From contig NZ_JBHYEO010000010.1 of assembly GCF_051860105.1 (NCBI RefSeq), forward strand, positions 2,832 to 66,831: a stretch of DNA of 64,000 nucleotides, in the 5' to 3' direction. Shown one piece after another: positions 1 to 64,000 of this stretch. Position numbers and translations under genes: made by a program. Position 1 is the first letter of the stretch, and each line of letters opens with the position of its first letter. The notes below the pieces were generated by a model. The model did no database searches and had not been told where the DNA came from. It saw only the letters and a program-made list of their open reading frames with translations. Source of the DNA: Microcella sp. Lineage in GTDB: Bacteria > Actinomycetota > Actinomycetes > Actinomycetales > Microbacteriaceae.

Positions 1-1022
1 ACCGCGTCAGGGTCCTTCGAGGCGACGGATGTCAGATAGTGCAGCGTTTCGGCGCGCGCCATCTGGTCGGTGTCGTCGACGAGGTCAGCGACTCTCAGGA
101 TCTCACCGTTGTCGCGACGACGAACGCGCAAGATGCCCGATTCCTCCTGGCTGATCACCTCGCCGATGGCGTCGAGGATGAAGCCAACTTCTTCGATCTT
201 GTCCTTGGTGGACTCGCCACTGTTGACGTTCGGGATGTGGACGATCGTCTTCTTGTCCAGATCGAGAATCTCGTGGATCGCGCTTGTATAGCGACCCTGG
301 TAGAAGTGGTGCCCGATACCGAGTGACTTCAAGTGTTCGTAGCCGTTGAGTTGGTCGTAGTAGTTGAAGGTCACCGGCGTGAACTTCGCCTCGTCCTCCG
401 GCACGAGGACAGGGACGGAGTCCCCGCGGAAGTATGAGCCGGTCATCGCCACGATGTGCGCGTCAGAGCCGGCCATCACGCCCTTGAGGAGCTCGCCGAG
501 GCGATTGCTGGCGATATCGGCCGAGACGTGATGGAACTCATCGATCGCGAGCACGACGCCGTCAAGAGCAGACGCAGCCAGCTTCTCGAAGGCGAAGCGA
601 AGTGTCGCGTGGGTGCAGACGAGCACCGCATCGGCTCCACCGAGAAAATCGATGAACTGCTGCACTTTGCTCAATGAGGAGCCCGGGGTGCAGAGGTTGT
701 TCTCGTCCTTGATGTTCCAGTCTGCAAAGAAGCCGAAGCGGGTCAGGCTGGTGCTGGCGAAGGAGCCTCCGATGGAGCGTTCGGGCACCGCAACGATGAC
801 CTTCTTGCGCCCCTGGTTGTACAGCTTGTCCAACGCGATGAACATCAGAGCACGCGACTTTCCCGACGCGGGCGGGGCCTTCACCAACAGGTATTGAGCT
901 GCGCGCTGCTCCCAGACACGTTGCTGCATCTCGCGCATGCCGAGCGCGTCGGTGTGCACGCTGCTACCAGTCTGCGCGTACTGAGCGTTGACAACATTTG
1001 CCGGCTTCGTATGCGGGGTCAC
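1..1022 (-). CDS. DEAD/DEAH (ResIII-like, SF2) helicase, N-terminal part only; C-terminus lies left of the window
   Basis: Not in the ORF track because it is open at the window edge. Manual minus-strand translation gives QYLLVKAPPASGKSRALMF (Walker A), VLAIDEFHHVS (DExH box) and IVAMTGSYFRGD (motif III). GTG at 1022-1020 overlaps the TGA stop of the upstream methyltransferase (GTGA). An alternative in-frame ATG is at 938. Confidence 0.8.
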   Translation of the reverse strand, partial: MTPHTKPANVVNAQYAQTGSSVHTDALGMREMQQRVWEQRAAQYLLVKAPPASGKSRALMFIALDKLYNQGRKKVIVAVPERSIGGSFASTSLTRFGFFADWNIKDENNLCTPGSSLSKVQQFIDFLGGADAVLVCTHATLRFAFEKLAASALDGVVLAIDEFHHVSADIASNRLGELLKGVMAGSDAHIVAMTGSYFRGDSVPVLVPEDEAKFTPVTFNYYDQLNGYEHLKSLGIGHHFYQGRYTSAIHEILDLDKKTIVHIPNVNSGESTKDKIEEVGFILDAIGEVISQEESGILRVRRRDNGEILRVADLVDDTDQMARAETLHYLTSVASKDPDA

Positions 1023-3703
1023 TTGAGCTTTTCCTCGGCGATCATTCGTTCGTACAGGGCGAAGAGGGAAGACAGCCTCTCTTCGTCGGTCTCAAAACCG
1101 CGCTTCAGGTAGACCGAGTCCACAAGTCTGTCGAGCTCTTGATGCGCCACTCGAAGATCGTGAGGCATCAAGTCTGGGTCATAGAGCTCAGCCAGGGTCT
1201 TCTCTGAGTGGTACTCGCGCACGTCGAGCACACGAAGCGCAGACTTAGTTAGCAGTTCCTTCGTGGACGCGCCGATCGACGGTACAGGGAAGTTGTTGTA
1301 GACGATGGTCGCCGAGTAGCGGTAGTCGGTCTTCAGGCGGCCACCCACGGCTTCCACCCAAACCATGTGCAGTCGCGATGTGAGCAAAGCGAAGACCCAC
1401 GGCTCCGCCCCGGATATCGCGTTTGCAGCGTCGGAGATGACGGTGTCCGGACCGAGGTATCCGACCGGTATGTATTCGCGCCGTTCTGAAGAGACGCGCG
1501 GCACAATAATGGACTCAGTTGACTTGTGGCGCGCCTCGCCAAACCGCCAGGGAACGCTGGCGAGCTTCTTGGTGGATTCCCGATCGCTTGCGAGCCGATG
1601 TTGACGCACTCGCTCAATCCGCTGGGCGACGCTGTCAACCTCCATAGCGGTCTCGGCTGTAGAGGCCGTGAGCCAGAGTGCATACCTCTCTCCTCCGCCG
1701 ATGAACTCGATGGAGCCAAGGAAGCGCTTGATCCAGGGAAGCGCCTGGGGTGCTCGCTCCACGAGGGTTTGGCGTTCTGCCGGGCTAAGGACAAGGCCAC
1801 CGTTGTCATTGGGCATGCTTCCAAAAGTCATCACCGGGATGGCGGAGAGAGGTTTGCGTCGCGTTCCGATGAAGATGTTCTCGCCATCCGCGAGGTACCC
1901 GTTGATGTTCTTGGCTTCGATGCGGATGTCATCGGTGAAGATGAACTTGGCGCGCTGGCTTCTGTTACGGAGACTGATCACGGCCACGGTCACTCCCGCA
2001 TTGCGCCTGGCGTTGTTCTCCCACTTGAAGGAGGTGTAAGCGAAACCGATCTCCAGCCCGCTATCGAAGATCGCAGGAAACATGAGGCCGGGGTGCTCGC
2101 CTTGGGCAACAGAGTTGGTCGTTACGAAGGCCACCTCTGCCCGTGTGCCAACAATGTAGTCGGCCGCTTTGGCAAACCAAATCGCGATGTAGTCGAGGTT
2201 CTTCGAGTACGGCCGCAACCCAAACGCGTAGTCGAAGTCGGCCTTCATGTCCTTGCTCTGACCCCTGGCGCCCTTGTACGGGGGGTTTCCGATGAGATAT
2301 ATCTCCTCGGCACTAGTGTTCGGGCAGACCGATTGCCAATCTGTTCTCGCCGCATTGCCCTGTTTGATCTGGCCGGTCTCCTTCAGGGGGATGAGGGGCA
2401 AGTCGATGCCGAACTTCTCGCGAAACTCGACGTTCATCTGGTGCTTGGCGATCCAGAGGGACAGGATCGCTACCTCGACGGCGAAGTCGTCGATTTCCAA
2501 GCCGTAGAAGTGCTCGACGTTGATGCGTGAGCCGAGAAGGTCGAGTGTGTACTTGTCCCCCTGCAACGCTTGAAGGCGCTCCAGGATTGCGTGTTCCAGC
2601 TTGCGCAGCTCCTTGTAAGCGATGACAAGGAAGTTGCCCGAACCGCAGGCCGGGTCGAAGACCTTGATCTGAGCGATTCGCCGGAGGAGAGCATCCAGTT
2701 TCGGAGCACTGTCGAAGGAGTCATCGAACTGTTCCTTCAGGCCGTCGAGAAACAGGGGCTCGATGGTCTTCAGAATGTTCGGCACCGAGGTGTAGTGCTG
2801 GCCGAGATCGGAGCGTTGGCCGGGGGTGACGACGGCCTGGAACATGGAGCCGAAGATGTCGGGATTGATCTCATTCCACAGAAGCCGACCGCTCTCTAGC
2901 AGCAGCTCCCGTGCCTTCTTGTTGAAGGCCGGCACCGTGTGATCCGCTGTGACAGTGAAGAGGCGCCCATTCACGTAGGGGAACCCCGCGAGGTGCGTCG
3001 GTTTGGCTGCGGGGTCTGCGATGTCGAGTGCGGTGAAGAGATCGGACAGGAACTGGCTGACGTCGGAGCCGTCGGGCTGCGTCAAAGTCGCGACTGCGTC
3101 CGTGAACTGACCGGTGCGGAAGATGCCGGTGTCTTCGGCGAAGAAGCAGAACAGCAGGCGGGTGAAGAAGACGTTGAGGGCGTGGCGGCCGATGATCGTG
3201 GTGTTCAGCTCGGGGTTGACCGCCAGGAGCTCGTCGAAGAGCTTCGCCATGCGCTCGGCTGCCTTGACATCGGCGTGCGCCTCGGCAACGTACTGTGCTT
3301 TCTCCATGCCGGCCCAGGGCAAGAAGAAGGTGAAGTGCTTGTCGATCTCGGCGATGGGGATGGCGAGGGTTTCACTCGTCTTGGTGTCCACCGCGAGCAG
3401 GTCGGTGTAGTTGGTGACGATGACGAAGCGCGTGCCATAGCGCACGACCGACGGGGAGCGTCGGAGCTCGTCGATGACTCCGTAGAGGTCATCTTCTGTG
3501 TGCTTGAAGTAGACGACGCTCTTCTGTGCGACCTCGGTCGCCGGGTTATCAGCGACGTTGAGGGAACCGTTTCGCAGGCGCGTGATGTTGCTCGCCGAGC
3601 GGCCGTAGGCCGTCAGGAGTTCGAAGATGAACTCTCGGTCGTAGCTGGTGCGTCCGCCAAGTGGTCGGACTCGTTCTTCGACTGCCTTGAGGTTGAGTCT
3701 CAC
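1019..3703 (-). CDS. MmeI/PglX-like single-chain N6-adenine DNA methyltransferase with fused target-recognition region
   Basis: 894-aa ORF with a GTG start. Motif I is KVFDPACGSGNFLV and motif IV is LIGNPPYKG. The N-terminal block RFVIVTNYTDLLAVD and the long C-terminal region resemble the MmeI-family layout. Confidence 0.85.
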   Translation of the reverse strand: MRLNLKAVEERVRPLGGRTSYDREFIFELLTAYGRSASNITRLRNGSLNVADNPATEVAQKSVVYFKHTEDDLYGVIDELRRSPSVVRYGTRFVIVTNYTDLLAVDTKTSETLAIPIAEIDKHFTFFLPWAGMEKAQYVAEAHADVKAAERMAKLFDELLAVNPELNTTIIGRHALNVFFTRLLFCFFAEDTGIFRTGQFTDAVATLTQPDGSDVSQFLSDLFTALDIADPAAKPTHLAGFPYVNGRLFTVTADHTVPAFNKKARELLLESGRLLWNEINPDIFGSMFQAVVTPGQRSDLGQHYTSVPNILKTIEPLFLDGLKEQFDDSFDSAPKLDALLRRIAQIKVFDPACGSGNFLVIAYKELRKLEHAILERLQALQGDKYTLDLLGSRINVEHFYGLEIDDFAVEVAILSLWIAKHQMNVEFREKFGIDLPLIPLKETGQIKQGNAARTDWQSVCPNTSAEEIYLIGNPPYKGARGQSKDMKADFDYAFGLRPYSKNLDYIAIWFAKAADYIVGTRAEVAFVTTNSVAQGEHPGLMFPAIFDSGLEIGFAYTSFKWENNARRNAGVTVAVISLRNRSQRAKFIFTDDIRIEAKNINGYLADGENIFIGTRRKPLSAIPVMTFGSMPNDNGGLVLSPAERQTLVERAPQALPWIKRFLGSIEFIGGGERYALWLTASTAETAMEVDSVAQRIERVRQHRLASDRESTKKLASVPWRFGEARHKSTESIIVPRVSSERREYIPVGYLGPDTVISDAANAISGAEPWVFALLTSRLHMVWVEAVGGRLKTDYRYSATIVYNNFPVPSIGASTKELLTKSALRVLDVREYHSEKTLAELYDPDLMPHDLRVAHQELDRLVDSVYLKRGFETDEERLSSLFALYERMIAEEKLK

Positions 3704-3837
3704 TGGGTGGCTCCTTCGATGCTTTCGATCGACGCTTGCGGTGCTTCGCGCGCCGGTGTGGATTCTTGACTGCGGCCGGGCCGGTCGAGTCCCGGTCCCG
3801 TCGTGTCGATGGCAAGTAGTCCATTCATCGGAGTTGC

Positions 3838-5826
3838 CTAATCGCCAAGGCCGTATCGGGCAACCTTCAAGAGCTGCTCGGCCGCCTGAGCGCTCGCCTG
3901 CTGCACTTTTGCGGCTGCTGCGTCAGCAGCGTGCAGGTCGCGCAGCTGTTGAGCGATTTGTGCTTGCGCGGCGATAGGTAGCAGGGGGATCTCGATGTCC
4001 TTGACGGAGAAGATCCCGGGGCCGGTTTGCAGCGCTTCGTTCCAGCTGCCGGCGATGCAATGCGCGAGGTACTCGGCGTTGATCTCGTCCGAGTTGGGCG
4101 TGAGGACGTAGACGCCTCGGGCTGGTACTCGGCCGCCCTCGTGGTCGACGCGAGAGTAGATGCGAGACAGTCGCGTCACCAGCACATCCCCGGGGGAGGT
4201 TTGCCTCTCCGATCCCAAGTTCGCTGAGCTCGTGGGCACAGGTGGGAACCCGTCTCGAATGTGTGAAGGGCGAACGACGAGGTCGTCATCGACTTCGATG
4301 GCAGCGATTCGCCCGGCGGAGAACTGCACGGTGCCATGCTCGACGAGTTCGTTGAGCCGAACTACCCGTGGCGGTTCGGTGTGGACGGGAGCGGACACTT
4401 CCGGCAGGTTCGCGATCGCAGCGCGCGCATGGCTGAGTTGTTCGATCGCTCTGCTGACGGCTCTGGCGGTAGGCGCCTCCGCAACGGCGCCGACCCATCG
4501 CGCGGGGGTCAGGGCCGCGTCGGCGGCAAGGATCTCGGCGATTGGCACGCGTCGGTTCGGGGCATCGATCTTGTCGGACGTGAGCCAGGTGTTGATTTCA
4601 TCTTCGGGACTCTCAACGCTGGTCGCGTCGATGATGTGCACGTACCCGGGCTCCTCGTTCGCACGGGGTGATCCGAGGACCCAGAGGGCGAGAGGAATCG
4701 AAGTGTTCGGCAGAAGCTTGCCGGGTAGGCCGATGATGACGCGGACGAGGTCGTTCTTGAGAATCTCCGCGCGGATCCGTCCCTCAGTGCCGGGGCGGGC
4801 GAGCGGGGTTCGCGTTGTCAGAACGTAGCCTCTTCCCCCGGGCGCCAGGTGCGCTAGAACGTGTTGAATCCAGGCAAAGTCCGCTGAGGATCGTGGGGGG
4901 ATGCCGTAGCGCCAGCGCGGGTCGGTGATCGCACCGGCTGCGTCCCATCGAAGGGCGTAGGGCGGTTCGGCGACGATGAGGTCTGCCCGAAGCTCAGGAT
5001 GAGGATCGAAGGCGAGAACGTCGGCGAGGGCGAAGGTGGCCTTGATGCCTCGAAGTCCAGCTCGCACTGCCGCAATGAAGAGCGCGTCTGCGTTGACGTC
5101 GACTCCGGTGACGGTGGAGTGCATGAGGTTGCGGGCGGCGAGAGTCTGGGCTGCTTCCGAGATGCCACAGGCGGGGTCATAGATGGTGGTGCCGTGGTCT
5201 GCGGCGGCGACGAGGATTGCGGCGGCGCGCGAGGTTGCGAGTCCGTGTGCGCTACCCGCGCGGGCGGCGGCGGCACCCGCGCGATCGAGCAAGAGGGTGC
5301 TCGCGTCGATCAGTGATGAGGGTTCAACGGCAGAGATAGCGTTGGCGAGAGTGAGGAGCCCGACGGCGGAGGGGCGGTCGCTTCGGCGGGCTGCGGTGCG
5401 CGCGATCACATTCGTCGGCGCGATGGATTCCAGCACGTGGTTGAGCCGCTCAGCATCGATGGCGTTGACGGTGTTGGGGTTGCGCAGGTCAGCCCACAGT
5501 GCGGTTGCGGCGTTGTCGCCGCGGTGCGCGAGGTAGCAGATCGCGATAAGGCGGTGGGCTTCGAATACGAGCTCGTCGATTTCTGTAGTGTCGCGAAGCG
5601 AATTGAGGCTCGACCAGACCTGGAGCGCGGCGCTTTCGTTGAACGGCTTGTTTTGCGACTGCAGCCACGCGGTCACGTGGGAGCGTTCGAACATGGGGCG
5701 GCCCTCAGTGCCGCCTGCGGGAGCGGGGAAGTCGAAGTAGCGGGTGCGCCAGTTGCTGACCGCTGCGCGGGATACGCCGGCGAGCTCGGCGATGTCGCTC
5801 GGGCTCAGCATACCGTCGTTGTTCAC
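3838..5826 (-). CDS. HTH-domain / N6-methyltransferase-like / HsdS-like specificity-domain fusion protein
   Basis: 662-aa ORF. N-terminal HTH is LSPSDIAELAGVSRAAVSNWRTRY. Motif I-like TIYDPACGISE. Motif IV reads LIVAEPPYALRW (EPPY instead of N/DPPY). The C-terminal half ends in the HsdS-type conserved helix IEIPLLPIAAQAQIAQQL. Confidence 0.8.
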   Translation of the reverse strand: MNNDGMLSPSDIAELAGVSRAAVSNWRTRYFDFPAPAGGTEGRPMFERSHVTAWLQSQNKPFNESAALQVWSSLNSLRDTTEIDELVFEAHRLIAICYLAHRGDNAATALWADLRNPNTVNAIDAERLNHVLESIAPTNVIARTAARRSDRPSAVGLLTLANAISAVEPSSLIDASTLLLDRAGAAAARAGSAHGLATSRAAAILVAAADHGTTIYDPACGISEAAQTLAARNLMHSTVTGVDVNADALFIAAVRAGLRGIKATFALADVLAFDPHPELRADLIVAEPPYALRWDAAGAITDPRWRYGIPPRSSADFAWIQHVLAHLAPGGRGYVLTTRTPLARPGTEGRIRAEILKNDLVRVIIGLPGKLLPNTSIPLALWVLGSPRANEEPGYVHIIDATSVESPEDEINTWLTSDKIDAPNRRVPIAEILAADAALTPARWVGAVAEAPTARAVSRAIEQLSHARAAIANLPEVSAPVHTEPPRVVRLNELVEHGTVQFSAGRIAAIEVDDDLVVRPSHIRDGFPPVPTSSANLGSERQTSPGDVLVTRLSRIYSRVDHEGGRVPARGVYVLTPNSDEINAEYLAHCIAGSWNEALQTGPGIFSVKDIEIPLLPIAAQAQIAQQLRDLHAADAAAAKVQQASAQAAEQLLKVARYGLGD

Positions 5827-6353
5827 GCAACCTCCATGGCGACAGCGCTGGGGCCGGGGCGCCGCTCGCTCTCAAGGTAGACGACTTTGGTCGCGGCCAA
5901 CCGCAGTCGATTCGACAGCGACTCTGCGTGAGCAACCACTGTCGTCGGCAGACCAAGTGACGCGAGCTCGGCGACGCGGTCAGCGAACTTGCCGTCGCCA
6001 GACACAATCACCAACTCATCGAAGCGAGCCACAACAGCGTCGTTGAGCTCATCGAGCAGAGCCAGTTCGGCTCCATCCGGACCCGAGCGAACGACGTACC
6101 GCACGCCGGTCCAGGAGCAACCGACCTCCAGAAGTCCGTTGTGGGCAACGCCGATGACAACGAGGTCGCCCTCTTGCACGGGATAGGCGGCAGCAAGTGC
6201 TGCGCGTGCACCCAACACATCGGTGTTGCAGGGGCAGGGGCCGCCGACTGCGTTCTCGATGTCGACGAGGTAGAGGCAGCGGATACCTGCCTGGCGGACG
6301 GGGGGCGGCGTCACCAACTCGGGAAGCTGGCTCGCAAGGAGAGAGGAACTCAC
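5823..6353 (-). CDS. NYN / LabA-like PIN-fold domain protein
   Basis: 176-aa ORF. LYLVDIENA and LVIVSGDGKFAD match the NYN/LabA-like signature. Its TGA overlaps the GTG start of 3838..5826 (GTGA at 5823-5826). Confidence 0.7.
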   Translation of the reverse strand: MSSSLLASQLPELVTPPPVRQAGIRCLYLVDIENAVGGPCPCNTDVLGARAALAAAYPVQEGDLVVIGVAHNGLLEVGCSWTGVRYVVRSGPDGAELALLDELNDAVVARFDELVIVSGDGKFADRVAELASLGLPTTVVAHAESLSNRLRLAATKVVYLESERRPGPSAVAMEVA

Positions 6354-6596
6354 ATGAGGAAGGTATCCCGTCTCGTTCTGGCTGTCAAGTGTTTCTAATT
6401 CACACGTCAGAATGCCCCAGAGCTGGTTGGTCTTGAGGCGTGTCTTGACTATTGCTCATGCCGTTTTTACTCAATCAAAACAGCAAACCGCAGTGTTCAT
6501 GGGCCTTTTGGGTTGTAACTTACAGCCCTGCTCACCCCACGGATCATTACCTCTTAGTGAAGCTGCGTGAGCTCTGACAACGTCATTGCCGCGTCT

Positions 6597-6651
6597 AAGT
6601 TCACAGTCCTGTGTGTTGCTGTGAACTTTGGTGTCGTTCACATTGTGAACG
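6597..6651. promoter_or_regulatory. Two adjacent perfect palindromes built on GTTCACA/TGTGAAC (operator-like) in the spacer upstream of the NYN-methyltransferase operon
   Basis: AAGTTCACAG (6597-6606) pairs with CTGTGAACTT (6619-6628). CGTTCACA-T-TGTGAACG spans 6635-6651. Both read directly from the sequence in an AT-richer non-coding spacer. Confidence 0.4.
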
Positions 6652-6791
6652 CCCATGCCGCGCGTGATGGGATTCCCAACGAGCTGACTTCCACCACTTT
6701 TATCGAGCGATGCTCGTTTAGTGCCTGCGAGGGGACCGCGTTGTTGCCCCAGATCGACCCTTTGCCTAACCGTCATGTGAAGGCGGCGTTC

Positions 6792-6814
6792 AGTGGCTAG
6801 GTCACCTAGCCACT
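6792..6814. terminator. Perfect 11-bp-arm palindrome/hairpin about 100 nt downstream of jetD
   Basis: AGTGGCTAGGT-C-ACCTAGCCACT read directly. It lies between the jetD stop (6911) and the next operon. There is no clear T tract, so it could also be a protein-binding site. Confidence 0.4.
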
Positions 6815-6910
6815 AGGGGTCGCCCTCCAGATCCAGCCTCGATCAAATCGGGAGATTGCACTTTCGAGCGCTACGCCGCTCATTTGTGCAACCTGGGTGT
6901 AGCGCGCGAT

Positions 6911-8044
6911 CTAGAGCCGCGTTCGAAGGCAATCGTCGATGCGCTCCAACGCGTAAGCCCAGTCGATGCGTTCTTGTTCGAGTCGCACGTTGCCTTGGTC
7001 TCGAAGAGTGGCGAATGCCTCATGCTCCGCCGGCGTCAGGAACGCGAGCTTCCCCTGGTGGGGTTGTGGTTCAGTGCCCCAGAGGTCGCGATGCGCGTAC
7101 AGGGTCTCCGAATCCATCAAGCAGGATTCAAGGCTCAGGCCCGCACCGCGCGCGTGGCTGAGAATGCGGAACCCGTGGGAATCCAAGTCGCCCCAGTAGA
7201 TTGCCGGCCTCGACTTGATCCACCCGACCAAACTGAGCGTCGGCGCCACGTTCCCGCGCCCATCGACAGCGATTACGCCTTGCCGCTCTGGGAGCGCGAG
7301 AAACGTCTGCAGGTTCTCAACGATCAGCACTGTGCTCGGCTTGAGGTCCCAGTTGTTGAGATCAGAGAGTGGTGCGGTCACGTCGCCCAAACCTGCTGGC
7401 GCCAAAGATCGATCGAGGAAACGGATACGCACGAGAGCAGGCGGGCGCCGCAACGACAACCCGTCGCCACCGACCAAAGCCTCGACGACGGCGCGGTGCC
7501 GTTCAAGCCACTTAGAGTCAATCCCGCGAATGGGCAGCTCGCGGATGTACCGGTCAGACATGGGGTTGTCTTGAAGCCACCGGGACACATCGCGCAGGCG
7601 GAGGAAGTCTGTGGTGTCGAGCTCGCCGATCGTTCGAGCGTGCTTGGCAATCGCCGGCTTCAGGGACGCCTGTGGGGCGAGAGTCTCCGAGAGCTCATCC
7701 GCACGGCTCCGCCACCGCTTCCACTGCGCCCCAACTTGGGCGACCTCGGTGAGCGCATCAACTCCGGCGACGCATGCGCGTGCGGGAACGACTTGCTCGC
7801 CGACCCGTCCCCATCGTCTCGTCTCCCAGACGAGCTCGATCGCGCTGTCCTCGTTTGCCCGCCACGAATCGACCCAGCCCGTTGCCGCCGAGTAGTCGCG
7901 CAACACCTCTGCCTCGGTCGGCGGGTGGAGCGGGATATCCAGCGTTGCCGTCGACGTGTCGCCTGCAGCCCATTGCCGACCGTCTCGAACCCATAGTTTT
8001 CGGGCACGCTCTCGAAGGTCATTGACTGTGACGGGGGTGGGCAT
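6911..8044 (-). CDS. jetD: Wadjet JetD (DUF3322 + DUF2220 Toprim-like nuclease subunit)
   Basis: 377-aa ORF. The C-terminal block VLIVENLQTFLAL ... IYWGDLDSHGFRIL is typical of the JetD/MksG Toprim-like domain. It is last in a four-gene jet operon. Confidence 0.9.
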   Translation of the reverse strand: MPTPVTVNDLRERARKLWVRDGRQWAAGDTSTATLDIPLHPPTEAEVLRDYSAATGWVDSWRANEDSAIELVWETRRWGRVGEQVVPARACVAGVDALTEVAQVGAQWKRWRSRADELSETLAPQASLKPAIAKHARTIGELDTTDFLRLRDVSRWLQDNPMSDRYIRELPIRGIDSKWLERHRAVVEALVGGDGLSLRRPPALVRIRFLDRSLAPAGLGDVTAPLSDLNNWDLKPSTVLIVENLQTFLALPERQGVIAVDGRGNVAPTLSLVGWIKSRPAIYWGDLDSHGFRILSHARGAGLSLESCLMDSETLYAHRDLWGTEPQPHQGKLAFLTPAEHEAFATLRDQGNVRLEQERIDWAYALERIDDCLRTRL

Positions 8045-8047
8045 CAG

Positions 8048-11000
8048 CTAGAACTCGACGTTCGTCAACTGGGAACCCTTGCGGTCGGGGTTGGTCACGA
8101 CGGTGACGGCGCCGATGTAGGGCTCCAGAGTTTGCAGGAGCTTTCCCGGTGTAGCGAGGATCATCTGGAAACCGAAGGCGACGAAGATGTCCATCGCCAT
8201 GCGCGTGTAGTCGGCATCTGCTTTGTCAAAGGCCTCGTCCAAAACGACTGTGCCGTAGTTGGAGAAGTCAGCTTCCGGCACCGCCAGTTGATAGCGGAGG
8301 GCCGCAGCAAGACAGAAGACCACAAGCTTCTGCCGTTGGCCGCCTGAGAGCCCCGCACTGGAGTCGTGGACGTTGTGCACCTTGCCGTTGCGGTCAACCT
8401 CTTCGGCAATGAACGACACGTGCTCGCGAGTGTCCAGCACTCGTGTGCGCCACTCTCGGTCGACCCTGTCGCTTGAGCCGAGTCGATGCATGATGTTCGC
8501 AAGCACTGCGAATCGATGCTCTGCCGCCGCGAAATCTTCGTTGGCCCAGTTTCCGTCGACGATCGACTTCAGGTCGCCGAGGAAGTCTTTCACCTCCTGG
8601 GTGCGACGAAGACGGACTCTGATGTTCAGGTAGCGATCCCGATCGAACGGCGACCGCCCTAGGGACTCGTTCACGGGCGTGATCCGACTTTCGATTTGTC
8701 GAAGCGCGCCGGTGAGGTCATCGCGCAGAAACGTCACGCTTTCCTTGGATCGTGTGTCGAGCAGTCGGCGGAAGTTCGCTTCGTGCTCGGGGAGCCCGCG
8801 GGACTGGATTCCTGCAAGCAGGTCCCGGTAGCCACTTCGATCCTCGATCCGTGACGAGAGGTTCGCGTTGGTGGCGATAGCGCGCCACTCGTTGTTGAAG
8901 TCGCGGGCACGCTCGACAAACTCAGCGATTGATACCTCGACCAGGGTTCGTAGCTTGTCTCCTTCCGCGTGAAGGATGCTCTGGACCCGGAACGCAACCG
9001 CGTTGACCTGATCGAAGCGAATGATGTTCTGCTGTCGCCGGAAATGCTCATCGAGCTTCGATTTCACGTGGTCCGAAAGGTCGGCGATGGATTGTTGTGC
9101 GAGTTCGTCGATGGACGCCTGGAGTAGAGCCTGCTTTTCGAGTGCCACCGCGCGCTGCCCTCCAGCTCGCTCCGCCTTACCACGTAGCTGGTCCCGTTCT
9201 TGGACGAGGGCCGATTCCGCTTGGCTTGCTCGTCCCAGGTCACTGTCCGGCGAGACGACCTGATCGTAAAGTCCCTGAAGTGTGGCGATGCGTCGTTCGG
9301 CACTCTCAGCGTCGATCTCTGACCATGGCAGGGTGAGCACGTCTTCGAAGAGCCCTTTGCGGGTGACATGGCGGTCCCGGTCGGCTGACGCATCGTTGGC
9401 TTGGCGGTCCAGTTCGACGAGCTCGGCGCCCACGGTGGCCAGTTGCCGCTGGAGTTCGTCGCGTTTGGGTTCGATGTTGCCGCCGAGCACCCATCTCGCT
9501 CGGTCGTTGACGTCGTGACGATCAGCTTTGATGTACCGGCGTGCCGCCCGCTTGATGAGGCCGTTGACGGTGATGCCTCGACTGACGTCCTCCAATTCAT
9601 CTGCGCTGTCAACGCAGGTGAAGTCGAACTCGTCACTGAGGCGCCGGTTGAGGTACTCGGCGAAGATCCCTTCCGCCACATCGACCCGATACACGAGCGA
9701 TCGGTCATCTCTGATTGGCAACGGCGCGTGGCTGGTCGAGGGGACCGCGTCGATGGTGAGGTTGACGCCGAGGTGCCTCTCATTGACGGCTTTGCGCACT
9801 GCCGCGATCTCGTCATCCCTCACGAGAAGCGCCGTGGCAATCGGGGCGAGAGCTCGTTCGATCGCGCCGCTCCACTGCGCGTGATCGTGGCGCACGGAGA
9901 TGAGCTCTCCCGCGAAAGGCATCAGCTCCTGGGGGATATTGAGGTCTCGGCAGAGCTGGTCCCGCACATTTAGTAGACGAGGGTTCATGTTGCTCTTGTG
10001 CAGATTGAGCGTCTTGAGATCGGATTCGAGCTCGCGAAGCGTCTTTCGCGTCAGGGACAGACGCTCCAAGAGCGCATGGTCCAGCGCGTCCGGCACCGGC
10101 ACCAGCAGGGCTTCTCGGGCCATCGTGCACAGATCGGCGTACTCGCCTTCCGTCTCTGCCATCTGGAGCCCGGCGCCGGTGAGTCGATTCGCGAGGCGCC
10201 CACGACGGCTAAGGACCTCCTGGAGAGCGCGTTTGGCGTCATTGATGCGCGCCTGGTGAGGTGCGAGGTCTCTGCCCCCGAGCGCGTTGACTCGATCTCG
10301 TGCGGCAGTTAGTTGCTCTTCGGCTTCGTTGAGAGCCTTTTGCGTTTTGGTGAGATGGGCTGCGGCTTTGGCAAGGTCAGTGTTCGCGTCGATGAGCGCC
10401 TTGCGTGACAAGTCCAGTTGAAGGCTGACGGCGAAGGGTTGAACTGCGTCGGCGAGGTCAGAAAGGCTCGTCGCTTCTGCTTGGGCTTTCTCGTAGGCCT
10501 CAGCTGCGTTCGACACCTTCAGGAGGGCATCGCGTTGTCGGCGCAAGTCAACGACATGGTCGTAGGCGTCTCGGAGCTCGCCGAACTGTTCCACAGCACT
10601 GTCAGCCCGCTTGAAGGTCGGGGGTTCGTCGAGCATGAACTTCCGAAACAACGTGTCGAGGGTGCCGAGGTTCTTCGCCGCCTGAGTTTTGTGCAGAAGC
10701 TGTAGAGCGGTTTCGTTGCCGATACCCAATAGCCGCTGTAGTCGCTGGAAGTAGCCGCCGTGCTTGCCAGTGGTCGTCACGATCACGGGGTGGTGGTCGG
10801 CTTCGAGGCGGCGGGCGTCGATTCCGCCGCTTGCGTAGGGAGCGTATGTCATCAGACCGTCAAGGGTGCGGGTGATGACGTTCATCTCCTTGAGGTCGCT
10901 CGAATCGGTGCTCGTCCCGCGCAGGTGAAACAGACGAATCAGTGAGACGGGGTCGTGCTCTTCGTTCTCGAATCGGAGAAGGATTCCGCTCCATGTCGCG

Positions 11001-11356
11001 TTGGTGCGGAGGTAGGTGGCGACGGTGCGATCCTCGATCTCGTCGGCTTCCCTGCTCCATGCCCCCCTCACGTAGGTGACCCACGTCCGATCAGAGGCTC
11101 GTCCAACCGACTCCTGCGCAGCGGCATTGAAAGTCACCGCGCCCTTCGGAGTAAGCACTGCCGCGATGGCGTCGAGGAGCGACGATTTGCCTGATCCGGA
11201 AGCGCCGGTGACGAGGTGACCCTTTCGAGCTACGTCGACGGCGTGGAATCCATCGAAGGTTCCCCAGTTGACGACCTCGATGCGGCTCAGACGCCACTGT
11301 CCCCGATGGAGTACACCGTCCGAAGTGGTGGCATCGTTGAGAGCGAAGAGCGTCAC
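8048..11356 (-). CDS. jetC: Wadjet JetC (SMC-like ABC ATPase)
   Basis: 1102-aa ORF. Walker A is GASGSGKSSLLDAI. It has a long coiled-coil middle, signature LSGGQRQKL and Walker B VVLDEAFDKAD. Confidence 0.92.
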   Translation of the reverse strand: MTLFALNDATTSDGVLHRGQWRLSRIEVVNWGTFDGFHAVDVARKGHLVTGASGSGKSSLLDAIAAVLTPKGAVTFNAAAQESVGRASDRTWVTYVRGAWSREADEIEDRTVATYLRTNATWSGILLRFENEEHDPVSLIRLFHLRGTSTDSSDLKEMNVITRTLDGLMTYAPYASGGIDARRLEADHHPVIVTTTGKHGGYFQRLQRLLGIGNETALQLLHKTQAAKNLGTLDTLFRKFMLDEPPTFKRADSAVEQFGELRDAYDHVVDLRRQRDALLKVSNAAEAYEKAQAEATSLSDLADAVQPFAVSLQLDLSRKALIDANTDLAKAAAHLTKTQKALNEAEEQLTAARDRVNALGGRDLAPHQARINDAKRALQEVLSRRGRLANRLTGAGLQMAETEGEYADLCTMAREALLVPVPDALDHALLERLSLTRKTLRELESDLKTLNLHKSNMNPRLLNVRDQLCRDLNIPQELMPFAGELISVRHDHAQWSGAIERALAPIATALLVRDDEIAAVRKAVNERHLGVNLTIDAVPSTSHAPLPIRDDRSLVYRVDVAEGIFAEYLNRRLSDEFDFTCVDSADELEDVSRGITVNGLIKRAARRYIKADRHDVNDRARWVLGGNIEPKRDELQRQLATVGAELVELDRQANDASADRDRHVTRKGLFEDVLTLPWSEIDAESAERRIATLQGLYDQVVSPDSDLGRASQAESALVQERDQLRGKAERAGGQRAVALEKQALLQASIDELAQQSIADLSDHVKSKLDEHFRRQQNIIRFDQVNAVAFRVQSILHAEGDKLRTLVEVSIAEFVERARDFNNEWRAIATNANLSSRIEDRSGYRDLLAGIQSRGLPEHEANFRRLLDTRSKESVTFLRDDLTGALRQIESRITPVNESLGRSPFDRDRYLNIRVRLRRTQEVKDFLGDLKSIVDGNWANEDFAAAEHRFAVLANIMHRLGSSDRVDREWRTRVLDTREHVSFIAEEVDRNGKVHNVHDSSAGLSGGQRQKLVVFCLAAALRYQLAVPEADFSNYGTVVLDEAFDKADADYTRMAMDIFVAFGFQMILATPGKLLQTLEPYIGAVTVVTNPDRKGSQLTNVEF

Positions 11357-11970
11357 TCGACCCCACCACCCTGCCCGCTTGCCGCGTCGTCGTACGTCGC
11401 CTGGATCGCGGCCACCCGCTCAGCGTCGATGAGGAAGCGCACGATCGGGGAGATCTCGGCGCGGCCCTCTTCAGTGGTGTGAAGGAGGCCGAGCGTGTTC
11501 ATGTTCGACCAGGAGGCGTTTACGCGCTTGCGAAAGTCGGACTCGTCTCGACCCTTGCGATATACCGAGAGTTGGTCGGCCAACTCGTCCTGCCCGACGA
11601 TCACTCGGCCACGGCCCTCTTCGGCGAGAAGGGTTTGGCGCAGCACGAGAAGCATGGCCGTATCCATGAACGTCAGGGGCCTGGTGCGCACCACTTCTGG
11701 TGCGCCGTCTACATCGACCGGTCGCACGAACGCGATCTCGTGTTCCCGGTCGATCACGACGTCGAGGAACAGGTCGTGGAGTCGAGAGCGAATCGCTCGC
11801 TCGTCGGCGAGCAGGGCTTCCCACAGCTCTCTCTTCCTTGCCTGCGAGAGGTAGGGGCCCTTGACCAGATCGACCAGCACACGGCGAGAGCTCTCGCGGA
11901 GCCCACCGGTGTCGCCGACCCACAGAGCCTCGGTCTGGATCGTGTCGATGGTCGGATCGTGGTCGTTCAT
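11353..11970 (-). CDS. jetB: Wadjet JetB (DUF4194, MksE-like)
   Basis: 205-aa acidic protein in the canonical position between JetA and JetC. Start and stop overlap the neighbours (ATGA at 11967-11970, GTGA at 11353-11356). Confidence 0.85.
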   Translation of the reverse strand: MNDHDPTIDTIQTEALWVGDTGGLRESSRRVLVDLVKGPYLSQARKRELWEALLADERAIRSRLHDLFLDVVIDREHEIAFVRPVDVDGAPEVVRTRPLTFMDTAMLLVLRQTLLAEEGRGRVIVGQDELADQLSVYRKGRDESDFRKRVNASWSNMNTLGLLHTTEEGRAEISPIVRFLIDAERVAAIQATYDDAASGQGGGVE

Positions 11971-13430
11971 GTGATCCTTCCAACGAACCTGTGCTGGTCA
12001 ACGTCTGCAGCGCGCTCAACACCGTCTGTCCCAGCCCAAATGAGTCGCTCCGTTTCCTCGTCGACGACACCATGGACGGCGGCGAGCACGAGTAGGCCGA
12101 CGACACTCGCCACCCCTTGCGACGCAGGGAACTGAGCGAGCACCTCGCCGGCAGTGGCCGTGGGGTGTTCCGCAAGAACGGAGTTGACCTGCTCAACGAG
12201 CTCATCGAAGTCAATCTCGGTGAGGCGGGCTTGCGCTCGGAGCGCCGCGAGGTCGGCGACTCCGGTCTCGTTCATGGTTACCTCGGACGAAGCATCGAAC
12301 TCAGACGGGTCATGAACGCGCAGAACACCCACACTCTTCAGGGCGACTCCGGTCAGGGCGAGATCGAAGCCGAGCCTCTGGTAGGGCTTCACCACCTCAC
12401 TAGCGGCGAGCGCGTGCTGCATTGCCTCTTGCAGAACTCCACGAAGTACTCGATCGCGGCCGTAGTCCTGCGACTCCACATAGCGTCGCAAGCCGCGGGC
12501 GAACTCCGTGGCAACACCCTGGATTTCTGAGGTTCGCCCCTTCAAGGTCGCGACGAAGTGCCGAAGGGCACGGCGTTGCTCAGCTGTGAGTTCGAGGGCG
12601 AAATCTCGTTCCAGGATCTGATCGATGTTGTCCTCGAACTCGCCGCTGACTGCTGGATCGAGAACGAGGTCCGTGAACGCTTTGAAGGTTCTGCCGGCAT
12701 CACTCGTGGCGATGAGATCCACGCCGCGGAAGATGTCGTCGAGTACGGTGCCCTGGGATGCGTCAGACTCGACGATCTTCTCTCTCAGTTTGGCGTTGAG
12801 GGTTTCGAACTCTGCGCGGACTCGTGTGAAGTCGTCCGGCACTGCCGCCGCTTGTGCGAGGAGGTCTCGCACCCGCTCTGCAGCTCGCGCGCCCGCCATG
12901 GGCTCATCGTCGCCGGCTTCGATTGAAATGATCGCGGCGTCGATGCGTTCCCGCTCCCGACGCAGGCGTTCCAGTCGCCGCTGCGAGAGTGGGTCTGTAT
13001 CGATCGCGAGCTGGCGCAGCTGTGCGGCGAGACTCGCAAGGCGCGACTCCGTTGCCGATTGGCGCGGAGCCTCAACGTCATCCAGAAAGCGGATCGCGAG
13101 AAGAGCGTGGCTGCTGAGCTCATAAGTTTCGCCCCGTGCGTCTTCACTCGCGCGTCGCACGAGAAATCCGGCTGTCCGCCATTGCGCCACGTATCCGCGA
13201 GCGCTGTTCTTCAACTCGAATCCGACCGCTCGAAGCTGCTCCAAGTCGGCGTCGAGGCGTTCATGCAACTCCTCTGATCCCAACCTGCGTTCTTCACCAC
13301 CGAGATGCTCAGCGAGCAACGCCATAACAGCAGCAGCGTGCGCAGCGGTGTCGCCCGCGCGAAGTAGCCGCAGCGATGCGTCGTCGTCGATGAGCTGACG
13401 TAGACGCAGGGCTCTCGTATTCGCGGGCAT
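11967..13430 (-). CDS. jetA: Wadjet JetA (DUF3375, kleisin-like MksF homologue)
   Basis: 487-aa ORF, first gene of the operon. Size, helical Arg/Glu-rich composition and position match type I Wadjet JetA. Confidence 0.88.
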   Translation of the reverse strand: MPANTRALRLRQLIDDDASLRLLRAGDTAAHAAAVMALLAEHLGGEERRLGSEELHERLDADLEQLRAVGFELKNSARGYVAQWRTAGFLVRRASEDARGETYELSSHALLAIRFLDDVEAPRQSATESRLASLAAQLRQLAIDTDPLSQRRLERLRRERERIDAAIISIEAGDDEPMAGARAAERVRDLLAQAAAVPDDFTRVRAEFETLNAKLREKIVESDASQGTVLDDIFRGVDLIATSDAGRTFKAFTDLVLDPAVSGEFEDNIDQILERDFALELTAEQRRALRHFVATLKGRTSEIQGVATEFARGLRRYVESQDYGRDRVLRGVLQEAMQHALAASEVVKPYQRLGFDLALTGVALKSVGVLRVHDPSEFDASSEVTMNETGVADLAALRAQARLTEIDFDELVEQVNSVLAEHPTATAGEVLAQFPASQGVASVVGLLVLAAVHGVVDEETERLIWAGTDGVERAADVDQHRFVGRIT

Positions 13431-13554
13431 AGTTCACTTAGTGTGTCGCGCCGCACCGACAGCTGACCGTGCGAACACACAGATCGAACGCATTGGGTTC
13501 GCGAGCGACGGACACGTGAGCGCCAATGTCAACACTTCCTCGTAAGTTGATCTC

Positions 13555-14385
13555 ATGACACTGCGCGTCTCTGGCCGAATCCGTGGGCTGTTCCGAGACC
13601 AAGCGAGAGGAATAGTCCTGGCCGACATCGATCGAATCTGGCAAGCAGAAGGATTCGCTCCGAGGGTCACTACCAGCGTGCTGAGCAGCCAAAGAATGAG
13701 TCGATGGTCGGAGTACGAGGCGGCGGTCGACTGGCTGGACGACTCGCACACTCGAAGGGTTCTGCGAGTGTACGAGAGCGTGCTGCTTGAATTTGCTGCC
13801 GAAGAGGGACTAGAGCGATTTGAGAGAGCTCTTGGTCTGGACGGGTTCACGATTGATGGGAACCGACGGATCGCGCCAGCGAAGCTCGATCTGGCCGGAC
13901 TATCGGGGCTTAGTGCCCTTCGTGATGCCGATGGCATTCGGGAGGCGTTTCGCCGCATCGAATTGTTGATGGATGAGGACCCGGCCGGAGTCGTCGGTGC
14001 GAGCAAGGAACTTATCGAAGCCACCGCGAAAAGCATTGTGGCCGCGTTTGAGGAGCCATTGATGGGAAACGAAAAGACTCCCGCGCTTGTCGCTCGTGCT
14101 CAAGCCCTGCTCGGTCTTGGGGCAGGGGATGTTACGAATTCGATCGACTCCGCGCCCGCGGTTCGCAGGGTGCTTGGCGGCCTAGCCTCAATTGCCCAGG
14201 GAGTGGCTGAGCTGCGTAACGCTGAGGGAGGTGGGCACGGACGCTCTGCGCGGAGCAGGCTTACGGCGCGGCACGCTCGTCTCGCGTTCAATAGCGCCCG
14301 CGCGTGGTGCGAGATCGTGATCGACACCCATGCAGATCCAGAGGCACCGTTTCGTGCAACACGCACGCCCGCATCCGGCAGCTGA
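13555..14385 (+). CDS. Abortive-infection family protein with C-terminal Abi_C / HEPN-like domain
   Basis: 276-aa ORF. C-terminal VAELRNAEGGGHGRS carries an R-x6-H HEPN-type motif embedded in the Abi_C-like G-x-GHG context. Divergent from jetA. Confidence 0.75.
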   Translation: MTLRVSGRIRGLFRDQARGIVLADIDRIWQAEGFAPRVTTSVLSSQRMSRWSEYEAAVDWLDDSHTRRVLRVYESVLLEFAAEEGLERFERALGLDGFTIDGNRRIAPAKLDLAGLSGLSALRDADGIREAFRRIELLMDEDPAGVVGASKELIEATAKSIVAAFEEPLMGNEKTPALVARAQALLGLGAGDVTNSIDSAPAVRRVLGGLASIAQGVAELRNAEGGGHGRSARSRLTARHARLAFNSARAWCEIVIDTHADPEAPFRATRTPASGS

Positions 14386-14524
14386 ATCCGTGGCCTTCCA
14401 ACAAAGGCCCTTCAGCACCTCGAACTGTCGATGTGACCATCGTCGCTCCAACCCGTGAAGTGTCCGCGAACCGGACTAGTCTCGTGAACGCGCTGGCCGG
14501 AGTGCTCACGACCAGGAGCATCCG

Positions 14525-14815
14525 ATGGCCCGCAGCTGGCACCCCCTCCTCGCAGCCCACGAGTACACGGCCGGCGAGTGGGTGATGATTGATCCCAGCG
14601 CCAGACCGTACGCGGTGATCAAGGCGCTCCGCATCGCTGACGAAGCGGGCTACCGTGTCGTCACGTGGGCTGAACGCTCACAAGATCGCGAACTAGTCGG
14701 GTACTGGCGCACCCTCAGGTCAGCCTGCGAAGCAGCGCATGCCCGATACCTCCGAAGTCATGGACCCGATTCATCCACCGTCGGATACCCGGCGCACCTC
14801 GTCGATTTGAAGTGA
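14525..14815 (+). CDS. Hypothetical small protein
   Basis: 96-aa ORF with protein-like composition. No recognisable motif. Confidence 0.45.
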   Translation: MARSWHPLLAAHEYTAGEWVMIDPSARPYAVIKALRIADEAGYRVVTWAERSQDRELVGYWRTLRSACEAAHARYLRSHGPDSSTVGYPAHLVDLK

Positions 14816-14916
14816 CGTGTCCCGACGACGCCTTTCGCAGTCAGGTCGAGCGATCTGCGCGGCGGGCTGACGCGGTGGTGGCTCCGGAAGGAGCCCAGCA
14901 CCATGTTGTCATCGCC

Positions 14917-15246
14917 TCACCGTCTCGCTTGGTGGCCCCAGACGAGCGTTTCGCCGGAGGCATCCAAGGTGGCCTTGTCCACGCGAATGAGTCGTGGACC
15001 GAAGCGCTCCGCCCGGATGTAGCCCGCGCTGATCCACCGGCGGATGGTCACCGGGTCGACCCTGACGATCAGTGCGGCTTCCTGCATCGTGATCCACTCC
15101 GTGTCGGACGTGTCGGCTGCCAGTGCGATCTCTGCCTGAGACTTGCGTGCCATGTCTGCTTCTCCTCCCTCTGCGAGAACTCGATCGGAGTCTTCTCGCG
15201 GGTTCTCGTCGGCTTCACTCGATGTTTCAGCTGGACTTGAAAGCAC
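14917..15246 (-). CDS. Excisionase/MerR-type helix-turn-helix DNA-binding protein
   Basis: WITMQEAALIVRVDPVTIRRWISAGYIRAERFG is a typical excisionase-family HTH. The true start may be the internal Met (MARKSQ..., ~15153). Confidence 0.7.
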   Translation of the reverse strand: MLSSPAETSSEADENPREDSDRVLAEGGEADMARKSQAEIALAADTSDTEWITMQEAALIVRVDPVTIRRWISAGYIRAERFGPRLIRVDKATLDASGETLVWGHQARR

Positions 15247-16030
15247 TTCGTTGCGCGCCGGATCGTTTCGAGACGATCACTGACAGGTCCGACAGGTCCA
15301 CTACGCCGACGTTGATCACGTGATACTCGTCTCGATCCAGCAGCATCACGCGGGTGTCCATCCAGTAGTCAACGACAAAGTGGTGCATGTGGCCGCCGAA
15401 GTACCAGCGGGGCGAGGTGTGTTCCAGCGCACGCGACAGCATCCGCCGGCTCTCATCGCTGGCGGCGATCGCGTCAGCCGGCCACTCGGGATCACCAGCA
15501 GCGAGGATCTTGTCGAGGACGGGGAGTGGTGTTGGAGCTTCATGGCCGAGCAGGATCGTGACCATCTCCTCGCCAAGGGCGGCGAGGTCCGGCTCGGTGA
15601 TGGACTCCTCCGGCCACCAGTCTTCTCCTTCGGTGCGAAGGTGTCGATCGACGGAGCTCGCACCGCCGAGCGCTGCGAGTACGTGGCCGTTGTCGAGTGT
15701 CAGCCTCCATCCGCGCGGCAGGTGTCCAATGTTGGGGCGAAGCCATCTGACTCCGTCTCGACCGATCGGGAACTCCACAAGCTTAGGAATCCAGTCGTGG
15801 TTGCCGTCGACGAACAGCATCGTCTGCTGGCCGAGCTGATGCTCGATTCGGTCCAGAGTGCGGTTCCAGTCTTTGCGCGGCCACACGAAACCCCAGTCGC
15901 CGAGCACCACGAAGGTCGACACATCTTGATCGCGGAGTGTCTTCGCCGCGATGAAGAGGTGCTCCAGGTTGCCGTGGGTGTCGCCGAGTAACCCGAGGCG
16001 CTTTGCTGAGCGAAGCGTTTGCCGCGCCAA
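15227..16030 (-). CDS. Calcineurin-like metallophosphoesterase
   Basis: Motifs LLGDTHGN, VLGDWGF, VDGNHD, LLGHEAP and GGHMHH are present. TTG start is preceded by GGGGAGGA at about 6 nt. Confidence 0.85.
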   Translation of the reverse strand: MARQTLRSAKRLGLLGDTHGNLEHLFIAAKTLRDQDVSTFVVLGDWGFVWPRKDWNRTLDRIEHQLGQQTMLFVDGNHDWIPKLVEFPIGRDGVRWLRPNIGHLPRGWRLTLDNGHVLAALGGASSVDRHLRTEGEDWWPEESITEPDLAALGEEMVTILLGHEAPTPLPVLDKILAAGDPEWPADAIAASDESRRMLSRALEHTSPRWYFGGHMHHFVVDYWMDTRVMLLDRDEYHVINVGVVDLSDLSVIVSKRSGAQRSAFKSS

Positions 16031-16162
16031 CCTAGATCCTCCCCTCTGGACGGATCAGTGTTTTGCCGAGCGAAGTGCGCCCCGCGGCAGAGCGCTGTCT
16101 TGACATGTTGCCGCGGCGGCAAGCCTCCCCGCGTTTGGCACGGCACGCTGGGCGTGGGCAGA

Positions 16163-16885
16163 TCACGGCTTGCCTTTCGGGAGCGGGCGGCGAACGCGTT
16201 TCTTCCACTGCTGAAGGTCGTCGCGAAACCGCTCCCGCTCGGCGTCGTGACTCACCATTCCACCGTGCGGAGCAACAAAGACACCATCTTGAAAGTGGAC
16301 GAAGCCGACGTTGGTCCAGAAGCCCCGAATGTGCAGCCAGTGCTCAGGAGTGCGCTTTTTCAGCGACACCGCGACCGGCGCCGGATAGGCAGTGACCACG
16401 GCGGGAGTGGAGCCAAGAATGCACTCGATGGCCCGCCTGACGAACTCGCTACCGAGACCCTGCCCGCGAAACTTCTTGACGATGTGGACTCGGTCGATGA
16501 TCAGAACAGCCCGCGCGTCATCAGTGATACCGCTGAACAGACGGCGTTGCGCCCGACCGTCCTTGTCCATCAACGATTCCGCAATGAGCGCCAGGTCTCC
16601 CGACTCTTCATCACAGAGATCCCAGAAGCTTGAGCTGAACCTAGCGTCGGGGTGAAGTCGAAAGGATGCCCGCCCAACCACGTGCGTTTGCGTCTGGAAC
16701 TGCGTTTGCGGGCCTTCCTCCGTTTCAAAGAAGAGTTTGGCGTCCCAACGCTGCACGGTGCCCTGTTCCTCCTCGACGTAGTTCCGATCGAGGGCTTCGT
16801 GGCGTGCGACTTCGATCATCCAGTATTGGTCTTCGTGCTCGTCATCAGGAAGTGAAGCACCTTCCGGGGGAAGCTCAGTGGTCAA
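16163..16885 (-). CDS. GNAT-family N-acetyltransferase
   Basis: Acetyl-CoA motif A is IVKKFRGQGLGSEFVRRAI. The start was moved to the TTG at 16885, which has AAGGAG 6 nt upstream. The track ORF extends to 17008. Confidence 0.7.
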   Translation of the reverse strand: MTTELPPEGASLPDDEHEDQYWMIEVARHEALDRNYVEEEQGTVQRWDAKLFFETEEGPQTQFQTQTHVVGRASFRLHPDARFSSSFWDLCDEESGDLALIAESLMDKDGRAQRRLFSGITDDARAVLIIDRVHIVKKFRGQGLGSEFVRRAIECILGSTPAVVTAYPAPVAVSLKKRTPEHWLHIRGFWTNVGFVHFQDGVFVAPHGGMVSHDAERERFRDDLQQWKKRVRRPLPKGKP

Positions 16886-17317
16886 TGGACGCTCCTTGTT
16901 TGGTGGGCAGGTGAACGGGCGGGCCGGATGTGGCGGCTTCGGGAGAAAGGGCGCGTAGCGGAGAGCTGGTGTGCGCTTCGGACGGGCGTCGGGTGAATTG
17001 AGCCCCACTGTGGGCCGCGTGAACCAGGAAGCCCGCAGCGCGGGCGATGCTGTAAATGCTCAGGCGGTCAGAGTGGCTCGCTTGTTCAGAAAGCACCATC
17101 GCTTTGTGCATGCAACCTCTCCCGTCATTTACGGTCGTCAACTGTGCCCCGGGGTCAAGGACCAGGAGTTGGTTCCGGCGGCTTAGTCTCTGGAATCGCT
17201 TCAATGTCGTTATGCCCTCCCTATGCGCGGCACGAGCCTCGGAAAGACTCAAAGTCCCTTGGTCGCCGCGACTCGAAGTGGGATCACGCGGCTTACGTGG
17301 CTGACGTGGGCGCCCTG

Positions 17318-17980
17318 TTAGTAGTGGGATGTGCGATCCACACGCAGTTCCTTCAGTTCCCCTTTCGCCCATAGGTGTACCTTCGCGAGATCCGCCTCGG
17401 AGAGCATCCCGACCCACGGAGTCGGTCGTAGAAAGTGCAGGCGAGGTTGAACGTCCGCAGGCAAAAGCGCGTGGATTCGCTGGCCCACTTCATCGTCAAT
17501 CCAGAGCGCGACGGCGTGTGGGTCGGAGCGAAGTGCGTGCACAACGGTCTTGGCTTTCCAGTGGTCGGCAGCCCGGTAATCGTCCCGGAACCCGAATCGT
17601 GAGGGCTCGACGCCATCGGGGATCTCAGCAATCCGGACGCGGTCTTCGGCAATGCGAAGGTCAGCCTGCAACTGTCGCAAGTGGTCAGGGGAGACCATCC
17701 ACGAGGTCAACCATTGAATGTCGAGCTCGGCCGGAAGGCGGCGGATCGCTGTCAGAACGCGCGGGCGGCAGTACATGTAGCCGCGTTTCTCGGCCAGCGG
17801 CATGAGCACACTCACGCGCGACTCCCGAGATCGCGGCTCTTTCTCTTCGGGCGCGCGTCCTCCCATCCAGGCGAGGAAGACTTCGACGCTGTTCGTGCGC
17901 GGGCGCAGCACCGTCGAGTCGACATCGAGAAACACGATTCGTCGCGGCGCCGCCGCCGGGTGAGCGCTGCTGATGGTCAT
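17318..17980 (-). CDS. HAD-like phosphatase domain protein (resembles the HAD domain of multidomain RNA-repair proteins)
   Basis: RIVFLDVDSTVL (DxD nucleophile motif) and VALWIDDEV (distal Asp motif). Start taken at ATG 17980 (MTISSAH...). The track ORF extends to 18391, but that extension is not protein-like. Confidence 0.6.
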   Translation of the reverse strand: MTISSAHPAAAPRRIVFLDVDSTVLRPRTNSVEVFLAWMGGRAPEEKEPRSRESRVSVLMPLAEKRGYMYCRPRVLTAIRRLPAELDIQWLTSWMVSPDHLRQLQADLRIAEDRVRIAEIPDGVEPSRFGFRDDYRAADHWKAKTVVHALRSDPHAVALWIDDEVGQRIHALLPADVQPRLHFLRPTPWVGMLSEADLAKVHLWAKGELKELRVDRTSHY

Positions 17981-18279
17981 GACGTTCCCTGATCCTCGAT
18001 GGTCTTGTGCACGGTCACGGCAGGCTCCCGTTGTCTCAGGTGAACTCGCAGTGGCCGCGATCGTGTCGCAACAGCCGAGCCCATACGCGATCTCGAATGC
18101 CGCAAGGTCCATGCCCTGGAGCCATTGGGGAGAGAGGTGCATGTGGACCGGAACGACACCGAAATAGGAGGGCGGGGGACTTGTCGCAGAGAGCAGCTCG
18201 ATTTGCGGGCATCGGGCAACGCTCGCATTTCCCCCACTTCGATTTCGCCGCACAAGTGCCCACCTCCGCAGGCGAGTTC

Positions 18280-18867
18280 TCAGCGACGGAAGTTCAAGGC
18301 GGTCATGCGCTGTTGTAGCTGCTTGAGCATGGCCAACCGGTCGGCACCCATAGCCCCCGCCCGCACCCGCCGCCCCTGATTTCGATACCAAATCGCCAGG
18401 CGCACCTCCGCCTTGTCATTGCTTCGACGACGAGGGCGGCGGCCGTGTTCACGCACGAAGAACTCGAACTGCTGCATCGAGTTCAGCCAGGCCTCCTCCG
18501 CCGGGCTCCACGACCACCCCGGAATCAAGTCCAGCCGTGCGCGCTGGTAGGCCGAGAGACGATAGAAGTTGCGTCGCTGATACCGAGCCCAAGCCACGAG
18601 GTGCTTCGCCGCGGGGAGGGGTTGCGTCGAGCGCAGCGTCGGCAGGCGGCCGTGGGTAGAAACATGCGCTTCAAGCTGCTGGCAGATAATCACCCACTGG
18701 CGATACCGCTTGGATGCCGATTCGGGATCGAGGGCCGCGAGATAGTGGTCGACTGCCTCGCTCGGTGCGAAGCGGCGCTGACGGGCTTCCTCTGACCACA
18801 GCTCGTGCAGTTGGTGAAGGCCTTCTGGGTTGGGGTGCACAGCACACCGGGTCCTTTCCGAGTGCAA
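18280..18867 (-). CDS. Helicase-associated (HA) domain repeat protein
   Basis: Two W-x(n)-EHGR/HGRLP units: QWVIICQQLEAHVSTHGRLP and WLNSMQQFEFFVREHGRRP. TTG start. Confidence 0.65.
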   Translation of the reverse strand: MHSERTRCAVHPNPEGLHQLHELWSEEARQRRFAPSEAVDHYLAALDPESASKRYRQWVIICQQLEAHVSTHGRLPTLRSTQPLPAAKHLVAWARYQRRNFYRLSAYQRARLDLIPGWSWSPAEEAWLNSMQQFEFFVREHGRRPRRRSNDKAEVRLAIWYRNQGRRVRAGAMGADRLAMLKQLQQRMTALNFRR

Positions 18868-19077
18868 GGTGCACCCGGCGTCCCTATGCGCGGCATCAGC
18901 CGATCGGCTCCAACTTGGCCATCGCCAAAGCCCGTTGTCGGCCTGATTCCTCAGTCACGGGACATCGCCCACTTGATGCGCGGCGCACAGCGTGAGGCAA
19001 GTTGCTCGACAAGGACGTCATGCCGCGCATAGGGAATCTCGACGGACGAAATTCGTCCCGATAGACAGGAGAACACC

Positions 19078-19689
19078 GTGAACGAGTCCAACAGCCAGCT
19101 CGCCCAGCGCGAAGCCCGCCGTCTGCTGTTCAAGGAATACGTGCTCGCCAGCGACGCCGCGCAGGCCTGCCCGCACCGAGAAACAGGGGACCTGTGTCCC
19201 TGCGGCGTCGCAGTCACCACGGCTGTCGAGAACTTCATGCAGCTCGTGCGAGCTTCGTTGTCCGCATCAGCGTCGCCTCCTGTGCAGTCGGAGGTGCCGG
19301 TCGTGAGCGTTGAGGCTCAAACCAAACCGGATGACCTCGCCGACCACGTCGATGCGAAGAAGATTGGCACTCGGCGCGAGCGGGTGCGGTTGTGGAACAG
19401 CGTCGCGAAGAACGAGGGCTTGAGCTTCACGACCAGTGCGGGCTTGCCCCATTCCGCCAGCTTCATGCGAGAAGAGATCGCGGCCGCTGGCGGAGTGGTT
19501 CACCTTTCGGACCAGTACTACTACAGCGGAGTTCTCACCGAGTCGAGCCGCCTCATGTTCGAAGCGTTCGACATCGTGCACGACGGTGACGCCCGTGACA
19601 TTGCCGACTTCTTCGTTCGGAACGCCGACAACGCCGAGACCCTCTGGAACGCGGCGCTCGAAGCGGCCGACAACCGCCACATCTACTGA
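19078..19689 (+). CDS. Hypothetical protein
   Basis: 203-aa ORF with a GTG start and protein-like composition. No motif recognised. Confidence 0.5.
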   Translation: MNESNSQLAQREARRLLFKEYVLASDAAQACPHRETGDLCPCGVAVTTAVENFMQLVRASLSASASPPVQSEVPVVSVEAQTKPDDLADHVDAKKIGTRRERVRLWNSVAKNEGLSFTTSAGLPHSASFMREEIAAAGGVVHLSDQYYYSGVLTESSRLMFEAFDIVHDGDARDIADFFVRNADNAETLWNAALEAADNRHIY

Positions 19690-19717
19690 CTATTTGCTTG
19701 GCCGGAGCGTCTAGACA

Positions 19718-20770
19718 CTAGACAGTCGGCGAGGTCACGTGCGCGTACACGTCGCCGACTTCACCAAAGTGGGAGGCGAATGCTTCCGTCCGGCCTCCGA
19801 GATAGATCAACACCGATGGGAACTGAGCCTCACCAGCCGAATCGCTGAACCGCAGTCGACCCCACAAGAAGCATCTTGGATAGGGCGCCAGAACGCGCAT
19901 CCACTGAGTGTTCGTCCGAGCAGGAAGCAACGCAATCGCTTCGGGGACATCTCCCGCTAGGTGATGGTCGTGAAGCTTCTGCACCCACTGCCGCGGCGAC
20001 CGATCAAATGGGGGGTTCAGGAACACTCGACCCCGCCACGCGTGCGCCAGCCCGTCGTCGCTGGCAGTGAAGTGGGTCTTCGCTGGCACCCAAGGAGCCT
20101 CGTGTGAGTTCGAGGCGGGGTCCAAGTCGATCGCGCCCAGGAACGACTCGATCCTATGAAGGAGATCTTTGGGTGTGTACCACTCCTGCGACCGAGAAGA
20201 CCGACGCATCCGGTAGTACTCCGCCGCGAGCACGCGGTCTTTACCGGCCGCGCGGATCAGCTCGGCAGCTGTTCGGATCGCCAGGATGCCAGCCTCGACG
20301 TCGTGAAGCATGTCTTCTGGACCGTGTTCCAGTAGGACGCGGCCGTCGCGAACGCTGCGCTCCGACACCCCCAACTTGTCGGCTGCTTGCCGTTGTGTGA
20401 CCTGATCAAGCGGCGCGTGTGCCGCTTGTGTCGCGCGTGCGCCGCCGTGTCCAAAGGTGGCCAGGCGGGCTGCGACCACGGCTCGTTGGCTTTCGGTGAG
20501 GTGGCGTCGGTGCAGATTGATGTCGACAACCCACGCCAACAGCTCGCTCTCTGAACGGGTCGTCGTGACGAACCGCGGTTGAACACCTGCGGCCTGGCAG
20601 GCGAGGAATCGGTTCCGGCCATCGACAATCGCGCCCGAAGTATCGAGGACGATCTGTTCGCGTAGCCCATGTGCGCGAATCGACTGGGTCAACTCACCAA
20701 GCGCATGCTGATCCATCAAGGGGAAGAAGTTGGCGAAGGCGTGCCACTGTCGCGCTGTCGACTCTTCCAC
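19718..20770 (-). CDS. ParB-like N-terminal domain fused to phage-type (Dam-like) N6-adenine DNA methyltransferase
   Basis: N-terminal IVLDTSGAIVDGRNRFLAC is a ParB/Srx-type motif. C-terminal WYTPKDLLHRIESFLGAIDLDPAS ... VFLNPPFDRS is typical of phage DNA N6-adenine methyltransferases. Confidence 0.8.
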   Translation of the reverse strand: MEESTARQWHAFANFFPLMDQHALGELTQSIRAHGLREQIVLDTSGAIVDGRNRFLACQAAGVQPRFVTTTRSESELLAWVVDINLHRRHLTESQRAVVAARLATFGHGGARATQAAHAPLDQVTQRQAADKLGVSERSVRDGRVLLEHGPEDMLHDVEAGILAIRTAAELIRAAGKDRVLAAEYYRMRRSSRSQEWYTPKDLLHRIESFLGAIDLDPASNSHEAPWVPAKTHFTASDDGLAHAWRGRVFLNPPFDRSPRQWVQKLHDHHLAGDVPEAIALLPARTNTQWMRVLAPYPRCFLWGRLRFSDSAGEAQFPSVLIYLGGRTEAFASHFGEVGDVYAHVTSPTV

Positions 20771-20921
20771 CTAGTCAGTCTTCCCGGCCGAAAGGTTGCC
20801 GCTACGAGAAGACCATGTCTTCTGCGGACCATTCGGCCATGGTCGCCCTAGTTGCTGCGAAAGACGTGACCGGTTGCTGGTCGTCTCCGGGACTTCGACA
20901 CGCTGGACGGCCACGTGCCAC

Positions 20922-21824
20922 CTACAAGAGCGCGGTCGCCGGCGCCGTCATCCCGCGCAGAGTGCCAAGCTCGGCACTGTAGACGAATAAGGGCATTTCG
21001 GTTGCGGTTGCGAAGGCGATGGCTTCGGCTGTGTAACCCGCGCTGGTGAAGAAGAGGGCGCGCATGCCGCGGGATGCGGCGACGCCGAACAGCTCTCGAA
21101 CCTCAACCACGCTGACCTTGCCCTTGTAGTGCTTCACCTGCGCAACGGCGGTTTCAGAAGTGGCGTCGATGCCTCCGTCTGCACGTTCGGGTGTTGCTTG
21201 AGCGTCAAGGAAGCCGAGGTGGCGCATCCATTCGACAACAAGGAGTTCCGCGCCGCGAGGCGACGCTCCGTACGGCAGCGGTTGCGGAGCCGGGGCCGGT
21301 CGGCTGCGAATGAGCGCTGCTCGGGCTGCTTCTGCAGCAGCTTGCTCGGCTGCTTGCTCAGCGAAATGGCGCTCGCGGCTGTCTTCGATCTGTTGCTCGA
21401 ACGGCGCGAGGAACTCTTCGATGCGCTGCTCATACTGGTCTCGGAGCTCTCCCCAATCGTCGTCCCCGATGTCGACAGGACTGCTCACGCGACTGTCGCG
21501 AGTGGTACCTACCCCTTCTTCGCTGGCCATTCGGTGCATTGTTGCGGCGAAGATATCGACCTCGGGTGAGTGGTGTCCGCTGAGCTCACGGGGCAATTCT
21601 GTTGTCGAATACCTATTGTGTTTGTGGCGGCGGTGGAACACGAGTTCCCGAGTCGTGAGGCAGTACTGGATGCGCCGCCACCGGTCGTTCAGTCTGTTCG
21701 ACGTCAGTCGATTTAGATCCTCAAACGTGGGCTGCGCGATCGCGCCGCTGCGGTACGCGTCGATGGCGATCGTTGACAAAGCGATGACCGCGTTGTCAAT
21801 CTCCTCAGAGGTGAGGAGCGTCAT
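20922..21824 (-). CDS. Mrr-type (PD-(D/E)xK) restriction endonuclease domain protein with uncharacterised N-terminal region
   Basis: The C-terminal ~110 aa (AELLVVEWMRHLGF ... GGIDATSETAVAQVKHY ... ALFFTSAGYTAEA) match the Mrr_cat layout. The N-terminal ~190 aa carry no recognisable motif. Confidence 0.75.
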   Translation of the reverse strand: MTLLTSEEIDNAVIALSTIAIDAYRSGAIAQPTFEDLNRLTSNRLNDRWRRIQYCLTTRELVFHRRHKHNRYSTTELPRELSGHHSPEVDIFAATMHRMASEEGVGTTRDSRVSSPVDIGDDDWGELRDQYEQRIEEFLAPFEQQIEDSRERHFAEQAAEQAAAEAARAALIRSRPAPAPQPLPYGASPRGAELLVVEWMRHLGFLDAQATPERADGGIDATSETAVAQVKHYKGKVSVVEVRELFGVAASRGMRALFFTSAGYTAEAIAFATATEMPLFVYSAELGTLRGMTAPATALL

Positions 21825-21917
21825 CCAGTCGCTCGGCTGGGGTGCTCGGGCAGACAGCAGCAGATCCTTCCGGCGTGGGCTTGAACCACCACGCTATCGT
21901 GCCAGCCGATCCCTGCC

Positions 21918-22051
21918 CGGTTACCCTGGCGCGACCCCTAGCCGGCGGTTGAGCTCGTGGCCTGACCGCACCCGCCGCACACAAGTAGCCAACCACTGCG
22001 AGGCGGCGACGATCTTCGCCAGGGACCGCTGACCTGGACTCAGGGTAACCG
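21918..22051. repeat. 11-bp perfect inverted repeat pair flanking 112 bp, immediately upstream of tnsA
   Basis: CGGTTACCCTG (21918-21928) and CAGGGTAACCG (22041-22051), read directly. Confidence 0.6.
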
Positions 22052-22116
22052 CCAAGCGGAGGTTGGAGCCTTCTCCGCAATCGCCGAGGTGACGGGGTCT
22101 TCGCCTTCGGTATCAC

Positions 22117-22935
22117 TTGATCTCAAGAATGGCCTCCGGACGAGGCGATGCCGCGCATAGACATTGCGTGAACGAAAACGTGAACCCCAACCCCACCGCA
22201 GTCGTCGCCTTGCGCGCACAGAAGTTCAGCGGTCGCGCATCCGTATCGTGGCTCGATGCCACGGGCCAACTCCAGCGCGCCAATGCCGACTCGGCCTTGC
22301 TGGATCGCGAGCTCTACTTGGCCGAACCGATGCGTCGCGGCAATCACTACCCGCGCCAGCGCAACTACCACGGCTGGTACTACTTCTCCCAGACCTCCAG
22401 CCACGTGTGGTGCGAATCCAAGTTCGAAGCCTCGCAACTGGCCGCCCTCGATCAGGGCACGGGTGTGCTGGCGATCTCAAGCCAACCGATGAAAGTGCAG
22501 TTCGATGACGGGACCGAGCACTACCCCGACTTCCTCGCCTTGCACGACTCGCACCGGCAGGTCTTGTACGACGTAAAGCCGACGAAGTACCTGACGGAGA
22601 AGTACCTCGACCAGTTCGCCCGGACGAAGGCCATGTGCGATCGAGTCGGCTGGGGATACCGCGTTCTCACCGACTTCGATCCCATCGACGAGATCAACTT
22701 GCAGTGGATTCGCCAGTTCAAGCACCCCGGCTTCCACCCCGACCGCGCCGCCGTGAGACGACTGCTGCCCTGTTTGCCCGGTTCGCTGGCTATCGCCGCA
22801 GCCGCCCTGCAACCCGGCAACATGCCTCACGGCCGCGCCGGCATCTTCCACCTGCTGTGGCTGCGCACCCTCCACACCGCACCCGGCATCCGCCTGTCCG
22901 ACTCATCCGTGATCGAGGTGTCCCATGATGCGTGA
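22117..22935 (+). CDS. tnsA: TnsA-like endonuclease (Tn7-type transposition protein A)
   Basis: 272-aa ORF. The restriction-enzyme-like triad context is WCESKFE ... HYPDFLAL ... LYDVKPTKYL. It overlaps the tnsB start. The true start may be downstream of 22117. Confidence 0.85.
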   Translation: MISRMASGRGDAAHRHCVNENVNPNPTAVVALRAQKFSGRASVSWLDATGQLQRANADSALLDRELYLAEPMRRGNHYPRQRNYHGWYYFSQTSSHVWCESKFEASQLAALDQGTGVLAISSQPMKVQFDDGTEHYPDFLALHDSHRQVLYDVKPTKYLTEKYLDQFARTKAMCDRVGWGYRVLTDFDPIDEINLQWIRQFKHPGFHPDRAAVRRLLPCLPGSLAIAAAALQPGNMPHGRAGIFHLLWLRTLHTAPGIRLSDSSVIEVSHDA

Positions 22936-24871
22936 AGTAGACCTGACCGAGCCGCTTCAACTCGACACCGGCGTGTACGACGCGGTGCAGCGCGCCGGCA
23001 ACTGGATTCGACTCCGGCCCCACCACCCGGGAGAGCCGGTCGACATGCCCGTGTGGGAGCTATCGCGGCGCCTCGTCGGTGCCCACAGCTACACCATCTC
23101 GCCGCGGTCGATCGAGGTAGTGCCAGACGCTGCCCGCGACCACGCCTTCAGTTGGGAGCAGCATCTGGTCGAGATCGAAACCGGTCTCGGCCGCAACGGC
23201 GAGATGCGACCGCAGTACGACCCGTCCGCCACAAGTCAAGAACAGCGCGTGGCCGAGAAGATCAAGGAGCTCGCCGTCCACCACGGCCGCTCCGTGTCGC
23301 GGGCAACGGTCATGCGAAAGCTCAAGGAGTATCGCACCTGCGGTGTGGTCGGCCTCATCGACGGTCGCGCCACGCGCGCCCACGGACCGGTGGACCGACT
23401 GGATGAACGAGTACACGAAGCGTTGTGTCAGGTCATGGCCGCTCAAGCTCAGAAGTCGTCCGGCACGAAGTCCCGCATCATCAACCAAACCAGGGCCATG
23501 CTGCTGCGCACCTACGGCGCCGACGCTCCCGAGATGCCGTCACGCGCGACGATGTACCGCTACGTCGAGATCCTTGACGCTGGCCGCCACACGACCGGCC
23601 GCGCCACCACCAGGCGTTCGCAGGCGAACCGCCCCAAGCGCACCTTTGCCGACGCCAGCATGCTTCTTCCCGGCGCGCAGATTCAGATCGACTCCACCAA
23701 GCTGGACGTGTTGATTCAGGGCGCTGACGGCCCGGAGCGACCCACGCTGACGATCATGCTCGATGTGGCGACGCGCAGCATTTTGGCGTGGACATTGCGG
23801 TTGACCGCCACGAAGGGTGTCGACCACGCAGTGCTGCTGGCGCAAGCGCTCACCCCGTTCGAGAACCGGCCGTCCCGCACCGAGCATCGTGCTGCCGTGC
23901 GCGCACGGTTCCCGCACTTGGCTCTGCTCGGCGAGCAGGAGCATGAGCGGGCACGCCGCTCAGCACCGCACGTGTTCCCCCGGGCGGTCACGATCGACAA
24001 CGGCAGGGACTACGTCAGCGGCACGTTCACATCCGCGTTGAAGAAGTTCGGCATCGATGTCACCCTCTCCGCCCCCCACACCCCCACCGATAAGCCGCAC
24101 GTCGAGCGCACTTTCAGCTCGATCAACACGCTGTTCGTGCAGTACCTGCCGGGCTACGTCGGTAAGAGCCCAGTCGACCGCGGCTACAAGGTCGAGAACG
24201 ACACACTGCTGGACCTGTGGTCGCTGTACGAACTGTTCGACGACTTCGTTGCGCACGTGTGGCAGAACCGTCCTCATGAGGGCCTGACGGATCGGTACGA
24301 GCCGACGATCAAGCGCTCGCCCAATCAGATGATTGCTGTGGCGGCCGGCATCACCACGACTCTGAGCCTTCCGCTGACGGAGCGCGACTACATCGAACTA
24401 CTCCCCATCGAGCATCGCGCGATCGGATCCACAGGGATCCAACTCGGAAAGCGCTTCTATGACTCCGACCTGCTGCACCCGCTGCGCGGTGCCAAGAGCA
24501 GCATCCCCTCTCGGGGTGGCCGCTGGGCGGTGCACTACGACCCGTACAACTGGCAGACCGTGTGGCTGGTCGCCACTGACGGCGAACTGATTCCTTGCAC
24601 GGAGCGCAACGCACACCTGGCAGTTCACCCCTACTCGACGGAGTTCGACGACTCCCGTTGGCTGTTCGACGAAGACCCCGACAGCGCGGAGCCGGCCAGC
24701 GACGAGTACGAGGAAACGGAGCGCACCAAGATCGCCCGAGAAGGTGCCGCACTCGCCGGCGTCCCGATCCACCAGCCGCCTCTGCCCTCACCCGCCCGTG
24801 CTCCGCACGAGTGGGCACCGCTTCCGACCGACCTCGACGGCTACGACGTCTTCGACCCAGCAAAGGACTGA
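22925..24871 (+). CDS. tnsB: TnsB-like DDE (rve/Mu-type) transposase
   Basis: 648-aa ORF. DDE context is IQIDSTKLDV, VTIDNGRDYVS and PHVERTFSS. The N-terminus has HTH-like regions. Confidence 0.9.
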   Translation: MMREVDLTEPLQLDTGVYDAVQRAGNWIRLRPHHPGEPVDMPVWELSRRLVGAHSYTISPRSIEVVPDAARDHAFSWEQHLVEIETGLGRNGEMRPQYDPSATSQEQRVAEKIKELAVHHGRSVSRATVMRKLKEYRTCGVVGLIDGRATRAHGPVDRLDERVHEALCQVMAAQAQKSSGTKSRIINQTRAMLLRTYGADAPEMPSRATMYRYVEILDAGRHTTGRATTRRSQANRPKRTFADASMLLPGAQIQIDSTKLDVLIQGADGPERPTLTIMLDVATRSILAWTLRLTATKGVDHAVLLAQALTPFENRPSRTEHRAAVRARFPHLALLGEQEHERARRSAPHVFPRAVTIDNGRDYVSGTFTSALKKFGIDVTLSAPHTPTDKPHVERTFSSINTLFVQYLPGYVGKSPVDRGYKVENDTLLDLWSLYELFDDFVAHVWQNRPHEGLTDRYEPTIKRSPNQMIAVAAGITTTLSLPLTERDYIELLPIEHRAIGSTGIQLGKRFYDSDLLHPLRGAKSSIPSRGGRWAVHYDPYNWQTVWLVATDGELIPCTERNAHLAVHPYSTEFDDSRWLFDEDPDSAEPASDEYEETERTKIAREGAALAGVPIHQPPLPSPARAPHEWAPLPTDLDGYDVFDPAKD

Positions 24872-24873
24872 CC

Positions 24874-25926
24874 ATGTTCTTCCACTCCATCGATCGACCC
24901 GCCACCCTGAACCAACGCGAAGGGCTCATGCAGTACCTCCAGAACCCGCCGAGGCGACCAGAACTGCTCAACCGGGAGCAGCTCGCGGCGCTCAGCGAGC
25001 CGGCTCGGGCTGAGTACAACCGGCAGCGCATCGTGCACCTCTCCGGAGGCATCCTCATCAACACGCCGTACCTGATGACGGCCAAGAAGATGCTGGTCCG
25101 GAGCTTCGCCGCCAACGTCGGCCGCAACTCCGGTCACACGGGCCTGATGATCTCCGGCAACTCCACTGTCGGCAAGACCACCACCACCAAGGCACTGATG
25201 CAGTACACGTTCCTGCAGTACTGCAAACAGTTCCCCGACTTCGAAGCCCACAACCGCATCCCGATCGTCTACATCGAAGTGCCTGCAGCCTCCACCGCGA
25301 AGCTGCTCATGCGCACCTTCGCCGACTTCTTCGGTCTCAGCGTGCGCAATAGCGAGTCGATGGACAGCATCCGAAAACGCGTGATCGACACCCTGCACGA
25401 CGCCGGCACGCAGCTGATCGTGGTCGATGAACTGCACAACCTCGCCCACCGCAATGTCGGCAACGGCGACTCGGTCGATGTGCTGAAGAGCCTGCACAAC
25501 GACGTCGCCGCAACCTTCGTCTACGCCGGCATCGACCTGCTCAGCGGCAACCTCCTTGCCGGCACCCGCGGACAACAGATCGCCAGCCGGTTCGAGGCCC
25601 TCCAGATGCTCCCGTACCTGCCCCACGACACAGAGAGAGGCGACTGGGTCAAGCTCCTCGCCTCGTACGAGCGAGAGCTGCTTCTCACCGAGCACCCGTC
25701 TGGTTCCATTCCGGAGATGCGCGGCTACCTGTACGAGCGCACCAGCGGATCAGTCGGCAGCCTCAGCCGACTGCTCAGTAGCGCCGCGATCGAAGCCATC
25801 ACGAACCGGGAGCTGCCCGAGGTGATCACCCAAGCGCTTCTGGAAACCATCCGCGTGGACCACACAGCAGAGGCCCGCCGCCGTGCGACCGAAAAGCTTC
25901 TCGAACCAGACATCGACTTCAGCTGA
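24874..25926 (+). CDS. tnsC: TnsC/TniB-like AAA+ ATPase
   Basis: Walker A is ISGNSTVGKTTTTKAL and Walker B is LIVVDELHNL. Start taken at ATG 24874, 2 nt after the tnsB stop. The track ORF start at 24595 overlaps tnsB. Confidence 0.88.
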   Translation: MFFHSIDRPATLNQREGLMQYLQNPPRRPELLNREQLAALSEPARAEYNRQRIVHLSGGILINTPYLMTAKKMLVRSFAANVGRNSGHTGLMISGNSTVGKTTTTKALMQYTFLQYCKQFPDFEAHNRIPIVYIEVPAASTAKLLMRTFADFFGLSVRNSESMDSIRKRVIDTLHDAGTQLIVVDELHNLAHRNVGNGDSVDVLKSLHNDVAATFVYAGIDLLSGNLLAGTRGQQIASRFEALQMLPYLPHDTERGDWVKLLASYERELLLTEHPSGSIPEMRGYLYERTSGSVGSLSRLLSSAAIEAITNRELPEVITQALLETIRVDHTAEARRRATEKLLEPDIDFS

Positions 25927-27794
25927 TGCCAGCCGAACGCACCTTCCCCTTCTCCGTCCGCCCACTTCACCGCGAGACGATCGACAGCTACACACGCCGA
26001 CTCCTGCTGGCCAACCACGAAGACCCCGGCCTGCCCAAACGCCTGATGCGCGCCCACGATGCAGAGGGCTCAGAATCCGTCACCTGGCTTGAGGTGCTCG
26101 CTGCGAAGACGGGCCGCGGAGAGCTGCACCTCGAAGCACCAGTAGGCGGGCTGATCACCCACCGCGACGGCGGCCACTGCGGCCAATGCGCTGAACTCAC
26201 GCCGGCACGAAGACTCTGCACCCACTGCTCTCACGGCGCCGTTGTTGAGCAGCATGCCCACGTCGACTCACCCGTCTGTCGACGTCACCGTCGATGGGTG
26301 GGCTTCGACGCCGTGCCCCAACGGCCCGTGAGCCCCGAACTGCTCACTGCAGAACGACAGCTACGCCGCGTGCACCGCGACGGCCGCTATGAGCACCGCA
26401 TTTTCCTGGTCCTCCTTCGCACGCTCGCCCCTGATTGGTCCGCTCAATCTGCGGCCTTTCCGCTGGCCGTTCGCATTCTCCAATCGGTGACCAGCTGCGC
26501 ATTCTTGGCCCGTCTGCTCGACCCGAGCATCACCTACGCCGACGCGCATCGGCTGCTTGCCGAGGTCGTTGCGCTACACACCTCGAACCAAGAAGTGGTC
26601 CGAGCTCTCTGGCTCTCCCTGCGGGTCGTGTTCGCGTCGATCCACCTCAGCCGGCATCGAGGCGGCCCCATCCCCGAGCCATGGGCCCACGCTTTCCCGA
26701 TCGCGCCCGAGCTGCTCGCCAGCTCGTCGGTGGCTGCCGCGCCGTTCGAGTCGTTCAGCGGATTCCTCACTGCCGTCAACGTCACGCTGGAAGACGCGGT
26801 CGACTTCGAAGTGCAGCACCACCTGCTGCAACTCGACCCGGACGAGCACGCCAAATACCGCACGGCCTGCGGCAACGGGCACCTTCTACTCACCGCCGCC
26901 AACCGACGCCGATTCGGCGCCTGCCAGACCTGCGGGCATGGCGTACGCCCCGGCATCAACGACATCTACACCCTCGCGCCTCGACTCGTGTCGGAATGGG
27001 ATGCAGAAGCAAACGGAGGCGCAATGCCCGAGAATTTCGCCGCTGGCAGCTCCGAGAAGCGGTGGTGGCGGTGCGCACACGGACACCCATTCGCTGCCAC
27101 GCCGAGCAATCGACACATCAACAAGTCACGATGCCCCGTCTGCATGAACCGGTTGATCGTCGCCGGCGTGAACGATTTGATGACGACCCATCCAGAGATC
27201 GCGGGGGAGATCGACGATGACTTCGCTCCGGCCCTCCTCTCTAAGGCATCCGATCACATCACGTCCTTCCGCTGCCCCAGCGGACACCGCTACCAGAGGC
27301 GCATCGTCGACCGCGTTGCCGGAAAGGGATGCCTGACGTGCACGGAAGACGGCCTGAGGGCTTCAAAGCAGAGCATCGTTGACACGCACCCTGAGGTCGC
27401 GAATGAGTGGCACCCGTGGCGCAACCATCAGCGGAAGCCTGAGCACTTCAGCTTCGGGTCACGAGAGACCGCCTGGTGGCTATGTCCGCGAGGCCACGCG
27501 TTTGAGTCCCGCATCGAGCGTCGAACCCGGGCCAACTACCGGTGCGGAATGTGCAGCAAGCGTGAGTTCGCCCCCGGCGTCAACGATCTCGCGACTACCG
27601 ACCCCGAACTCGTTCTCGAATGGCATCCCCACAAGAACTCGGCCAGCGCCAGTGAGCTGATGTCGATCGACAAGCTGTTCTGGTGGAAGTGCATTGCGAG
27701 CGGGCATGAGTACGAGCAGACCGTTGACCATCGTCGCAAGTCCATGGGTTGCCCCCAGTGTGATCCTGCTGACCGTGTAATGCATCGGGCGTAG
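25926..27794 (+). CDS. tniQ: TniQ-family target-selector protein with C-terminal array of five zinc-ribbon repeats
   Basis: N-terminal FSVRPLHRETIDSYTRRLLLANH is TniQ-like. A Cys cluster HCGQCAE...CTHCSHG follows. The C-terminal half contains five C-x2-GH...C-x2-C units separated by GxND(L/I)..T.P.L..EW linkers. The start overlaps the tnsC stop (TGATG). Confidence 0.85.
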   Translation: MPAERTFPFSVRPLHRETIDSYTRRLLLANHEDPGLPKRLMRAHDAEGSESVTWLEVLAAKTGRGELHLEAPVGGLITHRDGGHCGQCAELTPARRLCTHCSHGAVVEQHAHVDSPVCRRHRRWVGFDAVPQRPVSPELLTAERQLRRVHRDGRYEHRIFLVLLRTLAPDWSAQSAAFPLAVRILQSVTSCAFLARLLDPSITYADAHRLLAEVVALHTSNQEVVRALWLSLRVVFASIHLSRHRGGPIPEPWAHAFPIAPELLASSSVAAAPFESFSGFLTAVNVTLEDAVDFEVQHHLLQLDPDEHAKYRTACGNGHLLLTAANRRRFGACQTCGHGVRPGINDIYTLAPRLVSEWDAEANGGAMPENFAAGSSEKRWWRCAHGHPFAATPSNRHINKSRCPVCMNRLIVAGVNDLMTTHPEIAGEIDDDFAPALLSKASDHITSFRCPSGHRYQRRIVDRVAGKGCLTCTEDGLRASKQSIVDTHPEVANEWHPWRNHQRKPEHFSFGSRETAWWLCPRGHAFESRIERRTRANYRCGMCSKREFAPGVNDLATTDPELVLEWHPHKNSASASELMSIDKLFWWKCIASGHEYEQTVDHRRKSMGCPQCDPADRVMHRA

Positions 27795-27831
27795 GTCTTG
27801 TTGGCGGACAGTTGGTGGTCACCCGGCGCTT

Positions 27832-29598
27832 CTAGCCTGTCCCTGCCTGGTCGCTTGTATCCCTTTCCACCGCGCTGAGGTCAGAGCTTTCGGCGAGCAA
27901 TCGGTCTGCCTCTGCAGAGATAGCGGCGATCTCTCGCCCTGCATCGCTACGCGCTTCATCCGCGCCGATGATCGACTCCTGCGCCGCTCGGATCCCGTCG
28001 ATCAATGCCTCCATTCGCGGGTCGACTACGCTGGCGAGTTGACTACGCGCGTTCGCGGAAATCCTGTCCGCGTGCCCCATGATCTCGGTGACGAACGCGG
28101 CGTGCTGCCGGTCGCCCGCTACCTGGGTACGTCGCGCTTCGCGCTCATCTCTCCAGATTTCGTACCCGGCGCTTCCGATCTGCACCACGAAGCCAGCCAC
28201 CTTTACGGCCTTGCCGATCTTGTCAGCGATCTTCACTGCTTCCCACGGCGCGAACTTCTTGTCGAAGACGACGTGGCCGACCTCCTTGACCATCTTGTGG
28301 CCGGCGGTGCCAGCCGAGTTGCGTACCCCGTCACCGGCACCCCACCATGTCCGGCCTTGCTTGAGTTGCTCCACCACCCGGGTCAAGTCAATCTCGCGTG
28401 ATGCACGCTCTTGCGGCCTCTGACGTCCCGCTGAGCGCCCTGTCTCTGTGTCTAGCTCGACGGGTCCGTCAAGGATGATTTCCCCTGCTGCCATCAGGAG
28501 TTGACCCGCCCTGTTGCCTTGCTCGATTTCAAGTAGCTGCTCGGTCAGTTTCGTGGTCTGAACCTCGACCAAGCGATTGACGACGTCGGCGAACTGTTGG
28601 GCGTGGCGACCCAGAGCATCTGCGAGTCGTTCTTTCGCTTCGGCCAAGATCAATCGCGCCTCGGCATCGTCTGCCGGGACGCTCGTCGCGGTGTCCACGA
28701 ATCCGATCACGTCTACGCGGCAGGCTGACTTGAAGGTGTCCTCTGCTGACTTGAAGAGATGATCGATCATGTTGCGCCGCTCGGCCGCGGCCGCATGCTG
28801 ACTCGCAAGCAGGCTCAACGCCAATTTGGAGTTGTCATCCGGTACAAAGAGCTCCTGTGCTTCGTCACACAGTTGACGGACAAGGTGGATCGGTTGCCTC
28901 AGCTGGGCAAGATCGCCACGCGCCACGCTGATGGTATTGATCGCACTACGTAATGAGTCGATCCCTGATCGGGCTCGCAACTGCTCCGACCTGGGGCCCC
29001 CTTCAAGACTTCTCAGGTAGTAAACCGAGTCCACCTCCACGATGGGGAGCGTGAACGAACTGGTGCCTAGAGCTCCGTGGACTTCGTTTTCTCGGATCCC
29101 CGGAGCCGCCGACTGCATTCCAGATTGAGTGATGACCACGATCGTTTGGCCGTGAAGCCGCAAGTCAATTGTGATGCGCCGAAGATACTCACTTGCCGCA
29201 TTGTCGAGAAGGCCCACGTTCACTACAAACAGAATGAAGTCAGCATCCCCCACGGCCGCCCTCGCCTTGTCATCGTGCTCCCTGAGCCCCGACTTCACGC
29301 CCGGCGTGTCGACGAGAACAACAGCGCCATCCCACTCATATGGCGTCACTTCGTCGGTCGCAATATCAGCGTGACTGATGGGCCGAACTGCTCCGTCCGT
29401 GAGCGCTTCAATGAGTTTGGACTTCCCACTGCTGTATTGGCCGGTGAGCACCATCATGGGCTTCTCGCGCGGTTCCGACTTCGCCCTCGCAAGGAGATCC
29501 GACGCGATCGGCCCCGGCTGGCGCGAAAGCACCGTCCGGAGACGGACTATGAGGTCATTGCCTTCGGTGGCAAGTTCGTGGACGAGCATGTGAGTCAC
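27832..29598 (-). CDS. Bacterial dynamin-like GTPase (LeoA-like)
   Basis: 588-aa ORF. P-loop is LTGQYSSGKSKL and G3 is LVDTPGV, followed by a long helical stalk region. The GTG start overlaps the TGA of the upstream gene (GTGA at 29595-29598). Confidence 0.8.
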   Translation of the reverse strand: MTHMLVHELATEGNDLIVRLRTVLSRQPGPIASDLLARAKSEPREKPMMVLTGQYSSGKSKLIEALTDGAVRPISHADIATDEVTPYEWDGAVVLVDTPGVKSGLREHDDKARAAVGDADFILFVVNVGLLDNAASEYLRRITIDLRLHGQTIVVITQSGMQSAAPGIRENEVHGALGTSSFTLPIVEVDSVYYLRSLEGGPRSEQLRARSGIDSLRSAINTISVARGDLAQLRQPIHLVRQLCDEAQELFVPDDNSKLALSLLASQHAAAAERRNMIDHLFKSAEDTFKSACRVDVIGFVDTATSVPADDAEARLILAEAKERLADALGRHAQQFADVVNRLVEVQTTKLTEQLLEIEQGNRAGQLLMAAGEIILDGPVELDTETGRSAGRQRPQERASREIDLTRVVEQLKQGRTWWGAGDGVRNSAGTAGHKMVKEVGHVVFDKKFAPWEAVKIADKIGKAVKVAGFVVQIGSAGYEIWRDEREARRTQVAGDRQHAAFVTEIMGHADRISANARSQLASVVDPRMEALIDGIRAAQESIIGADEARSDAGREIAAISAEADRLLAESSDLSAVERDTSDQAGTG

Positions 29599-31775
29599 TG
29601 TCGGTCTCCTTCATCGATTCGTACGTGAATGCCTGTGTGCGCACGGGCCAGCGACTCCCACGCCTCCCGTACTCCTGAGGGCAAGGGGTCCGGATAGGAA
29701 AGCACCAAGCGGTCTTCATCCATGTGCTTGACCGTGATCTCCTGCTCCGAGAGGTTTCGCATGATGTGAAGCGCCTGCGTTGCCGGAGCATCACCGACCC
29801 AGACCGGCATGATCCGTTCCACGGCCTCAGACGGAGGGAACAACACGAGCTCGCTGTAACACGGCTCCGCCACGTCAACTACGTAGCCTGCACCGCGCCA
29901 TCGTGTTGCCTTGCGCACAGAGTCCGCGTTCCGACTGCGTCCGGTCAGCTTCAAGATTTCGCGGCTCAGCTCTGCGTCCAGTACACCGATTCCGGACTCG
30001 ATCTTCTCAGCTGCCTTCTCTAGTTTCGCAATTGCACGTGGCAACGCAGCCATGACCCTCGACTGGCGCGAAAGCTCGAACTGGACTGCCGCTGTCCAGT
30101 CTTCACGCACCCTCATCGCCGCCGAACCAAGGTCAAGTTCAAGCTGTGTGAGGAGCGGAGAGAGCTGCTCTCTCATGCGCTTCCTACGTCGCGTGTGAAG
30201 CTCGGTTGGAGAGGTGAACGCGCGGTCACCAATCCAGTCGATCAGACGGTTCACCCCCAGCAGTGAGGCGACGAGGCCGATCACGGCGCCAAGCACAAGC
30301 CCGACGGCATTTCCAACCCCGGGCCCAAGAAAGGTGCCGATCAGGGCCCCGACTTTCGCGCCTCCAATCGTGCCTGCGATGCCCACCAAGACTCGACCCC
30401 CTGCTTTCACCGCACGGTTTCCCCAGATCGCACCGCGAAGACCGAGGTTCTTGAATCCTCCAGATTCAAAGTGCGCCCAGTCCTCCGCAACGTCTATTGC
30501 GATCGTCCTCAAGTCCTCCACCAGTCGATCCCCGATCGAAGTTGCGGCCTGCGCCAGGCGGACTCGAAGAGTGTCGACTTCCTCCGCCCAACGGCGATTG
30601 ATCTCTTTAGCAGGCTGATCTACGTCGACCTCCTCAATCCACCGCTCCCGGGATCTGACTTCTGAGGTGAAGGTTCCCTCCAGTTCGTCGGCTGCATCCT
30701 GAACCCTTCGAAGTGCACGGATCCGGAAGCTCTCGCGGCTCCCGACCATTGCCTCGTATGCCGCCTGGAGGGCCCACGTTTCGCCAACAAGAGCACTGGA
30801 TGTTTCCGTTAGCTCGATTTGAGCGGCGTCAAACAAACTGACCACGCGTCGCTGAGTCGCGGTGCGATCCCGCTGGTCGGCCAACGCTGAAACAAGCGCG
30901 TCAATCCGACTGTTGGTGCGCAGAACTGCCGACAACTGCTCGTCCAACCCACCCCCCACGGAAAGGAGAGCCGCCTGCGCGTGGAAAGGGACGGCGTGTA
31001 AATACATGCCACCCGCCCGTGCAAGGTGTCGTCGGATTGGCGCGAGATTCCCTTCAGCGTCACCGCCGAATACGAGCTCCGGCTCTTCCACAAAGTCGAG
31101 GAGTCCATCCTCGTTGGTGACATCCTTGAGACAGTTCAGTGCCACAAGAATCGGCTTCCCCATGTCAGCCAGTCGTTCGAGGGCCTCACCGGTCTCGGCT
31201 TGAGTGGCCTGAGTTGGGGCCACCCAGAGAACTAGGTCCGCGTTCGCGACTTCCGCAAAGGCGGCCGCGTAGTCCTCTTCACCGTCATGCGCCCCAACGC
31301 CAGGCGTGTCGACAATCTCGATACCGAGAGCCAAGGCCTCCCGTCGCTGGGCATGCCTGGTGAACCTCTGACGACCATCCCCTACCAGGTCTCCTGAACC
31401 GCCGGACAGATACTCGAAAAGCGTGCTCTTTCCAGCCTTGGTGCGTCCCATGAGTACGACCCGGAACGGTAGATCAACATCTCTCTCCGCGATCTGGTCG
31501 AGAACGAGTTGAAGGCGCGCTTCGGCATCTCGCAAACGGGTGACAGTGGGGTCGAGGGTTGACTGCGCTCCCGCAAGGACGCTCAACGATTCGATTTCCG
31601 CCGCGGCAGTGTCGAGTCCTTCGACGAGATCCCTCCCGACCTGCGAGAGCAGCGACTTCAACGTCAATAGCGGCGTCTCGCCATCGGAGTCGGGACCATA
31701 GAAGAGATGACGGGCCCACTCTTTGCCGACACTCGCGGACCGCCCCGAGACCGTCCAGCTCATTTGCTGGTCCAC
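29595..31775 (-). CDS. Bacterial dynamin-like GTPase with glycine-zipper membrane paddle (LeoBC-like)
   Basis: 726-aa ORF. P-loop is LMGRTKAGKSTL and G3 is IVDTPGVG. The hydrophobic Gly-rich segment is GGRVLVGIAGTIGGAKVGALIGTFLGPGVGNAVGLVLGAVIGLVASLLG. Confidence 0.8.
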   Translation of the reverse strand: MDQQMSWTVSGRSASVGKEWARHLFYGPDSDGETPLLTLKSLLSQVGRDLVEGLDTAAAEIESLSVLAGAQSTLDPTVTRLRDAEARLQLVLDQIAERDVDLPFRVVLMGRTKAGKSTLFEYLSGGSGDLVGDGRQRFTRHAQRREALALGIEIVDTPGVGAHDGEEDYAAAFAEVANADLVLWVAPTQATQAETGEALERLADMGKPILVALNCLKDVTNEDGLLDFVEEPELVFGGDAEGNLAPIRRHLARAGGMYLHAVPFHAQAALLSVGGGLDEQLSAVLRTNSRIDALVSALADQRDRTATQRRVVSLFDAAQIELTETSSALVGETWALQAAYEAMVGSRESFRIRALRRVQDAADELEGTFTSEVRSRERWIEEVDVDQPAKEINRRWAEEVDTLRVRLAQAATSIGDRLVEDLRTIAIDVAEDWAHFESGGFKNLGLRGAIWGNRAVKAGGRVLVGIAGTIGGAKVGALIGTFLGPGVGNAVGLVLGAVIGLVASLLGVNRLIDWIGDRAFTSPTELHTRRRKRMREQLSPLLTQLELDLGSAAMRVREDWTAAVQFELSRQSRVMAALPRAIAKLEKAAEKIESGIGVLDAELSREILKLTGRSRNADSVRKATRWRGAGYVVDVAEPCYSELVLFPPSEAVERIMPVWVGDAPATQALHIMRNLSEQEITVKHMDEDRLVLSYPDPLPSGVREAWESLARAHTGIHVRIDEGDRQ

Positions 31776-32087
31776 GGCAAGTTGGAGACGGGCACCTGGG
31801 AGAACATGGGGCCTTGCCCTCCTTCAGCGTCGTACTGACTTGAGATCGCAAGGATGACTGGCTGCTCTCGGCCGATGTCGTAAATGATATGACATCAACA
31901 ATGTCGCCCGTCTGCCGCGAAGTGCCGCCGGAGGAACGACGAGTTCCAGACTTAGCATTCTTCGACGTGCCGCATCGCGCTCAGATAGCCGCCCAGAGGA
32001 CCTACCCCCTTTGTGCGCTGCGTGCCGTCGGACACGTCAACTTGCTCCTAACGGACGAGTGTTTCGCGAACGCGCGAGCAGATGCGA

Positions 32088-32684
32088 CTACGGAACAACG
32101 TGAACGATCAACTTCCCCGAGAATCTGTCCCAGGCAAGCTGCACGACCACCTTCGCGCCCGCTGGAACATCGATCGCAGCGGAACGGAACGATGACTTGA
32201 ACTTCAAGACTCCCTTTCCTTGGCGATTGACCTGGAGGCTCTCGTCGCGACCAACCTCACCGACGGGCACTTCGTTCCAGAGGACCTTCACACGAGGATT
32301 CACGGCGAACATCTCTCTGTATCCGCGAACTGAGACCTCCGTTGGCCGGGCGCCATCGTTCGTGTCGAGGGCAGAACTCGCGCGTGTGCCAACGTCGGGT
32401 GTCACGGGCCGAGTCGGTGCCTGGCGGGAATTAGCCTCGGTGTTCGTCGTCCGGTACTGGGGCGTTGGAATCGCAGTATCCGAAGGTCTCGGCCGCTTGT
32501 AGAAGGAAATGGCGATCAGACCAACGCCCGCTACAAACAAGAGCAGAGCATCCAGCACGCGTGCGCCGGCATCGATCGCCCCGAGCGTTCCCCCCGGTCC
32601 AGGGCGGCCGCCATTCCAATTGAGTAACCCGATCACGAGGAAGAAGAGCAGTGCAAAGCCCAGGATTCTGACGAAGATTCGCAT
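32088..32684 (-). CDS. Hypothetical membrane protein (two predicted TM helices plus a C-terminal soluble domain)
   Basis: Start taken at MRIFVRILGFALLFFLVIGLL (ATG 32684). A second hydrophobic helix is LLLFVAGVGLIAISF. The C-terminal ~90 aa look beta-rich. No motif recognised. Confidence 0.55.
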   Translation of the reverse strand: MRIFVRILGFALLFFLVIGLLNWNGGRPGPGGTLGAIDAGARVLDALLLFVAGVGLIAISFYKRPRPSDTAIPTPQYRTTNTEANSRQAPTRPVTPDVGTRASSALDTNDGARPTEVSVRGYREMFAVNPRVKVLWNEVPVGEVGRDESLQVNRQGKGVLKFKSSFRSAAIDVPAGAKVVVQLAWDRFSGKLIVHVVP

Positions 32685-32846
32685 GACCGCACGGTAGCAG
32701 GGCGAGGCCAGTCTCTGGCGAAGCAACCGGGACTGCCACACGCGCAATTCGCACGGTGTGGTCACGGGGCCGGCGCGACCGACGAAGGCACGCGAGTCTC
32801 GACTTAGAACGCAAAGTCTGATCGTTTGCGCCGTGACGGGCGACTT

Positions 32847-32941
32847 GTCTCACCCTCGCTGAGACGGCGCGCGGCAGCGGCGCGGAGATTCCCCCGATTC
32901 ATCCAGTCTCAACTAGCTGAGAAATCTCATCTGGATTGAGA
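32847..32941. repeat. Three copies of a TCTCA-N6/7-TGAGA palindrome at the low-GC/high-GC junction
   Basis: GTCTCAccctcgcTGAGAC (32847-32865), TCTCAactagcTGAGA (32907-32922) and TCTCAtctggatTGAGA (32925-32941), read directly. Confidence 0.5.
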
Positions 32942-33059
32942 ACTGTCAGCCGCTCCTGCGGCGTCGCGCCGCTCCCGCGCGACGAGCGCGGTCGCCGCGC
33001 TTCGCGTCCCGGCTCGCGCCGAGCCGGCCGCCGCTCCTGCGGCGCAGCGCGCTCCGCGG

Positions 33060-34682
33060 TCAGTCCTCGTCGGTGAGGGCGTAGCTCGCGATCTCGGCGC
33101 GCACGCGATCGAGGGCGGCGGGCGTGAGCCCCGCATCCCCCGTCACCGCCAGCCAGCCATCGACGACGACGTCGCCGAAGTTGTGGCCGTGTCGCGCCGG
33201 AACACTCTGCCCCATGAGCATGTCGATCGTCACCTGCAGGCCCGTGACCACGGGGATCCAGCGCATCGCCGGGCTCACATCCGCACCGCGCTGGTCGGGT
33301 TCGAGCCACTCGGGCGACGACCACAGCAGCTCGGGAGCGAGCCATGTGATGGGGTCGGTCGCGTGCTGGAGGTACAGCACGCGCGGCTCCTCCCAGGGGC
33401 CCGGCAGACGATCGGTGTCGCCGGGCTGCGACATCCAGCGCACCTGCGCGCCCTCATCGAGCACAGGCTGCCAGGCGGGCGACCCGGCATCGCGGGCCCC
33501 CTGCAGCTCCTGCCACATCGTCGCGCTCGCTGGGCTGCCCACGAAGAGCGCCCCATCGGTGCGCTCGCGCAGGTCGGCGAGGTCGGCGAAGACCTCCTGA
33601 CCACCGTGAGCGCCGAGGCTCAGGCCGTAGGTGACGAGCCGCGGTCGGCTGTCGACCGGTCGGCTCGACCACTCGGCATAGACGGCCTCGAAGGTCGCCC
33701 GCGCGGCCTCGACAGGAGCATCCGGATCGAACAGGAACGACACCCAACTCGGCGTGTAAGCGTACTGCAGAGCCACGATCGCCGTGTCACCGCCATGCAG
33801 GTATTCGACCGCGTCGACCGCCTGGTCTTCGAGCCAGCCCGACCCCGTCGTGGTCGCGACCACGAGCAGCTCTCGCTCGAAAGCACCCGTGCGCCGCAGC
33901 TCGTCGACCGCGAGCTCGGCGCGCTCGGTGATCGTCGTTGCATTGCCGAGCCCGACGTAGACCCGCACGGGCTCGACCGCGTCGACTCCCGTGAGCGCCG
34001 AGATCTCCGCCGCCGTCGGGCCTCCCGCGACGAACGTGCCCCCGTGCCGACCGAGGCCGCTCCACTCGACCGCCGACTTCGACCCCGCTGAGCGGTAGTC
34101 GCTCGGCGGCTCGACAAGCAGCGCATCGGGCGCGCCGTTGCGGTCGGCGTAGATCGCATCGATCGCGGCGACGGCGGCCATGCCGAGCCCAAGCACCCCC
34201 GCTGCCACGACGGCAGTCGCACCGAGAAGGCCGAGGGCGGGCCCGGTGAGCCGCACGAGGTGCACCGTCAGGCGCCGCACCCCCCGGCCGATCGTCACGA
34301 GCAGCACGGCGGTGACCAGCGCGCCGACCGAGAACGCGCCGACCGCCACGGCATCGAGAGGGGCGACCTCGACGAGCGCGCGCACCTCGTTCTGCCAGCC
34401 CACCGCAGCGAGGCCGATGACCACGATGATGGTCGCGGCGAGCGCGAGCATCCCCCACCAGAACGCGCGGTGCACCCGCGGAGACGGTCGCCAGGGGGTC
34501 GCCGAGCGGATCGCCCACCACACGAGCGCCCCGAGCAGGTACCCGAGGCCACACGCGACACCCGCGAGCACTCCCTGCAGGATCGCGGGGCGCGGCAACA
34601 GCGACGGGGTGAGCGAGAGCGCGACGAACGCGAGGCCGATGAGCGAACCTCCCGGGTCGAGATGCCACCAACGTCGCGTCAT
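33060..34682 (-). CDS. Membrane-anchored alpha/beta-hydrolase family protein
   Basis: 540-aa ORF. The N-terminus has multiple TM helices. The C-terminal hydrolase-like region includes VTYGLSLGAHGG (nucleophile elbow-like). Confidence 0.75.
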   Translation of the reverse strand: MTRRWWHLDPGGSLIGLAFVALSLTPSLLPRPAILQGVLAGVACGLGYLLGALVWWAIRSATPWRPSPRVHRAFWWGMLALAATIIVVIGLAAVGWQNEVRALVEVAPLDAVAVGAFSVGALVTAVLLVTIGRGVRRLTVHLVRLTGPALGLLGATAVVAAGVLGLGMAAVAAIDAIYADRNGAPDALLVEPPSDYRSAGSKSAVEWSGLGRHGGTFVAGGPTAAEISALTGVDAVEPVRVYVGLGNATTITERAELAVDELRRTGAFERELLVVATTTGSGWLEDQAVDAVEYLHGGDTAIVALQYAYTPSWVSFLFDPDAPVEAARATFEAVYAEWSSRPVDSRPRLVTYGLSLGAHGGQEVFADLADLRERTDGALFVGSPASATMWQELQGARDAGSPAWQPVLDEGAQVRWMSQPGDTDRLPGPWEEPRVLYLQHATDPITWLAPELLWSSPEWLEPDQRGADVSPAMRWIPVVTGLQVTIDMLMGQSVPARHGHNFGDVVVDGWLAVTGDAGLTPAALDRVRAEIASYALTDED

Positions 34683-34853
34683 GGCGCCAGCCTACGGCGC
34701 GCGGTGCCGGTCAGGATCGGGCTCCGACACCCCTGCGCCCCCCGACCGAGGGGGGTCGGTACAACGAGACGCTGTCGTACCATGGAGACCGCCGCCGACG
34801 GCGTCTGTCGACGGTTGTCACCGCGCGTGATGCGCCCCGACCGGAAGACAGGA

Positions 34854-35138
34854 ATGCCGACTGCCGACAGTGACGATCTGAGCTCGTTCGGAGAGCGAGT
34901 GCGTCGATTCCGCGTGGAGCGAGGGCTCACGCAGTCGCAGCTCGCCGAGCAGGTCGAGCTCGATCGCAAGACGATCAACCGGCTCGAAGCAGGCCACTAC
35001 TCGACCTCTCTTCGCACGGTGTTCCGTATCGCGGCCGCGCTCAGCGTCGTGCCGGGGCACCTGTTCACCGATGACCTCGGCGACTCCACGGCAGCGACGT
35101 CGGACGACCTCGTGGGCTGGGAGACGGCCGAATCCTGA
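34854..35138 (+). CDS. XRE-family helix-turn-helix transcriptional regulator
   Basis: FGERVRRFRVERGLTQSQLAEQVELDRKTINRLEAGHYSTSLRTVFRIAAAL is a classic XRE HTH. Start at ATG 34854 (alternative 34831). Confidence 0.8.
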   Translation: MPTADSDDLSSFGERVRRFRVERGLTQSQLAEQVELDRKTINRLEAGHYSTSLRTVFRIAAALSVVPGHLFTDDLGDSTAATSDDLVGWETAES

Positions 35139-35265
35139 GGCGGTCCCCGCGACGGAGCGGCAGGACCTCGGACTCTGACCGGGCGTGACCGCCGTGCTCT
35201 AGGCTGAGCGGCACGATTCCGGCGAGGCCGCCGGGGGGCAGCTGTCGACTCGAAAGGGAGCCGCC

Positions 35266-35670
35266 ATGAGACGCACAGCACGACGCGAGTCCGCTCAGCT
35301 CGTCGAGGTCGCGTGCGGCATGACGGTCGACCTGTTCTGCCAGCCCGAGCACACGGGAGCGAGCGTGCAGTGGCTTTGGTCGGCGCCGCTCGATCGGCTC
35401 GCCGACCGCGGGCTCGACGAGCGCGAGGTTCTCGACCGGATCGTCGAGATGACGCGGCGCGCGGGGTTCCATCCCGATACGCACTCCTCGTTGCACCGGA
35501 TGCTCCTGAACGGCTCCGGTCACGAGGCGGCCTGCCCGTTCTCGCGCGACGAGTGCTCCGGCGCGCACCTGGTCGTGACCGGAGCGGGGCGCGTCGGGGC
35601 TCGACCGTTGCGCCGCGCGGCATCGATGGTCGACCTGATCGCGGCACACACCCCTCTGCTCTCGCGCTGA
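35266..35670 (+). CDS. Hypothetical protein
   Basis: 134-aa ORF with strong G/C third-position bias in this frame. No motif recognised. Confidence 0.45.
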   Translation: MRRTARRESAQLVEVACGMTVDLFCQPEHTGASVQWLWSAPLDRLADRGLDEREVLDRIVEMTRRAGFHPDTHSSLHRMLLNGSGHEAACPFSRDECSGAHLVVTGAGRVGARPLRRAASMVDLIAAHTPLLSR

Positions 35671-35773
35671 CCGCCGCGCGGGGCTCGCTCGCGCGGCCGG
35701 CGCAGCTCTCTCGAGATCGCTCCCAACCGAGCGGCCACCGGCTCCGAACAGTGGTCATGAGCGAGGCAGACGC

Positions 35774-36325
35774 ATGAACGGGACGACAGGTCGGTGGGTC
35801 GTGGCACTGTCGGCGGCGGGGGCCGCCGCCATCCACGGCGCGACGTCGGTCTCGGCCGTCGACGGGGGCGTCGGCGCTGTGCTCGCAGTGGTGGGGGCCG
35901 CCGAGCTGACGATCGCGGTGGGGGCCGCGACCTCAGCCCGGTGGCTCCCCGCCCCTCGCACGGTCGCGCTGCTGCTCGTGGCACCGGTGCTGCTTTGGGC
36001 GACGCTGCTGCTGGTCGCCGTCACCGCCGATTCGCCGGCCATCGCGGGTTCGCTCGCGACCGTGCCGCTGGCGGGAGCGACCGTGCTGGGACTGGCCGGT
36101 GCCGCATCCGCGGGGGCGGATGCGCGGCGCACGCGGGTGGGGGCCCGCGTGCGCCCGGCCCGCGCCGGTCTCGCCGTGGCGGCCGCAGCCGTGCTGACCG
36201 TGCTCGTCGTGACGCCCTCGGTGGCGGCGACGCTGCCGAGCGCCGGCATCGCCCCGGAGGAGGAGAAGGTGCCGTCGACCATCGTGTTCGGCGGCCACTC
36301 CGGCCACATCGGCTACCAGCCCTGA
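35774..36325 (+). CDS. Hypothetical integral membrane protein
   Basis: 183-aa ORF with Ala/Val/Leu-rich hydrophobic segments throughout. Confidence 0.5.
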   Translation: MNGTTGRWVVALSAAGAAAIHGATSVSAVDGGVGAVLAVVGAAELTIAVGAATSARWLPAPRTVALLLVAPVLLWATLLLVAVTADSPAIAGSLATVPLAGATVLGLAGAASAGADARRTRVGARVRPARAGLAVAAAAVLTVLVVTPSVAATLPSAGIAPEEEKVPSTIVFGGHSGHIGYQP

Positions 36326-36332
36326 GCGGAGG

Positions 36333-37658
36333 CTACCCGCTCGCCGCGATCGCCCGACCGATGCCCGGCTCGGCCTCGGCCATGAACCGTCGCACGTCGT
36401 CGTCGACGATGATGTCGCTCGGGCGCAGCGGCCGCACGAGGTGCAGCCCGTCGAGTGAGCGGATGCGACTGAGCGCCACATAGGTCTGCCCGGGCGCGAA
36501 GGCACGGGGCCCGAGGTCGACGATCGCGCGGTCGTAGGTCGAGCCCTGCGATTTGTGGATCGTCACGGCCCAGGCGAGGCGAAGCGGGAACTGGGTGAAC
36601 TCGGCGACGACGTCTTTCGAGACGCGCTTCGTCGCCGCGGAGTAGGTGTACTTGTACTTCTCCCAGGTCGCGGGCACGACTTCGTGGCTCTCGCCGTCGA
36701 CCTCGACGAACACGGTGCGGCCGATGCGCTCGACCGTGCCGAGGCTGCCGTTGACCCAGCGCGGGTGGCCATCGCCTCCCGTGTCGTTGCGCAAGAACAT
36801 CACCTGCGCGCCGACCTTCAGCTGCAGCTCCTCGTCGGCCGGGTACCCGCCCTTCGGCCCGAACTCGCCAGCGATGTCGGCCCGAGCCGTCTTGGGGTCT
36901 CCGGGCAGGCGGCGCAGGGCATCCGCGTTGATGCGGGTGACCGTCGCATTGGTCGTGGCCAGCGTCAGAACGCCGTCGTCGGGAGCCGGACGGGCTCCGG
37001 CCTCGTTCAGGGCGCGCCCGATCTCGGGCGTCACCGTGCCGTGCCGCACGGCGGTCAGCATCGCCCGGAAGTCGGAGTCCTGCTGCCGGTGGATCGTCTG
37101 CAGCTCGACGATGCGCAGCTCGGCCTCGGCCCACACCCGCGCGTCGAAGAACCACATCGACCGGTAGTGATCGGCGAAATACGCGCGCTCTCCCTCATCG
37201 CGGCCCGGCACCGGCGCCAGCTGGTAGGGGTCGCCGAACAGCACGACCTGCACCCCGCCGAACGGCTCGTGCCGACGAGCACGCGCCTGACGAAGTCGAC
37301 GGTCGATCGCGTCCATCAGGTCGGCACTCACCATCGAGACCTCGTCGATCACGACGGTGTCGATCGAGGCGAGCAGGCGCCGCAGCTCGGGCGGGTCGTC
37401 GAAGTCGTGGTCGGCGATGAGCCCGATCGGCAACCGGAAGAGCGAATGGATGGTCTGCCCGCCCACGTTCAAGGCCGCGACCCCGGTCGGGGCGCAGACG
37501 ACGACCGATCGCTCGGTCGAGGCGATGAAGGCTTCGAGCAAGGTCGACTTGCCCGTGCCCGCTCGACCCGTCACGAACACGTGCTCTCGCGTCGACTCGA
37601 TGACCTCGAGCACCGCCGACTGCTCAGGGCTGAGCGCCGCGCCGGTGCTCTGCGTCAT
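36333..37658 (-). CDS. Pif1/RecD-like SF1B DNA helicase
   Basis: Walker A is VTGRAGTGKSTLL and Walker B is VVIDEVSMV. C-terminal AVTIHKSQGSTYD is the typical SF1B motif. Confidence 0.85.
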   Translation of the reverse strand: MTQSTGAALSPEQSAVLEVIESTREHVFVTGRAGTGKSTLLEAFIASTERSVVVCAPTGVAALNVGGQTIHSLFRLPIGLIADHDFDDPPELRRLLASIDTVVIDEVSMVSADLMDAIDRRLRQARARRHEPFGGVQVVLFGDPYQLAPVPGRDEGERAYFADHYRSMWFFDARVWAEAELRIVELQTIHRQQDSDFRAMLTAVRHGTVTPEIGRALNEAGARPAPDDGVLTLATTNATVTRINADALRRLPGDPKTARADIAGEFGPKGGYPADEELQLKVGAQVMFLRNDTGGDGHPRWVNGSLGTVERIGRTVFVEVDGESHEVVPATWEKYKYTYSAATKRVSKDVVAEFTQFPLRLAWAVTIHKSQGSTYDRAIVDLGPRAFAPGQTYVALSRIRSLDGLHLVRPLRPSDIIVDDDVRRFMAEAEPGIGRAIAASG

Positions 37659-37774
37659 CGCCCGCCTGCCCTTCGTGCCGTCGCCGATCAGCGATCTTCC
37701 ACTGTAGCCGCGGCCCCGTCAGCAGACTGGCAGGCCGACGAGGAGGGCGCGCCCGGCGTGCGTAGGCTGAGCGC

Positions 37775-38725
37775 ATGACCCGGGCACCGCTCGTGTGGGG
37801 AGGAGCCGCGGCCGGCATCGTCGGCCTCGGCGGTCTCGCGCTCGCGCTCGCGCTCTCGACGACGGCCACGGCGGCCGACCATGTGCAGCGCTACCTCGAC
37901 GCGCTCGCGCGCGACGATCTCGCGGCTGTCGCGCGGCTCGCCGGCCTCGAGGCCCCCACGGCGATGCCTCTCGGCGATGACGGTGAGCCCAGCATCCACC
38001 GCGTCGTCAGCAGCGCGCCCGACGCTGACGGCGGCGTCACCGTCGTCGCGGAGTACGGGAGCGAGACGGATGCGGTGACGGTGCGCTTCCGCCTCGAACC
38101 CGCGCCGCCGACGCTCGGGCTCGTGCCCGCCTGGGCCTTCGCGCAGCCGCCGGTCACGACGCTCTCGGTCGCGGCCGACCAGCACGACCGGCTGGTCGCG
38201 AACGAGCGCGTCGTCGTGGCCGAGGTCGCCGGTCAGCCGGTCGACGTCACCGCGTTCGTGCCAGCACGCATCACGGTGCGCATCACCGACCCGCTGCTGC
38301 GCGCGGACCCCGTGACGGTGCGCGCCGGAGCCACCGGCGATCAGGAGGTCGAGCTCGTCGTCGCGCCGGGCGATCGGCTCGAGCGGCTCGTCGCCGCCGA
38401 GGTCGAGCACCTGCTCATCGCCTGCGCCGAGCAGCCGGTGCTGCAGCCCACGGGGTGCCCCTTCGGCATCGAGATCATCGATCGTGTCACGGCCCCGCCC
38501 GTGTGGCGGCTCGAGGCCGCCCCCGAGGTGATCGTCGAGCCGGGGGAGGATCCGGGCGTCTGGCGGGTGCGCGGTGAGGGCTCGGTGCGCCTCACCGTCA
38601 CGCTGCAGAGGCTCTTCGACGGTCTGACCGTCGAGCGCGACGAGCAGGTCGCATTCGTCGTGCGCGGTGATGTGGTGCTCGACCCGGCTGGCCCGGTGCT
38701 GACGATCTACCCGCCGGGCGTCTGA
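37775..38725 (+). CDS. Hypothetical membrane-anchored/secreted protein
   Basis: 316-aa ORF with an N-terminal hydrophobic anchor GAAAGIVGLGGLALALAL. No motif recognised. Confidence 0.55.
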   Translation: MTRAPLVWGGAAAGIVGLGGLALALALSTTATAADHVQRYLDALARDDLAAVARLAGLEAPTAMPLGDDGEPSIHRVVSSAPDADGGVTVVAEYGSETDAVTVRFRLEPAPPTLGLVPAWAFAQPPVTTLSVAADQHDRLVANERVVVAEVAGQPVDVTAFVPARITVRITDPLLRADPVTVRAGATGDQEVELVVAPGDRLERLVAAEVEHLLIACAEQPVLQPTGCPFGIEIIDRVTAPPVWRLEAAPEVIVEPGEDPGVWRVRGEGSVRLTVTLQRLFDGLTVERDEQVAFVVRGDVVLDPAGPVLTIYPPGV

Positions 38726-40755
38726 TCGGGGGCACCCGTGCGCCCCGCGCCCGCCGCGGCCGTGGTGCGCGCGCGGTCGGCGAGCATGGCGTTCCAGGCC
38801 TCGAGCTCGGCGTCGCCGTCGCGGTCGGCCTTGCGGTCGAGACGCGTGCTCTCGCGCTTGTCGGCGCGGCTCCAACTCCACACCACGAGCATGGCGAGCA
38901 CGAGGGTCGGGATCTCGCCGACGCTCCAGGCGATGCCGCCGCCGGTCTGCTGGTCGGCGAGCGGCGCCTGGCCCCACTCGCGCCCCATCGCCCCGAACCA
39001 CTCGGGCAGCAGGAGCCCCGTGCCCGTGATGAGCGAGAGCCCGAAGAACGCATGGAACGCCATCGTCGCGAGCAGGATGATGAGCCGGATCGGGTACGGC
39101 GGCCGGTACGGCGCCGGGTCGACGCCGATGAGCGCGTTGACGAAGAGGTAGCCGCTGAGCAGGAAGTGCAGCACCATCCACTGGTGGCCGAGGTGGTCGC
39201 TCACGGCCCACGAGAACAGCGGCGAGTAGTAGAAGACGAGCAGCGAGACGGCGAACACGATCGAGGCGACGAGCGGGTGCCCGACGATGCCGGCGAAGCG
39301 CGAGTGCACGATGGCGAGGATCCATTCGCGCGGTCCGCGCGACCCGTCTTTGCGTGCGTGGATGGCCCGTGCCGCGAGCGTCACGGGCGCTCCGAGCACG
39401 AGCATCACGGGAATGCCCATGCTGAGCACCATGTGGCCGAGCATGTGGACGCTAAAGAGGTACTTCTCGTACACGGCCAGGCCGCTGCTCGTCACGACGA
39501 TGAGCGTGAGCATGCCGAGCGTCCACAGGATGGTGCGGTGCAGTGGCCACGCGTCGCCGCGACGGTGCAGGCGCACGACTCCGGCGAGGTAGAAGAAGGC
39601 GCCGAAGCCGGCGAGCAGGGCCCACAGCAGGTTGAGGTCCCACTCCGTCGCGAGGCGCCAGGTCTCGAATGCGGGAGGGAGCGGTGCACCGGTCAAGATC
39701 TCGGCGGGGCTCGGGTCGGCGAGCTGATCGACGGGCACCTGCGGCACCGGGGTCGGGGTGCGCGCGAGGGCGGTCGCGAGCCCGGACGCGATGCCCATGA
39801 GCGCGAGCTCGGCCGTGACGATGATCCAGAACGTCGAGCGCGGCCGCTGCTCGCGCTCGAGCCGGCGGATGAGGGATCGCCGGTACGCCGCGCCGAAGGC
39901 TCCGAGCCCGATGAGAGCGACGACCTTGGCGGCGACGATGGCGCCGTAGGGCGTGGCGAGCGCGTCGAGACCGCCCATGCGCAGTTGCGCGCTCACGAGC
40001 CCGGAGGTCGCGACGACGATGAAGGCGACGAGGGCGATGGTCGAGTAGCGCGCGAGCACGACCGGCAGGCGGTCGGCGAGCGCACCGCGCGCGAGCACGA
40101 TGGTGAGGAGCCCGCCGACCCACGCTGCCGCGAAGACGCTGTGCAGGTAGACGGCCGTGACGGCGGCGTCATGATCGGCGGTGCCGCCGGTGTGGCCGGT
40201 CTGCGCGACGGGCCACAGAGCTGCCACGGCGATGAGCGCCACGACCGCGAGCACGGCGGGGCTGCGCACCGCGAAGCACAGCACCGTGACGACGGCCGCC
40301 ATGAGCGTCGTCGCGAGCCACGCCTGGCCGAGCTCGGTCGTGCTGAGGAAGGCGGCGATGAGGCGGCCGAACCGGTCATCGAGGGCGACGGGCTCGACGT
40401 AGGCCGCGAGGAAGGTGAAGAACGCCGACGCGGCCGAGGCGACCGTCCAGACCGCGGCGGATGCGGCGGCGATATCGAGGGCGCGGCCGTGCTCGGGCCG
40501 CGCGGGGGCGAGGGCGAGAACCGCGAGCAGCAGTCCGCCGATCGCGCCGGACGCGCCGAGCGTCGCGGCGAGCTTCGCGATCGGCAGGCCGTAGCGCACG
40601 ACCGCGCCGGGGTCGGTCAGCAGCGGGGCCTCCGCTCCGCCGCCGAGCACGAGGCCGATGAGGAGGGCCGCGAGCGCCGCCCCACCGAGGCTGACGACAC
40701 CGATCAGACCCCAGGGCAGCAGGGCGGTGCGGGTCGCAGGGGCCGTGATCGTCAC
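38707..40755 (-). CDS. Bifunctional copper-resistance CopD / cytochrome c oxidase assembly (CtaG-like) membrane protein
   Basis: 682-aa polytopic membrane ORF. Its architecture is typical of the actinobacterial CopD-CtaG fusion. Confidence 0.75.
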   Translation of the reverse strand: MTITAPATRTALLPWGLIGVVSLGGAALAALLIGLVLGGGAEAPLLTDPGAVVRYGLPIAKLAATLGASGAIGGLLLAVLALAPARPEHGRALDIAAASAAVWTVASAASAFFTFLAAYVEPVALDDRFGRLIAAFLSTTELGQAWLATTLMAAVVTVLCFAVRSPAVLAVVALIAVAALWPVAQTGHTGGTADHDAAVTAVYLHSVFAAAWVGGLLTIVLARGALADRLPVVLARYSTIALVAFIVVATSGLVSAQLRMGGLDALATPYGAIVAAKVVALIGLGAFGAAYRRSLIRRLEREQRPRSTFWIIVTAELALMGIASGLATALARTPTPVPQVPVDQLADPSPAEILTGAPLPPAFETWRLATEWDLNLLWALLAGFGAFFYLAGVVRLHRRGDAWPLHRTILWTLGMLTLIVVTSSGLAVYEKYLFSVHMLGHMVLSMGIPVMLVLGAPVTLAARAIHARKDGSRGPREWILAIVHSRFAGIVGHPLVASIVFAVSLLVFYYSPLFSWAVSDHLGHQWMVLHFLLSGYLFVNALIGVDPAPYRPPYPIRLIILLATMAFHAFFGLSLITGTGLLLPEWFGAMGREWGQAPLADQQTGGGIAWSVGEIPTLVLAMLVVWSWSRADKRESTRLDRKADRDGDAELEAWNAMLADRARTTAAAGAGRTGAPDQTPGG

Positions 40756-40890
40756 CCCTCCAGGCTAGGCGACCGGGCTGAGCGGCTGCTCAGGGGCCGG
40801 GCACGGCGCTGACCGCGCACACCCGCCCGCCGCGCTACGGGGGGCCCCCTTCATGGGGTCGCCGCCCTTCGCGCGTCGAGAAGCAGCTGC

Positions 40891-41163
40891 CTACTTGGCG
40901 GCGGCCTTCAGCTTGCTGCCGGCGCTGACCTTCACGCCGTACGACGCGGCGATCTGGATGGCCTCGCCGGTCTGCGGGTTGCGGCCGGTGCGGGCGTCGC
41001 GGTGGGTGCGCTCGAAGGCGATCCAGCCGGGGATGGCGACCTTGGTGCCGCCCTTGACGGCGCCGGAGACGACCGAGAAGAGGCCGTCGATCGCGCGGTT
41101 CACATCAGCCTGGCTCAGGCCCGACTCTGCGGCGATGGCCGCGACAAGCTCGGAACGGTTCAT
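40891..41163 (-). CDS. hup: HU-family nucleoid-associated DNA-binding protein
   Basis: MNRSELVAAIAAESGLSQADVNRAIDGLF...RTGRNPQTGEAIQIAASYGVKVSAGSKLK. Start at ATG 41163, not the track start at 41247. Confidence 0.9.
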   Translation of the reverse strand: MNRSELVAAIAAESGLSQADVNRAIDGLFSVVSGAVKGGTKVAIPGWIAFERTHRDARTGRNPQTGEAIQIAASYGVKVSAGSKLKAAAK

Positions 41164-41311
41164 GGTGTCCTCCTCGGACCTCAACAGTTTGGTGGAGATG
41201 GTTCCCGGTCGTGATCTGACCGCGAACCGCCTTGACGGTACCAGCACTCCCGCATGATTCCGGGCATTTCGCCGCGGTGTGCCGCAACCCGCGACCGCGT
41301 GGCGATAACAG

Positions 41312-41347
41312 GAGGAGGGGGCGCCCCGGTCGGGGCGCCCCCTCCTC
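41312..41347 (-). terminator. Strong GC hairpin (16-bp stem, 4-nt loop) downstream of rpsN
   Basis: GAGGAGGGGGCGCCCC-GGTC-GGGGCGCCCCCTCCTC read directly, about 30 nt after the rpsN stop. The downstream T tract is weak. Confidence 0.6.
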
Positions 41348-41373
41348 GAGGCAGTGCGTGGTGCGAGCGGGTG

Positions 41374-41679
41374 CTACCAGCTCGACTTGGTGATGCCGGG
41401 CAGCTCGCCGCGGTGGGCCATGTCGCGGAACCGCACACGCGAGATGCCGAACTTCGTCAGCACACCGCGGGGGCGGCCGTCGACGGCGTCGCGCGACCGC
41501 ACGCGCACGGGCGAGGCGTTGCGGGGCAGCTTCTGCAGGCCCTTGCGGGCGGCCTCGCGCGACTCGTCGGTGCCGTTCGGGTCGACGAGGGCCTTCTTCA
41601 GTTCCAGGCGCTTCGCGGCGTACCGCTCCACGACAACCTTGCGCTGCTCGTTGCGCGCGATCTTGCTCTTCTTCGCCAT
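41374..41679 (-). CDS. rpsN: 30S ribosomal protein S14 (long, non-zinc form)
   Basis: [24 protein letters not shown]...[11 protein letters not shown]. Confidence 0.95.
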
Positions 41680-41682
41680 GAC

Positions 41683-41850
41683 TTAGCGCTCCTCGCGGAA
41701 TTCGACGTGCTTGCGGATGACCGGGTCGTACTTCTTGAGCACGAGGCGGTCGGGGTCGTTACGACGGTTCTTGCGGGTCACGTAGGTGTACCCGGTGCCG
41801 GCGGTCGACTTGAGCTTGATGATCGGACGGACGTCCTGCTGCTTGGCCAC
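41683..41850 (-). CDS. rpmG: 50S ribosomal protein L33
   Basis: Not in the ORF track (55 aa). Manual translation from GTG 41850 gives [55 protein letters not shown], stop TAA. Confidence 0.9.
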
Positions 41851-42086
41851 TAGATCTTCTCCCCACGCGCGAGCAGGTCTTTCACGACGGCCTCGATGCC
41901 ACGGGCATCGATCGTCTTGATGCCCTTAGCCGAAAGCGTCAGGGTGACGTTGCGGCGAAGCGACGGCACGAAGTACGTCTTCTTCTGGATGTTCGGGTCG
42001 AACCGGCGCTTCGTGCGACGGTGCGAGTGCGAGATGTTGTGCCCGAAGCCGGGAACGGCTCCGGTCACCTGGCAGACGGCTGCCAT
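41850..42086 (-). CDS. rpmB: 50S ribosomal protein L28
   Basis: [36 protein letters not shown]... Confidence 0.95.
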
Positions 42087-42235
42087 GGTTCCTCCAATAT
42101 GTGGCTACCGTACGGCGAGCGCCGTACCCAAGGTCACTTGTCGGCACGCAGACACCCGCTGCTCTCGCCGGTGGTGCTGGCGAGACGGGAGCGCGTACAA
42201 GATGGGCGGATGGCCGCCCAACACAAACCCCTAGC

Positions 42236-42640
42236 CTACGACGAAAGGTGGTCGGCCTGCAATCTCGAGCACGCCTTGCACAGCCCGAACACGTCGACGA
42301 CGTGCTCGGCGCGCGTGAAGCCGTGCTGAGCCGCAATCTGCCGCGCCCACTCCTCGACCGCGCGCGCCTCGATCTCGACGGTGAGCCCGCAGGTCCGGCA
42401 GATGAGGTGGTGATGGTGGCTACCGGGAGTGCACGCGCGGTAGAGCGCTTCGCCTTCCTGCTGCAGCGCGTCGGCATCGCCCTCCTCGGCCAGATCGGCG
42501 AGGGCGCGGTACACCGTGGCGAGGCCGATGCTCGAGCCCGCATCCTTCAAGGCCGCATACAGCGCTTGCGCGCTCACGAAGCCCTCGCGCTCGGCGAGCG
42601 CCGCACGCACCGCCTCGCGCTGCCAGGTGTTGCGCTTCAT
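42236..42640 (-). CDS. zur: Fur-family zinc uptake regulator
   Basis: MKRNTWQREAVRAAL...HHHHLICRTCG...FGLCKAC has two CxxC pairs. It is the last gene of the zinc ABC operon. Start at ATG 42640 overlaps the znuB stop. Confidence 0.85.
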   Translation of the reverse strand: MKRNTWQREAVRAALAEREGFVSAQALYAALKDAGSSIGLATVYRALADLAEEGDADALQQEGEALYRACTPGSHHHHLICRTCGLTVEIEARAVEEWARQIAAQHGFTRAEHVVDVFGLCKACSRLQADHLSS

Positions 42641-43464
42641 CGAGCGACCTTCTGACGAGACCCCAGCAACCGGCAGACGAGGTAGATCGCGAACGAGATG
42701 GTCGTGATGTAGGGGCTGATCGGCAGCGAGCCGCCGAGGGCCAGGAGGATTCCGCCGACGGCCGAGACGAGACCGAACGCCATGCTGAGCACCGGCACGA
42801 GCACGGGCGACGACGACACGCGCAACGCGGCCGCGGCGGGTGTCACGAGCAACGCGAGCACGAGAAGCGCCCCGATGATCTGCACCGAGACGGCGACCGT
42901 GAGGCCGAGCAGGGTCATGAAGACGATGCTCAGCGCGCGGCCCGGCACGCCGCGGGCGCTCGCCACCTCGGGGTCGAGGCTGTCGAAGGTCAGGGGGCGC
43001 CAAACCACGAGCAGGGCGACGAGCACGACGATGCTGATGCCGAGCAGCAGGCCCAGTTGGGGCAGGTCGACGCTGATGATCTGGCCGGTCAGCAGGCCGA
43101 ACTTATTGCCGCTGCGCCCGGGGTACAGGGCGAGGAAGAGGATGCCGAGGCCCAGCCCGAACGGCATGAGCACACCGATGATCGAGTTGCGGTCGCGCGC
43201 CTTGGTGCCGAGCACACCGATGAGGCCCGCAGCGATGAGCGAGCCGACGATCGACCCGGCAACGATGTTGAGGCCGAGCAGCAGTGCGGCGGCGGCCCCC
43301 GCGAACGACAGCTCGCTGATGCCGTGCACGGCGAAGGCCATGTCGCGCTGCATGACGAAGACCCCGATGAGCCCGCCGACGATTCCCAGCACCGCCGCGG
43401 CGATGATCGAGTTCTGCACGAGCGCGAGCAGCTGCACGTAGGTCGCCCAGTCGACGCCGATCAT
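42637..43464 (-). CDS. znuB: Metal (zinc) ABC transporter permease
   Basis: 275-aa polytopic ORF of the ZnuB/TroCD type, overlapping both neighbours. Confidence 0.88.
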   Translation of the reverse strand: MIGVDWATYVQLLALVQNSIIAAAVLGIVGGLIGVFVMQRDMAFAVHGISELSFAGAAAALLLGLNIVAGSIVGSLIAAGLIGVLGTKARDRNSIIGVLMPFGLGLGILFLALYPGRSGNKFGLLTGQIISVDLPQLGLLLGISIVVLVALLVVWRPLTFDSLDPEVASARGVPGRALSIVFMTLLGLTVAVSVQIIGALLVLALLVTPAAAALRVSSSPVLVPVLSMAFGLVSAVGGILLALGGSLPISPYITTISFAIYLVCRLLGSRQKVAR

Positions 43465-44327
43465 GCGATGACCTCGTGGTGGTGCTCGTCATCGGGAACA
43501 CCGACGACGATGACCCGGCCGCGCGAGCGGATGACCTCGACCGTCGTGCCATACAGGCGGCTGAGCACGTCGTCGCGCAGCACCTCGTCGGGGGTGCCGA
43601 TCGTGAACCGGCCGTGGGCGAGGTAGAGCACGCGGTCGACCATGCGGAGCACGGGGTTGACGTCGTGCGTGACGAAGACCACGGCCGTGCCGTGCTCACG
43701 GCGTCGGCGGTCGATGAGTTCGCTCACCGCCCGTTGGTGGTGCAGGTCGAGGCTCATGAGCGGCTCGTCGCACAGCAGCAGGGTCGGGTCGTCCGCGAGC
43801 GACTGGGCCACGCGCAGGCGCTGCTGCTCGCCGCCCGAGAGGCTGCCGAGCGGCCGGTCGGCGTAGTCGACGGCTCCGACGGAGGCGAGCAGGGCATCCA
43901 CTCGCTCGCGATCGGCGCGCCGCGTGATCGGCGGGCCGTACCGGTGACCGTTGACGCCCAGCATCACGAGGTCGCGCCCGCGCAGGGGGGTTCCCGGTGC
44001 CACGATCTTCTGCTGCGGAATGTAGCCGATGCGCCGGTGACCGCGATGCGCCGGATGCCCGTCGACGAGCACCTCGCCCGCATCGAGCTTCTGCTCGCCG
44101 AGCATGGCGCGCAGCAGGCTCGTCTTGCCCGTGCCGTTGCCGCCGAGCACGGCGATGAACTCGCCGGGGCGCACCTCCAGGTCGAGACCGCTCCAGAGCT
44201 CGCGGTCGCCGAAGCCGAGCGCCCCGCCGCGGATGCTGAGCACCGCGGCGGGGTCGGTCGAGCTGGTCGACGGCGTCACGCCGGGGTCACGGCTCCCACG
44301 ACCGCTTCGATGTTCGCGCGCATCCAC
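43461..44327 (-). CDS. znuC: Metal (zinc) ABC transporter ATP-binding protein
   Basis: Walker A is VLGGNGTGKTSLL, signature LSGGEQQR and Walker B LLLCDEPL. The true start is possibly downstream of 44327. Confidence 0.88.
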   Translation of the reverse strand: MDAREHRSGRGSRDPGVTPSTSSTDPAAVLSIRGGALGFGDRELWSGLDLEVRPGEFIAVLGGNGTGKTSLLRAMLGEQKLDAGEVLVDGHPAHRGHRRIGYIPQQKIVAPGTPLRGRDLVMLGVNGHRYGPPITRRADRERVDALLASVGAVDYADRPLGSLSGGEQQRLRVAQSLADDPTLLLCDEPLMSLDLHHQRAVSELIDRRRREHGTAVVFVTHDVNPVLRMVDRVLYLAHGRFTIGTPDEVLRDDVLSRLYGTTVEVIRSRGRVIVVGVPDDEHHHEVIA

Positions 44328-45262
44328 GAGACGTAGTCTTCCCCGTCGGGCAGGGTTTCGACGAATGAGACCACGGGGATGCCCGCCGCCTCGGCCGCCT
44401 CGCGCACCCGCTCGGTCTCGGGGCTCGCGGTCTGCTCGTTGTAGGCGAGCAGGCGCACCTCGCCCGAAGCGATGAGGTCGAGGGTCTGCTGGAGCGCGAG
44501 CGGCGGAACGTCGGCGCCCTCCTCGATGGCCTCGAGGAACTCCTCGGGGGTCTCGTTGGAGAAGCCGAGCTCGGCGAGCAGGTAGGCGGGCACGGGCTCG
44601 GTCGCGGCGACCGTGCCGCCGCCGAGCTCAGCCGCAGCGGCGTCGAGCTCGGCCTCGAGGGCCTCGAGCTCGCTGGTCCACGCGGCGAGGTTCTGCTCGT
44701 AGGTGGCGGCGTTCGCGGCGTCGAGCTCGGCGAGCTCGGCCGTGATCGCGGCGGCGACATCGCCCATGACGTGCACGTCGTACCACACGTGCTCGTTGGC
44801 ACCCTCGAGGTGGCTGTGGCCGTCCTCCTCCGAGTGCGCCTCGTCCTCGGAATGGGCTTCCTCCTCCGAGTGCGCCTCCTCCTCCGAGTGCGCGTCCTCC
44901 TCCAGGCCAGCGACCGCGGACGCCGAGACGACGACAGCGCTCGTGCCCGAGCCCTCGACGAGCAGGTCGATGAAGGGGTCGTAGCCGCCGCCGTTCTCGA
45001 TGACGAGGTCGGCGCCCGCGATGGCGAGCTGATCCTGCGCGCTCGCCTCGTAGCTGTGCGGGTCTTGCGCAGGCGAGTCGATGATGCTCGTGACGGTCGC
45101 GAGGTCGCCGGCGATGGCGGCGGCGATGTCGCCGTAGACGTTCGTCGAGGCGACGATCGAGAGTCCGGTCGCCTCGGGCGCGGGCGCGGCGCACCCGGTA
45201 AGGGCGAGGCCGGCGGCGGAGGCGACGAGCAGGGCGGGAAGAGCGCGGCGGGTCGAGGTCAT
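44276..45262 (-). CDS. znuA: Metal (zinc) ABC transporter substrate-binding lipoprotein with His/Glu-rich loop
   Basis: Lipobox LALTGCAAP. His-rich insert is EEDAHSEEEAHSEEEAHSEDEAHSEEDGHSH. Confidence 0.88.
   Translation of the reverse strand: MTSTRRALPALLVASAAGLALTGCAAPAPEATGLSIVASTNVYGDIAAAIAGDLATVTSIIDSPAQDPHSYEASAQDQLAIAGADLVIENGGGYDPFIDLLVEGSGTSAVVVSASAVAGLEEDAHSEEEAHSEEEAHSEDEAHSEEDGHSHLEGANEHVWYDVHVMGDVAAAITAELAELDAANAATYEQNLAAWTSELEALEAELDAAAAELGGGTVAATEPVPAYLLAELGFSNETPEEFLEAIEEGADVPPLALQQTLDLIASGEVRLLAYNEQTASPETERVREAAEAAGIPVVSFVETLPDGEDYVSWMRANIEAVVGAVTPA
44820..44900 (-). repeat. In-frame ~18-bp tandem repeat encoding the (E-E-A-H-S-E)n metal-binding loop of ZnuA
   Basis: CTCCTCCGAGTGCGC recurs at 44826, 44861 and 44879 on the plus strand. 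Confidence 0.7.
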
Positions 45263-45274
45263 GGCTCGATGCTA

Positions 45275-45317
45275 GGGCTTATCGAGAATGATTGTCAAAA
45301 CGATTCTCAATAAGCCC
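45275..45317. promoter_or_regulatory. Zur-box-like palindromic operator upstream of znuA
   Basis: GGGCTTATCGAGAATGATTGTCAAAACGATTCTCAATAAGCCC is a near-perfect palindrome. Its core GAGAATGATTGTCA resembles the actinobacterial Zur box GAAAATGATTTTCA. It sits 13-55 nt upstream of the znuA start. Confidence 0.65.
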
Positions 45318-45369
45318 GGCGCGGTGCCCTGCCGGGTGCGGTTCAGGATGCCCGGCTAGCGTTCCGGGC

Positions 45370-45816
45370 ATGTCGAACCGCCGCGCGATGCTGACCATGA
45401 CCGGGCTGCACCGCGCGCTGCTGCGCCGCACGGGCGGGCGCCTCGGCCGGCAGCTCGGCGGCATGCCCGTCATCGAGCTGACCACCACCGGGCGCTCGAG
45501 CGGGCAGCCGCGCACGGCCATCCTCACGGTGCCGCATCGCGAGCCGGGCCCGCACGGCGAGCGGCTCATCGTGATCGCGAGCCGGGGAGGCGACGACCTG
45601 CAGCCCGCGTGGTACCTCAACCTCGTGGCGGAGCCGGCCGTGCAGGTGGCGAGGGTCGGCGAGCATCCCCGCCCCTATCGAGCGCGCACCGCCGAGCCGG
45701 AGGAGCGCGCGCGGCTGTGGCCCCTCGCGGTAGCGGCGTACCGCGGCTACGCCGAGTACCAGCGCAAGACGGCGCGCGAGATCCCCGTCGTCATCCTGGA
45801 GCCGCTCGAGCCCTGA
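45370..45816 (+). CDS. Deazaflavin (F420)-dependent nitroreductase-family oxidoreductase
   Basis: VIELTTTGRSSGQPRTAIL...GGDDLQPAWYLNLVAEP...RARLWPLAVAAYRGYAEYQRKTAREIPVVILEP is a typical DDN-family pattern. Start at ATG 45370. Confidence 0.8.
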   Translation: MSNRRAMLTMTGLHRALLRRTGGRLGRQLGGMPVIELTTTGRSSGQPRTAILTVPHREPGPHGERLIVIASRGGDDLQPAWYLNLVAEPAVQVARVGEHPRPYRARTAEPEERARLWPLAVAAYRGYAEYQRKTAREIPVVILEPLEP

Positions 45817-45835
45817 CGGGCTGCCGGCAGGAGCA

Positions 45836-45857
45836 CGCGCGCCTCGGGCGGCGCGCG
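45836..45857. terminator. GC hairpin between convergent genes
   Basis: CGCGCGCC-tcgggc-GGCGCGCG read directly between the stops at 45816 and 45858. Confidence 0.4.
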
Positions 45858-47177
45858 CTAGTCGAGCAGCAGCGCGGGCTCTTCGATGACGCTCGCGACG
45901 TCGGCCAAGAACCGGCTCGCCACGTCGCCGTCGACCACGCGGTGGTCGAACGAGGCGCCGAGCGTCGTGACGAAACGCGGCCGCACCTCGCCGTCGACGA
46001 CCCAGGGCTTCTGCTTGATGGTGCCGAGCGCGACGATCGCGACCTCGCCGGGGTTCAAGATCGGCGTGCCGGTATCCATGCCGAAGACGCCGATGTTCGT
46101 GATCGTGATCGTGCCGTCGGCCATGTCGGCGGGCTGCAGCTTGCCGTCGCGCGCCGTGATCGTCATCGCCTCAATGGCCTGGGCGAGCTCGCGCAGGCTG
46201 AGGTCTTGCGCGTTCTTGATGTTCGGCACCACGAGGCCGCGGGGCGTCGCCGCGGCGAATCCGAAGTTGACGAAGTGGTGCACGATGATCTCGGTGTCGG
46301 TCCACGTCGAGTTCACCGTGGGGTTGCGGCGCACGGCCCACATCATCGCCTTCGCCATGATCAGCAGCGGCGACACCTTGATGCCCGCGAAGTCGGGGCT
46401 GGCTTTGAGGCGCTTGACGAACTCCATCGTGCGGGTCGCGTCGACGTCGACGAACACGCTCACGTGGGGGGCGCTGAACGCGCTCTTCACCATGCCCGCG
46501 GCGATCGCCTTGCGCACACCCTTCACGGGGATGCGGTCTTCGCGCTCGTTGGGCCAGGCGGGCGTCTGGATGTTGCGGAAGACGCTCGCCTGCTGCGCGT
46601 GCCGGATGACGTCGTCGCGCGTGATCTCGCCCGCGAGACCCGTGGCCGTGACAGCGGTGAGGTCGACGTCGAGATCTTTCGCGAGCTTGCGGATCGGCGG
46701 CTTGGCGATGACGGGGCCTGACTCGGCGGCGGGCACCGAGCTGAGGCGCGGTGCGACGGCCGGAGCGGCGGCCGCGGGGGCCGCGGTGCGACCGCGGGTG
46801 CGGCGCGAGGCGACGTGGCCCTTGGCCCCGTAGCCCACGAGAACGGCGCCGGGCTTCTCGGCCTCCGCCTCGCTGGCGATGCTGGATGCGGTGTCGGCGA
46901 CGCCGGGATCGGTCGCGTCTGAGGGCTGGCCCGCCGCATCCCCCCGCACCGTGATGATCGGCGTGCCGACCTCGACCGTCTGCCCCTCCTCGACGAGCAG
47001 CGCGTCGACCGTGCCCGCGAAGGGGGAGGGCAGCTCGACGAGCGACTTGGCCGTCTCGATCTCGACGAGCACCTGGTTGATGGTGACAGTGTCGCCCGGC
47101 TTGACGCGCCACGACACGATCTCGGCCTCGGTCAGGCCCTCCCCGACATCGGGGAGCGGGAACTCGGAGATGCTCAC
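45858..47177 (-). CDS. Dihydrolipoamide acyltransferase (E2) of a 2-oxoacid (branched-chain type) dehydrogenase complex
   Basis: The lipoyl domain is [23 protein letters not shown]...[13 protein letters not shown]. The catalytic C-terminus includes SFDHRVVDG. Confidence 0.9.
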
Positions 47178-47193
47178 GATTCCTCCAGTGCGT

Positions 47194-48174
47194 TCAGTAG
47201 GCCAGCGCGCGGTCGACCGCGTGCAGGATGCGGTCGACGTCGGGCAGGTACGCGCCCTCGAGCTTGGCAGGGGGGAACGGGGTGTCGTAGCCGCTCACGC
47301 GCAGCACGGGGGCTTCGAGCGAGTAGAACGCCTTCTCGGTCACGGTCGCCGCGATCTCCGAGCCGATGCTCACCGAGCCAGGCGCTTCCTGGGCGACGAC
47401 GAGGCGACCGGTGCGCCGCACCGAGTCGAGCAGCGGGCCGTAGTCGATCGGCGAGAGCGAGCGCAGGTCGACGACCTCGATGCTCGTGCCCTCCTCGGCG
47501 GCGACCTCGGCGGCATCCAGCAGCATGCTCACCATCGCGCCGTGCCCGACGACGGTGACGTCGGTGCCCGCGCGCACGATGCGCGAGGCATGCAGCTCGG
47601 CGCCCGCCGACGCGAGGTCGACCTCGCCCTTCGGCCAGTAGCGGCTCTTCGGCTCGAAGAACATGACGGGGTCGGTGCTCGCGATCGCCTGCTGGATCAT
47701 CCAGTAGGCGTCGTGCGGCGTCGCGGGGCTCACGAGGCGCAGGCCGGCGGTGTGGGCGAAGTAGGCCTCGGGGCTCTCCTGGTGGTGCTCGACCGCTCCG
47801 ATGTGCCCGCCATAGGGCACGCGGATGACGACGGGCAGCTGCAGCGCGCCCTCGTGGCGTGCCGTGAGCTTCGCGAGCTGCGTGGTGATCTGGTCGAAGG
47901 CCGGGACGAGGAAGCCGTCGAACTGGATCTCGACGACGGGCCGGTACCCGCGCATCGCGAGGCCGATCGCCGTGCCCACGATGCCCGACTCGGCGAGCGG
48001 GGTGTCGAGCACGCGGTGCGCACCGAACTGCTGCTGCAGCCCCTCGGTCACGCGGAACACGCCGCCGAGCGGCCCGATGTCCTCCCCCATGAGAATGACC
48101 TTCTCGTCAGCCTGCATCGCGGCGGCGAGGCCGAGCGTGAGGGCCTTGGCCATGGTCAGGGTCTCGACCGTCAT
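47194..48174 (-). CDS. 2-oxoacid dehydrogenase E1 component beta subunit
   Basis: 326-aa [21 protein letters not shown]...[17 protein letters not shown]. Confidence 0.92.
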
Positions 48175-49289
48175 GAGGCACCCCCCTCGAACGAGGCCTC
48201 GTAGTCGGCGAGCGCCTGGCGCTGAGCATCCATGACCGGATGCGGCTGGCTGTAGACGTGCGCGAACATCGACTCCGCGGGCGGCGGTTCGAGGGCGAGC
48301 GTGCGAGCGCGCGCCTCGGAGGCGAACTGCTCGGCCTCGTCGTGCACCTCGGTGAAGAAAGCCTCGCTCTCGCCGAGCCCGCGCAGGTAGGTCTCGAACC
48401 GGGCGATCGGGTCGCGCTCCTGCCAGTAGTGCAGCTCGTCGTCGTCGCGGTACTTCGTCGGATCGTCGCTCGTGGTGTGCGCACCCATGCGGTAGGTCAG
48501 GGCCTCGATGAACTGCGGGCCCTCACCGGCGCGCGCGGCGTCGAGGCTCGCCGCCGTCGCGGCGAAGCTCATGAGCACGTCGTTGCCATCGATCTGCACG
48601 CTGGGAATTCCGAAGCCGCGCGGGCGGTGGAAGAGCGGCGTGCGCGACTGCACGCGCACCGGCACCGAGATCGCCCAGTGGTTGTTCTGCAGGAAAAACA
48701 CCTGGGGCGTCTGGTAACTCTGCGCGAAGACGAGGGCCTCGTTGACGTCGCCCTGACTCGTCGCGCCGTCGCCGAAGTACACGAGCACGGCGGTGTCTGT
48801 CTCCGCATCGCCCGTGCCGACGAGACCGTCGAACATCACGCCCATCGCGTAGCCCGTCGCGTGCAGGGTCTGTGCGCCGATCACGAGCGTGTACAGGTGG
48901 AAGTTGCCGGTCTCGGCGGGGTTCCACCCGCCGTGCGTGAGACCGCGCAGCATCTTGATGATCTGCACGACGTCGAGGCCACGGATGTGCCCGACCGTGT
49001 GTTCGCGGTAGGCGGGGAAGATGTGGTCGTGCGCCCGGGCCGCGAAACCCGAGCCGACCTGAGCGCCCTCCTGGCCGAGGCTCGGGATCCAGAGGGCGAG
49101 CTGGCCCTGGCGCTGCAGGTTGCCGGCCTCGATATCGAAGCGGCGCATCACACGCATGGTGCGGTAGAACTCGCGCAGCTGCTGCTCGGTCAGAGCATCC
49201 ACGTAGGGCAGGTAGGCCTCGGTGGCGTCGCTCGCGACCCGCGTTCCGTCGGGCGCGAGCAGCTGCAGCGTGTCCGGGGTGTACGACAT
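48171..49289 (-). CDS. 2-oxoacid dehydrogenase E1 component alpha subunit (TPP-dependent)
   Basis: The TPP motif region is YFGDGATSQGDVNEAL...NNHWAIS. Start taken at ATG 49289 (MSYTPDTLQLL). The track start at 49523 is an Arg/Gly-rich extension. Confidence 0.9.
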   Translation of the reverse strand: MSYTPDTLQLLAPDGTRVASDATEAYLPYVDALTEQQLREFYRTMRVMRRFDIEAGNLQRQGQLALWIPSLGQEGAQVGSGFAARAHDHIFPAYREHTVGHIRGLDVVQIIKMLRGLTHGGWNPAETGNFHLYTLVIGAQTLHATGYAMGVMFDGLVGTGDAETDTAVLVYFGDGATSQGDVNEALVFAQSYQTPQVFFLQNNHWAISVPVRVQSRTPLFHRPRGFGIPSVQIDGNDVLMSFAATAASLDAARAGEGPQFIEALTYRMGAHTTSDDPTKYRDDDELHYWQERDPIARFETYLRGLGESEAFFTEVHDEAEQFASEARARTLALEPPPAESMFAHVYSQPHPVMDAQRQALADYEASFEGGAS

Positions 49290-49324
49290 GGATTCCACTC
49301 TAGGCCCGGTGGTGCGGCCGCTGG

Positions 49325-50398
49325 TCAGAGGGTTCGGACAACCTCGCCCGCGACGGCCAGCAGAGATTCCACAGACTCGGCCTCGCCGATCGAGACGCGG
49401 ATGCCCTCCGGAGGGAACACGCGTGCGACGATCCCGGCCGCGGCGAAGGCCTCGCCCGCGGCGGCCGTAGCCGGCCCGGTCGGCAGCCAGACGAAGTTGC
49501 CCTGCGACACCGGCAGGGGCCACCCCTGCTCCCGCAGCGCCTCCTGCACCGCGTCGCGCCGCACCGCGAGCTCGCGCACGCGCGCGATCAGCTCGGGCTC
49601 GACCTGCATCGCCGCGAGGACGGCGCGTTGCGCGGCCTCGGTCACGCTGAGCGGGATCGCCGTGCTGCGCGCGGCGTCGAGCACCGCGACCGGACCGATC
49701 GCGTATCCGACGCGCAGACCGGCGAGCCCGTAGGCCTTCGAGAAGGTGCGCAGGATCACGAGGTTGGGGTAGCGCCGCACGAGCTGCGCGCCGTCGACGG
49801 CCGCCGGGTCGTCGATGAACTCGGCGTAGGCCTCGTCGAGGATGACCAGGAGGTCACTCGGCACCGCGGCCATGAAGTCGTCGAACTCTGCGGCCGTGAC
49901 CACGGTGCCGGTGGGATTGTTGGGCGTGCACACGATGACGGCGCGGGTGCGGTGGGTCACCGCGGCCGCCATGGCGGGCAGATCGTGCCGCGCATCGTGG
50001 GTGAGCGGCACGCGCACGCTCGTCGCCCCCGCGACCGTCACGAGCCCGGGGTACGCCTCGAAGCTGCGCCAGGCGAATACGACCTCGTCGCCGACGGTGG
50101 CCGCGGCGCTGATGAGCTGCGCGAGCAGCGCGACGGATCCGGCCCCGACGATGATCTCGTCGGGGGTCACTCCGTGCCGCTCGGCCAAGCGTTCGCGCAC
50201 GACGAGAGCCGTGGCATCCGGATAGCGGTTGATGTCGAGATCGCGGATCGCCGCGAGCACGGCGGGATGCGGGGGGAACGGGTTCTCGTTGCTGGAGAGC
50301 TTGAAGGCCTCGGACGACGCCGCCCGCCCCTGCTTGTAGGCGGGCAGCGAGACGATCTCCGGGCGCAGGCGCACGGGGTTCGCGGGGGTCTCGGTCAC
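49325..50398 (-). CDS. Histidinol-phosphate/aromatic aminotransferase family (class I/II PLP enzyme)
   Basis: [18 protein letters not shown] and the PLP-lysine context [16 protein letters not shown]. Confidence 0.88.
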
Positions 50399-50498
50399 CC
50401 TCTCAGCCTACGTCGGCCCCGAGGGCCGCCCGCTGCGCGACCGCCGTTCGCCCGCCGTTCGATTGCCGGGTCTGCGACGACGCGTGCATAGTTGTCGC

Positions 50499-50903
50499 AT
50501 GGGACGCTTCCTGATCCGCCTGATCATCAACACCATCGCGCTGTGGCTGACGACGCTCATCGTCGAGGGGGTGAAGGTGGTGTCGTACGGTGCCGAGGGC
50601 GATACGGTCGCGCTCGTGCTCACCTACCTGCTCGTGGGCGGCATCTTCGGTCTCGTGAACTCGATCATCGGCAACACGATCCGCATCGTGGCGTTCCCGC
50701 TCTACATCTTGACGCTGGGCCTCATCGCGCTCATCGTCAACGGGTTGCTGCTGCTGCTCGTGGCGTGGATCTCGAGCCTGCTCGGCTTCGGCCTCACGGT
50801 CGACGGCTTCTGGTGGGGCGTGCTCGGAGCCGTCGTGCTCGGCCTGCTGAGCTGGCTCATCGGCGTGCTGCTGCGGCCGTTCGTCGGCCGCAAGCGCAGC
50901 TGA
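50499..50903 (+). CDS. Small four-TM membrane protein (phage-holin-4-like family)
   Basis: MGRFLIRLIINTIALWLTTLIV... Start at ATG 50499. Confidence 0.65.
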   Translation: MGRFLIRLIINTIALWLTTLIVEGVKVVSYGAEGDTVALVLTYLLVGGIFGLVNSIIGNTIRIVAFPLYILTLGLIALIVNGLLLLLVAWISSLLGFGLTVDGFWWGVLGAVVLGLLSWLIGVLLRPFVGRKRS

Positions 50904-50918
50904 CCCGGCGGGCGAGCG

Positions 50919-52307
50919 TCACCCGCCAGTCGGGCGCGGGATGCGCGTCGCCGTGTAGGCGCTGCTCGTGCCCGCCGCGCCGGGCGCCGGCAGTGCATCG
51001 ATGGCGGCGCGCAGCACCGCGCTGACGTGCGCATCGGCGGCGGACGCGGTGCTCCGGTACCGCTCGATCTCGTGCGCCGGCAGCATGCCTGCGGGCGCCT
51101 CGCCTCCCGCGAACGCGTCGCCGCGCACGATGACGGCGGTCGTGTCGCGCCGGATGCCCGACAGCACCGGAACGAGGTCCTCCCGATGCTCGATCACGAT
51201 CGCCGGGTAGTCGCCCTGCACGGGCAGCCCGCCGCTCGGTGCGCCGACCGTGACGAGCCCCGTCGTGCGGAAGTCGCCCGACTCGGCAAGCACGGTCGCG
51301 ATCGCCCCGCCTTGCGAGTACCCGGTGAAGACGATCGAGGTCTCGCTCGTGACGCCGTCGGCAGCGAGCGCCGCGCGCACGGCCTGGATCGATGAGGAGT
51401 CGGCCCCGGCGATGATCGCCACGTTGCTCGACATGTCCCACGGCTGCTCGCCGCCCATCGGCGCCTGCGCGTCCGTGCCGGCGATGTACACCTCGACGTG
51501 CTCCCGGCCGTCGGGCAGCGTGTAGCGCTCGATGACGATGGGCGCCGAGGGCTCGGGGATGCGTGCGACGCGGTCGGCGAGCGAGCCCGGTGCGATCACC
51601 GGCCGGCTCTCACCACCGCGGCGCAGGTCGCTGCCCGCGCGATCGACGCGCACGGGGGCGGTGCCGCTTGCCCCGGCCGCCGAGGCGAGCGCCGCGACGG
51701 CGAGCGCCGCGGTATCGATGCCCGAGAGCCCGAGGCCCGTCTCGCCGACGACGCCCGCCAGAACGGGCGGCACGCCGACCGTGCCGAGAGCAACATCGTC
51801 GGCGAGCGACAGTGCGACGCGCAGCACCTCGATGACGCGGCTCTCGCTCAGCAGCGGGGCGAGGGCGGGAGCGATGGCGGCCATCGCCGTCTCCCGATGC
51901 TCGTCGGGAACGAGCCCCCACACGAGGGCGACCCTGCCCGCGGCCGAGAGCAGCGAGGGCAGCAGCAGCGCGCCGAGCCGTGAGAGCACGAGGCCCGCGG
52001 CCGCGGCGAACTGCGCTGCGAGCACTTCGACGGAGCGCGCCGCTGTCCGCTCGGCGGTGTCGTAGAGACCCGCGGCCGTGCGCAGCGCTCCCGAGAGCGC
52101 CCCCAGCTGCTCGATCGATCGGTTCACCGATCCCTGCACCTCCCAGAGGTCGGCGTCGCGTCCGGCGCTCTCCCCGGTGCGCAGCGGGGGGATGCGGATC
52201 GCCACCTCGTGGCACTGCTGCGCCGCCGCCTGCAGGGCGCGCGCCAGCCGCTCGATCTCGTCGAGAGCGACCCCCGCACCCACACCGACGGCGAGACCCC
52301 CGGTCAC
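50919..52307 (-). CDS. Protein with N-terminal helical region and C-terminal lipase-like alpha/beta-hydrolase domain
   Basis: The nucleophile elbow is IVFTGYSQGGAIA. The GTG at 52307 overlaps the TGA of the upstream small ORF (GTGA). The track start at 52454 is an Arg/Gly-rich extension. Confidence 0.6.
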   Translation of the reverse strand: MTGGLAVGVGAGVALDEIERLARALQAAAQQCHEVAIRIPPLRTGESAGRDADLWEVQGSVNRSIEQLGALSGALRTAAGLYDTAERTAARSVEVLAAQFAAAAGLVLSRLGALLLPSLLSAAGRVALVWGLVPDEHRETAMAAIAPALAPLLSESRVIEVLRVALSLADDVALGTVGVPPVLAGVVGETGLGLSGIDTAALAVAALASAAGASGTAPVRVDRAGSDLRRGGESRPVIAPGSLADRVARIPEPSAPIVIERYTLPDGREHVEVYIAGTDAQAPMGGEQPWDMSSNVAIIAGADSSSIQAVRAALAADGVTSETSIVFTGYSQGGAIATVLAESGDFRTTGLVTVGAPSGGLPVQGDYPAIVIEHREDLVPVLSGIRRDTTAVIVRGDAFAGGEAPAGMLPAHEIERYRSTASAADAHVSAVLRAAIDALPAPGAAGTSSAYTATRIPRPTGG

Positions 52308-52633
52308 GACGAGGCGCCCCCGAGGCCGGGCGCCGCGGCGGCCGCCGCCTGCAGCTGGATGCGCACGCCGTCGAGTCGCGCGGCCTCCCGCCCCAGCCGG
52401 GCCCGTTCGAGATCGATCGCGCCCTGGAGGGCATCCCGCGCAGGGCCCCACCACCCCGCGAGCGCATCGTCGCTCGGAAGGGCCCGCACGATGTCGTCGA
52501 GCCGGAGACGGAGGTCGTCGACGAGCACGGCCTGACGGCGGAACTCACCGGCCGGATCGCCCCCGGAGCCCGGGGGGAGGCATGCGACCGTGGTGTCGAG
52601 CACGCGAGGCTCCTCTCCGCGGCGGCGCCGCAT
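52304..52633 (-). CDS. Small helical protein with WXG-like motif (possible WXG100-like partner)
   Basis: 109 aa. LAGWWGPARDALQGAIDLERARL sits in the centre of a predicted helix-turn-helix hairpin. It is translationally coupled to 50919..52307. Confidence 0.4.
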   Translation of the reverse strand: MRRRRGEEPRVLDTTVACLPPGSGGDPAGEFRRQAVLVDDLRLRLDDIVRALPSDDALAGWWGPARDALQGAIDLERARLGREAARLDGVRIQLQAAAAAAPGLGGASS

Positions 52634-52750
52634 CCCTCGCCCCGATCGTGCCGCGACCGCGCGCGCGGCCCTGCTCGGACGAGGTGACGGGGGTGCCGGG
52701 GGGCCGGGCGGCCGGGTGTGGAGGAGGGGGAACTGGGACACAATGGGGGC

Positions 52751-53278
52751 ATGAGCTTCGACCGGGTCCTCGATGCACCCGGCATGTTCCGCATCTGCTT
52801 CGTCTGCACGGGCAACATCTGCCGGTCGCCCATGGCGGAGGCCGTCTTCCGCGAGCTGATCCGTGCGCGCGGCTGGGAGCAGCAGGTGAGCGTGCACTCG
52901 GCCGGCACGGGGGAGTGGCCTGTGGGGGAGAGCAGCGACCCGCGCACGGTCGGCGCACTGCAGGCACGAGGCTACGACGGCGGCGGGCACCGTGCTCGTC
53001 AGTTCGACGTGGGCTGGTTCGAGAGCCTCGACCTGATCATCGCGTTCGACCGCACGCACGAGCGCATCCTCAAATCGTGGGCGCCCGACGACGACGCGCG
53101 CGCGAAGGTGCACCTGCTGCTGAGCTTCGACCCCGATGCCGGCGGTGCGCTCGACGTGCCCGACCCCTACTACTCCGACGCGGCGATGTTCGACGCCGTG
53201 CTCGGCATGATCGAGCGGTCGTGCCTCGCGCTCTTCCGCCAACTCGAACCCGGCATACGACAGGGAGTCGTCTCATGA
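52751..53278 (+). CDS. Low-molecular-weight protein-tyrosine phosphatase
   Basis: The active-site loop is CFVCTGNICRSPMAE, with DPYY near the C-terminus. Its stop overlaps the purB ATG (ATGA). Confidence 0.88.
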   Translation: MSFDRVLDAPGMFRICFVCTGNICRSPMAEAVFRELIRARGWEQQVSVHSAGTGEWPVGESSDPRTVGALQARGYDGGGHRARQFDVGWFESLDLIIAFDRTHERILKSWAPDDDARAKVHLLLSFDPDAGGALDVPDPYYSDAAMFDAVLGMIERSCLALFRQLEPGIRQGVVS

Positions 53279-54675
53279 GCCCGCTCAGCATCCAGCCCCT
53301 CAGCCCGCTCGACGGGCGCTACCAAGCCCAGGTCGCCGCACTCGGCGAGCACCTCAGCGAGGCGGGGCTCAACCGCGCGCGCATTCAAGTCGAGGTCGAG
53401 TGGCTCATCCACCTCACCGACGCCGAGCTCTTCGGCTCACGGCGGCTCACCGCCGACGAGGCACGCCAGCTGCGGGCGATCGTCACCGAGTTCGGCGACG
53501 ACGACATCGCCGACCTCGCCCGCCGGGAGGCCGTCACGCGGCACGACGTCAAGGCCGTCGAATACCTCGTGCGCGACAAGCTCGCCGCGCTCGGCCTCAC
53601 CGAGATCGCCGAGCTCACGCACTTCGCCTGCACGAGCGAAGACATCAACAACCTCGCCTACGCCCTCACCATCCGCGCGGCCGTGCGCGACGTGTGGATG
53701 CCCCGCGCCCGCTCGCTCGTCGAGACCCTGCGCACGCTCGCCCTCGAGCTGCGCGACCAACCGATGCTCGCCCACACGCACGGCCAACCGGCCACCCCCA
53801 CGACGATGGGCAAGGAGCTCGCCGTCACGGTGCACCGTCTCGAGCTGCTGCTCGCCTCGGTCGACGAGGTCGAGTACCGGGGCAAGTTCTCCGGCGCGAC
53901 CGGCACCTTCTCGGCGCACCTCGCCGCTGATCCCGACCACGACTGGATCAGCGCATCCCGCGACTTCGTCACGGGGCTCGGCCTCACCTGGAACCCGCTC
54001 ACCACCCAGATCGAGTCGCACGACTGGCAGGCCCAGCTCTACCAGCGCATCAGCCACGTCGGGCGCGTGCTGCACAACCTGTGCACCGACGTGTGGAGCT
54101 ACATCTCGATGGGCTACTTCCGGCAGATCCCGCAGCCCGGCGCGACCGGGTCGTCGACCATGCCCCACAAGATCAATCCGATCCGGTTCGAGAACGCCGA
54201 GGCGAACCTCGAGCTGGCCAGCGCTCTGCTCGACTCGTTGGCCGCGACGCTCGTGACCTCGCGGCTCCAGCGCGATCTCACCGATTCGACGACGCAGCGC
54301 AACGTCGGTGTCGCCCTGGGCCACTCGCTGCTCGCGCTCGACAACATCAGCAAGGGCCTCGGGGAGATCGCGATCGATCCGGATTCCCTGGCTCGCGATC
54401 TGGACGGCAACTGGGAGGTGCTCGGCGAGGCGATCCAGACGGTGATCCGCGCCGAGGTCACCGCGGGCCGCAGCTCGATCGCCGACCCCTACGCGATGCT
54501 CAAGGAGCTCACCCGGGGTCACCGCATCAGCGGCGATGATCTGCGATCCTTCGTCGACGGCCTCGACATCTCCGCCGAGGCGAAGGCCCGGCTCGTGGCC
54601 CTCAGCCCGCAGGGCTACGTCGGCGCGGCCGCACGGCTGGTCGACTACATCGACCCGGCCCTCGACGAGCGGTAG
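53275..54675 (+). CDS. purB: Adenylosuccinate lyase
   Basis: MSPLSIQPLSPLDGRYQAQV... and the signature GSSTMPHKINP. The track ORF start at 52078 is a spurious extension. Confidence 0.95.
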   Translation: MSPLSIQPLSPLDGRYQAQVAALGEHLSEAGLNRARIQVEVEWLIHLTDAELFGSRRLTADEARQLRAIVTEFGDDDIADLARREAVTRHDVKAVEYLVRDKLAALGLTEIAELTHFACTSEDINNLAYALTIRAAVRDVWMPRARSLVETLRTLALELRDQPMLAHTHGQPATPTTMGKELAVTVHRLELLLASVDEVEYRGKFSGATGTFSAHLAADPDHDWISASRDFVTGLGLTWNPLTTQIESHDWQAQLYQRISHVGRVLHNLCTDVWSYISMGYFRQIPQPGATGSSTMPHKINPIRFENAEANLELASALLDSLAATLVTSRLQRDLTDSTTQRNVGVALGHSLLALDNISKGLGEIAIDPDSLARDLDGNWEVLGEAIQTVIRAEVTAGRSSIADPYAMLKELTRGHRISGDDLRSFVDGLDISAEAKARLVALSPQGYVGAAARLVDYIDPALDER

Positions 54676-54691
54676 CCGCGGCGCGCCCGGC

Positions 54692-54931
54692 TCAGTCGTT
54701 CAGGGTCTCCGGCGGGCGCTCACCGTCGGCCGGCTTATTGGGCGTGACCGCGAGCATGAGCATCGCGAGGGTCACGAGATCGAGCACGAAGGTCGCCCCG
54801 AAGACGATGAGCGAGAGGATCAGGTCGCGCGTGACCATGAGGGTGATGAGGCCGACGAACACGGCCACCAGGGCGGCGAGGCCGACGAGCTCGCCAGGCC
54901 GCAGGGTGATGCGCGAGCGGGGTTCGGTCAT
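54692..54931 (-). CDS. Small two-TM membrane protein
   Basis: 79 aa, LVGLAALVAVFVGLITLMV ... IVFGATFVLDLVTLAMLMLAV. The ATG overlaps the stop of the upstream gene (ATGA 54928-54931). Confidence 0.5.
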   Translation of the reverse strand: MTEPRSRITLRPGELVGLAALVAVFVGLITLMVTRDLILSLIVFGATFVLDLVTLAMLMLAVTPNKPADGERPPETLND

Positions 54932-55527
54932 GAGGCGGCGCTCTCTTTCAGGGGGGTCGACCACTTCAGGCTGAGGCCGGCGATGAGCAGGAAGATGCCG
55001 AGCACGACGGCGTAGGCGCCGAAGAAGCCGACGGCGCTCACCGGATCGCCGACGAGCGCGAGAACGATTGCGAGAGCCAGCGTGCCGACGCCGATGACGA
55101 CGGCATCGCGGGCGAGCGGGCTGCGGTCGCGGTGCCGGATGCCCCACACGAGCTCGAGCGCGCCCGCGAGCACGGCGTACCCGCCGATGAGCAGCAGCAG
55201 CAGCGCGAGGCCCGCCCCGCCGGAGGTCAGCACGACGAGGGCGAGGGCACCCGCGAGGCCCGCGATGATCGCCAGCCCGCGGTGCAGCGGGCGCAGCGGC
55301 TCGAGCGGCCGCATCCGCACGCTCGAGAGCACGAGCACGACCGCCGTGGCGAGACCGAACCCGGCGAGCATGATCAGCCCGAGCGCGGGGGAGTGGTCGG
55401 CCGTGAAGGTGATCGCGAGCCCCACGACGAGTGCGGGAACGGCGCGGAGCAGGGGGGCCGCCCACGGGGAGGGAGTCGCCGGAGCATCCGGGGCGTCCCG
55501 CTCCGGGGTCGAGGGCTCGGAGGTCAT
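54928..55527 (-). CDS. Polytopic membrane protein (DUF308/HdeD-like)
   Basis: It has repeated Gly/Ala/Leu-rich TM helices. Start taken at MTSEPST (ATG 55527). Confidence 0.6.
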   Translation of the reverse strand: MTSEPSTPERDAPDAPATPSPWAAPLLRAVPALVVGLAITFTADHSPALGLIMLAGFGLATAVVLVLSSVRMRPLEPLRPLHRGLAIIAGLAGALALVVLTSGGAGLALLLLLIGGYAVLAGALELVWGIRHRDRSPLARDAVVIGVGTLALAIVLALVGDPVSAVGFFGAYAVVLGIFLLIAGLSLKWSTPLKESAAS

Positions 55528-55597
55528 GCCGACATCGTACGGCCGACCGCCCGAGTGCATCCTGGGGCCCGGTCCGCCGGGCCTCTCGATCGCACGT

Positions 55598-56974
55598 CTA
55601 GATGCGCGGCATATCCGCGAAGCGCGAGAAGTGCCCGTGGAAACCGACGGTGATCGTGTCGGTCGGGCCGTTGCGGTGCTTGGCGACGATGAAGTCGGCC
55701 TCGCCCGCGCGCGGGTTCTCCTTCTCGTACGCGCTCTCGCGGTGCAGCAGGATCACCATGTCGGCGTCCTGCTCGAGCGAGCCCGACTCACGCAGGTCGC
55801 TCAGCGCCGGCTTCTTGTCGGCGCGCTGCTCAGGACCGCGGTTGAGCTGCGAGAGCGCCACGACCGGAACCTGCAGCTCTTTGGCCATGAGCTTGAGGGC
55901 ACGCGAGAACTCGCTGACCTCCTGCTGGCGGCTCTCGACGCGCTTGCCGCTCGTCATGAGCTGCAGGTAGTCGATGATCACCATCTTCAGGCCGACCTTC
56001 TGCTTGAGCCGGCGGCACTTGGCACGGATCTCGACGAGGGTCATGTTGGGGCTGTCGTCGATGTAGAGCGGGGCGTCGTTGATGCGCCCGCGCGTCGCCG
56101 CGATCGTCGTCCAGTCGCGAGCGTCGACCGTGCCCTTGCGCATCGCCTGCAGCGGCACCGAGGCCTCGGCCGAGAGCAGACGCATGGCGATCTCGCTGCG
56201 GCCCATCTCGAGCGAAAAGATGATCGTGGGCATGTCGTGCTTGATGGCGGCGGCCCGGGCGAAGTCGAGCGCGAGCGTCGACTTGCCGAGCGCCGGCCGA
56301 GCGGCGACGAGCACCAACTGACCAGGGTGGAGGCCGTTGGTCAGGGCATCGAGGTCATGGAAGCCCGTGGGCACGCCCGTCATCTGGCCGTCGCGGCCCT
56401 TCGCCGCCTCGATCTCGTCGATCGCCGTCGTGACGGCCTCGGTGAGGGGGATGAAGTCTTCGGCCTCGACGCCGCCCGCGACCTGGTAGATCTCGGCCTG
56501 GGCGTTGTTGACGAGGTCGGTGACCTCGCCCTCGGAGGCGTAGCCCATCTGCACGATGCGCGTTCCGGCCTCGACGAGGCGCCGCAGCACCGCCTTCTCG
56601 GCGACGAGGGAGGCGTAGTAGCCGGCGTTCGCGGCGGTCGGCACGATCGCCGTGAGCGTGTGCAGGTAGTCGGCGCCGCCCGCACGGCTGAGCGCGCCCG
56701 ACTTCGTCAGCTCGTCGGTCACCGCGATGACGTCGGTCGGCTCGCCATGCGAGTAGAGGGTGAGGATCGCCTCGAAGATCACCTCGTGCTTAGGGATGTA
56801 GAAGTCGATGCCGCGCACGCTTTCGATGACGTCGGCGACAGCGTCTTTGCTCAGGAGCATGCCGCCGAGAGCGCTCTGCTCGGCGAGCAGGTCGTGCGGA
56901 GGGACGCGATCGTGGGTGCGCGCATCGGAGGGCGCCCGGGTGTCGGGTGCCGCCGAGATGTGTGCGATCGACAT
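55598..56974 (-). CDS. dnaB: Replicative DNA helicase DnaB
   Basis: PPHDLLAEQSALGGMLLS, Walker A ARPALGKSTLALD, and IIDYLQLM. No intein. Confidence 0.95.
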   Translation of the reverse strand: MSIAHISAAPDTRAPSDARTHDRVPPHDLLAEQSALGGMLLSKDAVADVIESVRGIDFYIPKHEVIFEAILTLYSHGEPTDVIAVTDELTKSGALSRAGGADYLHTLTAIVPTAANAGYYASLVAEKAVLRRLVEAGTRIVQMGYASEGEVTDLVNNAQAEIYQVAGGVEAEDFIPLTEAVTTAIDEIEAAKGRDGQMTGVPTGFHDLDALTNGLHPGQLVLVAARPALGKSTLALDFARAAAIKHDMPTIIFSLEMGRSEIAMRLLSAEASVPLQAMRKGTVDARDWTTIAATRGRINDAPLYIDDSPNMTLVEIRAKCRRLKQKVGLKMVIIDYLQLMTSGKRVESRQQEVSEFSRALKLMAKELQVPVVALSQLNRGPEQRADKKPALSDLRESGSLEQDADMVILLHRESAYEKENPRAGEADFIVAKHRNGPTDTITVGFHGHFSRFADMPRI

Positions 56975-57111
56975 GATCGGCCCCCTTCCCCGGTGCTCGT
57001 CAGTCAGGTCTACCGCCGACCTCCGACGATCGTCGGTGCGACGCGCCCGGCGATGCCGACGGCGTGACGGTTCACCCTAGGAACCCGGCGCATCCACCCT
57101 CAAATCACCCC

Positions 57112-57310
57112 TGTGGATAACTCTGTGGATTCGTGCGGAGAAACGCCGTCGGCGATGTGAGCAACGTGTGGAAACGCCTGTGCACTTCCCCATTGGATTC
57201 TCGTCGATAGTTCTTCTGACCAGGGGTTATTCTCCCCACACCCGGTGTGGAGAAAGAGGGTTCAACCGGCCCCTGAGACTTCGAGAATGAGGGTGAGGAG
57301 CTGTGGACGA
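57112..57310 (+). promoter_or_regulatory. Cluster of DnaA-box-like 9-mers between the rplI terminator and dnaB
   Basis: TGTGGATAA (57112-57120, perfect complement of TTATCCACA), TGTGGATTC (57124), TGTGGAAAC (57167), TGTGGAGAA (57246) and TGTGGACGA (57302) are all on the same strand. CCCCACA lies on the opposite strand (57234-57240). Confidence 0.5.
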
Positions 57311-57341
57311 ACACGCCGTCTACCCCTTGACACAGGGATGC

Positions 57342-57379
57342 AGAAAGCGGTACCCGCGCCGAGGCGCGAGTACCGCTTT
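57342..57379 (-). terminator. Hairpin downstream of rplI
   Basis: GAAAGCGGTAC...GTACCGCTTTC (11-bp outer stem with an inner GC stem), 17 nt after the rplI stop. Confidence 0.55.
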
Positions 57380-57395
57380 CGAGTGCTGCGAACGC

Positions 57396-57848
57396 CTACT
57401 TCGCGGCCACGACCGTGATGGTGATGGTCGCGACGACACCGTCGCGCAGCTTGAGGATCGCCTCGTGCTGGCCAAGACCCTTGATGGGCGCGACGAGCTC
57501 GAGCAGGCGCTTGTCGATCGAGCCGAGGCCGGCGGCCGCGACCGCGTCGGCGACGTCACCGGTCTTGACCGAGCCGAACAGCCGGCCCTCGGAGCCCGCC
57601 TTGACGGCGAGCGTCACGGGGTTCGCCTCGAGGCGCGCCTTGAGGTCGAGGGCCTCCTCGATCGTGGCGTGCTCGCGCGCCGCGCGCGCCGCCTTGATCG
57701 AGTCGACCTGCTTCTCGCCCCCGCGGCTCCATGCCACGGCGAGACCCTGGGGGATGAGGTAGTTGCGGGCGTACCCGTTCTTGACCTCGACGACATCGCC
57801 GGGGGCACCGAGACCGGTGACGTCCTGCGTGAGAATGAGCTTCGACAT
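57396..57848 (-). CDS. rplI: 50S ribosomal protein L9
   Basis: [37 protein letters not shown]. Confidence 0.95.
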
Positions 57849-57857
57849 CAGGTGCTC

Positions 57858-58118
57858 CTATCGGCCCGCGCCCGCGTACGGCAGCAGGGCCATCTCGCGC
57901 GCGTTCTTGACGGCGCGGGCGATGAGGCGCTGCTCCTGCACGGAGACACCGGTGATGCGACGGGCGCGGATCTTCCCGCGCTCCGAGATGAACTTGCGGA
58001 GGGTTGCGACGTCTTTGTAGTCGATGACGCCGACGCGGATCGCCTTAGCGGGAGCGGCGTTCTTCGCGCCTTTGCCACCGCGCGGCTTGCGGCGGTCGCC
58101 GCTGCTCTTGCCAGCCAT
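57858..58118 (-). CDS. rpsR: 30S ribosomal protein S18
   Basis: [50 protein letters not shown]. Confidence 0.95.
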
Positions 58119-58176
58119 GTGGTTGTCCTTTTCTTACGGGATGTTCAGAAGTGGTGCGCTCAGCGAGCTGAACGGA

Positions 58177-58689
58177 TCAGAAGGGGGTGTCGTCCGAGAA
58201 CGAACCGGGGGTGTTCCAGACGTCGCCGCCCGCGGGTGCGCCGCCAGCAGCGGGTGCGCCCCAGGGCTCGTCGGCGATCGGTGCGCCGCCGGTGCGGCCT
58301 CCCATCGCGCCGCCGCCGGCGCTGCTCGCGCTGCGGGTCACCGCAGCGGTCGCGTAGCGCAGGCTCGGGCCGATCTCGTCGACCTCGAGCTCGATGGTCG
58401 TGCGCTTCTCGCCCTCTTTGGTCTCGTACGACCGCTGCTTCAGACGACCCTGCGCGATGACGCGCGAGCCCTTCGTCAGCGACGAGGCGACGTGCTCGGC
58501 GAACTCGCGCCACACGCTCGCGCGCAGGAACAGGGCCTCGCCGTCCTTCCACTCGTTCGACGCGCGGTCGAACGAACGAGGGGTCGAGGCGATCGTGAAG
58601 TTCGCGACGGCGAGTCCGCTCTGCGTGTACCGCAGTTCGGGGTCGGCGGTGAGGTTGCCGACAACGGTGATGATCGTCTCGCCGGCCAC
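58177..58689 (-). CDS. ssb: Single-stranded DNA-binding protein
   Basis: [36 protein letters not shown], with a Gly-rich tail ending in DDTPF. Confidence 0.95.
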
Positions 58690-58691
58690 GA

Positions 58692-59093
58692 TTACTCCGC
58701 TGCCTTGGCGGACGCGGCGGCCTTCGACGCCGCGACGGCCGCGCGGGCGGCCTTCGACTCGGCGCGGGCCGTGTTGTCGGCCTCGATCGACGCGGCGCGG
58801 GCCACGGCCTCCTCGGTGCGGAGCACCTTCGTGCGCATGACCGCCTCGCTGAGCTTCAGCTGGCGATCGAGCTCCTGGGTCGCGGCCGAGGTCGCCGTGA
58901 AGTTGACGACGGCGTAGATGCCCTCGGTCTTCTTGTTGATCTCGTAAGCGAGCCGGCGACGGCCCCAGATGTCGACGGTCTCGATGGTGCCGCCGTCGTT
59001 CCGGATCACGCCGAGGAACTTGTCCAGGCTCGGAGCGACAGTGCGCTCATCGATCTCCGGGTCGAGAATGACCATCAATTCGTACTGATGCAT
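58692..59093 (-). CDS. rpsF: 30S ribosomal protein S6
   Basis: [27 protein letters not shown]...[10 protein letters not shown]. Confidence 0.95.
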
Positions 59094-59122
59094 GACTCAC
59101 CCACCTCCTTCGGACTCGAACG

Positions 59123-59141
59123 GCTGCAGACGGTCTGCAGC
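59123..59141 (-). promoter_or_regulatory. Perfect hairpin in the rpsF 5' leader, just upstream of the Shine-Dalgarno sequence
   Basis: GCTGCAGAC-g-GTCTGCAGC read directly, about 20 nt upstream of GAAGGAGG and the rpsF ATG. It could be an S6:S18 autoregulatory leader element, but this is unverified. Confidence 0.3.
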
Positions 59142-59239
59142 AGGAGGGTTATGGCATCGTGTGCGCCCGCGCGCCAGAGCGGCGGGGCAACCTGCAGAGT
59201 CTAGTCGGATGCGGAGCCCGACTCAAACCATAGGTCCGG

Positions 59240-60676
59240 TCACCCCGACCGCTGCGCGAACCACTCGCGCAGCCGGCGCTCGGCCTCCTCGGCGCCGAGC
59301 GGTCCCGCGTCGAGGCGCAGCTCGAGCAGGAACCGGTAGGCCTCCCCCACGACCGGGCCGGGTCGGATGCCCAGCAGGGCCATGATCTGCTCGCCGTCGA
59401 GGTCGGGCCGGATCGCCTGCAGCTCCTCCTGCTCGGCGAGCGCGGCGATGCGCTGCTCCAGCTCGTCGTACGCGCCGCGCAACCGCGCCTCCTTGCGGCG
59501 GTTGCGCGTCGTGACATCGGCGCGGGTGAGGATATGCAGGCGCTCGAGCAGAGCATCCGCGTCGCGCACGTAGCGGCGCACGCCGGAATCGGTCCATGGC
59601 GCGTCGCTGTAGCCGAAGAAGCGCAGGTGCAGCTCGATGAGACGACTGACGGCGGTGATGGTCTCCTTGTCGAAGCGCAGAGCGGTCAGGCGCTTGCGGG
59701 CGAGCTTCGCGCCCACGACGTCATGGTGATGGAAGGTCACCGCGCCACCCGGTTCGACGCGCTTCGTCGCGGGCTTGCCGATGTCGTGCAGCAGGGCGGC
59801 CAGCCGCAGCACGACGTCGGGGGAGGCCTCGGGGGTGCGCGCGGCCTCGAGCTCGATCGCCTGCTCGAGCACCGTGAGCGAGTGCTCGTAGACATCCTTG
59901 TGGTGAGCGTGCTCGTCGACCTCGAGCCGCAGGGCCGGAAGCTCGGGCACGACGAGCTCCGCGAGCCCCGTGTCGACCAGCAGGGTGAGCCCGCGGCGGG
60001 GCGAAGCGGTGCAGAGCAGCTTGACGAGCTCATCGCGCATCCGCTCGGCAGAGATGATCGACAAGCGGTCGCGCATCCGCCCCATCGCCTCGACGACCGC
60101 CGGATCGAGGTCGACCTCGAGCTGCGCCGCGAACCGGGCGGCGCGCAGCATGCGCAACGGGTCGTCGCCGAACGAGTCGTCGGGGCTGCCGGGCGTCATG
60201 AGCCGGCGGGCGAACAGGTCGTCCAGACCACCCGAGGGGTCGACGAGGGTGCGGCCCGGAAGACGCAGTGCCATCGCATTGATCGTGAAGTCGCGACGGA
60301 TGAGGTCGCCCTCGAGCGTGTCGCCGAACGCGACCTCGGGCTTGCGCGAGTCGGGGGAGTACGCGTCGGCGCGGTAGGTCGTGATCTCGACGGTGTGCTC
60401 ACCGAGCCGTGCGCCGATCGTGCCGAAGGCCCGCCCGATGTCCCAGTGCGCGTCGGCGACGGGCTTCACGATGCGGATGATCTCGTCGGGCCGCGCGGAG
60501 GTGGCCAGGTCGAGGTCGTTGACCGCACGGCCCAGGAAGGCGTCGCGCACCGGCCCTCCGACGAGCGCGAGCTCGTGGCCGGCGGCGGCGAATCGCTCAG
60601 CGAGCGTGGCGAGCGGTTCTGCTGCGGCGAGGGCCTCGAGTCGGGTGACGGCCGCGGCCACGCTCTCCATAGTCAC
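59240..60676 (-). CDS. cca: CCA-adding tRNA nucleotidyltransferase / poly(A) polymerase family with HD domain
   Basis: ALVGGPVRDAFLGR...NDLDLAT, the head-domain motif RRDFTINA, and HD region LLHDIGKP. Confidence 0.88.
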   Translation of the reverse strand: MTMESVAAAVTRLEALAAAEPLATLAERFAAAGHELALVGGPVRDAFLGRAVNDLDLATSARPDEIIRIVKPVADAHWDIGRAFGTIGARLGEHTVEITTYRADAYSPDSRKPEVAFGDTLEGDLIRRDFTINAMALRLPGRTLVDPSGGLDDLFARRLMTPGSPDDSFGDDPLRMLRAARFAAQLEVDLDPAVVEAMGRMRDRLSIISAERMRDELVKLLCTASPRRGLTLLVDTGLAELVVPELPALRLEVDEHAHHKDVYEHSLTVLEQAIELEAARTPEASPDVVLRLAALLHDIGKPATKRVEPGGAVTFHHHDVVGAKLARKRLTALRFDKETITAVSRLIELHLRFFGYSDAPWTDSGVRRYVRDADALLERLHILTRADVTTRNRRKEARLRGAYDELEQRIAALAEQEELQAIRPDLDGEQIMALLGIRPGPVVGEAYRFLLELRLDAGPLGAEEAERRLREWFAQRSG

Positions 60677-60695
60677 CAGAGTCTAGACTTCCCCC

Positions 60696-62789
60696 ATGTC
60701 GGCCGAGCGGGAACGAAGCGGTCGTCGCGCGCTCGGCCCGACCCTCCGCACGCTCGCCACCGCCCTGACCGCTCTCGCCCTCGGGGCCGGGCTCCTGCTC
60801 GATCCCCTCGCTGCGGCCGGGGTGGCGGATGCCGCCCGCTCGGTCACGACCGACGACACCGACGGGGTCGCCCTCGATGTCGTCGCGGCCCCCTCGGCGA
60901 CCGGCGTCGTGCGCCCCGGCGAGCCCCTGAGCGTCCGGGTCACCGTCAGCAACCCGAGCCGACAGCCGACGGGCGAGATCGCTCTCACCCTCGCGATCGA
61001 CGGTGCGCGCTCGGTCGACCCCGCCGAGCTCTCCGCCTGGTTCGAGGCCGGAACGGACGGCGGCGAGGACGGCTCCGAGGGTCGCGCGGTCGCCGCCGCC
61101 ACGCTCTCGTCGCTCGACCCGGGTGCGAGCGCGGTGCTCGATCTCATCGTGCCCGTGAGCGACACCGTGCTGAGCGGCTCCTTCGGCCCGCGGCTCGCGA
61201 GCGTGCGTGCAGAGGCTGGCGAGACGGGCGGCGGCCTCACCGTCGTGACCGATCGCACCGCCGTCGTCTGGGTTCCCGACACGGCGGCTGTGCCCATCGC
61301 GAGCACGACCTTCGTCGCCGCGATCACCACCCCCGGCGAGACCGCCGCCGTCCTCTCCGCCGAGCAGCTCGAGCGGTACACCGGGGAGGCCGGAGCTCTC
61401 AGCCGCACGCTCGACGCCGTGGCGGGCCGGCCGGTGCTGCTCGCGATCGACCCGCGCATCATCGCCTCGATCCGCCTGCTGGGCGATCAGGCGCCTGCGT
61501 CAGCGGTCGCCTTCCTCGCGCGGCTGGAGGCCGCGCCCAACGACAGCGTGCTGCTGCCGTGGGCTGACGCTGATCCGGTGGCGACGATCTCAGCCGCGTC
61601 GATCCCGCTGCCGTTGCCGGAAGGCGCCGGCGTGCCGACCGCGGGCAGCACCGAGGGCGACGCGACGCCGAGCCCCAGCCCCACGCCCGAGCAGTCGATC
61701 ACGCTCGACGAGCTCTCCGCCTGGCCGACCACGATCGCGGGCCTAGCCTGGGCGGAGTCCGGCGCGATCACCGCCGACAGCATCGCCGTGCTCGCCGAGC
61801 AGGGCACGTCGGTGCTCATCGCGCCGGGCTCATCGCTCGCTGACGACGATCCGGTGCAGCAGCTCTCCGATGTGCGCGTGCTGCGTGCGGATGACGCGCT
61901 CTCCGCGGCGGCGCGCGACGCCAGCCTCGCGGTCTCGCAGCAGCGCTTCGATCGGGCGATGGCCCGCGTCTCGGCACTGCTCGCCGCGAGCGCTGAGGGT
62001 CAGCCGGGCATCCCGGCCCTCATCGCGCTCGGACGCGATCGCCTGGCCGGCTCCGACCGCCTGCTCGACACGATCGCCCAGACGGTGGCCCTGCCCTGGT
62101 CGACGGGAACCTCCGCCTCCGAGGTGCTCGCCCGCCCCGCGGTCGACGGCGCGATCATCGAGCGAGCGCTCGACCCCGAGCGTGCCGACGAGATCCGCGC
62201 GGCACTGACGGCAGAAGCCGACGACCGGCTGTTCGCGACCATCGCGGTCACCCCCGAGGCCATCACCGATGTTCGTCGTCTCGAGCTGCTCGCCGCTCTC
62301 TCCCTGGGCTGGGGCGAGCGGTCCGTCGAGGCGCTGCAGCGGTTCGTGTCCTCCTCGGTAGCGCTCCGGTCGTCGGTGCAGGTGGTCGAGAGCAGTGCGA
62401 TCACCCTGCTTGCCGACCGCGCGTCACTGCCGGTCACCGTACAGAACGATCTCAATGTCGCGGTGCGGGTGTTCGTGCGGGTCGAGCCCGACACCGCCCA
62501 GCTGCGCGTCGTTGACTCGCGCGTCGAGACACTCGTCGAGCCGCAGTCGCAGACGCGAGCGCTCGTGCCCGTCGAATCGCTGACCAACGGGCAGGTCGAC
62601 ATCACCGTGACAGTGCGAGATTCCGAGAGCCGCGTCATCGGCTCGCCGACCCGCGTGGCACTCAACCTGCAGGCCGGGTGGGAGACGGCCGGCACAATCG
62701 CCGTGGCCATCGCGCTCGTGCTCCTGCTCACCGTGGGCATCACCCGCGACATTCGCAAGCGCCGACGGCGCCGGGCGGAGGAGGCGTGA
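60696..62789 (+). CDS. Large secreted/membrane-anchored hypothetical protein (conserved next to murJ in actinobacteria)
   Basis: 697-aa ORF with an N-terminal signal-like segment and a C-terminal TM anchor followed by RKRRRRRAEEA. Confidence 0.6.
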   Translation: MSAERERSGRRALGPTLRTLATALTALALGAGLLLDPLAAAGVADAARSVTTDDTDGVALDVVAAPSATGVVRPGEPLSVRVTVSNPSRQPTGEIALTLAIDGARSVDPAELSAWFEAGTDGGEDGSEGRAVAAATLSSLDPGASAVLDLIVPVSDTVLSGSFGPRLASVRAEAGETGGGLTVVTDRTAVVWVPDTAAVPIASTTFVAAITTPGETAAVLSAEQLERYTGEAGALSRTLDAVAGRPVLLAIDPRIIASIRLLGDQAPASAVAFLARLEAAPNDSVLLPWADADPVATISAASIPLPLPEGAGVPTAGSTEGDATPSPSPTPEQSITLDELSAWPTTIAGLAWAESGAITADSIAVLAEQGTSVLIAPGSSLADDDPVQQLSDVRVLRADDALSAAARDASLAVSQQRFDRAMARVSALLAASAEGQPGIPALIALGRDRLAGSDRLLDTIAQTVALPWSTGTSASEVLARPAVDGAIIERALDPERADEIRAALTAEADDRLFATIAVTPEAITDVRRLELLAALSLGWGERSVEALQRFVSSSVALRSSVQVVESSAITLLADRASLPVTVQNDLNVAVRVFVRVEPDTAQLRVVDSRVETLVEPQSQTRALVPVESLTNGQVDITVTVRDSESRVIGSPTRVALNLQAGWETAGTIAVAIALVLLLTVGITRDIRKRRRRRAEEA

Positions 62790-64000
62790 CGACGACCGGC
62801 GACGGCAGTATCCGCCGCGCGAGCCTCATGCTCGCCTCGGGCACCATCGTGTCGCGCGTGCTCGGGTTCGTCAGCGCTGTCATGCTCACCACGACTATCG
62901 GCGCAACCGGCTCTGGGGCCAACACCTTCGCGCTCGCCAACCAGTTGCCCAACAACATCTACGCGATCGTCGCCGGCGGTGTGCTGAGCGCCGTTCTGGT
63001 GCCGCAGATCGTGCGCGCAAGCGTCGACGACGACGGCGGACAGCGCTTCATCAATCGACTCGTGACGATCGGAATCACGGTGTTCCTCGTCGCGGGAGTG
63101 CTCGCGACCCTCGCGGCACCCCTGCTCGTCAGCGTGTACACGGTCTCGGCCGACGGTTCGGGCGAAGGCGGGTTCACGCCCGATGAGATCTCTCTCGCCG
63201 TCATGTTCGCTTACTGGTGCCTGCCGCAAGTTCTCTTCTACGCCCTGTACACGCTCTTCGGCGAGGTGCTCAACGCACGTCGCGTCTTCGGGCCGTTTAC
63301 CTGGGCGCCCGCCATCAACAACGTCGTGGCCATCGCGGGCATGATCGCCTTCGGGCTGCTCTTCGATGCCGACGTGAGAGACGCGACAGCCTGGACCCCC
63401 GCCATGGTCGCGGTGCTGGGCGGCACGGCCACCCTCGGCGTAGCCGCACAGGCGTTTGTGCTCGTGCTGTTCTGGCGCCGCGCCGGACTGCGCTACCGCC
63501 CCGATTTCCGTTGGCGCGGAGCGGGCCTGGGCGCCACGGGCCGAGCCTCCGGCTGGGTGTTCGCGATGATCATCGTGATGCAGGCGGGCGGCATCGTGCA
63601 GACGCGCGTCGCGTCGATCGCGGCGACAGATGATGACGCCTCGCTGATGGTGATGCGCACCGCCTGGTTGCTCTTCATGCTGCCGCACTCGGTAGTGGTC
63701 GTCTCGCTCGTCACCGCTTACCTCACGCGTATGAGCACCCACGCGCGCGATGGCGACCGCGAGTCGGTGCGCGTCGACACGAACGAAGCTATCCGGATCA
63801 CGAGCCTCTTCATGACCCTCGCGACGGTCGGTCTCATCGCCGTCGCCGTGCCGTTCGGTCGCGTGTTCGACGCGACGGCGATCGACCAGATCGCGATCGT
63901 GCTCATCGCCTTCGTCGTGGGCCTCGTGCCGTTCAGCGTGTACTTCGTCATGCAACGGGTGTTCTACGCGATCGATGACACGCGCACGGCCTTCTGGCTG
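62786..64000 (+). CDS. murJ: Lipid II flippase MurJ (MviN), N-terminal part; continues right of the window
   Basis: GTG at 62786 overlaps the upstream TGA. Translation gives VTTTGDGSIRRASLMLASGTIVSRVLGFVSAVMLTTTIGATGSGANTFALANQLPNNIYAIVAGGVLSAVLVPQIVRA. Confidence 0.85.
   Translation, partial: MTTTGDGSIRRASLMLASGTIVSRVLGFVSAVMLTTTIGATGSGANTFALANQLPNNIYAIVAGGVLSAVLVPQIVRASVDDDGGQRFINRLVTIGITVFLVAGVLATLAAPLLVSVYTVSADGSGEGGFTPDEISLAVMFAYWCLPQVLFYALYTLFGEVLNARRVFGPFTWAPAINNVVAIAGMIAFGLLFDADVRDATAWTPAMVAVLGGTATLGVAAQAFVLVLFWRRAGLRYRPDFRWRGAGLGATGRASGWVFAMIIVMQAGGIVQTRVASIAATDDDASLMVMRTAWLLFMLPHSVVVVSLVTAYLTRMSTHARDGDRESVRVDTNEAIRITSLFMTLATVGLIAVAVPFGRVFDATAIDQIAIVLIAFVVGLVPFSVYFVMQRVFYAIDDTRTAFWL

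Follow-up and report, generated by a model that had tools for sequence, protein, structure and literature searches.

Two modules in a four-gene array

The left end of a 64,000-nucleotide stretch of a Microcella sp. contig (hereafter, the window) encodes a helicase, two methylase-like proteins, and a NYN-domain protein, which raises the question of whether these genes form one unclassified four-gene restriction operon, as an earlier note had claimed. The ORF list of the window agrees that four genes lie on the minus strand, at 3-1022 (340 aa, running off the window edge), 1019-3703 (894 aa), 3838-5826 (662 aa), and 5823-6353 (176 aa). Both of the reported GTGA start/stop overlaps were read in the sequence, at the junction of the methylase-like and NYN genes (5826-5823, ...ggttgcGTGAacaac) and at that of the helicase and MmeI-homologue genes (1022-1019, ...ctcaaGTGAccccg), and matches to MmeI-type and HsdM-like domains agree with the proposed restriction-like nature of the locus. 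The claim of a single operon was not supported, because the four genes are not co-conserved and the left flank corresponds to an already described trio. We conclude, with a probability of roughly 0.78, that the locus consists of two independent defence modules arranged head to tail in a defence island rather than of one machine, and island stacking best explains why module 1 (3-3703 and sequence left of the edge) and module 2 (3838-6353) are neighbours in this lineage. The surrounding island also carries Wadjet, Abi_C, a Dam/Mrr pair, and Tn7-like genes. The type I Wadjet operon jetA-jetB-jetC-jetD (6911-13430, minus strand), directly upstream, was identified by PADLOC matches (JetD, 5e-116; JetC, E=0; JetB, 3e-72; JetA, 1e-174) with which Pfam domains agree, and is context outside the finding reported here.

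Module 1 as a probable YeeA(DnmA)-YeeB-YeeC trio

The 894-aa protein (1019-3703, minus strand) is a predicted YeeA/DnmA-type homologue of MmeI, in which a degenerate N-terminal domain is followed by a helical spacer, a gamma-class N6A methyltransferase, a target recognition domain (TRD), and a C-terminal domain. Each of the five MmeI domains of Pfam is matched (MmeI_N, 4.9e-26; hel spacer, 3.7e-23; MTase, 4.8e-96; TRD, 4.1e-78; C, 1.7e-20), as are the MmeI structure 5hr4 (E 3e-168) and the PADLOC model REase_MTase_IIG (4.9e-290), and the protein contains both FDPACGSGNF and GNPPYKG. The motifs DPACGSGNF and NPPY, on which the assignment as a canonical MmeI-type gamma methyltransferase had been based, were therefore confirmed, but the word canonical was not, because the N-terminal nuclease motif is gone. 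Alignment to 5hr4 begins only at residue 91/108, with P0001 aligning only after residue 108, and in the YeeA set D70 of the MmeI nuclease site is deleted and E80 is replaced, whereas a true MmeI-type comparison protein (L120) aligned from residue 7 with D70, E80, and K82 intact. These alignments indicate that the PD-ExK nuclease motif has been lost from the MmeI homologue of module 1. The TRD is the least conserved domain of the YeeA-type proteins (0.66 column conservation).

The adjoining gene (3-1022, minus strand) encodes the N-terminal 340 aa of a putative YeeB-type SF2 (DExH) helicase whose full-length relatives are ≈655-660 aa. Pfam matches to DEAD (4.5e-8) and ResIII (7e-4) and the motifs GKS and DEFH bear out its earlier assignment as a ResIII-type helicase. 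A helicase search recovered 80 species-level loci with counterparts at 75-89% identity, and an MmeI-like gene lies directly upstream of the helicase in all 80. Most of these loci encode a protein of 380-450 aa after the helicase, usually with a stop/start overlap, and a T5orf172/GIY-YIG protein follows wherever the sequence extends far enough (one example matches MUG113 at 1.9e-13 and T5orf172 at 4.6e-10). Further components had been suspected left of the window, and a 22.8-kb contig of the source-like run X1, which is colinear with the yeeB of locus L001, indeed runs on through yeeB into yeeC. Colinearity at 80% or more with this contig places the putative yeeC of the present locus beyond the window edge. 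The trio also occurs on annotated plasmids, including those of Moraxella osloensis, one of the two species with a group member tested by Morgan et al. (2009; PMC2731913).

The PADLOC match and the five Pfam domains would also fit an ordinary stand-alone MmeI-type Type IIG/IIL enzyme, the label that PADLOC or DefenseFinder would give, whose neighbouring helicase is unrelated; the PADLOC call for the YeeA-type methylase would be 'Type IIG'. Such an enzyme is highly improbable, given the missing PD-ExK residues, the helicase directly downstream in 80/80 loci, the GTGA overlap in the window, and the finding of no endonuclease activity in two members of the same group (Morgan 2009, PMC2731913). Weak partial matches to PglX, DrmMI, and mad1/mad2/mad5 models could instead suggest a BREX-, DISARM-, or MADS-like multigene system with its remaining genes outside the window. 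This is barely credible: scores fall well short of what the families require, at 30-35 bits for PglX (cut-offs, 500-900) and 17 for MAD2 (cut-off, 720). As the earlier note had stated for PglZ and BrxC, neither these nor BrxL occur among the scanned ORFs (nine in 1-13430 and twenty longer ones further right), and no DrmA, DrmB, DrmC, or other DISARM or MADS component was found in the scanned window ORFs. Moreover, the flanks of the 80 loci hold no recurring gene family beyond the trio except a PDC-S11-like gene in 9, and it is a T5orf172 protein that is encoded after the helicase.

Module 1 is thus assigned to the YeeA(DnmA)-YeeB-YeeC class, which is known but poorly understood, by homology, by the missing nuclease motif, and by the strict synteny of three genes; this predicted membership follows the published description of Bacillus subtilis DnmA-YeeB-YeeC. 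Morgan et al. (2009; PMC2731913) described a second group of MmeI homologues that lacks PD-ExK and has a helicase and a GIY-YIG gene alongside. Methylation by DnmA, producing m6A, comes from the literature on the B. subtilis cluster, which includes Nye 2020 (PMC7261158) and Fernandez 2023 (PMC9973331). The yeeAB genes of Vibrio crassostreae 7F1_18 confer phage resistance (bioRxiv 10.1101/2021.05.05.442762). Defence activity of module 1 is nevertheless not assured, because published assays of the B. subtilis trio detected no defence. In the division of labour that we infer, the variable TRD of the YeeA-type subunit would recognise an asymmetric site, where the subunit would methylate a single adenine in only one of the two host DNA strands. 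At unmodified sites, YeeA would license a tightly coupled DExH motor (YeeB) and a GIY-YIG/T5orf172 nuclease (YeeC), which would move along the DNA and cut it in an ATP-dependent, split form of type I/ISP-like restriction.

Module 2 as a separate NYN/methylase-like cassette

The 662-aa protein (3838-5826, minus strand) is a fusion of an HTH, an HsdM-like methyltransferase fold, and a single HsdS-type TRD. It matches N6_Mtase (1.9e-34), shows weak N-terminal HTH matches (HTH_17, 0.0064; HTH_23, 0.0043; PADLOC mad1, 6.9e-5), and matches Specificity_I at residues 540-655, in line with the HTH and HsdS-type TRD already attributed to this second methylase-like protein. A profile of its family detects HsdM chains (1e-46) and, over positions 542-666, HsdS chains (≈1e-10). 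The AlphaFold model (pLDDT 89) has a small N-terminal helix/strand head, an HsdM-like core, a beta-rich domain, and then a 40-residue helix, and its best fold match is PacII M1 (7vru_A; E 1e-21). Motif I (YDPACGIS in the window) and motif IV are conserved, with YDPACG and EPP invariant in 38 relatives. Motif IV is EPP(F/Y) throughout the family, and the window protein has EPPY instead of NPPY, a feature that the earlier note overlooked. From its sequence, EPP(F/Y) could mark an inactive or altered enzyme.

The gene to which it is GTGA-coupled (5823-6353, minus strand) encodes a 176-aa NYN (PIN-like) nuclease-fold protein, and a profile score of 26.7 bits against a cut-off of 24.2 upholds its earlier reading as an NYN RNase-fold protein. 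The residues conserved across 51 NYN homologues are D31-x-E33-N34, D96 (where the window protein has E), and S-G-D120. Four TGTGAAC/GTTCACA half-sites (6597-6651), which make up two perfect palindromes, form an array (inverted repeats I6-I8) 245-300 nt upstream of the NYN start, and an additional TGTGAAT lies ≈50 nt upstream. Across 53 cassette loci, TGTGA/TCACA occurs upstream of NYN four-fold more often than expected (119 observed, 29 expected). These operator-like palindromes are presumably bound by the HTH of the 662-aa protein.

NYN adjoins the methylase-like gene upstream, on the same strand, in 38/50 cassette loci and is divergent in 4 more. Among 38 informative loci, 25 have hsdM directly downstream, so that the pair heads a type I hsdMSR operon, mostly with 4-nt overlaps at the cassette-hsdM junction; in L105 and L126 the cassette precedes other methylase/helicase sets. 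The nearest relatives (64%, 58%, and 49% identity) are found on their own amid housekeeping genes, and these and the window's methylase-like protein form one clade with support of 100/99. We found no named system or publication in the literature that covers the NYN and HTH-HsdM-like-TRD pair. Module 2 is a self-contained, conserved cassette distinct from module 1 and carries operator-like palindromes of its own.

The cassette might by itself be a minimal restriction-modification system, in which the HTH-methylase-TRD protein methylates a half-site in the host DNA and NYN is the nuclease directed at invaders that lack the mark; two such systems, writing two m6A motifs, would then be present at the locus. 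Consistent with this reading, SAM-binding motifs I-III and the acidic-PP-aromatic motif IV are invariant under purifying selection, a TRD is part of the methylase-like protein itself, the catalytic acids of NYN are retained, and the pair stands alone in several genomes. We nonetheless consider it rather improbable. Motif IV of the 662-aa protein has E, and we know of no characterised N6A DNA methylase with E at this position. A second modification activity would also be redundant in the type I operons headed by the cassette, because these already hold one or two HsdM and an HsdS. Finally, NYN/PIN-like domains are typically RNases and often toxins, in keeping with the PIN-superfamily survey (PMC5499597). 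In the role that we propose, the methylase-like protein would probably bind both DNA and SAM while keeping the NYN RNase in check. Loss of this control, perhaps triggered by an anti-restriction DNA mimic or by foreign DNA, would free the RNase, so that the cassette would resemble PrrC/Ronin in acting as a guard (abortive) or toxin-antitoxin-like module.

The junction between the modules

The modules are separated by a 134-nt spacer (3704-3837, minus strand), a gap between the second and third genes that the earlier note missed. It contains a GGAG Shine-Dalgarno sequence before the yeeA GTG, and no terminator-like or sigma-70-like site was found on its minus strand. Unitigs of two unrelated metagenome runs span the spacer together with the yeeA start and methylase stop on either side of it, showing 0-1 differences, and an assembly artefact at the junction was therefore rejected.

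Co-transcription or a functional link is possible, because the modules share a strand across only 134 nt with no terminator-like site, and the junction is kept in environmental relatives. The NYN/methylase-like cassette could be a functional accessory of yeeABC, a role that is also presumed for it at type I operons, with all four genes and yeeC acting together; it might protect against anti-restriction proteins, act as a controller, or supply a second layer of specificity. Such a link is plausible because the cassette usually heads ATP-dependent restriction operons and occasionally other methylase/helicase sets; moreover, abortive cargo can be embedded in YeeABC loci, as DarTG is in M. osloensis pYHS1, and PrrC and Ronin are precedents for guards. 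Even so, a composite system of this kind is doubtful. Genes for NYN and the HTH-methylase were present within 10 kb in 0/80 helicase loci, which also answers the question of neighbourhood conservation of the four-gene set in the negative, and no YeeA or YeeB homologue was adjacent in any other locus found by the HTH-methylase search. The well-supported clade of the window cassette otherwise stands alone by housekeeping genes. In addition, the cassette carries an operator-like region of its own, and yeeA, set off by the spacer rather than joined through an overlap, has a separate Shine-Dalgarno sequence. These observations favour two stacked modules.

Comparison with known systems

Like DnmA-YeeB-YeeC of B. 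subtilis and its homologues, module 1 would combine a PD-ExK-less MmeI-like methyltransferase-TRD protein with a DEAD/DExH helicase and then a GIY-YIG/T5orf172 protein, has a variable TRD, and lies in a defence-island or mobile context. It differs in being actinobacterial, in having its putative yeeC beyond the window edge, and in being preceded by the NYN/methylase-like cassette, which is absent from the 80 other loci. With MmeI, a single-chain Type IIL/IIG enzyme (5hr4), the YeeA-type protein shares homologous spacer, methyltransferase, TRD, and C-terminal domains, DPACGSGNF and NPPY, and, probably, single-strand modification. It falls outside the self-cutting MmeI group because it lacks the catalytic D70 and E80, and its helicase and GIY-YIG partners presumably cut the DNA in trans. 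Type ISP (LlaGI/LlaBIII) and Type I systems likewise combine a methylase-TRD, an SF2 motor, and a nuclease, and ATP-driven restriction from asymmetric sites is therefore expected. YeeABC differs from them in consisting of three separate polypeptides, in having a GIY-YIG-type nuclease instead of Mrr/PD-ExK, and in having no HsdR or HsdS; translocation and cleavage by this class are predictions.

The cassette would share with PrrC/EcoprrI and with Ronin (RonA with HsdM/HsdS; Silas et al., bioRxiv 10.1101/2023.04.06.535777) a toxic effector gene tightly linked to type I methylase/specificity-like proteins, and a similar logic is proposed, in which the methylase body would restrain the effector until an anti-restriction factor interferes. 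The functional analogy is a predicted one: the cassette has no sequence relationship to PrrC or RonA, its effector has an NYN fold and is neither an anticodon nuclease nor a 61-aa membrane peptide, and an HTH is fused to its M and S parts, which have EPP(F/Y). In the sections of Matelska et al. (2017; PMC5499597) available to us, the NYN and HTH-HsdM-TRD pair is not described, but PIN-like toxins of the PIN superfamily of nucleases are reported within hsdM/hsdS operons or next to them, in some cases with no restriction subunit, a general observation that also covers the cassette.

Two separate modules at the left end of the window

The left end of the window carries four minus-strand genes, at 3-1022, 1019-3703, 3838-5826, and 5823-6353, which the earlier note had read as one unclassified restriction/BREX-like operon. 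ORF calling and the junction sequences bore out the four genes and both GTGA overlaps, and Pfam and PADLOC searches agreed with the domain labels assigned to them. The expectation that the locus runs on leftward was also correct, since the window cuts the leftmost gene (yeeB) and a 22.8-kb contig from sequencing run X1, which holds the window at 100% identity, reaches ≈2.8 kb past the left end. We surveyed relatives with the helicase fragment encoded by this gene as query, taking one genome per species, and recovered 80 loci (75-89% identity) from Actinomycetota and a few other phyla. Homologues of the NYN (5823-6353) and HTH-methylase (3838-5826) genes were found within 10 kb in 0 of these 80 loci. 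Thus, the observation stands and its interpretation holds in part, but not as one conserved four-gene system. However inviting it is to see a novel BREX-like system in these four genes, the locus is largely accounted for by known or recurrent modules.

The fragment at the window edge is a DEAD/ResIII helicase (DEAD match at 4.5e-8) with GKS and DEFH motifs, and its gene overlaps the end of the MmeI-like gene yeeA at 1019-1022 (GTGA). An MmeI-like gene lies directly upstream of the helicase gene in 80/80 loci. Complete YeeB helicases are about 655-660 aa long. The next gene encodes 380-450 aa, and its start codon usually overlaps the helicase stop codon; this ORF is present in 72 of the 75 loci with a full-length helicase, and one example carries MUG113 and T5orf172 domains (GIY-YIG superfamily). 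The flanks beyond these three genes are not conserved across the 80 loci; a PDC-S11/NucS-like gene comes next in 9 loci, and Gabija follows the trio in locus L004 and probably also in the Microbacterium locus L001. Because the trio is kept while its flanks vary, we conclude that the conserved left unit is the trio, which the window cuts in its second gene. Past the window edge, the 22.8-kb X1 contig stays colinear with L001 across what remains of yeeB and on to position 12661 inside yeeC, and it is by this colinearity that a yeeC gene would follow here. Among 62-75 actinobacterial copies, median pairwise identity is 0.81 for the unusually conserved YeeB helicase, 0.69 for YeeA, whose TRD is its least conserved domain, and 0.60 for YeeC. 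This pattern fits a fixed motor combined with variable specificity.

In L001 (Microbacterium sp. NIBRBAC000506063), yeeB at 10001-11967 is split into two ORFs of 370 and 275 aa and is probably a frameshifted copy. MAGs labelled Chloroflexota, Campylobacter, and Pseudoxanthomonas (L013, L043, L053, and L063) encode YeeB helicases that share 77-83% identity with those of Actinomycetota, reflecting either recent horizontal transfer or binning contamination. X1 records 2 and 3 are further contigs of 6.5 and 12.4 kb at the same depth with short yeeA- and yeeB-like matches, which may belong to another, divergent yeeABC-like system of this genome.

YeeA is an MmeI homologue that lacks the nuclease motif

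The 894-aa YeeA protein (1019-3703) contains all five Pfam MmeI domains, with MmeI_hel, MmeI_Mtase, MmeI_TRD, and MmeI_C matched at 1e-20 to 1e-96, and it matches the MmeI structure (PDB 5hr4) at E 3e-168 over residues 91-888. The phmmer alignment of the two proteins opens at query residue 91 and MmeI residue 108, past catalytic residues D70, E80, and K82. The true MmeI-type protein of L120, a chance find, aligns to MmeI from residue 7 with an intact D...ExK; in its alignment with the YeeA set, D70 falls within an 8-residue deletion and E80 stands opposite Ala. YeeA thus lacks the N-terminal PD-ExK triad of self-cutting MmeI-type Type IIL/IIG enzymes, and an ordinary MmeI enzyme was rejected on this ground. 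The PADLOC label 'REase_MTase_IIG' reflects the shared methylase/TRD body. Within the clade, the degenerate N-terminal domain is itself highly conserved (column conservation, 0.82).

Some metagenomes match the window at ≈100% identity in the cassette (the NYN/HTH-methylase gene pair) and spacer (3704-3837). In these, identity is 92-97% over the N-terminal part of yeeA, and no match of at least 90% was found for window positions 937-2340, the yeeA TRD and C-terminal region. This result suggests exchange of TRD alleles between close strains, or else low coverage. An exact-sequence look-up of three window proteins found no record.

The trio apparently belongs to the YeeA(DnmA)-YeeB-YeeC class

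A second group of MmeI homologues lacks PD-ExK and is 'invariably' flanked by the DEAD helicase YeeB and the GIY-YIG protein YeeC; endonuclease activity was not shown by YeeA or by a Moraxella osloensis member (Morgan et al., 2009, PMC2731913). The window likewise combines MmeI homology, first ≈100 residues free of PD-ExK, and a DEAD/DExH gene directly downstream. M. osloensis, a species named by Morgan et al. (2009) for this group, encodes a 48% identical helicase in a methylase/helicase/GIY-YIG cluster, and annotated plasmids carry the same trio across phyla. The trio cut by the window edge is apparently a further, intact actinobacterial copy of YeeABC, a kind known since 2009. On one of these plasmids, M. 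osloensis pYHS1 (L165), RelB/YafQ and DarT/DarG (DUF4433 plus macro) are wedged between yeeA and yeeB, implying that the trio can host embedded abortive-infection cargo.

In Bacillus subtilis, YeeA (DnmA) places m6A at GACGAG, and the operon gave no defence there (Nye, 2020, PMC7261158; Fernandez, 2023, PMC9973331), whereas yeeAB of Vibrio crassostreae confers resistance to one phage group (bioRxiv 10.1101/2021.05.05.442762). The activities expected of this class are m6A writing at a non-palindromic site and phage defence. Adopting the proposal of Morgan et al., YeeA would recognise the site and protect it by single-strand m6A methylation, its degenerate N-terminal domain would dock YeeB and YeeC, and these partners would translocate along and cut unmodified DNA. 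Homology, motif loss, and synteny in this scheme come from the present analysis, methylation and defence come from the literature, and we infer the remainder. YeeABC is widespread on plasmids and islands across phyla, and no biochemical mechanism has been shown since 2009. Moreover, defence-finding tools mislabel YeeA as a self-sufficient Type IIG enzyme, so that Type IIG would be overcounted and the helicase and nuclease partners would be missed.

The NYN and HTH-HsdM-like-TRD genes form a recurrent cassette

The 662-aa product of the gene at 3838-5826 has an N6_Mtase core, weak N-terminal HTH matches, and HsdS-type matches at residues 540-655. A protein search showed that its family is large and that YDPACG and E-P-P-(F/Y) occur in all members; N6A methylases normally carry (N/D/S)PP(Y/F) at the latter position. 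In profile searches, the family resembles HsdM chains (1e-46) and, in its C-terminal part, HsdS chains (1e-10). The AlphaFold model (pLDDT 89) comes closest in fold to subunit M1 of PacII M1M2S, a type I methylase (PDB 7vru). The 176-aa product of the gene at 5823-6353 scores above the NYN gathering score, and its family retains D31, E33, N34, D96 (E in the window), and D120, a set of residues consistent with an active PIN-like site. At 6351-6356, a mini-ORF of two codons (ATG TGA) overlaps the NYN GTG start in another frame; since conservation begins near residue 25, translation of NYN may in fact start further downstream.

Gene context was sampled in 6 assembly loci, 77 metagenome loci, and one plasmid. 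In 38 of 50 cassette loci, the NYN gene is the immediate upstream neighbour in the same orientation; in 4 more it is divergent. Where enough sequence was available (38 loci), hsdM follows the cassette directly in 25, mostly with a 4-nt overlap, and the type I operons behind it often have two hsdM genes, then hsdS and hsdR. Two cassette loci have other methylase/helicase sets downstream, and yeeA or yeeB is adjacent in 0 of the other cassette loci surveyed. In the closest relatives (64, 58, and 49% identity), the pair stands alone among housekeeping genes, and a maximum-likelihood tree places the window protein inside this stand-alone clade (support 100/99). Two paralogous hsdM genes with one hsdS are usual behind the cassette in L084, L089-L092, L095, L099, L101, L108, L113, and L143; these double-hsdM operons resemble PacII M1M2S, the complex that also gave the top structural match for the cassette methylase-like protein.

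Upstream of NYN, TGTGA/TCACA is four-fold enriched (53 loci). The window has four TGTGAAC/GTTCACA half-sites, forming two perfect palindromes, at 6597-6651 inside a 101-aa ORF (6471-6776) that is probably non-coding, and a TGTGAAT at about 6405, nearer the NYN start. The palindromes are likely the operator of the HTH domain. Together, the operator-like palindromes and the conserved pair imply a self-contained cassette with its own control region. The window copy has every recurrent feature: a coupled upstream NYN gene, an N-terminal HTH, YDPACG with EPP(F/Y), a single C-terminal TRD, and a TGTGA-rich upstream region.

Our literature search found no publication on this pair; PIN-like toxins beside hsdM/hsdS have been noted in general terms (Matelska et al., 2017, PMC5499597). 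The window adds an instance in which the restriction module behind the cassette is not of type I. The cassette is common in Actinomycetota, is under clear purifying selection, and has an unusual EPP(F/Y) motif, making it the more interesting piece of the locus, and its non-type-I neighbour and autonomous nearest relatives constrain models of its function.

Possible function of the cassette and its relation to the trio

Our best guess, drawn by analogy, is that the cassette would hold a toxin in restraint or act as a guard, in the manner of PrrC/Ronin; the main alternative is that the pair itself is a minimal restriction system. A gap of 134 nt separates the modules, which share a strand, and no terminator-like site lies in it; the cassette also habitually heads restriction operons, but cassette and trio do not co-occur in the other loci surveyed and the nearest cassette relatives stand alone, so that we consider a functional link unlikely. 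A minus-strand scan for sigma-70 promoters and terminators gave nothing; as its consensus fits high-GC Actinomycetota poorly, this negative counts for little. A search for RNA-seq or long-read runs containing the locus found none. Unitigs from two separate metagenome studies run across the junction (3675-3851 and 3717-3867) and differ from the window at 0-1 positions, indicating that the arrangement is real and stable in this lineage. A recombination breakpoint at the cassette end, raised by near-identical metagenome pieces starting at 3843-3845, was rejected, because these starts are unitig ends and the junction is spanned.

With a probability of roughly one in five, the pair may serve ATP-dependent restriction systems in general as a portable back-up that couples a sensor to an effector, and may have been recruited here to YeeABC instead of type I. 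If so, no earlier example would lie outside type I, and the cassette would detect a cue that applies to both system types, for example DNA-mimic anti-restriction proteins acting against gamma-class methylase/TRD bodies, or SAM depletion, and would then release the RNase and abort infection.

The surrounding defence island

Immediately upstream on the same strand is a complete type I Wadjet operon (jetA, 11967-13430; jetB, 11353-11970; jetC, 8048-11356; jetD, 6911-8044). Beyond it lie an Abi_C protein gene (13555-14385), a Dam-like methylase gene beside one for an Mrr_cat endonuclease (19718-21824), a Tn7-like pair encoding TnsA-like and rve-integrase proteins (22117-24871), a gene for a 622-aa protein with three DUF4379 treble-clef zinc-finger repeats (25926-27794), and two adjacent dynamin-like GTPase genes (MMR_HSR1/Dynamin_N; 27832-31775). 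The cassette has Tn7-like neighbours in L084 and in M. alvei plasmid pJCM12272 (L164) as well, which suggests that these defence genes travel as transposon cargo. Rfam gave no match in 1-14000.

Comparison with known systems

As the earlier note had stated for PglZ and BrxC, BREX genes were not found: PglZ, BrxC, and BrxA/B/L are not among the nine ORFs of 1-13430 or twenty of the longer ORFs rightward, and no such gene recurs in the 80 relatives. With PglX models, the scores are 30-35 bits, far short of their cut-offs (500-900). DISARM is represented by a single partial DrmMI match over the TRD and C-terminal region; it has a DrmA helicase and DUF1998 (DrmB) and PLD (DrmC) proteins, whereas the trio example has T5orf172 after the helicase. 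BREX and DISARM were therefore rejected for want of their partner genes. MADS, an eight-gene set (mad1-mad8), was rejected because its matches are at the domain level only. The sole NCBIfam MAD2 match is the MmeI-like protein (17 bits against a cut-off of 720), mad1, mad2, and mad5 match domains of the 662-aa protein with no mad-type ATPase or nuclease genes adjacent, and mad3 and mad8 matches fall on the JetC ATPase head.

Pfam and PADLOC found no HsdR in the locus. Type I systems have separate HsdM, HsdS, and HsdR subunits, whereas the 662-aa protein joins an HsdM-like fold to an HsdS-like TRD. Finally, the Ronin and PrrC effectors, which anti-restriction proteins activate, are a RonA-like 61-aa membrane toxin and the PrrC anticodon nuclease, whereas the cassette effector has an NYN fold, so that the likeness of the cassette to these systems is one of functional analogy only.

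What the first reader, a model, noticed from the sequence alone, without database searches (positions are those of the whole stretch)
22117..32684. Tn7-like transposition module (TnsA-TnsB-TnsC-TniQ) whose only downstream cargo is a dynamin-like GTPase cassette
- Four tightly coupled genes (overlaps or 2-nt gaps) encode a TnsA-type endonuclease (E/D/K context), a DDE TnsB, an AAA+ TnsC/TniB and a TniQ selector. This is the heteromeric Tn7 architecture rather than Tn5053-type, because tnsA is present.
- Everything from the tniQ stop to the abrupt GC rise at ~32.9 kb is three accessory genes: two dynamin-like GTPases and a membrane protein.
- Tn7-like elements are known vehicles for defence cargo. 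I do not recall a well-described actinobacterial element with this selector and this cargo.
- I could not find canonical TGT...ACA termini or TnsB-site arrays. There is no TGT at all in 21841-22250. The element is therefore either atypical, decayed, or bounded elsewhere.
Basis: partly seen in the sequence, partly recalled or inferred. Interest (0 to 1): 0.7.

Follow-up and report, generated by a model that had tools for sequence, protein, structure and literature searches.

The report
Large Tn7-like defence-island transposon, one end
The four genes are a real Tn7-type transposition module, but they sit at the far right of a much larger mobile element (at least 33 kb, running off the left edge of the window) packed with anti-phage systems, and its target-choosing protein carries an unusual string of zinc ribbons.

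Summary
tnsA (22117-22935), tnsB (22925-24871), tnsC (24874-25926) and a TniQ-family gene (25926-27794) are tightly coupled and intact. The three genes downstream are a known dynamin-like defence system, Eleos (LeoA and LeoBC), plus a small membrane protein.

The proposed boundaries are wrong. A genuine transposon end lies at 32948. It has three TnsB-site-like motifs in its last 110 bp and aligns with the ends of at least six related elements. No end lies upstream of tnsA or anywhere else in 1-32.8 kb.

Two complete relatives (Glaciibacter, Cryobacterium) show the family layout: tRNA-Gly(CCC), then end, cargo, tnsA-B-C-tniQ, end, with 5-bp target duplications. The low-GC block at 1-22 kb is therefore most likely cargo. 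It holds an MmeI-type enzyme with a helicase, Wadjet, an Abi_C protein, Mrr, a Dam-like methylase and other genes. The other end lies outside the window.

The selector is a TniQ core fused to five CHCC zinc ribbons (four match DUF4379). I found no description of this architecture.

Verdict: a real but largely expected Tn7-like defence-cargo transposon from an uncharacterised actinobacterial clade, with a moderately novel selector. Its attachment site was not determined.

The parts
1..940 (-). N-terminal part of a DEAD/ResIII-type helicase that runs off the left edge of the window. It is the partner of the MmeI-like gene. Probable cargo.
   Evidence: Open frame. It is 90% identical to a Microbacterium helicase encoded next to an 894-aa MmeI homologue. 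GC 0.60.
1019..3703 (-). MmeI-family type IIG/IIL restriction-modification enzyme (cargo).
   Evidence: All five MmeI Pfam domains match, with E-values down to 5e-96.
3838..6353 (-). N6_Mtase protein (3838-5826) and NYN-domain protein (5823-6353) (cargo).
   Evidence: Pfam matches.
6911..13430 (-). Wadjet system: jetD, jetC, jetB, jetA (cargo).
   Evidence: Pfam JetD_C/DUF3322, SMC-like, DUF4194 and DUF3375. The same JetCBA block lies upstream of tnsA in L002 and L155.
13555..14385 (+). Abi_C (abortive infection C-terminus) protein (cargo).
   Evidence: Pfam Abi_C, 68.7 bits.
14917..15246 (-). Small HTH_17 (Xis/MerR-like) DNA-binding protein.
   Evidence: Pfam HTH_17, 31.6 bits.
15227..16030 (-). 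Metallophosphoesterase. An accessory gene found repeatedly in this transposon family.
   Evidence: Pfam Metallophos. Homologues lie upstream of tnsA in L030 and L007 and in L159.
18280..18867 (-). HA (helicase-associated) domain protein. An accessory gene found repeatedly in this family.
   Evidence: Pfam HA. Homologues lie 0.6-3 kb upstream of tnsA in L003, L006, L007, L014 and L030 and in L159.
19718..20770 (-). ParB-like/HTH plus Dam-type N6-adenine methyltransferase.
   Evidence: Pfam Dam and PADLOC orphan MTase. It is 74% identical to genes upstream of tnsA in L002, L033 and L155.
20922..21824 (-). Mrr_cat restriction endonuclease-like protein (cargo).
   Evidence: Pfam Mrr_cat, 53.4 bits.
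22117..22935 (+). tnsA, the endonuclease subunit of the heteromeric transposase.
   Evidence: NF033179 at 140 bits (cutoff 110) and Pfam TnsA-like_N. E/D/K motif contexts CES, PDF and DVK are read directly from the sequence.
22925..24871 (+). tnsB, the DDE transposase.
   Evidence: rve plus Mu-transpos_C. D256, D358 and E394 are invariant in 29 homologues. 281 homologues, mostly Microbacteriaceae.
24874..25926 (+). tnsC, the AAA+ regulator (TniB family).
   Evidence: Pfam TniB, 63.8 bits. Walker A and B motifs are intact.
25926..27794 (+). Target selector. A TniQ-like core (about residues 1-300, with its own Cys/His cluster) is fused to five CHCC zinc ribbons, four of which match DUF4379.
   Evidence: DUF4379 x4, E = 1e-42. 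hhalign to a Pfam-positive TniQ gives probability 97.5%, E = 7.5e-12. All zinc ligands are invariant. AF2 pLDDT is 86-88.
27832..29598 (-). leoA, a dynamin-like GTPase of the Eleos system.
   Evidence: PADLOC LeoA, 180.8 bits over residues 44-567. Pfam MMR_HSR1 and Dynamin_N.
29595..31775 (-). leoBC, the second dynamin-like GTPase of Eleos.
   Evidence: PADLOC LeoBC, 173.3 bits over residues 79-623.
32088..32684 (-). 198-aa protein with two N-terminal hydrophobic helices. No family hit.
   Evidence: Translation. No Pfam, NCBIfam or PADLOC hit. Called as a 198-aa gene in Logan contig L032.
32838..32948 (-). tniQ-proximal transposon end. The terminus at 32948 reads, from outside inward, TGACAGTTCTCAATCCAGATGAGAT. 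Three TnsB-site-like motifs lie at 32924-32948, 32905-32923 and about 32838-32866.
   Evidence: The motif regex hits only here in the 64 kb. A PWM built from relatives alone scores this site 29.3 bits, against 9.2 for the best hit elsewhere in the window. It aligns with the ends of L002, L003 and L031. Matching ends were also found in L014, L016, L033 and L159.
32949..33059 (.). Host flank: an 86% GC intergenic region downstream of the Abhydrolase_9 gene. It begins GCCGCTCC. The putative 5-bp target duplication would be GCCGC.
   Evidence: The same first 7 nt flank the ends of L002 and L033.

Best explanation
**What it is.** The window holds the right-hand 32.9 kb or more of a large Tn7-like cut-and-paste transposon from a Microbacteriaceae-specific lineage. 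The core machinery is at the far right. It consists of TnsA and TnsB (the heteromeric transposase), TnsC (the AAA+ adaptor) and a TnsD-like selector. The selector has a TniQ core followed by five tandem CHCC zinc ribbons.

**Boundaries.** The element ends at 32948 with three TnsB-binding-type motifs. Everything to the left is most likely cargo: Mrr, a Dam-type methylase, HA-domain and Metallophos proteins, Abi_C, Wadjet, an N6-MTase with an NYN protein, and an MmeI-like enzyme with a helicase. The second end lies beyond window position 1.

**The Leo cassette.** The Eleos genes leoA and leoBC and a membrane protein occupy a secondary cargo slot between tniQ and the end.

**Inferred mechanism.** This follows the Tn7 paradigm and the complete relatives. 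The selector binds a conserved host gene and recruits TnsC. TnsA and TnsB then excise the element and insert it with a 5-bp duplication. In three relatives the conserved host gene is tRNA-Gly(CCC).

**Shown:**
- gene identities
- the right end
- the family architecture, target duplications and tRNA-Gly attachment site in relatives

**Inferred:**
- that 1-22 kb belongs to the same element
- that the zinc-ribbon array reads the attachment site
- that this copy is still mobile
- what its own attachment site is
For: **(1) Tn7 core confirmed.**

**(2) Right end identified.**
- The motif TCTCA[AG]N3-8T[GT]AGA occurs only at 32848-32941 in the 64 kb.
- A PWM built from relatives only gives 29.3 bits at 32923-32948, against 9.2 for the best hit elsewhere in the window.
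- A four-way alignment of ends shows a conserved three-site architecture ending in CA.

**(3) Complete relatives.**
- L031 spans 3517-15120. It has 26-nt inverted repeats at 96% and a TCCAC duplication. It starts 1 nt after tRNA-Gly(CCC).
- L016 spans 765-15130. It has a CCGTG duplication and starts 3 nt after tRNA-Gly(CCC).
- In both, cargo lies between the tRNA-proximal end and tnsA, and tniQ stops about 180 bp from the other end.
- L158 also abuts tRNA-Gly(CCC).

**(4) No second end in the window.** No end motif occurs in 1-32.8 kb in either orientation, and GC stays at 0.60-0.65 to position 1.

**(5) The upstream genes travel with the tns genes.**
- HA-domain and Metallophos homologues lie upstream of tnsA in six relatives.
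- Dam lies upstream of tnsA in L002, L033 and L155, and JetCBA in L002 and L155.
- Against L002, Jet is 68.5% and tns 67.3% identical at the nucleotide level. The chromosomal flank is about 83% identical at the nucleotide level and 82% at the amino-acid level.

**(6) Selector.** hhalign probability is 97.5% to a TniQ that passes the Pfam threshold. Three of 16 homologues hit Pfam TniQ weakly. All Cys/His ligands are invariant.

**(7) Eleos.** LeoA scores 181 bits and LeoBC 173 bits.
Against: - The left end, the target duplication and the attachment site of this copy were not seen, so unity of the 33-kb block is inferred.
- The terminal trinucleotide is TCA, not the family's ACA. This could reduce activity.
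- Window, L002 and L033 sit in the same chromosomal neighbourhood with the same 7-nt flank. That is also compatible with one old insertion inherited vertically.
- The selector does not hit Pfam TniQ directly.
- A confident AF2 model of its N-terminal domain found no TniQ or TnsD structure by Foldseek.
- L158 shows the opposite orientation relative to the tRNA, so the family's orientation rule is not settled.
Confidence: 0.75

Rival explanations
1. A fixed, no-longer-mobile remnant. An ancestral Tn7-like insertion was inherited vertically in this Microcella-like lineage. Its left end has been lost or scrambled. The tns genes and right end persist inside a defence island that grows by other means.
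For: - The same chromosomal neighbourhood and the identical 7-nt flank GCCGCTC occur in the window, L002 and L033.
- The terminal ACA is mutated to TCA in the window.
- The MmeI-helicase module also occurs outside any Tn7 context, in L034.
- No left end is visible.
Against: - All four tns ORFs are full length with catalytic and Walker residues intact.
- The three end motifs are preserved.
- The element is much more diverged between genomes (67% nt) than the flanking chromosome (83% nt). This fits independent acquisition of different variants better than co-descent, although faster evolution could mimic it.
- Cargo differs modularly between relatives.
Confidence: 0.15
2. The transposon runs only from just upstream of tnsA (about 21.8-22.1 kb) to about 32.9 kb. 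It has a degenerate tnsA-proximal end as in canonical Tn7. The 1-22 kb block is an unrelated neighbouring island.
For: - Canonical Tn7 has tnsA next to its right end (established knowledge).
- A 292-bp intergenic gap precedes tnsA.
- The Microbacterium sister subfamily has three GTCTCA repeats 180-230 bp upstream of tnsA.
Against: - The best PWM score in 21.5-22.3 kb is 4.9 bits, against 29.3 at the real end.
- There is no TGT there at all.
- Complete relatives place 5.7-8.4 kb of cargo between the end and tnsA.
- Family-specific accessory genes (HA, Metallophos, Dam) lie further upstream in the window.
- There is no GC step at 22 kb.
Confidence: 0.05
3. The left boundary lies inside the window but is too diverged or truncated to detect, for example between jetA and the Metallophos gene at about 13.4-15.2 kb. 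The element would then be about 18-19 kb, and Wadjet and MmeI would belong to an older island or to a tandem element.
For: - In L030 the conserved block starts at a 125-aa gene and Metallophos, right after host genes, and its ends escape the PWM.
- L006 shows a second, oppositely oriented end 1.5 kb beyond its own right end, which suggests tandem elements occur.
Against: - JetCBA is linked to Dam and tnsA in L002 and L155, at the same divergence as the tns genes.
- The best left-orientation PWM hit (15118, 9.2 bits) lies inside the HTH_17 ORF.
- There is no clustering of GTCTCA/TGAGAC hexamers anywhere except at 32.8-32.95 kb.
Confidence: 0.05

Closest known systems
Tn7 (E. coli; TnsABC+D pathway, attTn7 downstream of glmS)
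   Same: - Heteromeric TnsA plus DDE TnsB transposase, an AAA+ TnsC and a TniQ-family selector in one operon.
- Ends carrying several TnsB-type sites and finishing in CA.
- In relatives, 5-bp target duplications and insertion just downstream of a conserved host gene.
   Different: - No TnsE.
- The selector's C-terminal region is five zinc ribbons (DUF4379) rather than the HTH domains described for TnsD-like proteins (PMC10293859).
- In two complete relatives the tns operon abuts the end distal to the attachment site and reads outward, with the main cargo between the att-proximal end and tnsA. In Tn7, tnsA abuts the att-proximal right end (established knowledge).
- The attachment site in relatives is tRNA-Gly(CCC), not glmS.
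Actinobacteria-dominated clade of Tn7-like transposons (clade 2 of Benler et al. 2021, PMC8649781) and NCBIfam NF033179 TnsA_like_Actin
   Same: - Host phylum.
- TnsA passes the curated NF033179 cutoff.
- Defence-rich cargo, including Wadjet, which that survey lists for actinobacterial Tn7-like elements.
   Different: - That survey gives no experimental characterisation. In the parts I could search, it gives no description of the selector architecture, the tRNA-Gly attachment site or Eleos cargo.
- I did not test whether this element falls phylogenetically inside that clade.
Eleos (formerly 'Dynamins') anti-phage system, LeoA and LeoBC; ETEC LeoABC dynamin-like proteins (PMC4159319; 10.1101/2022.12.12.520048)
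   Same: Two adjacent dynamin-like GTPases that match the PADLOC LeoA and LeoBC models nearly end to end.
   Different: - Divergent: NCBIfam LeoA/HP0731 scores only 49.8 bits against a cutoff of 325.
- An extra 198-aa membrane protein lies next to it, and its link to the system is untested.
- Defence activity was not tested.
Archaeal Tn7-family TniQ proteins with tandem C2H2 zinc-finger DNA-binding domains (bioRxiv 10.1101/2025.07.27.667033)
   Same: Same concept: a TniQ core fused to a tandem array of small zinc modules as the presumed reader of the attachment site.
   Different: - A different zinc fold (CHCC treble-clef/zinc-ribbon DUF4379, not C2H2).
- A bacterial host.
- No evidence here that the array binds DNA.

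Membership tests
Tn7-like transposon (heteromeric transposase type) | TnsA-type endonuclease encoded with the transposase | tested here: met
   NF033179 at 140.2 bits (cutoff 110). Pfam Tn7_TnsA-like_N at 28.5 bits (cutoff 26.5). E/D/K contexts are present.
Tn7-like transposon (heteromeric transposase type) | DDE (rve-fold) TnsB transposase with a Mu-type C-terminal domain | tested here: met
   rve at 33.0 bits (cutoff 32.6) and Mu-transpos_C at 22.6 bits (cutoff 21.7). The D256/D358/E394 columns are invariant.
Tn7-like transposon (heteromeric transposase type) | AAA+ TnsC/TniB regulator | tested here: met
   Pfam TniB at 63.8 bits (cutoff 22.4). Walker A and B motifs are present.
Tn7-like transposon (heteromeric transposase type) | TniQ/TnsD-family target selector | tested here: inconclusive
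   For:
- hhalign probability 97.5%, E = 7.5e-12, to L009 TniQ, which itself passes Pfam TniQ at 28.4 bits (cutoff 27).
- Three of 16 homologues hit Pfam TniQ weakly.
- The predicted helical, zinc-finger, helical layout fits the published core (PMC10293859).

Against:
- No direct Pfam or NCBIfam hit.
- No PDB sequence hit.
- No Foldseek hit to TniQ or TnsD.
Tn7-like transposon (heteromeric transposase type) | Two inverted ends (TGT...ACA), each with several TnsB-binding sites | tested here: inconclusive
   One end was found, at 32838-32948, with three sites. Its terminus is TCA rather than ACA. The other end is not in the window. Both ends were found in relatives L016 and L031.
Tn7-like transposon (heteromeric transposase type) | 5-bp target-site duplication | not testable with these tools
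   The left junction lies outside the window and the source contig is not retrievable. The feature is met in relatives: TCCAC in L031 and CCGTG in L016.
Tn7-like transposon (heteromeric transposase type) | Insertion at a specific attachment site next to a conserved host gene | not testable with these tools
   L016, L031 and L158 all abut the 3' end of tRNA-Gly(CCC). The window has no tRNA. Its right flank begins GCCGCTCC, which resembles the 3' end of that tRNA but also recurs in the flank itself.
Tn5053/Tn402-type (TniA-TniB-TniQ-TniR) | No TnsA; a resolvase (TniR) is present | tested here: not met
   tnsA is present. No resolvase was found among the ORFs scanned in 1-33 kb.
CRISPR-associated transposon (CAST) | cas genes and a CRISPR array within the element | tested here: not met
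   There are no repeat arrays in 1-34 kb and no Rfam hits. No Cas model hit among the ten proteins put through PADLOC, and no cas-type domain appeared in the Pfam scans.
Eleos (LeoA/LeoBC) defence system | Adjacent LeoA and LeoBC dynamin-like GTPases | tested here: met
   PADLOC LeoA at 180.8 bits (residues 44-567 of 588) and LeoBC at 173.3 bits (residues 79-623 of 726). The genes overlap by 4 nt.
Eleos (LeoA/LeoBC) defence system | Protection against phage | not testable with these tools
   This needs an experiment.

The most novel reading that the evidence does not exclude
This Microbacteriaceae lineage may use a previously undescribed kind of Tn7 target selector. It would be a TniQ core fused to a modular array of five CHCC zinc ribbons (DUF4379) that reads a tRNA-Gly(CCC) gene. 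The transposition operon would sit at the end away from the attachment site, and there would be two cargo slots. If the ribbons recognise DNA in a modular way, the array could be a natural, possibly re-targetable, protein-guided homing module.
Probability: 0.3. Interest if true: 0.65.

Novelty: new variant of a known kind. Interest (0 to 1): 0.42.

Why it matters
- **Annotation.** A compact four-gene transposition module can mark one edge of a much larger mobile defence island. Here the island is at least 33 kb and carries seven or more defence-type modules. Naive boundaries drawn by the Tn7 rule that tnsA sits at the end would mis-assign the cargo in this actinobacterial lineage.
- **Mobility of Eleos.** It adds Eleos (dynamin-like GTPases) to the defence systems seen riding on Tn7-like elements.
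- **An uncharacterised selector.** The selector architecture (TniQ plus a DUF4379 zinc-ribbon array) is widespread in Microbacteriaceae. In three relatives it goes with insertion next to tRNA-Gly(CCC). This is directly testable by protein-DNA binding and transposition assays.
- **Limits.** None of this overturns current understanding of Tn7-like elements.

Tried and rejected
- **Long terminal inverted repeats.** I searched within 1-34 kb, and between tnsA-upstream and downstream regions in eight loci. Nothing beyond chance was found. The ends became visible only after a complete relative (L031) supplied the motif.
- **First genome-contig scan.** A scan with the single TnsB sequence found nothing. 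A 29-sequence alignment was too diverse to use. A 10-sequence alignment worked.
- **Reaching the left end through exact-protein look-ups.** Look-ups of MmeI, JetD and N6-MTase were not on record. The source contig (94.7 kb) is not retrievable. Only fragmentary Logan contigs from the same sample were obtained (L001, L032).
- **Helicase homologue search.** It gave a 90% relative in a different, non-Tn7 context.
- **Empty-site search in metagenomes.** A search with 40 nt of the right flank gave no hits.
- **Junction pattern CCGCTCC-N1-4-TGWCAGTTC in metagenomes.** It returned 120 loci, all chance matches by PWM. The pattern was too short.
- **Candidate left end at 15118 (9.2 bits).** Rejected, because it lies inside an HTH_17 ORF.
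- **Structural confirmation of the TniQ core.** The full-length model hits only DUF4379 mitoribosomal proteins. The N-terminal model has no significant PDB neighbour.
- **Plasmid search with the selector.** Only DUF4379 arrays in unrelated proteins were found.
- **Ends of L030.** They could not be defined.

Full report
**1. Observation**

The region contains four co-oriented, tightly coupled genes:
- tnsA, 22117-22935
- tnsB, 22925-24871 (11-nt overlap with tnsA)
- tnsC, 24874-25926 (2-nt gap)
- a fourth gene, 25926-27794 (1-nt overlap in TGATG)

The family assignments are as follows.
- TnsA passes NCBIfam's curated cutoff for NF033179 'TnsA_like_Actin' (140.2 bits, cutoff 110). It also passes Pfam Tn7_TnsA-like_N.
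- TnsB passes rve and Mu-transpos_C narrowly. It keeps D256, D358 and E394, which are invariant in 29 homologues.
- TnsC matches TniB at 63.8 bits and has intact Walker A and B motifs.
- The fourth protein does not hit Pfam TniQ. It has four DUF4379 treble-clef zinc-finger domains in its C-terminal half.

Downstream, on the minus strand, lie two dynamin-like GTPases and a 198-aa protein with two hydrophobic helices. GC content is 0.60-0.65 from position 1 to about 32.9 kb and 0.72 or more afterwards. The 110 bp after 32948 are 86% GC.

**2. What the cargo genes are**

The two GTPases match the PADLOC models LeoA (180.8 bits) and LeoBC (173.3 bits) almost end to end. Together they form the Eleos (formerly 'Dynamins') anti-phage system (10.1101/2022.12.12.520048; PMC4159319).

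The 22 kb upstream of tnsA is a dense defence island:
- an MmeI-family enzyme plus a helicase that runs off the left edge of the window
- an N6-MTase plus an NYN protein
- a full Wadjet operon, jetABCD
- an Abi_C protein
- an HTH_17 protein
- a metallophosphoesterase
- an HA-domain protein
- a ParB/Dam-type methylase
- an Mrr-like nuclease

There are no tRNAs, CRISPR arrays or Rfam families in the window.

**3. Finding the ends**

Self-comparison gave no terminal inverted repeats.

TnsB has 281 homologues, mostly in Microbacteriaceae. An alignment-based genome scan returned 17 actinobacterial loci, all with the same tnsA-B-C order. In most of them a homologue of the fourth gene follows.

The Glaciibacter psychrotolerans locus L031 has a 26-nt inverted repeat at 96%: TGTCAGTTCTCAAGCTACTTGAGACT at 3517 and its complement ending at 15120. 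It is flanked by a TCCAC direct repeat. The left end starts 1 nt after a tRNA-Gly(CCC) gene.

Cryobacterium glucosi L016 has the same structure. It spans 765-15130, has a CCGTG duplication, and its left end starts 3 nt after tRNA-Gly(CCC).

With this motif the window's right end is unambiguous:
- The sequence ...AGTCTCAACTAGCTGAGAAATCTCATCTGGATTGAGAACTGTCA ends at 32948.
- The pattern TCTCA[AG]N3-8T[GT]AGA occurs only at 32848-32941 in the 64 kb.
- GTCTCA/TGAGAC hexamers cluster only there.
- A PWM trained on relatives alone scores the terminus 29.3 bits. The adjacent second site scores 10.4, and the best hit elsewhere in the window scores 9.2.

Aligning this end with those of L002, L003 and L031 shows a conserved three-site architecture over about 110 bp, ending in CA. 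The window's terminal triplet is TCA where all relatives have ACA.

**4. The left boundary is not at tnsA**

- The best PWM score in 21.5-22.3 kb is 4.9 bits.
- In the two complete relatives, 5.7-8.4 kb of cargo lies between the tRNA-proximal end and tnsA. In both, tniQ stops about 180 bp from the other end.
- The gap between tniQ and the end is also about 175-190 bp in L002, L014, L033 and L159.
- That gap is 1.4-1.6 kb in L158 and L003, and 5.15 kb in the window, where the Leo cassette sits.

Genes upstream of tnsA in the window recur upstream of tnsA in relatives:
- HA-domain proteins in L003, L006, L007, L014 and L030, with a faint HA match in L159
- Metallophos in L007, L030 and L159
- the Dam-type methylase in L002, L033 and L155
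- JetCBA in L002 and L155

Between the window and the Microcella MAG L002, the Jet block is 68.5% and the tns block 67.3% identical at the nucleotide level. The chromosomal PIF1-helicase gene to the right is about 83% identical at the nucleotide level and 82% at the amino-acid level. Jet, Dam and tns therefore share one history, distinct from that of the chromosome.

No end motif in either orientation exists in 1-32.8 kb, and an ORF crosses position 1. The most economical reading is a single element of at least 32.9 kb whose other end is outside the window.

I could not retrieve that flank. Exact-protein look-ups failed. Logan contigs from the same sample are fragmentary.

**5. The selector**

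Eighteen homologues align over their full length. The N-terminal ~300 residues carry the motif R..FPF.VRP.HRET..SYTRRLL.AN and an invariant H/C cluster (H79, C85, C88, C98, C101, H112, C118, H121).

The C-terminal half has five CHCC units:
- C315/H319/C333/C336
- C383/H387/C403/C406
- C450/H454/C469/C472
- C520/H524/C540/C543
- C589/H594/C609/C612

Pfam recognises four of these as DUF4379.

A profile of the family aligns to the 300-aa fourth gene of the Microbacterium subfamily (L009) with hhalign probability 97.5% and E = 7.5e-12. That protein itself passes Pfam TniQ (28.4 bits, cutoff 27). Three of 16 N-terminal domains hit Pfam TniQ weakly.

AF2 models are confident: pLDDT 85.7 for the full length, and 88.1 with pTM 0.84 for the N-terminal domain. 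They show the helical, zinc-finger, helical layout described for the TniQ/TnsD core (PMC10293859). Foldseek found no TniQ or TnsD structure, only DUF4379 mitoribosomal factors for the C-terminal half.

I therefore treat TniQ membership as probable but not fully demonstrated.

Published TnsD-like selectors are described with HTH-rich C-terminal regions (PMC10293859). Tandem C2H2 fingers are reported for archaeal TniQs (10.1101/2025.07.27.667033). I found no paper that links DUF4379 to Tn7. DUF4379 arrays also occur in unrelated proteins on Rhodococcus and Streptomyces plasmids.

**6. Attachment site**

Three relatives with a tRNA in range all abut the 3' end of tRNA-Gly(CCC).
- L016 and L031 abut it with the tns-distal end, at 1-3 nt.
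- L158 (a Rhodoglobus MAG) abuts it with the tniQ-proximal end, at 17 nt and in the opposite relative orientation. The spacer looks like a 13-nt scar of another end.

The orientation rule is therefore unsettled.

The window's own site is unknown. Its right flank begins GCCGCTCC. The same first 7 nt flank the ends of L002 and L033, after which the flanks diverge: a PNPOx gene start there, the Abhydrolase_9 3' region here. CCGCTCC equals the 3' terminus of the tRNA-Gly genes seen in relatives, but the motif also recurs three times in the window's GC-rich flank. I record this as unexplained.

**7. Mechanism**

This is inferred from the Tn7 paradigm and is established knowledge rather than something tested here. 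The selector binds the attachment gene and TnsC bridges to TnsA/TnsB. TnsB binds the multiple end sites, and TnsA and TnsB cut the two strands at each end. The element inserts with a 5-bp duplication. The cargo, including Eleos, Wadjet and the restriction-type systems, rides along.

Intact catalytic motifs and a conserved end argue for a functional or recently functional machine. The TCA terminus and the shared insertion site with L002 and L033 leave room for a fixed copy.

**8. Comparison and novelty**

Tn7-like transposons with defence cargo are well documented. They include an uncharacterised Actinobacteria-dominated clade and Wadjet cargo in Actinobacteria (PMC8649781). NCBI curates a model for the actinobacterial TnsA. 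The element is therefore a member of a known kind.

What appears undescribed:
- the TniQ plus DUF4379-array selector
- the tRNA-Gly(CCC) association in this lineage
- the layout with the tns operon at the end distal to the attachment site in two relatives
- Eleos as cargo

I rate it a new variant of a known kind, of moderate interest.

**9.

It is wrong on extent, on the absence of termini, and on the Leo cassette being the only cargo.

Noticed in passing
window 1-3703: The MmeI-family enzyme and its DEAD/ResIII helicase partner are 78-80% identical at the nucleotide level to a module in Microbacterium sp. NIBRBAC000506063 (L034). There it sits in a different island, with T5orf172, GmrSD and an IS30-like gene, and with no Tn7 ends. 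It looks like a defence cassette that moves independently.
   Followed up: partly
window 32949-33059: The host flank is 86% GC. It contains the small hairpin-forming 15-mer GCCGCTCCTGCGGCG twice (32949 and 33030) and a third CCGCTCC at about 32970. The first copy starts exactly at the transposon junction. Two Logan contigs from the same sample (L001, L032) break inside this region.
   Followed up: partly
L158 16349-16367: In the Rhodoglobus MAG, the 17-nt spacer between the element end and the 3' end of tRNA-Gly(CCC) resembles the first 13 nt of another transposon end. On the tRNA strand it reads TGTTGAGTTCTTG, and it lies 2 nt from the tRNA. This may be the scar of an earlier insertion. The element is flipped relative to L016 and L031.
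   Followed up: partly
L006 18022-18047 and 19563-19588: In the Frigoribacterium MAG, a right-end-type site (17.9 bits) is followed 1.5 kb later by a left-end-type site (25.4 bits). This suggests two elements in tandem.
   Followed up: no
L009 8733-8782 (also L010, L011, L013, L015, L017, L018): The Microbacterium sister subfamily has three direct GTCGGAGTCTCACGAA repeats 180-230 bp upstream of tnsA. It has two TniQ paralogues (300 and 380 aa) and no DUF4379 array. The repeats point the same way as right-end sites in the window's family, which I could not reconcile with a simple tnsA-proximal end.
   Followed up: partly
L002 12161-12550 and L033 12022-12408: In the two closest relatives, the PNPOx-family gene that flanks the element starts at a GTG inside the last 15 bp of the transposon end. 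The insertion therefore supplies, or replaces, the first five codons of a host gene.
   Followed up: no
window 15227-16030 and 18280-18867: A metallophosphoesterase and an HA-domain protein recur upstream of tnsA across diverged members of the family, in six or more loci. They may be conserved accessory genes of the transposon rather than cargo. Their function is unknown.
   Followed up: partly
L157 (Rhodococcus erythropolis plasmid pR09L01) 6863-8686: A 607-aa 'zinc-ribbon domain-containing protein' with a DUF4379 array is 36% identical to the selector's C-terminal half. It occurs on Rhodococcus and Streptomyces plasmids with no Tn7 genes nearby. The array is therefore a reusable module of unknown function.
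   Followed up: partly

Follow-up and report, generated by a model that had tools for sequence, protein, structure and literature searches.

Tn7-like elements are under study as tools for precise DNA insertion, and it is their target selectors that set where the cargo lands. Known protein-guided selectors use HTH domains to read DNA, and RNA-guided ones use CRISPR effectors. TniQ and TnsD share a core of ~300 aa with a helix / zinc finger / helix layout, and the TniQ family proteins act as target selectors (PMC10293859). Archaeal TniQs with tandem C2H2 zinc-finger DNA-binding domains have been described in a preprint, which reports that it found C2H2 arrays in no bacterial TniQ and makes no mention of treble clefs or zinc ribbons (10.1101/2025.07.27.667033).

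The last gene of a Tn7-like operon

The window, a stretch of 64,000 nucleotides from Microcella sp., contains a tniQ-type open reading frame at 25926-27794 on the forward strand, with a 622-aa product. Three genes on the same strand precede it. The tnsA-like endonuclease gene (22117..22935) matches PF08722 (Tn7_TnsA-like_N) with an E-value of 2.2e-6 and 28.5 bits against a cutoff of 26.5; it may in fact begin with the ATG at 22129 and not at 22117, and its homologues are syntenic in 15 related loci. The tnsB DDE transposase gene (22925..24871), which overlaps tnsA by 11 nt, passes the cutoffs for PF00665 (rve; 33.0 bits, cutoff 32.6) and PF09299 (Mu-transpos_C; 22.6 bits, cutoff 21.7), with homologues of 31-62% identity in related loci. 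After a gap of 2 nt comes tnsC (24874..25926), encoding a TniB-type AAA+ ATPase (PF05621 TniB, E=1.9e-17; AAA_22). Its start is likely the ATG at 24874, and in tblastn the first matching residue of the long ORF is 96. The tniQ gene lies directly downstream, its ATG overlapping the tnsC stop by 1 nt.

The operon thus holds the TnsA-type, TnsB (rve plus Mu-type C-terminal) and TnsC/TniB genes of a Tn7-like element. Of 16 distinct Microbacteriaceae loci, 15 keep the order tnsA-tnsB-tnsC-tniQ, and the ORF list of the window shows no second tniQ candidate in the operon. By its position the protein fills the TniQ slot, as an earlier note on this DNA had proposed, and, judged from its sequence and that of its neighbours, tniQ is the last gene of a Tn7-like transposon with tnsA, tnsB and tnsC.

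The N-terminal domain

Residues 1-297 (25926..26816, forward strand) are predicted to comprise a helical domain, a Cys/His zinc finger (C85, C88, C98, C101, H112, C118 and H121) and a second helical domain. The AlphaFold2 model of this part (pLDDT 85.5, pTM 0.83) has a topology that fits the TniQ/TnsD core. The N-domain is not the normal TniQ domain that it had been called. Pfam PF06527 (TniQ) does not match residues 1-311 even at E≤10, the NCBIfam TniQ models have no direct match to the 622-aa protein, and neither TniQ nor TnsD was recovered in PDB sequence profile searches with full-length and N-domain alignments. Seen by itself, the lack of a direct Pfam TniQ match speaks against TniQ identity.

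The link to TniQ is transitive. In hhalign the N-domain aligns with a 311-aa Mycobacterium protein (L019) with 97.7% probability and E=1.8e-12. Against PF06527 (cutoff 27) the relatives reach 28.9 bits (L018) and 34 bits (L019), and the Mycobacterium protein adjoins a TnsC-like match. The only specific fold matches of the N-domain in Foldseek were the ShCAST TniQ structures 7svu_X and 7oxd, with a probability of 0.82 and a TMt of 0.42, but with an E-value of 0.5. By way of these short mycobacterial relatives, the N-domain is probably a divergent TniQ.

An array of DUF4379 units

The rest of the protein is an array of DUF4379 treble-clef modules, predicted from their ligand pattern to bind zinc. 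PF14311 (DUF4379, 'probable treble clef zinc finger') matches the protein in four stretches with E=1.1e-42 (144.5 bits, cutoff 24.5), and the array alone with E=2.3e-45. A regex scan gives five zinc sites of the form C-x2/3-GH-x13-15-C-x2-C, namely C315-GNGH-x13-C333-x2-C336, C383-x2-GH-x15-C403-x2-C406, C450-x2-GH-x14-C469-x2-C472, C520-x2-GH-x15-C540-x2-C543 and C589-x3-GH-x14-C609-x2-C612. Across 19 homologues, the C/H/C/C ligands of all five sites are either invariant or conserved to at least 90%.

Unit boundaries and unit counts were taken from a repeat HMM built from the family. It resolves a half unit (residues 298-338) and four full units of ~67 aa, the full units being separated by 2-3 residues. 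The half unit (26817..26939, forward strand) carries the knuckle C315/H319/C333/C336 without the N-terminal helical half, and aligns to model positions 37-65 of the repeat HMM only. It gives no Pfam match when scanned alone; its four ligands are all invariant in the 19 homologues. The full units, all on the forward strand, each have a characteristic patch ahead of an invariant Arg: ATPSN-R in R1 (residues 341-408; 26946..27149; repeat HMM 81 bits), RRIVD-R in R2 (412-474; 27159..27347; 62 bits), SRIER-R in R3 (478-545; 27357..27560; 80 bits) and QTVDH-R in R4 (549-614; 27570..27767; 79 bits). R1 contains the best Pfam stretch, with residues 354-408 covering model positions 1-55 of 56. R2 is without the EW and WW tryptophans, R3 is the most basic unit (pI 10.1) and is without G-x-N-D, and R4 has a C-x3-GH knuckle.

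The earlier note had described five tandem zinc-ribbon repeats, and had likened them to a treble-clef 'probable zinc-ribbon'. The likeness is confirmed by the PF14311 match and the five zinc sites stand, but they are distributed over one half unit and four full units. The spacer is x13-15 where x(10-14) had been given, and site 5 departs from C-x2-GH. The G-x-N-D-(L/I) motif, previously read as a linker, does recur, at 343, 414 and 551 and in degenerate form before unit 3. However, because the Pfam match at 354-408 spans model positions 1-55, the supposed linker aligns to DUF4379 model positions 1-20, and is the N-terminal half of the next unit. The contrast drawn with HTH-type selectors holds: no HTH families were found in the Pfam scans, and DUF4379 units fill the whole C-terminal half. 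The same scans show no nuclease domain in the 622-aa protein and no match to PF00096 (C2H2), the ligands here being C-H-C-C with a 67-aa period.

Structure prediction points the same way. AlphaFold2 folds the array confidently (pLDDT about 85-93), and in Foldseek it matches the solved DUF4379 chains 6sga_Fd, 7pua_Fd and 9hny_Fd with TMt 0.63-0.68 and a probability of 1.0. The best solved-structure matches of the array are kinetoplastid mitoribosomal chains bearing DUF4379 (6yxx_E2, E=6e-8), and R4 matches mt-SAF33 (6sga_Fd) in sequence with E=4e-10. Two observations made here speak against DNA reading: DUF4379 has been solved only in such mitoribosomal or assembly-factor chains, that is, in RNA-protein particles, and the array is only mildly basic as a whole (pI 8.5), with R2 and R4 acidic.

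Conservation of the fusion

The TniQ-DUF4379 fusion is the rule in a sizeable clade. Among the best 150 N-domain matches, all 93 full-length (≥560 aa) representatives at 50% identity carry between two and eight full units, so that the survey of homologues returned the same fusion throughout, with a variable number of units. Four units (58 representatives) and five units (25) are the commonest arrangements. The clade thus counts at least 93 clusters at 50% identity, and all of its named genomes are Microbacteriaceae.

The units are orthologous by position, with clade support of 0.86 for R1 and 0.97 for both R3 and R4. It is mainly in columns 51-55 and 59-60, ahead of the invariant Arg, that the units differ from each other. 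In R1, R3 and R4 the residues peculiar to each position are conserved between genera, which argues for one fixed ligand over a freely reprogrammed modular code.

The transposon end, cargo and flanks

Downstream of tniQ lie two overlapping dynamin-like GTPase cargo genes (27832-29598 and 29595-31775, reverse strand; PF01926, PF00350, PF18709) and, between tniQ and the transposon end, a further cargo ORF (32088-32765, reverse strand). This cargo (27832..32765) lies inside a low-GC island, ahead of the mapped end; in relatives, cargo is found on both sides of the tns operon. The tniQ-side end (32796..32948, forward strand) comprises four TCTCA-N6/7-TGAGA-type sites, at 32796, 32847, 32905 and 32923, and its terminus reads ...AATCTCATCTGGATTGAGAACTGTCA, with 32948 as the last position. 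The cluster occurs once in the island, with a PWM score of 32.7. A related terminal 26-mer, AGTCTCA-N9-GAGAA-N3-ACA, is found at most ~200 bp from the tniQ stop in L003, L004, L006, L007, L009, L011 and L013. At the end the GC content steps from about 0.61-0.67 to 0.72. The first host-type gene beyond it belongs to the Abhydrolase_9 family (33060..34682, reverse strand; PF10081, E=1e-114; PF15420). It is in convergent orientation, its stop codon is ~110 bp from the terminus, and its GC3 is 0.88, against 0.70-0.82 in the island.

The second end was found neither in the window nor in any fetched flank, and hence the 5-bp target duplication could not be read. An inverted copy of the terminal 26-mer was absent from the window and from the regions upstream of tnsA in all loci. 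Several candidates for a boundary were discarded. Long inverted repeats between 21825-22116, upstream of tnsA, and the rest of the island were GC-rich chance matches only. An end directly upstream of tnsA was rejected, since in most relatives this place is occupied by two genes, one small, divergent and conserved, the other with an HA domain. The opposite-orientation end motif TGTGRATTCTCA of L001, L012 and L013 had no convincing match in the window, the match at 17051 being without neighbouring sites. An identity step at ~3.9 kb in the Curtobacterium loci proved to be coding sequence with an indel. Look-ups of window proteins, made to extend the sequence past the window start, found no record; for P0001 the only record is a 7.6-kb Logan contig.

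There are hints of site-directed insertion. In L013, two ends stand head-to-tail, 6 bp apart, and a chromosomal neighbourhood is shared by the window and L003, and another by L015 and L017, at an element identity of only about 67-68%. The tniQ-side flanks differ: next to the end lies, in the window, the 3' side of the abhydrolase gene; in L003, a PPOX-like gene with its 5' end; in L015 and L017, the only two loci with this flank, a MerR-like gene; and in L006, 18 bp away, a tRNA-Gly. Four closely related Curtobacterium elements have four different immediate flanks. No conserved motif that could serve as an attachment site was found in the tniQ-side flanks across loci, not even when Curtobacterium elements of 82-91% identity were compared. 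The difference in flanks between loci is a further observation against DNA reading.

What the array may bind

The reading that we favour, and consider reasonably probable, is that the protein is a TniQ/TnsD-type selector of a Tn7-like transposon in which the DUF4379 array replaces the multi-HTH region and fixes the insertion site by way of DNA. By analogy with solved TniQ-TnsC complexes, residues 1-297 would form a divergent TniQ core that docks on the TnsC filament. In place of the TnsD multi-HTH region, residues 298-622 would provide five treble-clef zinc sites, strung together at rigid spacing and lying along the DNA beside the point of insertion. The four patches given above, five residues long and each ahead of an invariant Arg, would let every unit touch a few base pairs, and the DNA-bound array would fix the place of assembly for TnsC and, after it, for TnsA and TnsB.

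One argument for this reading comes from proteins which share the array. The array matches PHROG 559 ('HNH endonuclease') with E=1.6e-13 and, with E-values down to 4e-20, BFVD structures whose annotation is restriction, homing or HNH endonuclease; these nuclease-annotated proteins are from phages and giant viruses. A DNA-binding role has been proposed for the CapR/DUF4379-like units of phage intron endonucleases (PMC12350094). Since the same type of module is found on viral proteins with an annotation as homing or restriction endonucleases, the array on TniQ is probably a way of reading the insertion site that has so far gone undescribed. The second end and the attachment site were not reached, so we can only infer that the array binds DNA and takes part in the choice of attachment site.

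Alternatively, the array could tether TniQ to a conserved host protein or to a structured nucleic acid (such as RNA, an intermediate of replication or transcription, or a fold like that of tRNA), as TnsE is tethered to the sliding clamp, or TniQ to Cascade in CASTs. This would suit the occurrence of the solved domains in ribonucleoprotein particles, the acidic character of two units, and the residues of R1, R3 and R4 being kept across genera when the visible flanks are not. We nevertheless regard it as unlikely. The most frequent fusion partners of DUF4379 arrays are the DNA endonuclease domains of phage and giant-virus proteins, no conserved partner gene adjoins tniQ, and a conserved ligand is equally compatible with a single conserved att sequence at the second end. 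Were it correct, the array would represent a new mode of tethering TniQ.

A role in recognising the transposon's own ends (the TCTCA-N-TGAGA sites), or in regulation or immunity rather than target choice, is very improbable. The end motif and the unit residues are both conserved in the family whilst the flanks are not, as such a role would predict. However, nothing observed supports it directly, TnsB is the end reader in every studied Tn7-like system and is present and intact here, and the TniQ family is one of target selectors. Least credible of all is that the protein is not a TniQ but an unrelated zinc-module protein after tnsC, such as a cargo gene or a decayed nuclease: the missing Pfam and NCBIfam matches, the PDB profile searches and the Foldseek E-value would allow it, but the 1-nt overlap with tnsC, the strict synteny in 15 loci, the transitive link to PF06527 members adjoining a TnsC-like match, and the absence of both a nuclease domain and an alternative tniQ candidate in the operon argue against it.

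If the array does read DNA, as we favour, this would be the first defined biological context for DUF4379, with a simple read-out, the insertion site, and it would present a compact repeat-based recognition module joined to a transposase recruiter. A bolder extension, which we think rather doubtful, is that DUF4379 arrays serve in nature as modular scaffolds for reading DNA, with one 67-aa unit per few base pairs, and that here such a scaffold is coupled to a transposase-recruiting TniQ core. In that event, swapping or adding units, which naturally number 4 to 8, would retarget protein-guided Tn7-type insertion without RNA.

Comparison with known systems

A TniQ or TnsD fused to a DUF4379 array was absent from the solved TniQ/TnsD chains and from the literature searched, which is in keeping with the array not being common property of characterised selectors. 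The novelty lies in this fusion, and in the bacterial clade, 93 or more clusters at 50% identity, whose TniQ selector bears the treble-clef array; a zinc array on TniQ as such is preceded by the archaeal C2H2 proteins (10.1101/2025.07.27.667033).

The locus resembles Tn7 TnsD and the TnsD-like selectors, including those of CASTs, in several respects (Faure et al. 2023, PMC10293859). The selector is the last gene of a tnsA-B-C operon, after its ~300-aa helical/zinc finger/helical core (predicted in our protein) comes a long C-terminal region with a presumed role in DNA binding, and the elements carry defence-type cargo and multiple TnsB-type sites at the end. TnsD differs in having multiple HTH domains where this protein has five treble-clef DUF4379 zinc sites. 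Our N-domain is also too divergent for PF06527, and the relatives have cargo on both sides of the tns operon. The archaeal C2H2-TniQs likewise combine a TniQ core with tandem small zinc modules as a proposed target-reading domain; their modules are PF00096 fingers of about 28 aa, in contrast to C-H-C-C DUF4379 treble clefs of about 67 aa in a bacterial host (Microbacteriaceae).

The treble-clef unit itself is known in solved structures only from kinetoplastid mitoribosomal proteins (mt-SAF33, 6sga_Fd; 6yxx_E2; 7pub_DS), which are eukaryotic ribonucleoprotein components with one to few units, and are unrelated to transposition. The DUF4379/CapR-like arrays of phages and giant viruses (PMC12350094; PHROG 559/681; BFVD) belong to the same repeat family, have 3-8 units in tandem, and are likewise carried on selfish genetic elements that need specific DNA sites. 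In the viral proteins the polypeptide also includes the nuclease, of Vsr/EDxHD, HNH or restriction type; here the array is joined to a putative TniQ core which would recruit a separate transposase machinery.

A tns operon whose tniQ-type gene encodes a zinc array

Four co-directional genes lie at 22.1–27.8 kb, neighbours overlapping or sitting 2 nt apart, within a 33-kb region of 60–67% GC that adjoins core DNA of ∼70–73% GC. By their Pfam domains, the first three are a tnsA-like endonuclease gene (22117–22935, PF08722), a tnsB gene for a DDE transposase (22925–24871, rve and Mu-transposase C-terminal domains) and a tnsC ATPase gene (24874–25926, TniB/AAA_22). The fourth, a tniQ-type gene (25926–27794), encodes a 622-aa protein whose sole significant Pfam family is PF14311 (DUF4379, 'probable treble clef zinc finger'; E = 1.1e-42, four stretches); a search of NCBIfam with this protein gave no family match. 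We think it fairly probable that the protein is a Tn7-like target selector in which a DUF4379 array has taken the place of the DNA-binding region. Upstream of tnsA, the window also holds a Dam-type methylase gene (19718–20770) and an Mrr_cat nuclease gene (20922–21824).

The earlier note had described five C-terminal zinc-ribbon repeats joined by a linker. A regex scan places five C-x2/3-GH-x13-15-C-x2-C sites at residues 315–336, 383–406, 450–472, 520–543 and 589–612, and their C, H, C and C ligands are invariant or at least 90% conserved among 19 homologues; together with the PF14311 match this confirms both the five repeats and their likeness to a treble-clef zinc family. The spacing and the unit boundaries had to be revised: a repeat HMM made from family members separates the array into a half unit with only the knuckle (residues 298–338) and four full units of 63–68 aa, R1 to R4 (341–408, 412–474, 478–545 and 549–614), with gaps of just 2–3 residues. 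The supposed linker, G-x-N-D-L-x-T-x-P-x-L-x-x-EW, is actually the N-terminal half of each following unit, since the best Pfam stretch (354–408) spans model positions 1–55 of 56. The AlphaFold2 model calculated from the 19-homologue alignment has a mean pLDDT of 87 (85–93 in the array). Its best matches to solved structures are kinetoplastid mitoribosomal or assembly-factor chains (6yxx_E2, E = 6e-8; 6sga_Fd, TMt 0.63), and 6sga_Fd (mt-SAF33), deposited as a DUF4379 protein, is the only PDB sequence match to the protein profile (E = 4e-10).

Spread of the fusion and identity of the units

A word-indexed search returned 23 homologues at 28–53% identity, the sole names on which are 'zinc-ribbon domain-containing protein'; PF14311 is present in all except one truncated protein. 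When the N-domain alignment was used to scan one genome per species, 18 loci were found, 15 with the DUF4379-bearing form. Two more fetched by protein look-up bring these to 17 Microbacteriaceae loci, or 16 distinct ones, as L002 and L008 are one MAG. The genera named are Microcella, Cryobacterium, Leifsonia, Curtobacterium and Microbacterium, the remaining loci being from uncultured Actinomycetota MAGs, and the order tnsA, tnsB, tnsC, tniQ is kept in 15 of the 16. An exhaustive HMMER search with the N-domain profile over 1.84 billion cluster representatives gave 520 matches at E ≤ 1e-3 (127 at E ≤ 1e-30). Among the best 150 of the 520, every one of the 93 proteins with 560 aa or more has full units, so that the array is the rule in this TniQ-like clade. 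The repeat number varies, from 2 to 8 full units in these 93 proteins (four in 58, five in 25, six in four and eight in one).

In a tree of 78 units, the units of 17 proteins fall into a single clade at each of positions R1, R3 and R4 (supports 0.86, 0.97 and 0.97) and the R2 units are contiguous in the leaf order, which argues that the four-unit array is old and that each position has its own identity. The additional units of two longer homologues (P0022 and P0023) group together, as lineage-specific expansions. By column entropies, differences that distinguish the positions and are conserved within them concentrate in columns 51–55 and 59–60, between the GH knuckle and C-x2-C and directly preceding an invariant Arg. 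The family consensus of this patch is ATPSN-R in R1, xRIxD-R in R2, QRIER-R in R3 and QSVxH-R in R4. With an overall pI of 8.5 the array is mildly basic, R3 being strongly basic (pI 10.1) and R2 and R4 acidic.

Conservation of the patches across genera points to one conserved ligand for the family, not a code re-written per element. The main alternative to a target selector that reads DNA is an array with a conserved ligand of another kind, either non-DNA or a structured nucleic acid. Such a ligand would account for patches that are conserved next to visible flanks that are not, and would agree with the ribonucleoprotein setting of the solved DUF4379 domains; we regard this alternative as rather unlikely, and continue to favour a Tn7-like target selector.

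Transposon ends and insertion sites

The DNA 3′ of tniQ in the relatives shares an end motif of three or four TCTCA-N-TGAGA-type sites that terminates in AGTCTCA-N9-GAGAA-N3-ACA and lies <∼200 bp from the tniQ stop in L003, L004, L006, L007, L009, L011 and L013 (loci in other genomes). A related site cluster marks the tniQ-side end in the window (32796–32948), its terminus, AATCTCATCTGGATTGAGAACTGTCA, falling exactly at the GC step; the next gene past this end, an Abhydrolase_9 family member on the opposite strand, stops ∼110 bp away. A direct repeat containing CCGCTCCTGCGGCG occupies 32940–32969 and 33021–33050, the first copy starting at the terminus and the second 81 bp later, just ahead of the abhydrolase stop. 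GCCGCTC directly follows the terminus in L003, as in the window. Two overlapping dynamin-like GTPase genes on the minus strand (27832–31775; 588 and 726 aa; MMR_HSR1, Dynamin_N, DLP_helical), together with a further ORF, are located between tniQ and the mapped end and so belong to the cargo of the element. That these ends are themselves what the array binds is improbable in our estimation, more so than a non-DNA or structured nucleic-acid ligand.

Neither the window nor the DNA upstream of tnsA in any of the loci contains an inverted copy of the end. The relatives have genes in common upstream of tnsA, namely one for an HA-domain protein, one that is small and divergent, and one for a Dam-type methylase; the element therefore reaches past tnsA, with its second end outside the sequence covered here. 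The HA-domain (helicase-associated, PF03457) gene is found with the tns module in most related loci, as a rule 1–1.5 kb upstream of tnsA and on the other strand (L002, L006, L007, L009, L010, L011 and L013); it is downstream of tniQ instead in L001, and lies at 18280–18867 on the minus strand in the window. The small conserved gene, which may be a regulator, is divergent, on the minus strand ∼100–450 bp upstream of tnsA in L002, L004–L007, L009, L011, L013–L015 and L017, and is absent from the window, where the Mrr_cat nuclease and Dam-type methylase genes take its place. An 11-bp perfect inverted repeat upstream of tnsA in the window (CGGTTACCCTG, 21918–21928; CAGGGTAACCG, 22041–22051) bears no resemblance to the mapped end motif.

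Four Curtobacterium elements have four different immediate flanks. The mapped end is flanked by a PPOX-like gene in L003 and by a MerR-like gene in L015 and L017, and in L006 (11996–12087) a tRNA-Gly(ccc) gene, the only tRNA found adjoining any of these elements, has its 3′ end 18 bp from the terminus. The window and L003 elements sit beside orthologous host genes; in L015 and L017 one and the same MerR-like gene borders the element, with flanks 80% identical although the elements are just ∼68% identical. In L013 (12091–12140) the terminus, ...GCGAAACGACA, is followed by 6 bp (AACCGC) and then TGTGAATTCTCACGC, an opposite-type end (TGTGAATTCTCA), an arrangement that resembles a head-to-tail tandem insertion of two elements. 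The tandem and the two shared neighbourhoods are hints of site-directed insertion, and do not pinpoint the sequence read by the selector.

In L007 and L011 (Curtobacterium) tniQ has a frameshift beyond its first zinc site, and tnsB is broken into three frames in L002/L008 and L011, so that several copies of the element are decaying. In L012 (9133–12091) a DUF4379-bearing tniQ homologue directly follows the end motif TGTGGATTCTCAAG; because no tnsA, tnsB or tnsC match was found within 10 kb, it may be a deletion derivative.

The N-terminal half as a probable divergent TniQ

The N-domain had been taken for a normal TniQ, a description that finds no direct family assignment: PF06527, the Pfam TniQ family, does not match residues 1–311 even at E ≤ 10, and a search of PDB sequences with family profiles yielded neither TniQ nor TnsD. 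The link came through the N-domain scan, which reached short relatives of 285 and 311 aa in Mycolicibacter longobardus and a Mycobacterium MAG (L018, 9947–10804; L019, 8983–9918). Both are without the repeats, adjoin a TnsC-like match and exceed the PF06527 gathering score (28.9 and 34 bits versus 27); upstream genes in L018 look fragmented. In hhalign the family profile aligns with the 311-aa protein (probability 97.7%, E = 1.8e-12) from the N-terminal helices through the Cys-rich segment and into the helices beyond it. Residues 1–306 modelled alone by AlphaFold2 gave pLDDT 85.5 and pTM 0.83, and the only specific Foldseek matches of this model were ShCAST TniQ (7svu_X, 7oxd), with probability 0.82, TMt 0.42 and a weak E of 0.5–0.6. 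The layout of helices (19–62), Cys/His cluster (85–121) and helices (137–297) agrees with the ∼300-aa core common to TniQ and TnsD, which comprises a helical domain, zinc finger, connector and helical domain (PMC10293859). On these profile and model comparisons we treat the protein as a probable divergent TniQ despite the failed direct Pfam match; that it is 'not a TniQ' seems very improbable, the least credible of the alternatives. By homology and by the company that it keeps, the N-domain would dock on TnsC.

Comparison with known systems

The array matches PHROG 559 'HNH endonuclease' (E = 1.6e-13, residues 374–614) and PHROG 681 'endonuclease', and a search of BFVD with its model gave 87 structures at E ≤ 1e-3 (best E 4e-20). 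Those top matches that bear a name come from giant viruses and phages; their annotation is restriction, homing or HNH endonuclease or, more plainly, treble-clef zinc-finger or zinc-ribbon protein. Phage intron endonucleases combine three to five ∼60-aa CapR/DUF4379/DUF723-like domains with an EDxHD/Vsr nuclease domain, and DNA binding has been proposed for their CapR-like repeats (PMC12350094). In each of these settings the array is borne by a selfish element obliged to act at a specific DNA site. From homology and the associations of DUF4379, the array of the putative selector would likewise contact DNA.

The literature searched held no paper pairing 'treble clef' with TniQ, and a PDB sequence search found no solved TniQ or TnsD chain matching the array. 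'Treble', 'DUF4379', 'PF14311' and 'ribbon' are not mentioned in PMC10293859, nor 'treble' or 'ribbon' in a preprint on archaeal C2H2-bearing TniQs (10.1101/2025.07.27.667033). The DUF4379-TniQ clade is sizeable, conserved and unnamed, and gives a workable way into the study of a domain of unknown function. Tandem C2H2 fingers have been reported on the archaeal TniQs, with none found in bacteria (10.1101/2025.07.27.667033), and swapping of the DNA-binding domain is already established for TniQ and TnsD (PMC10293859).
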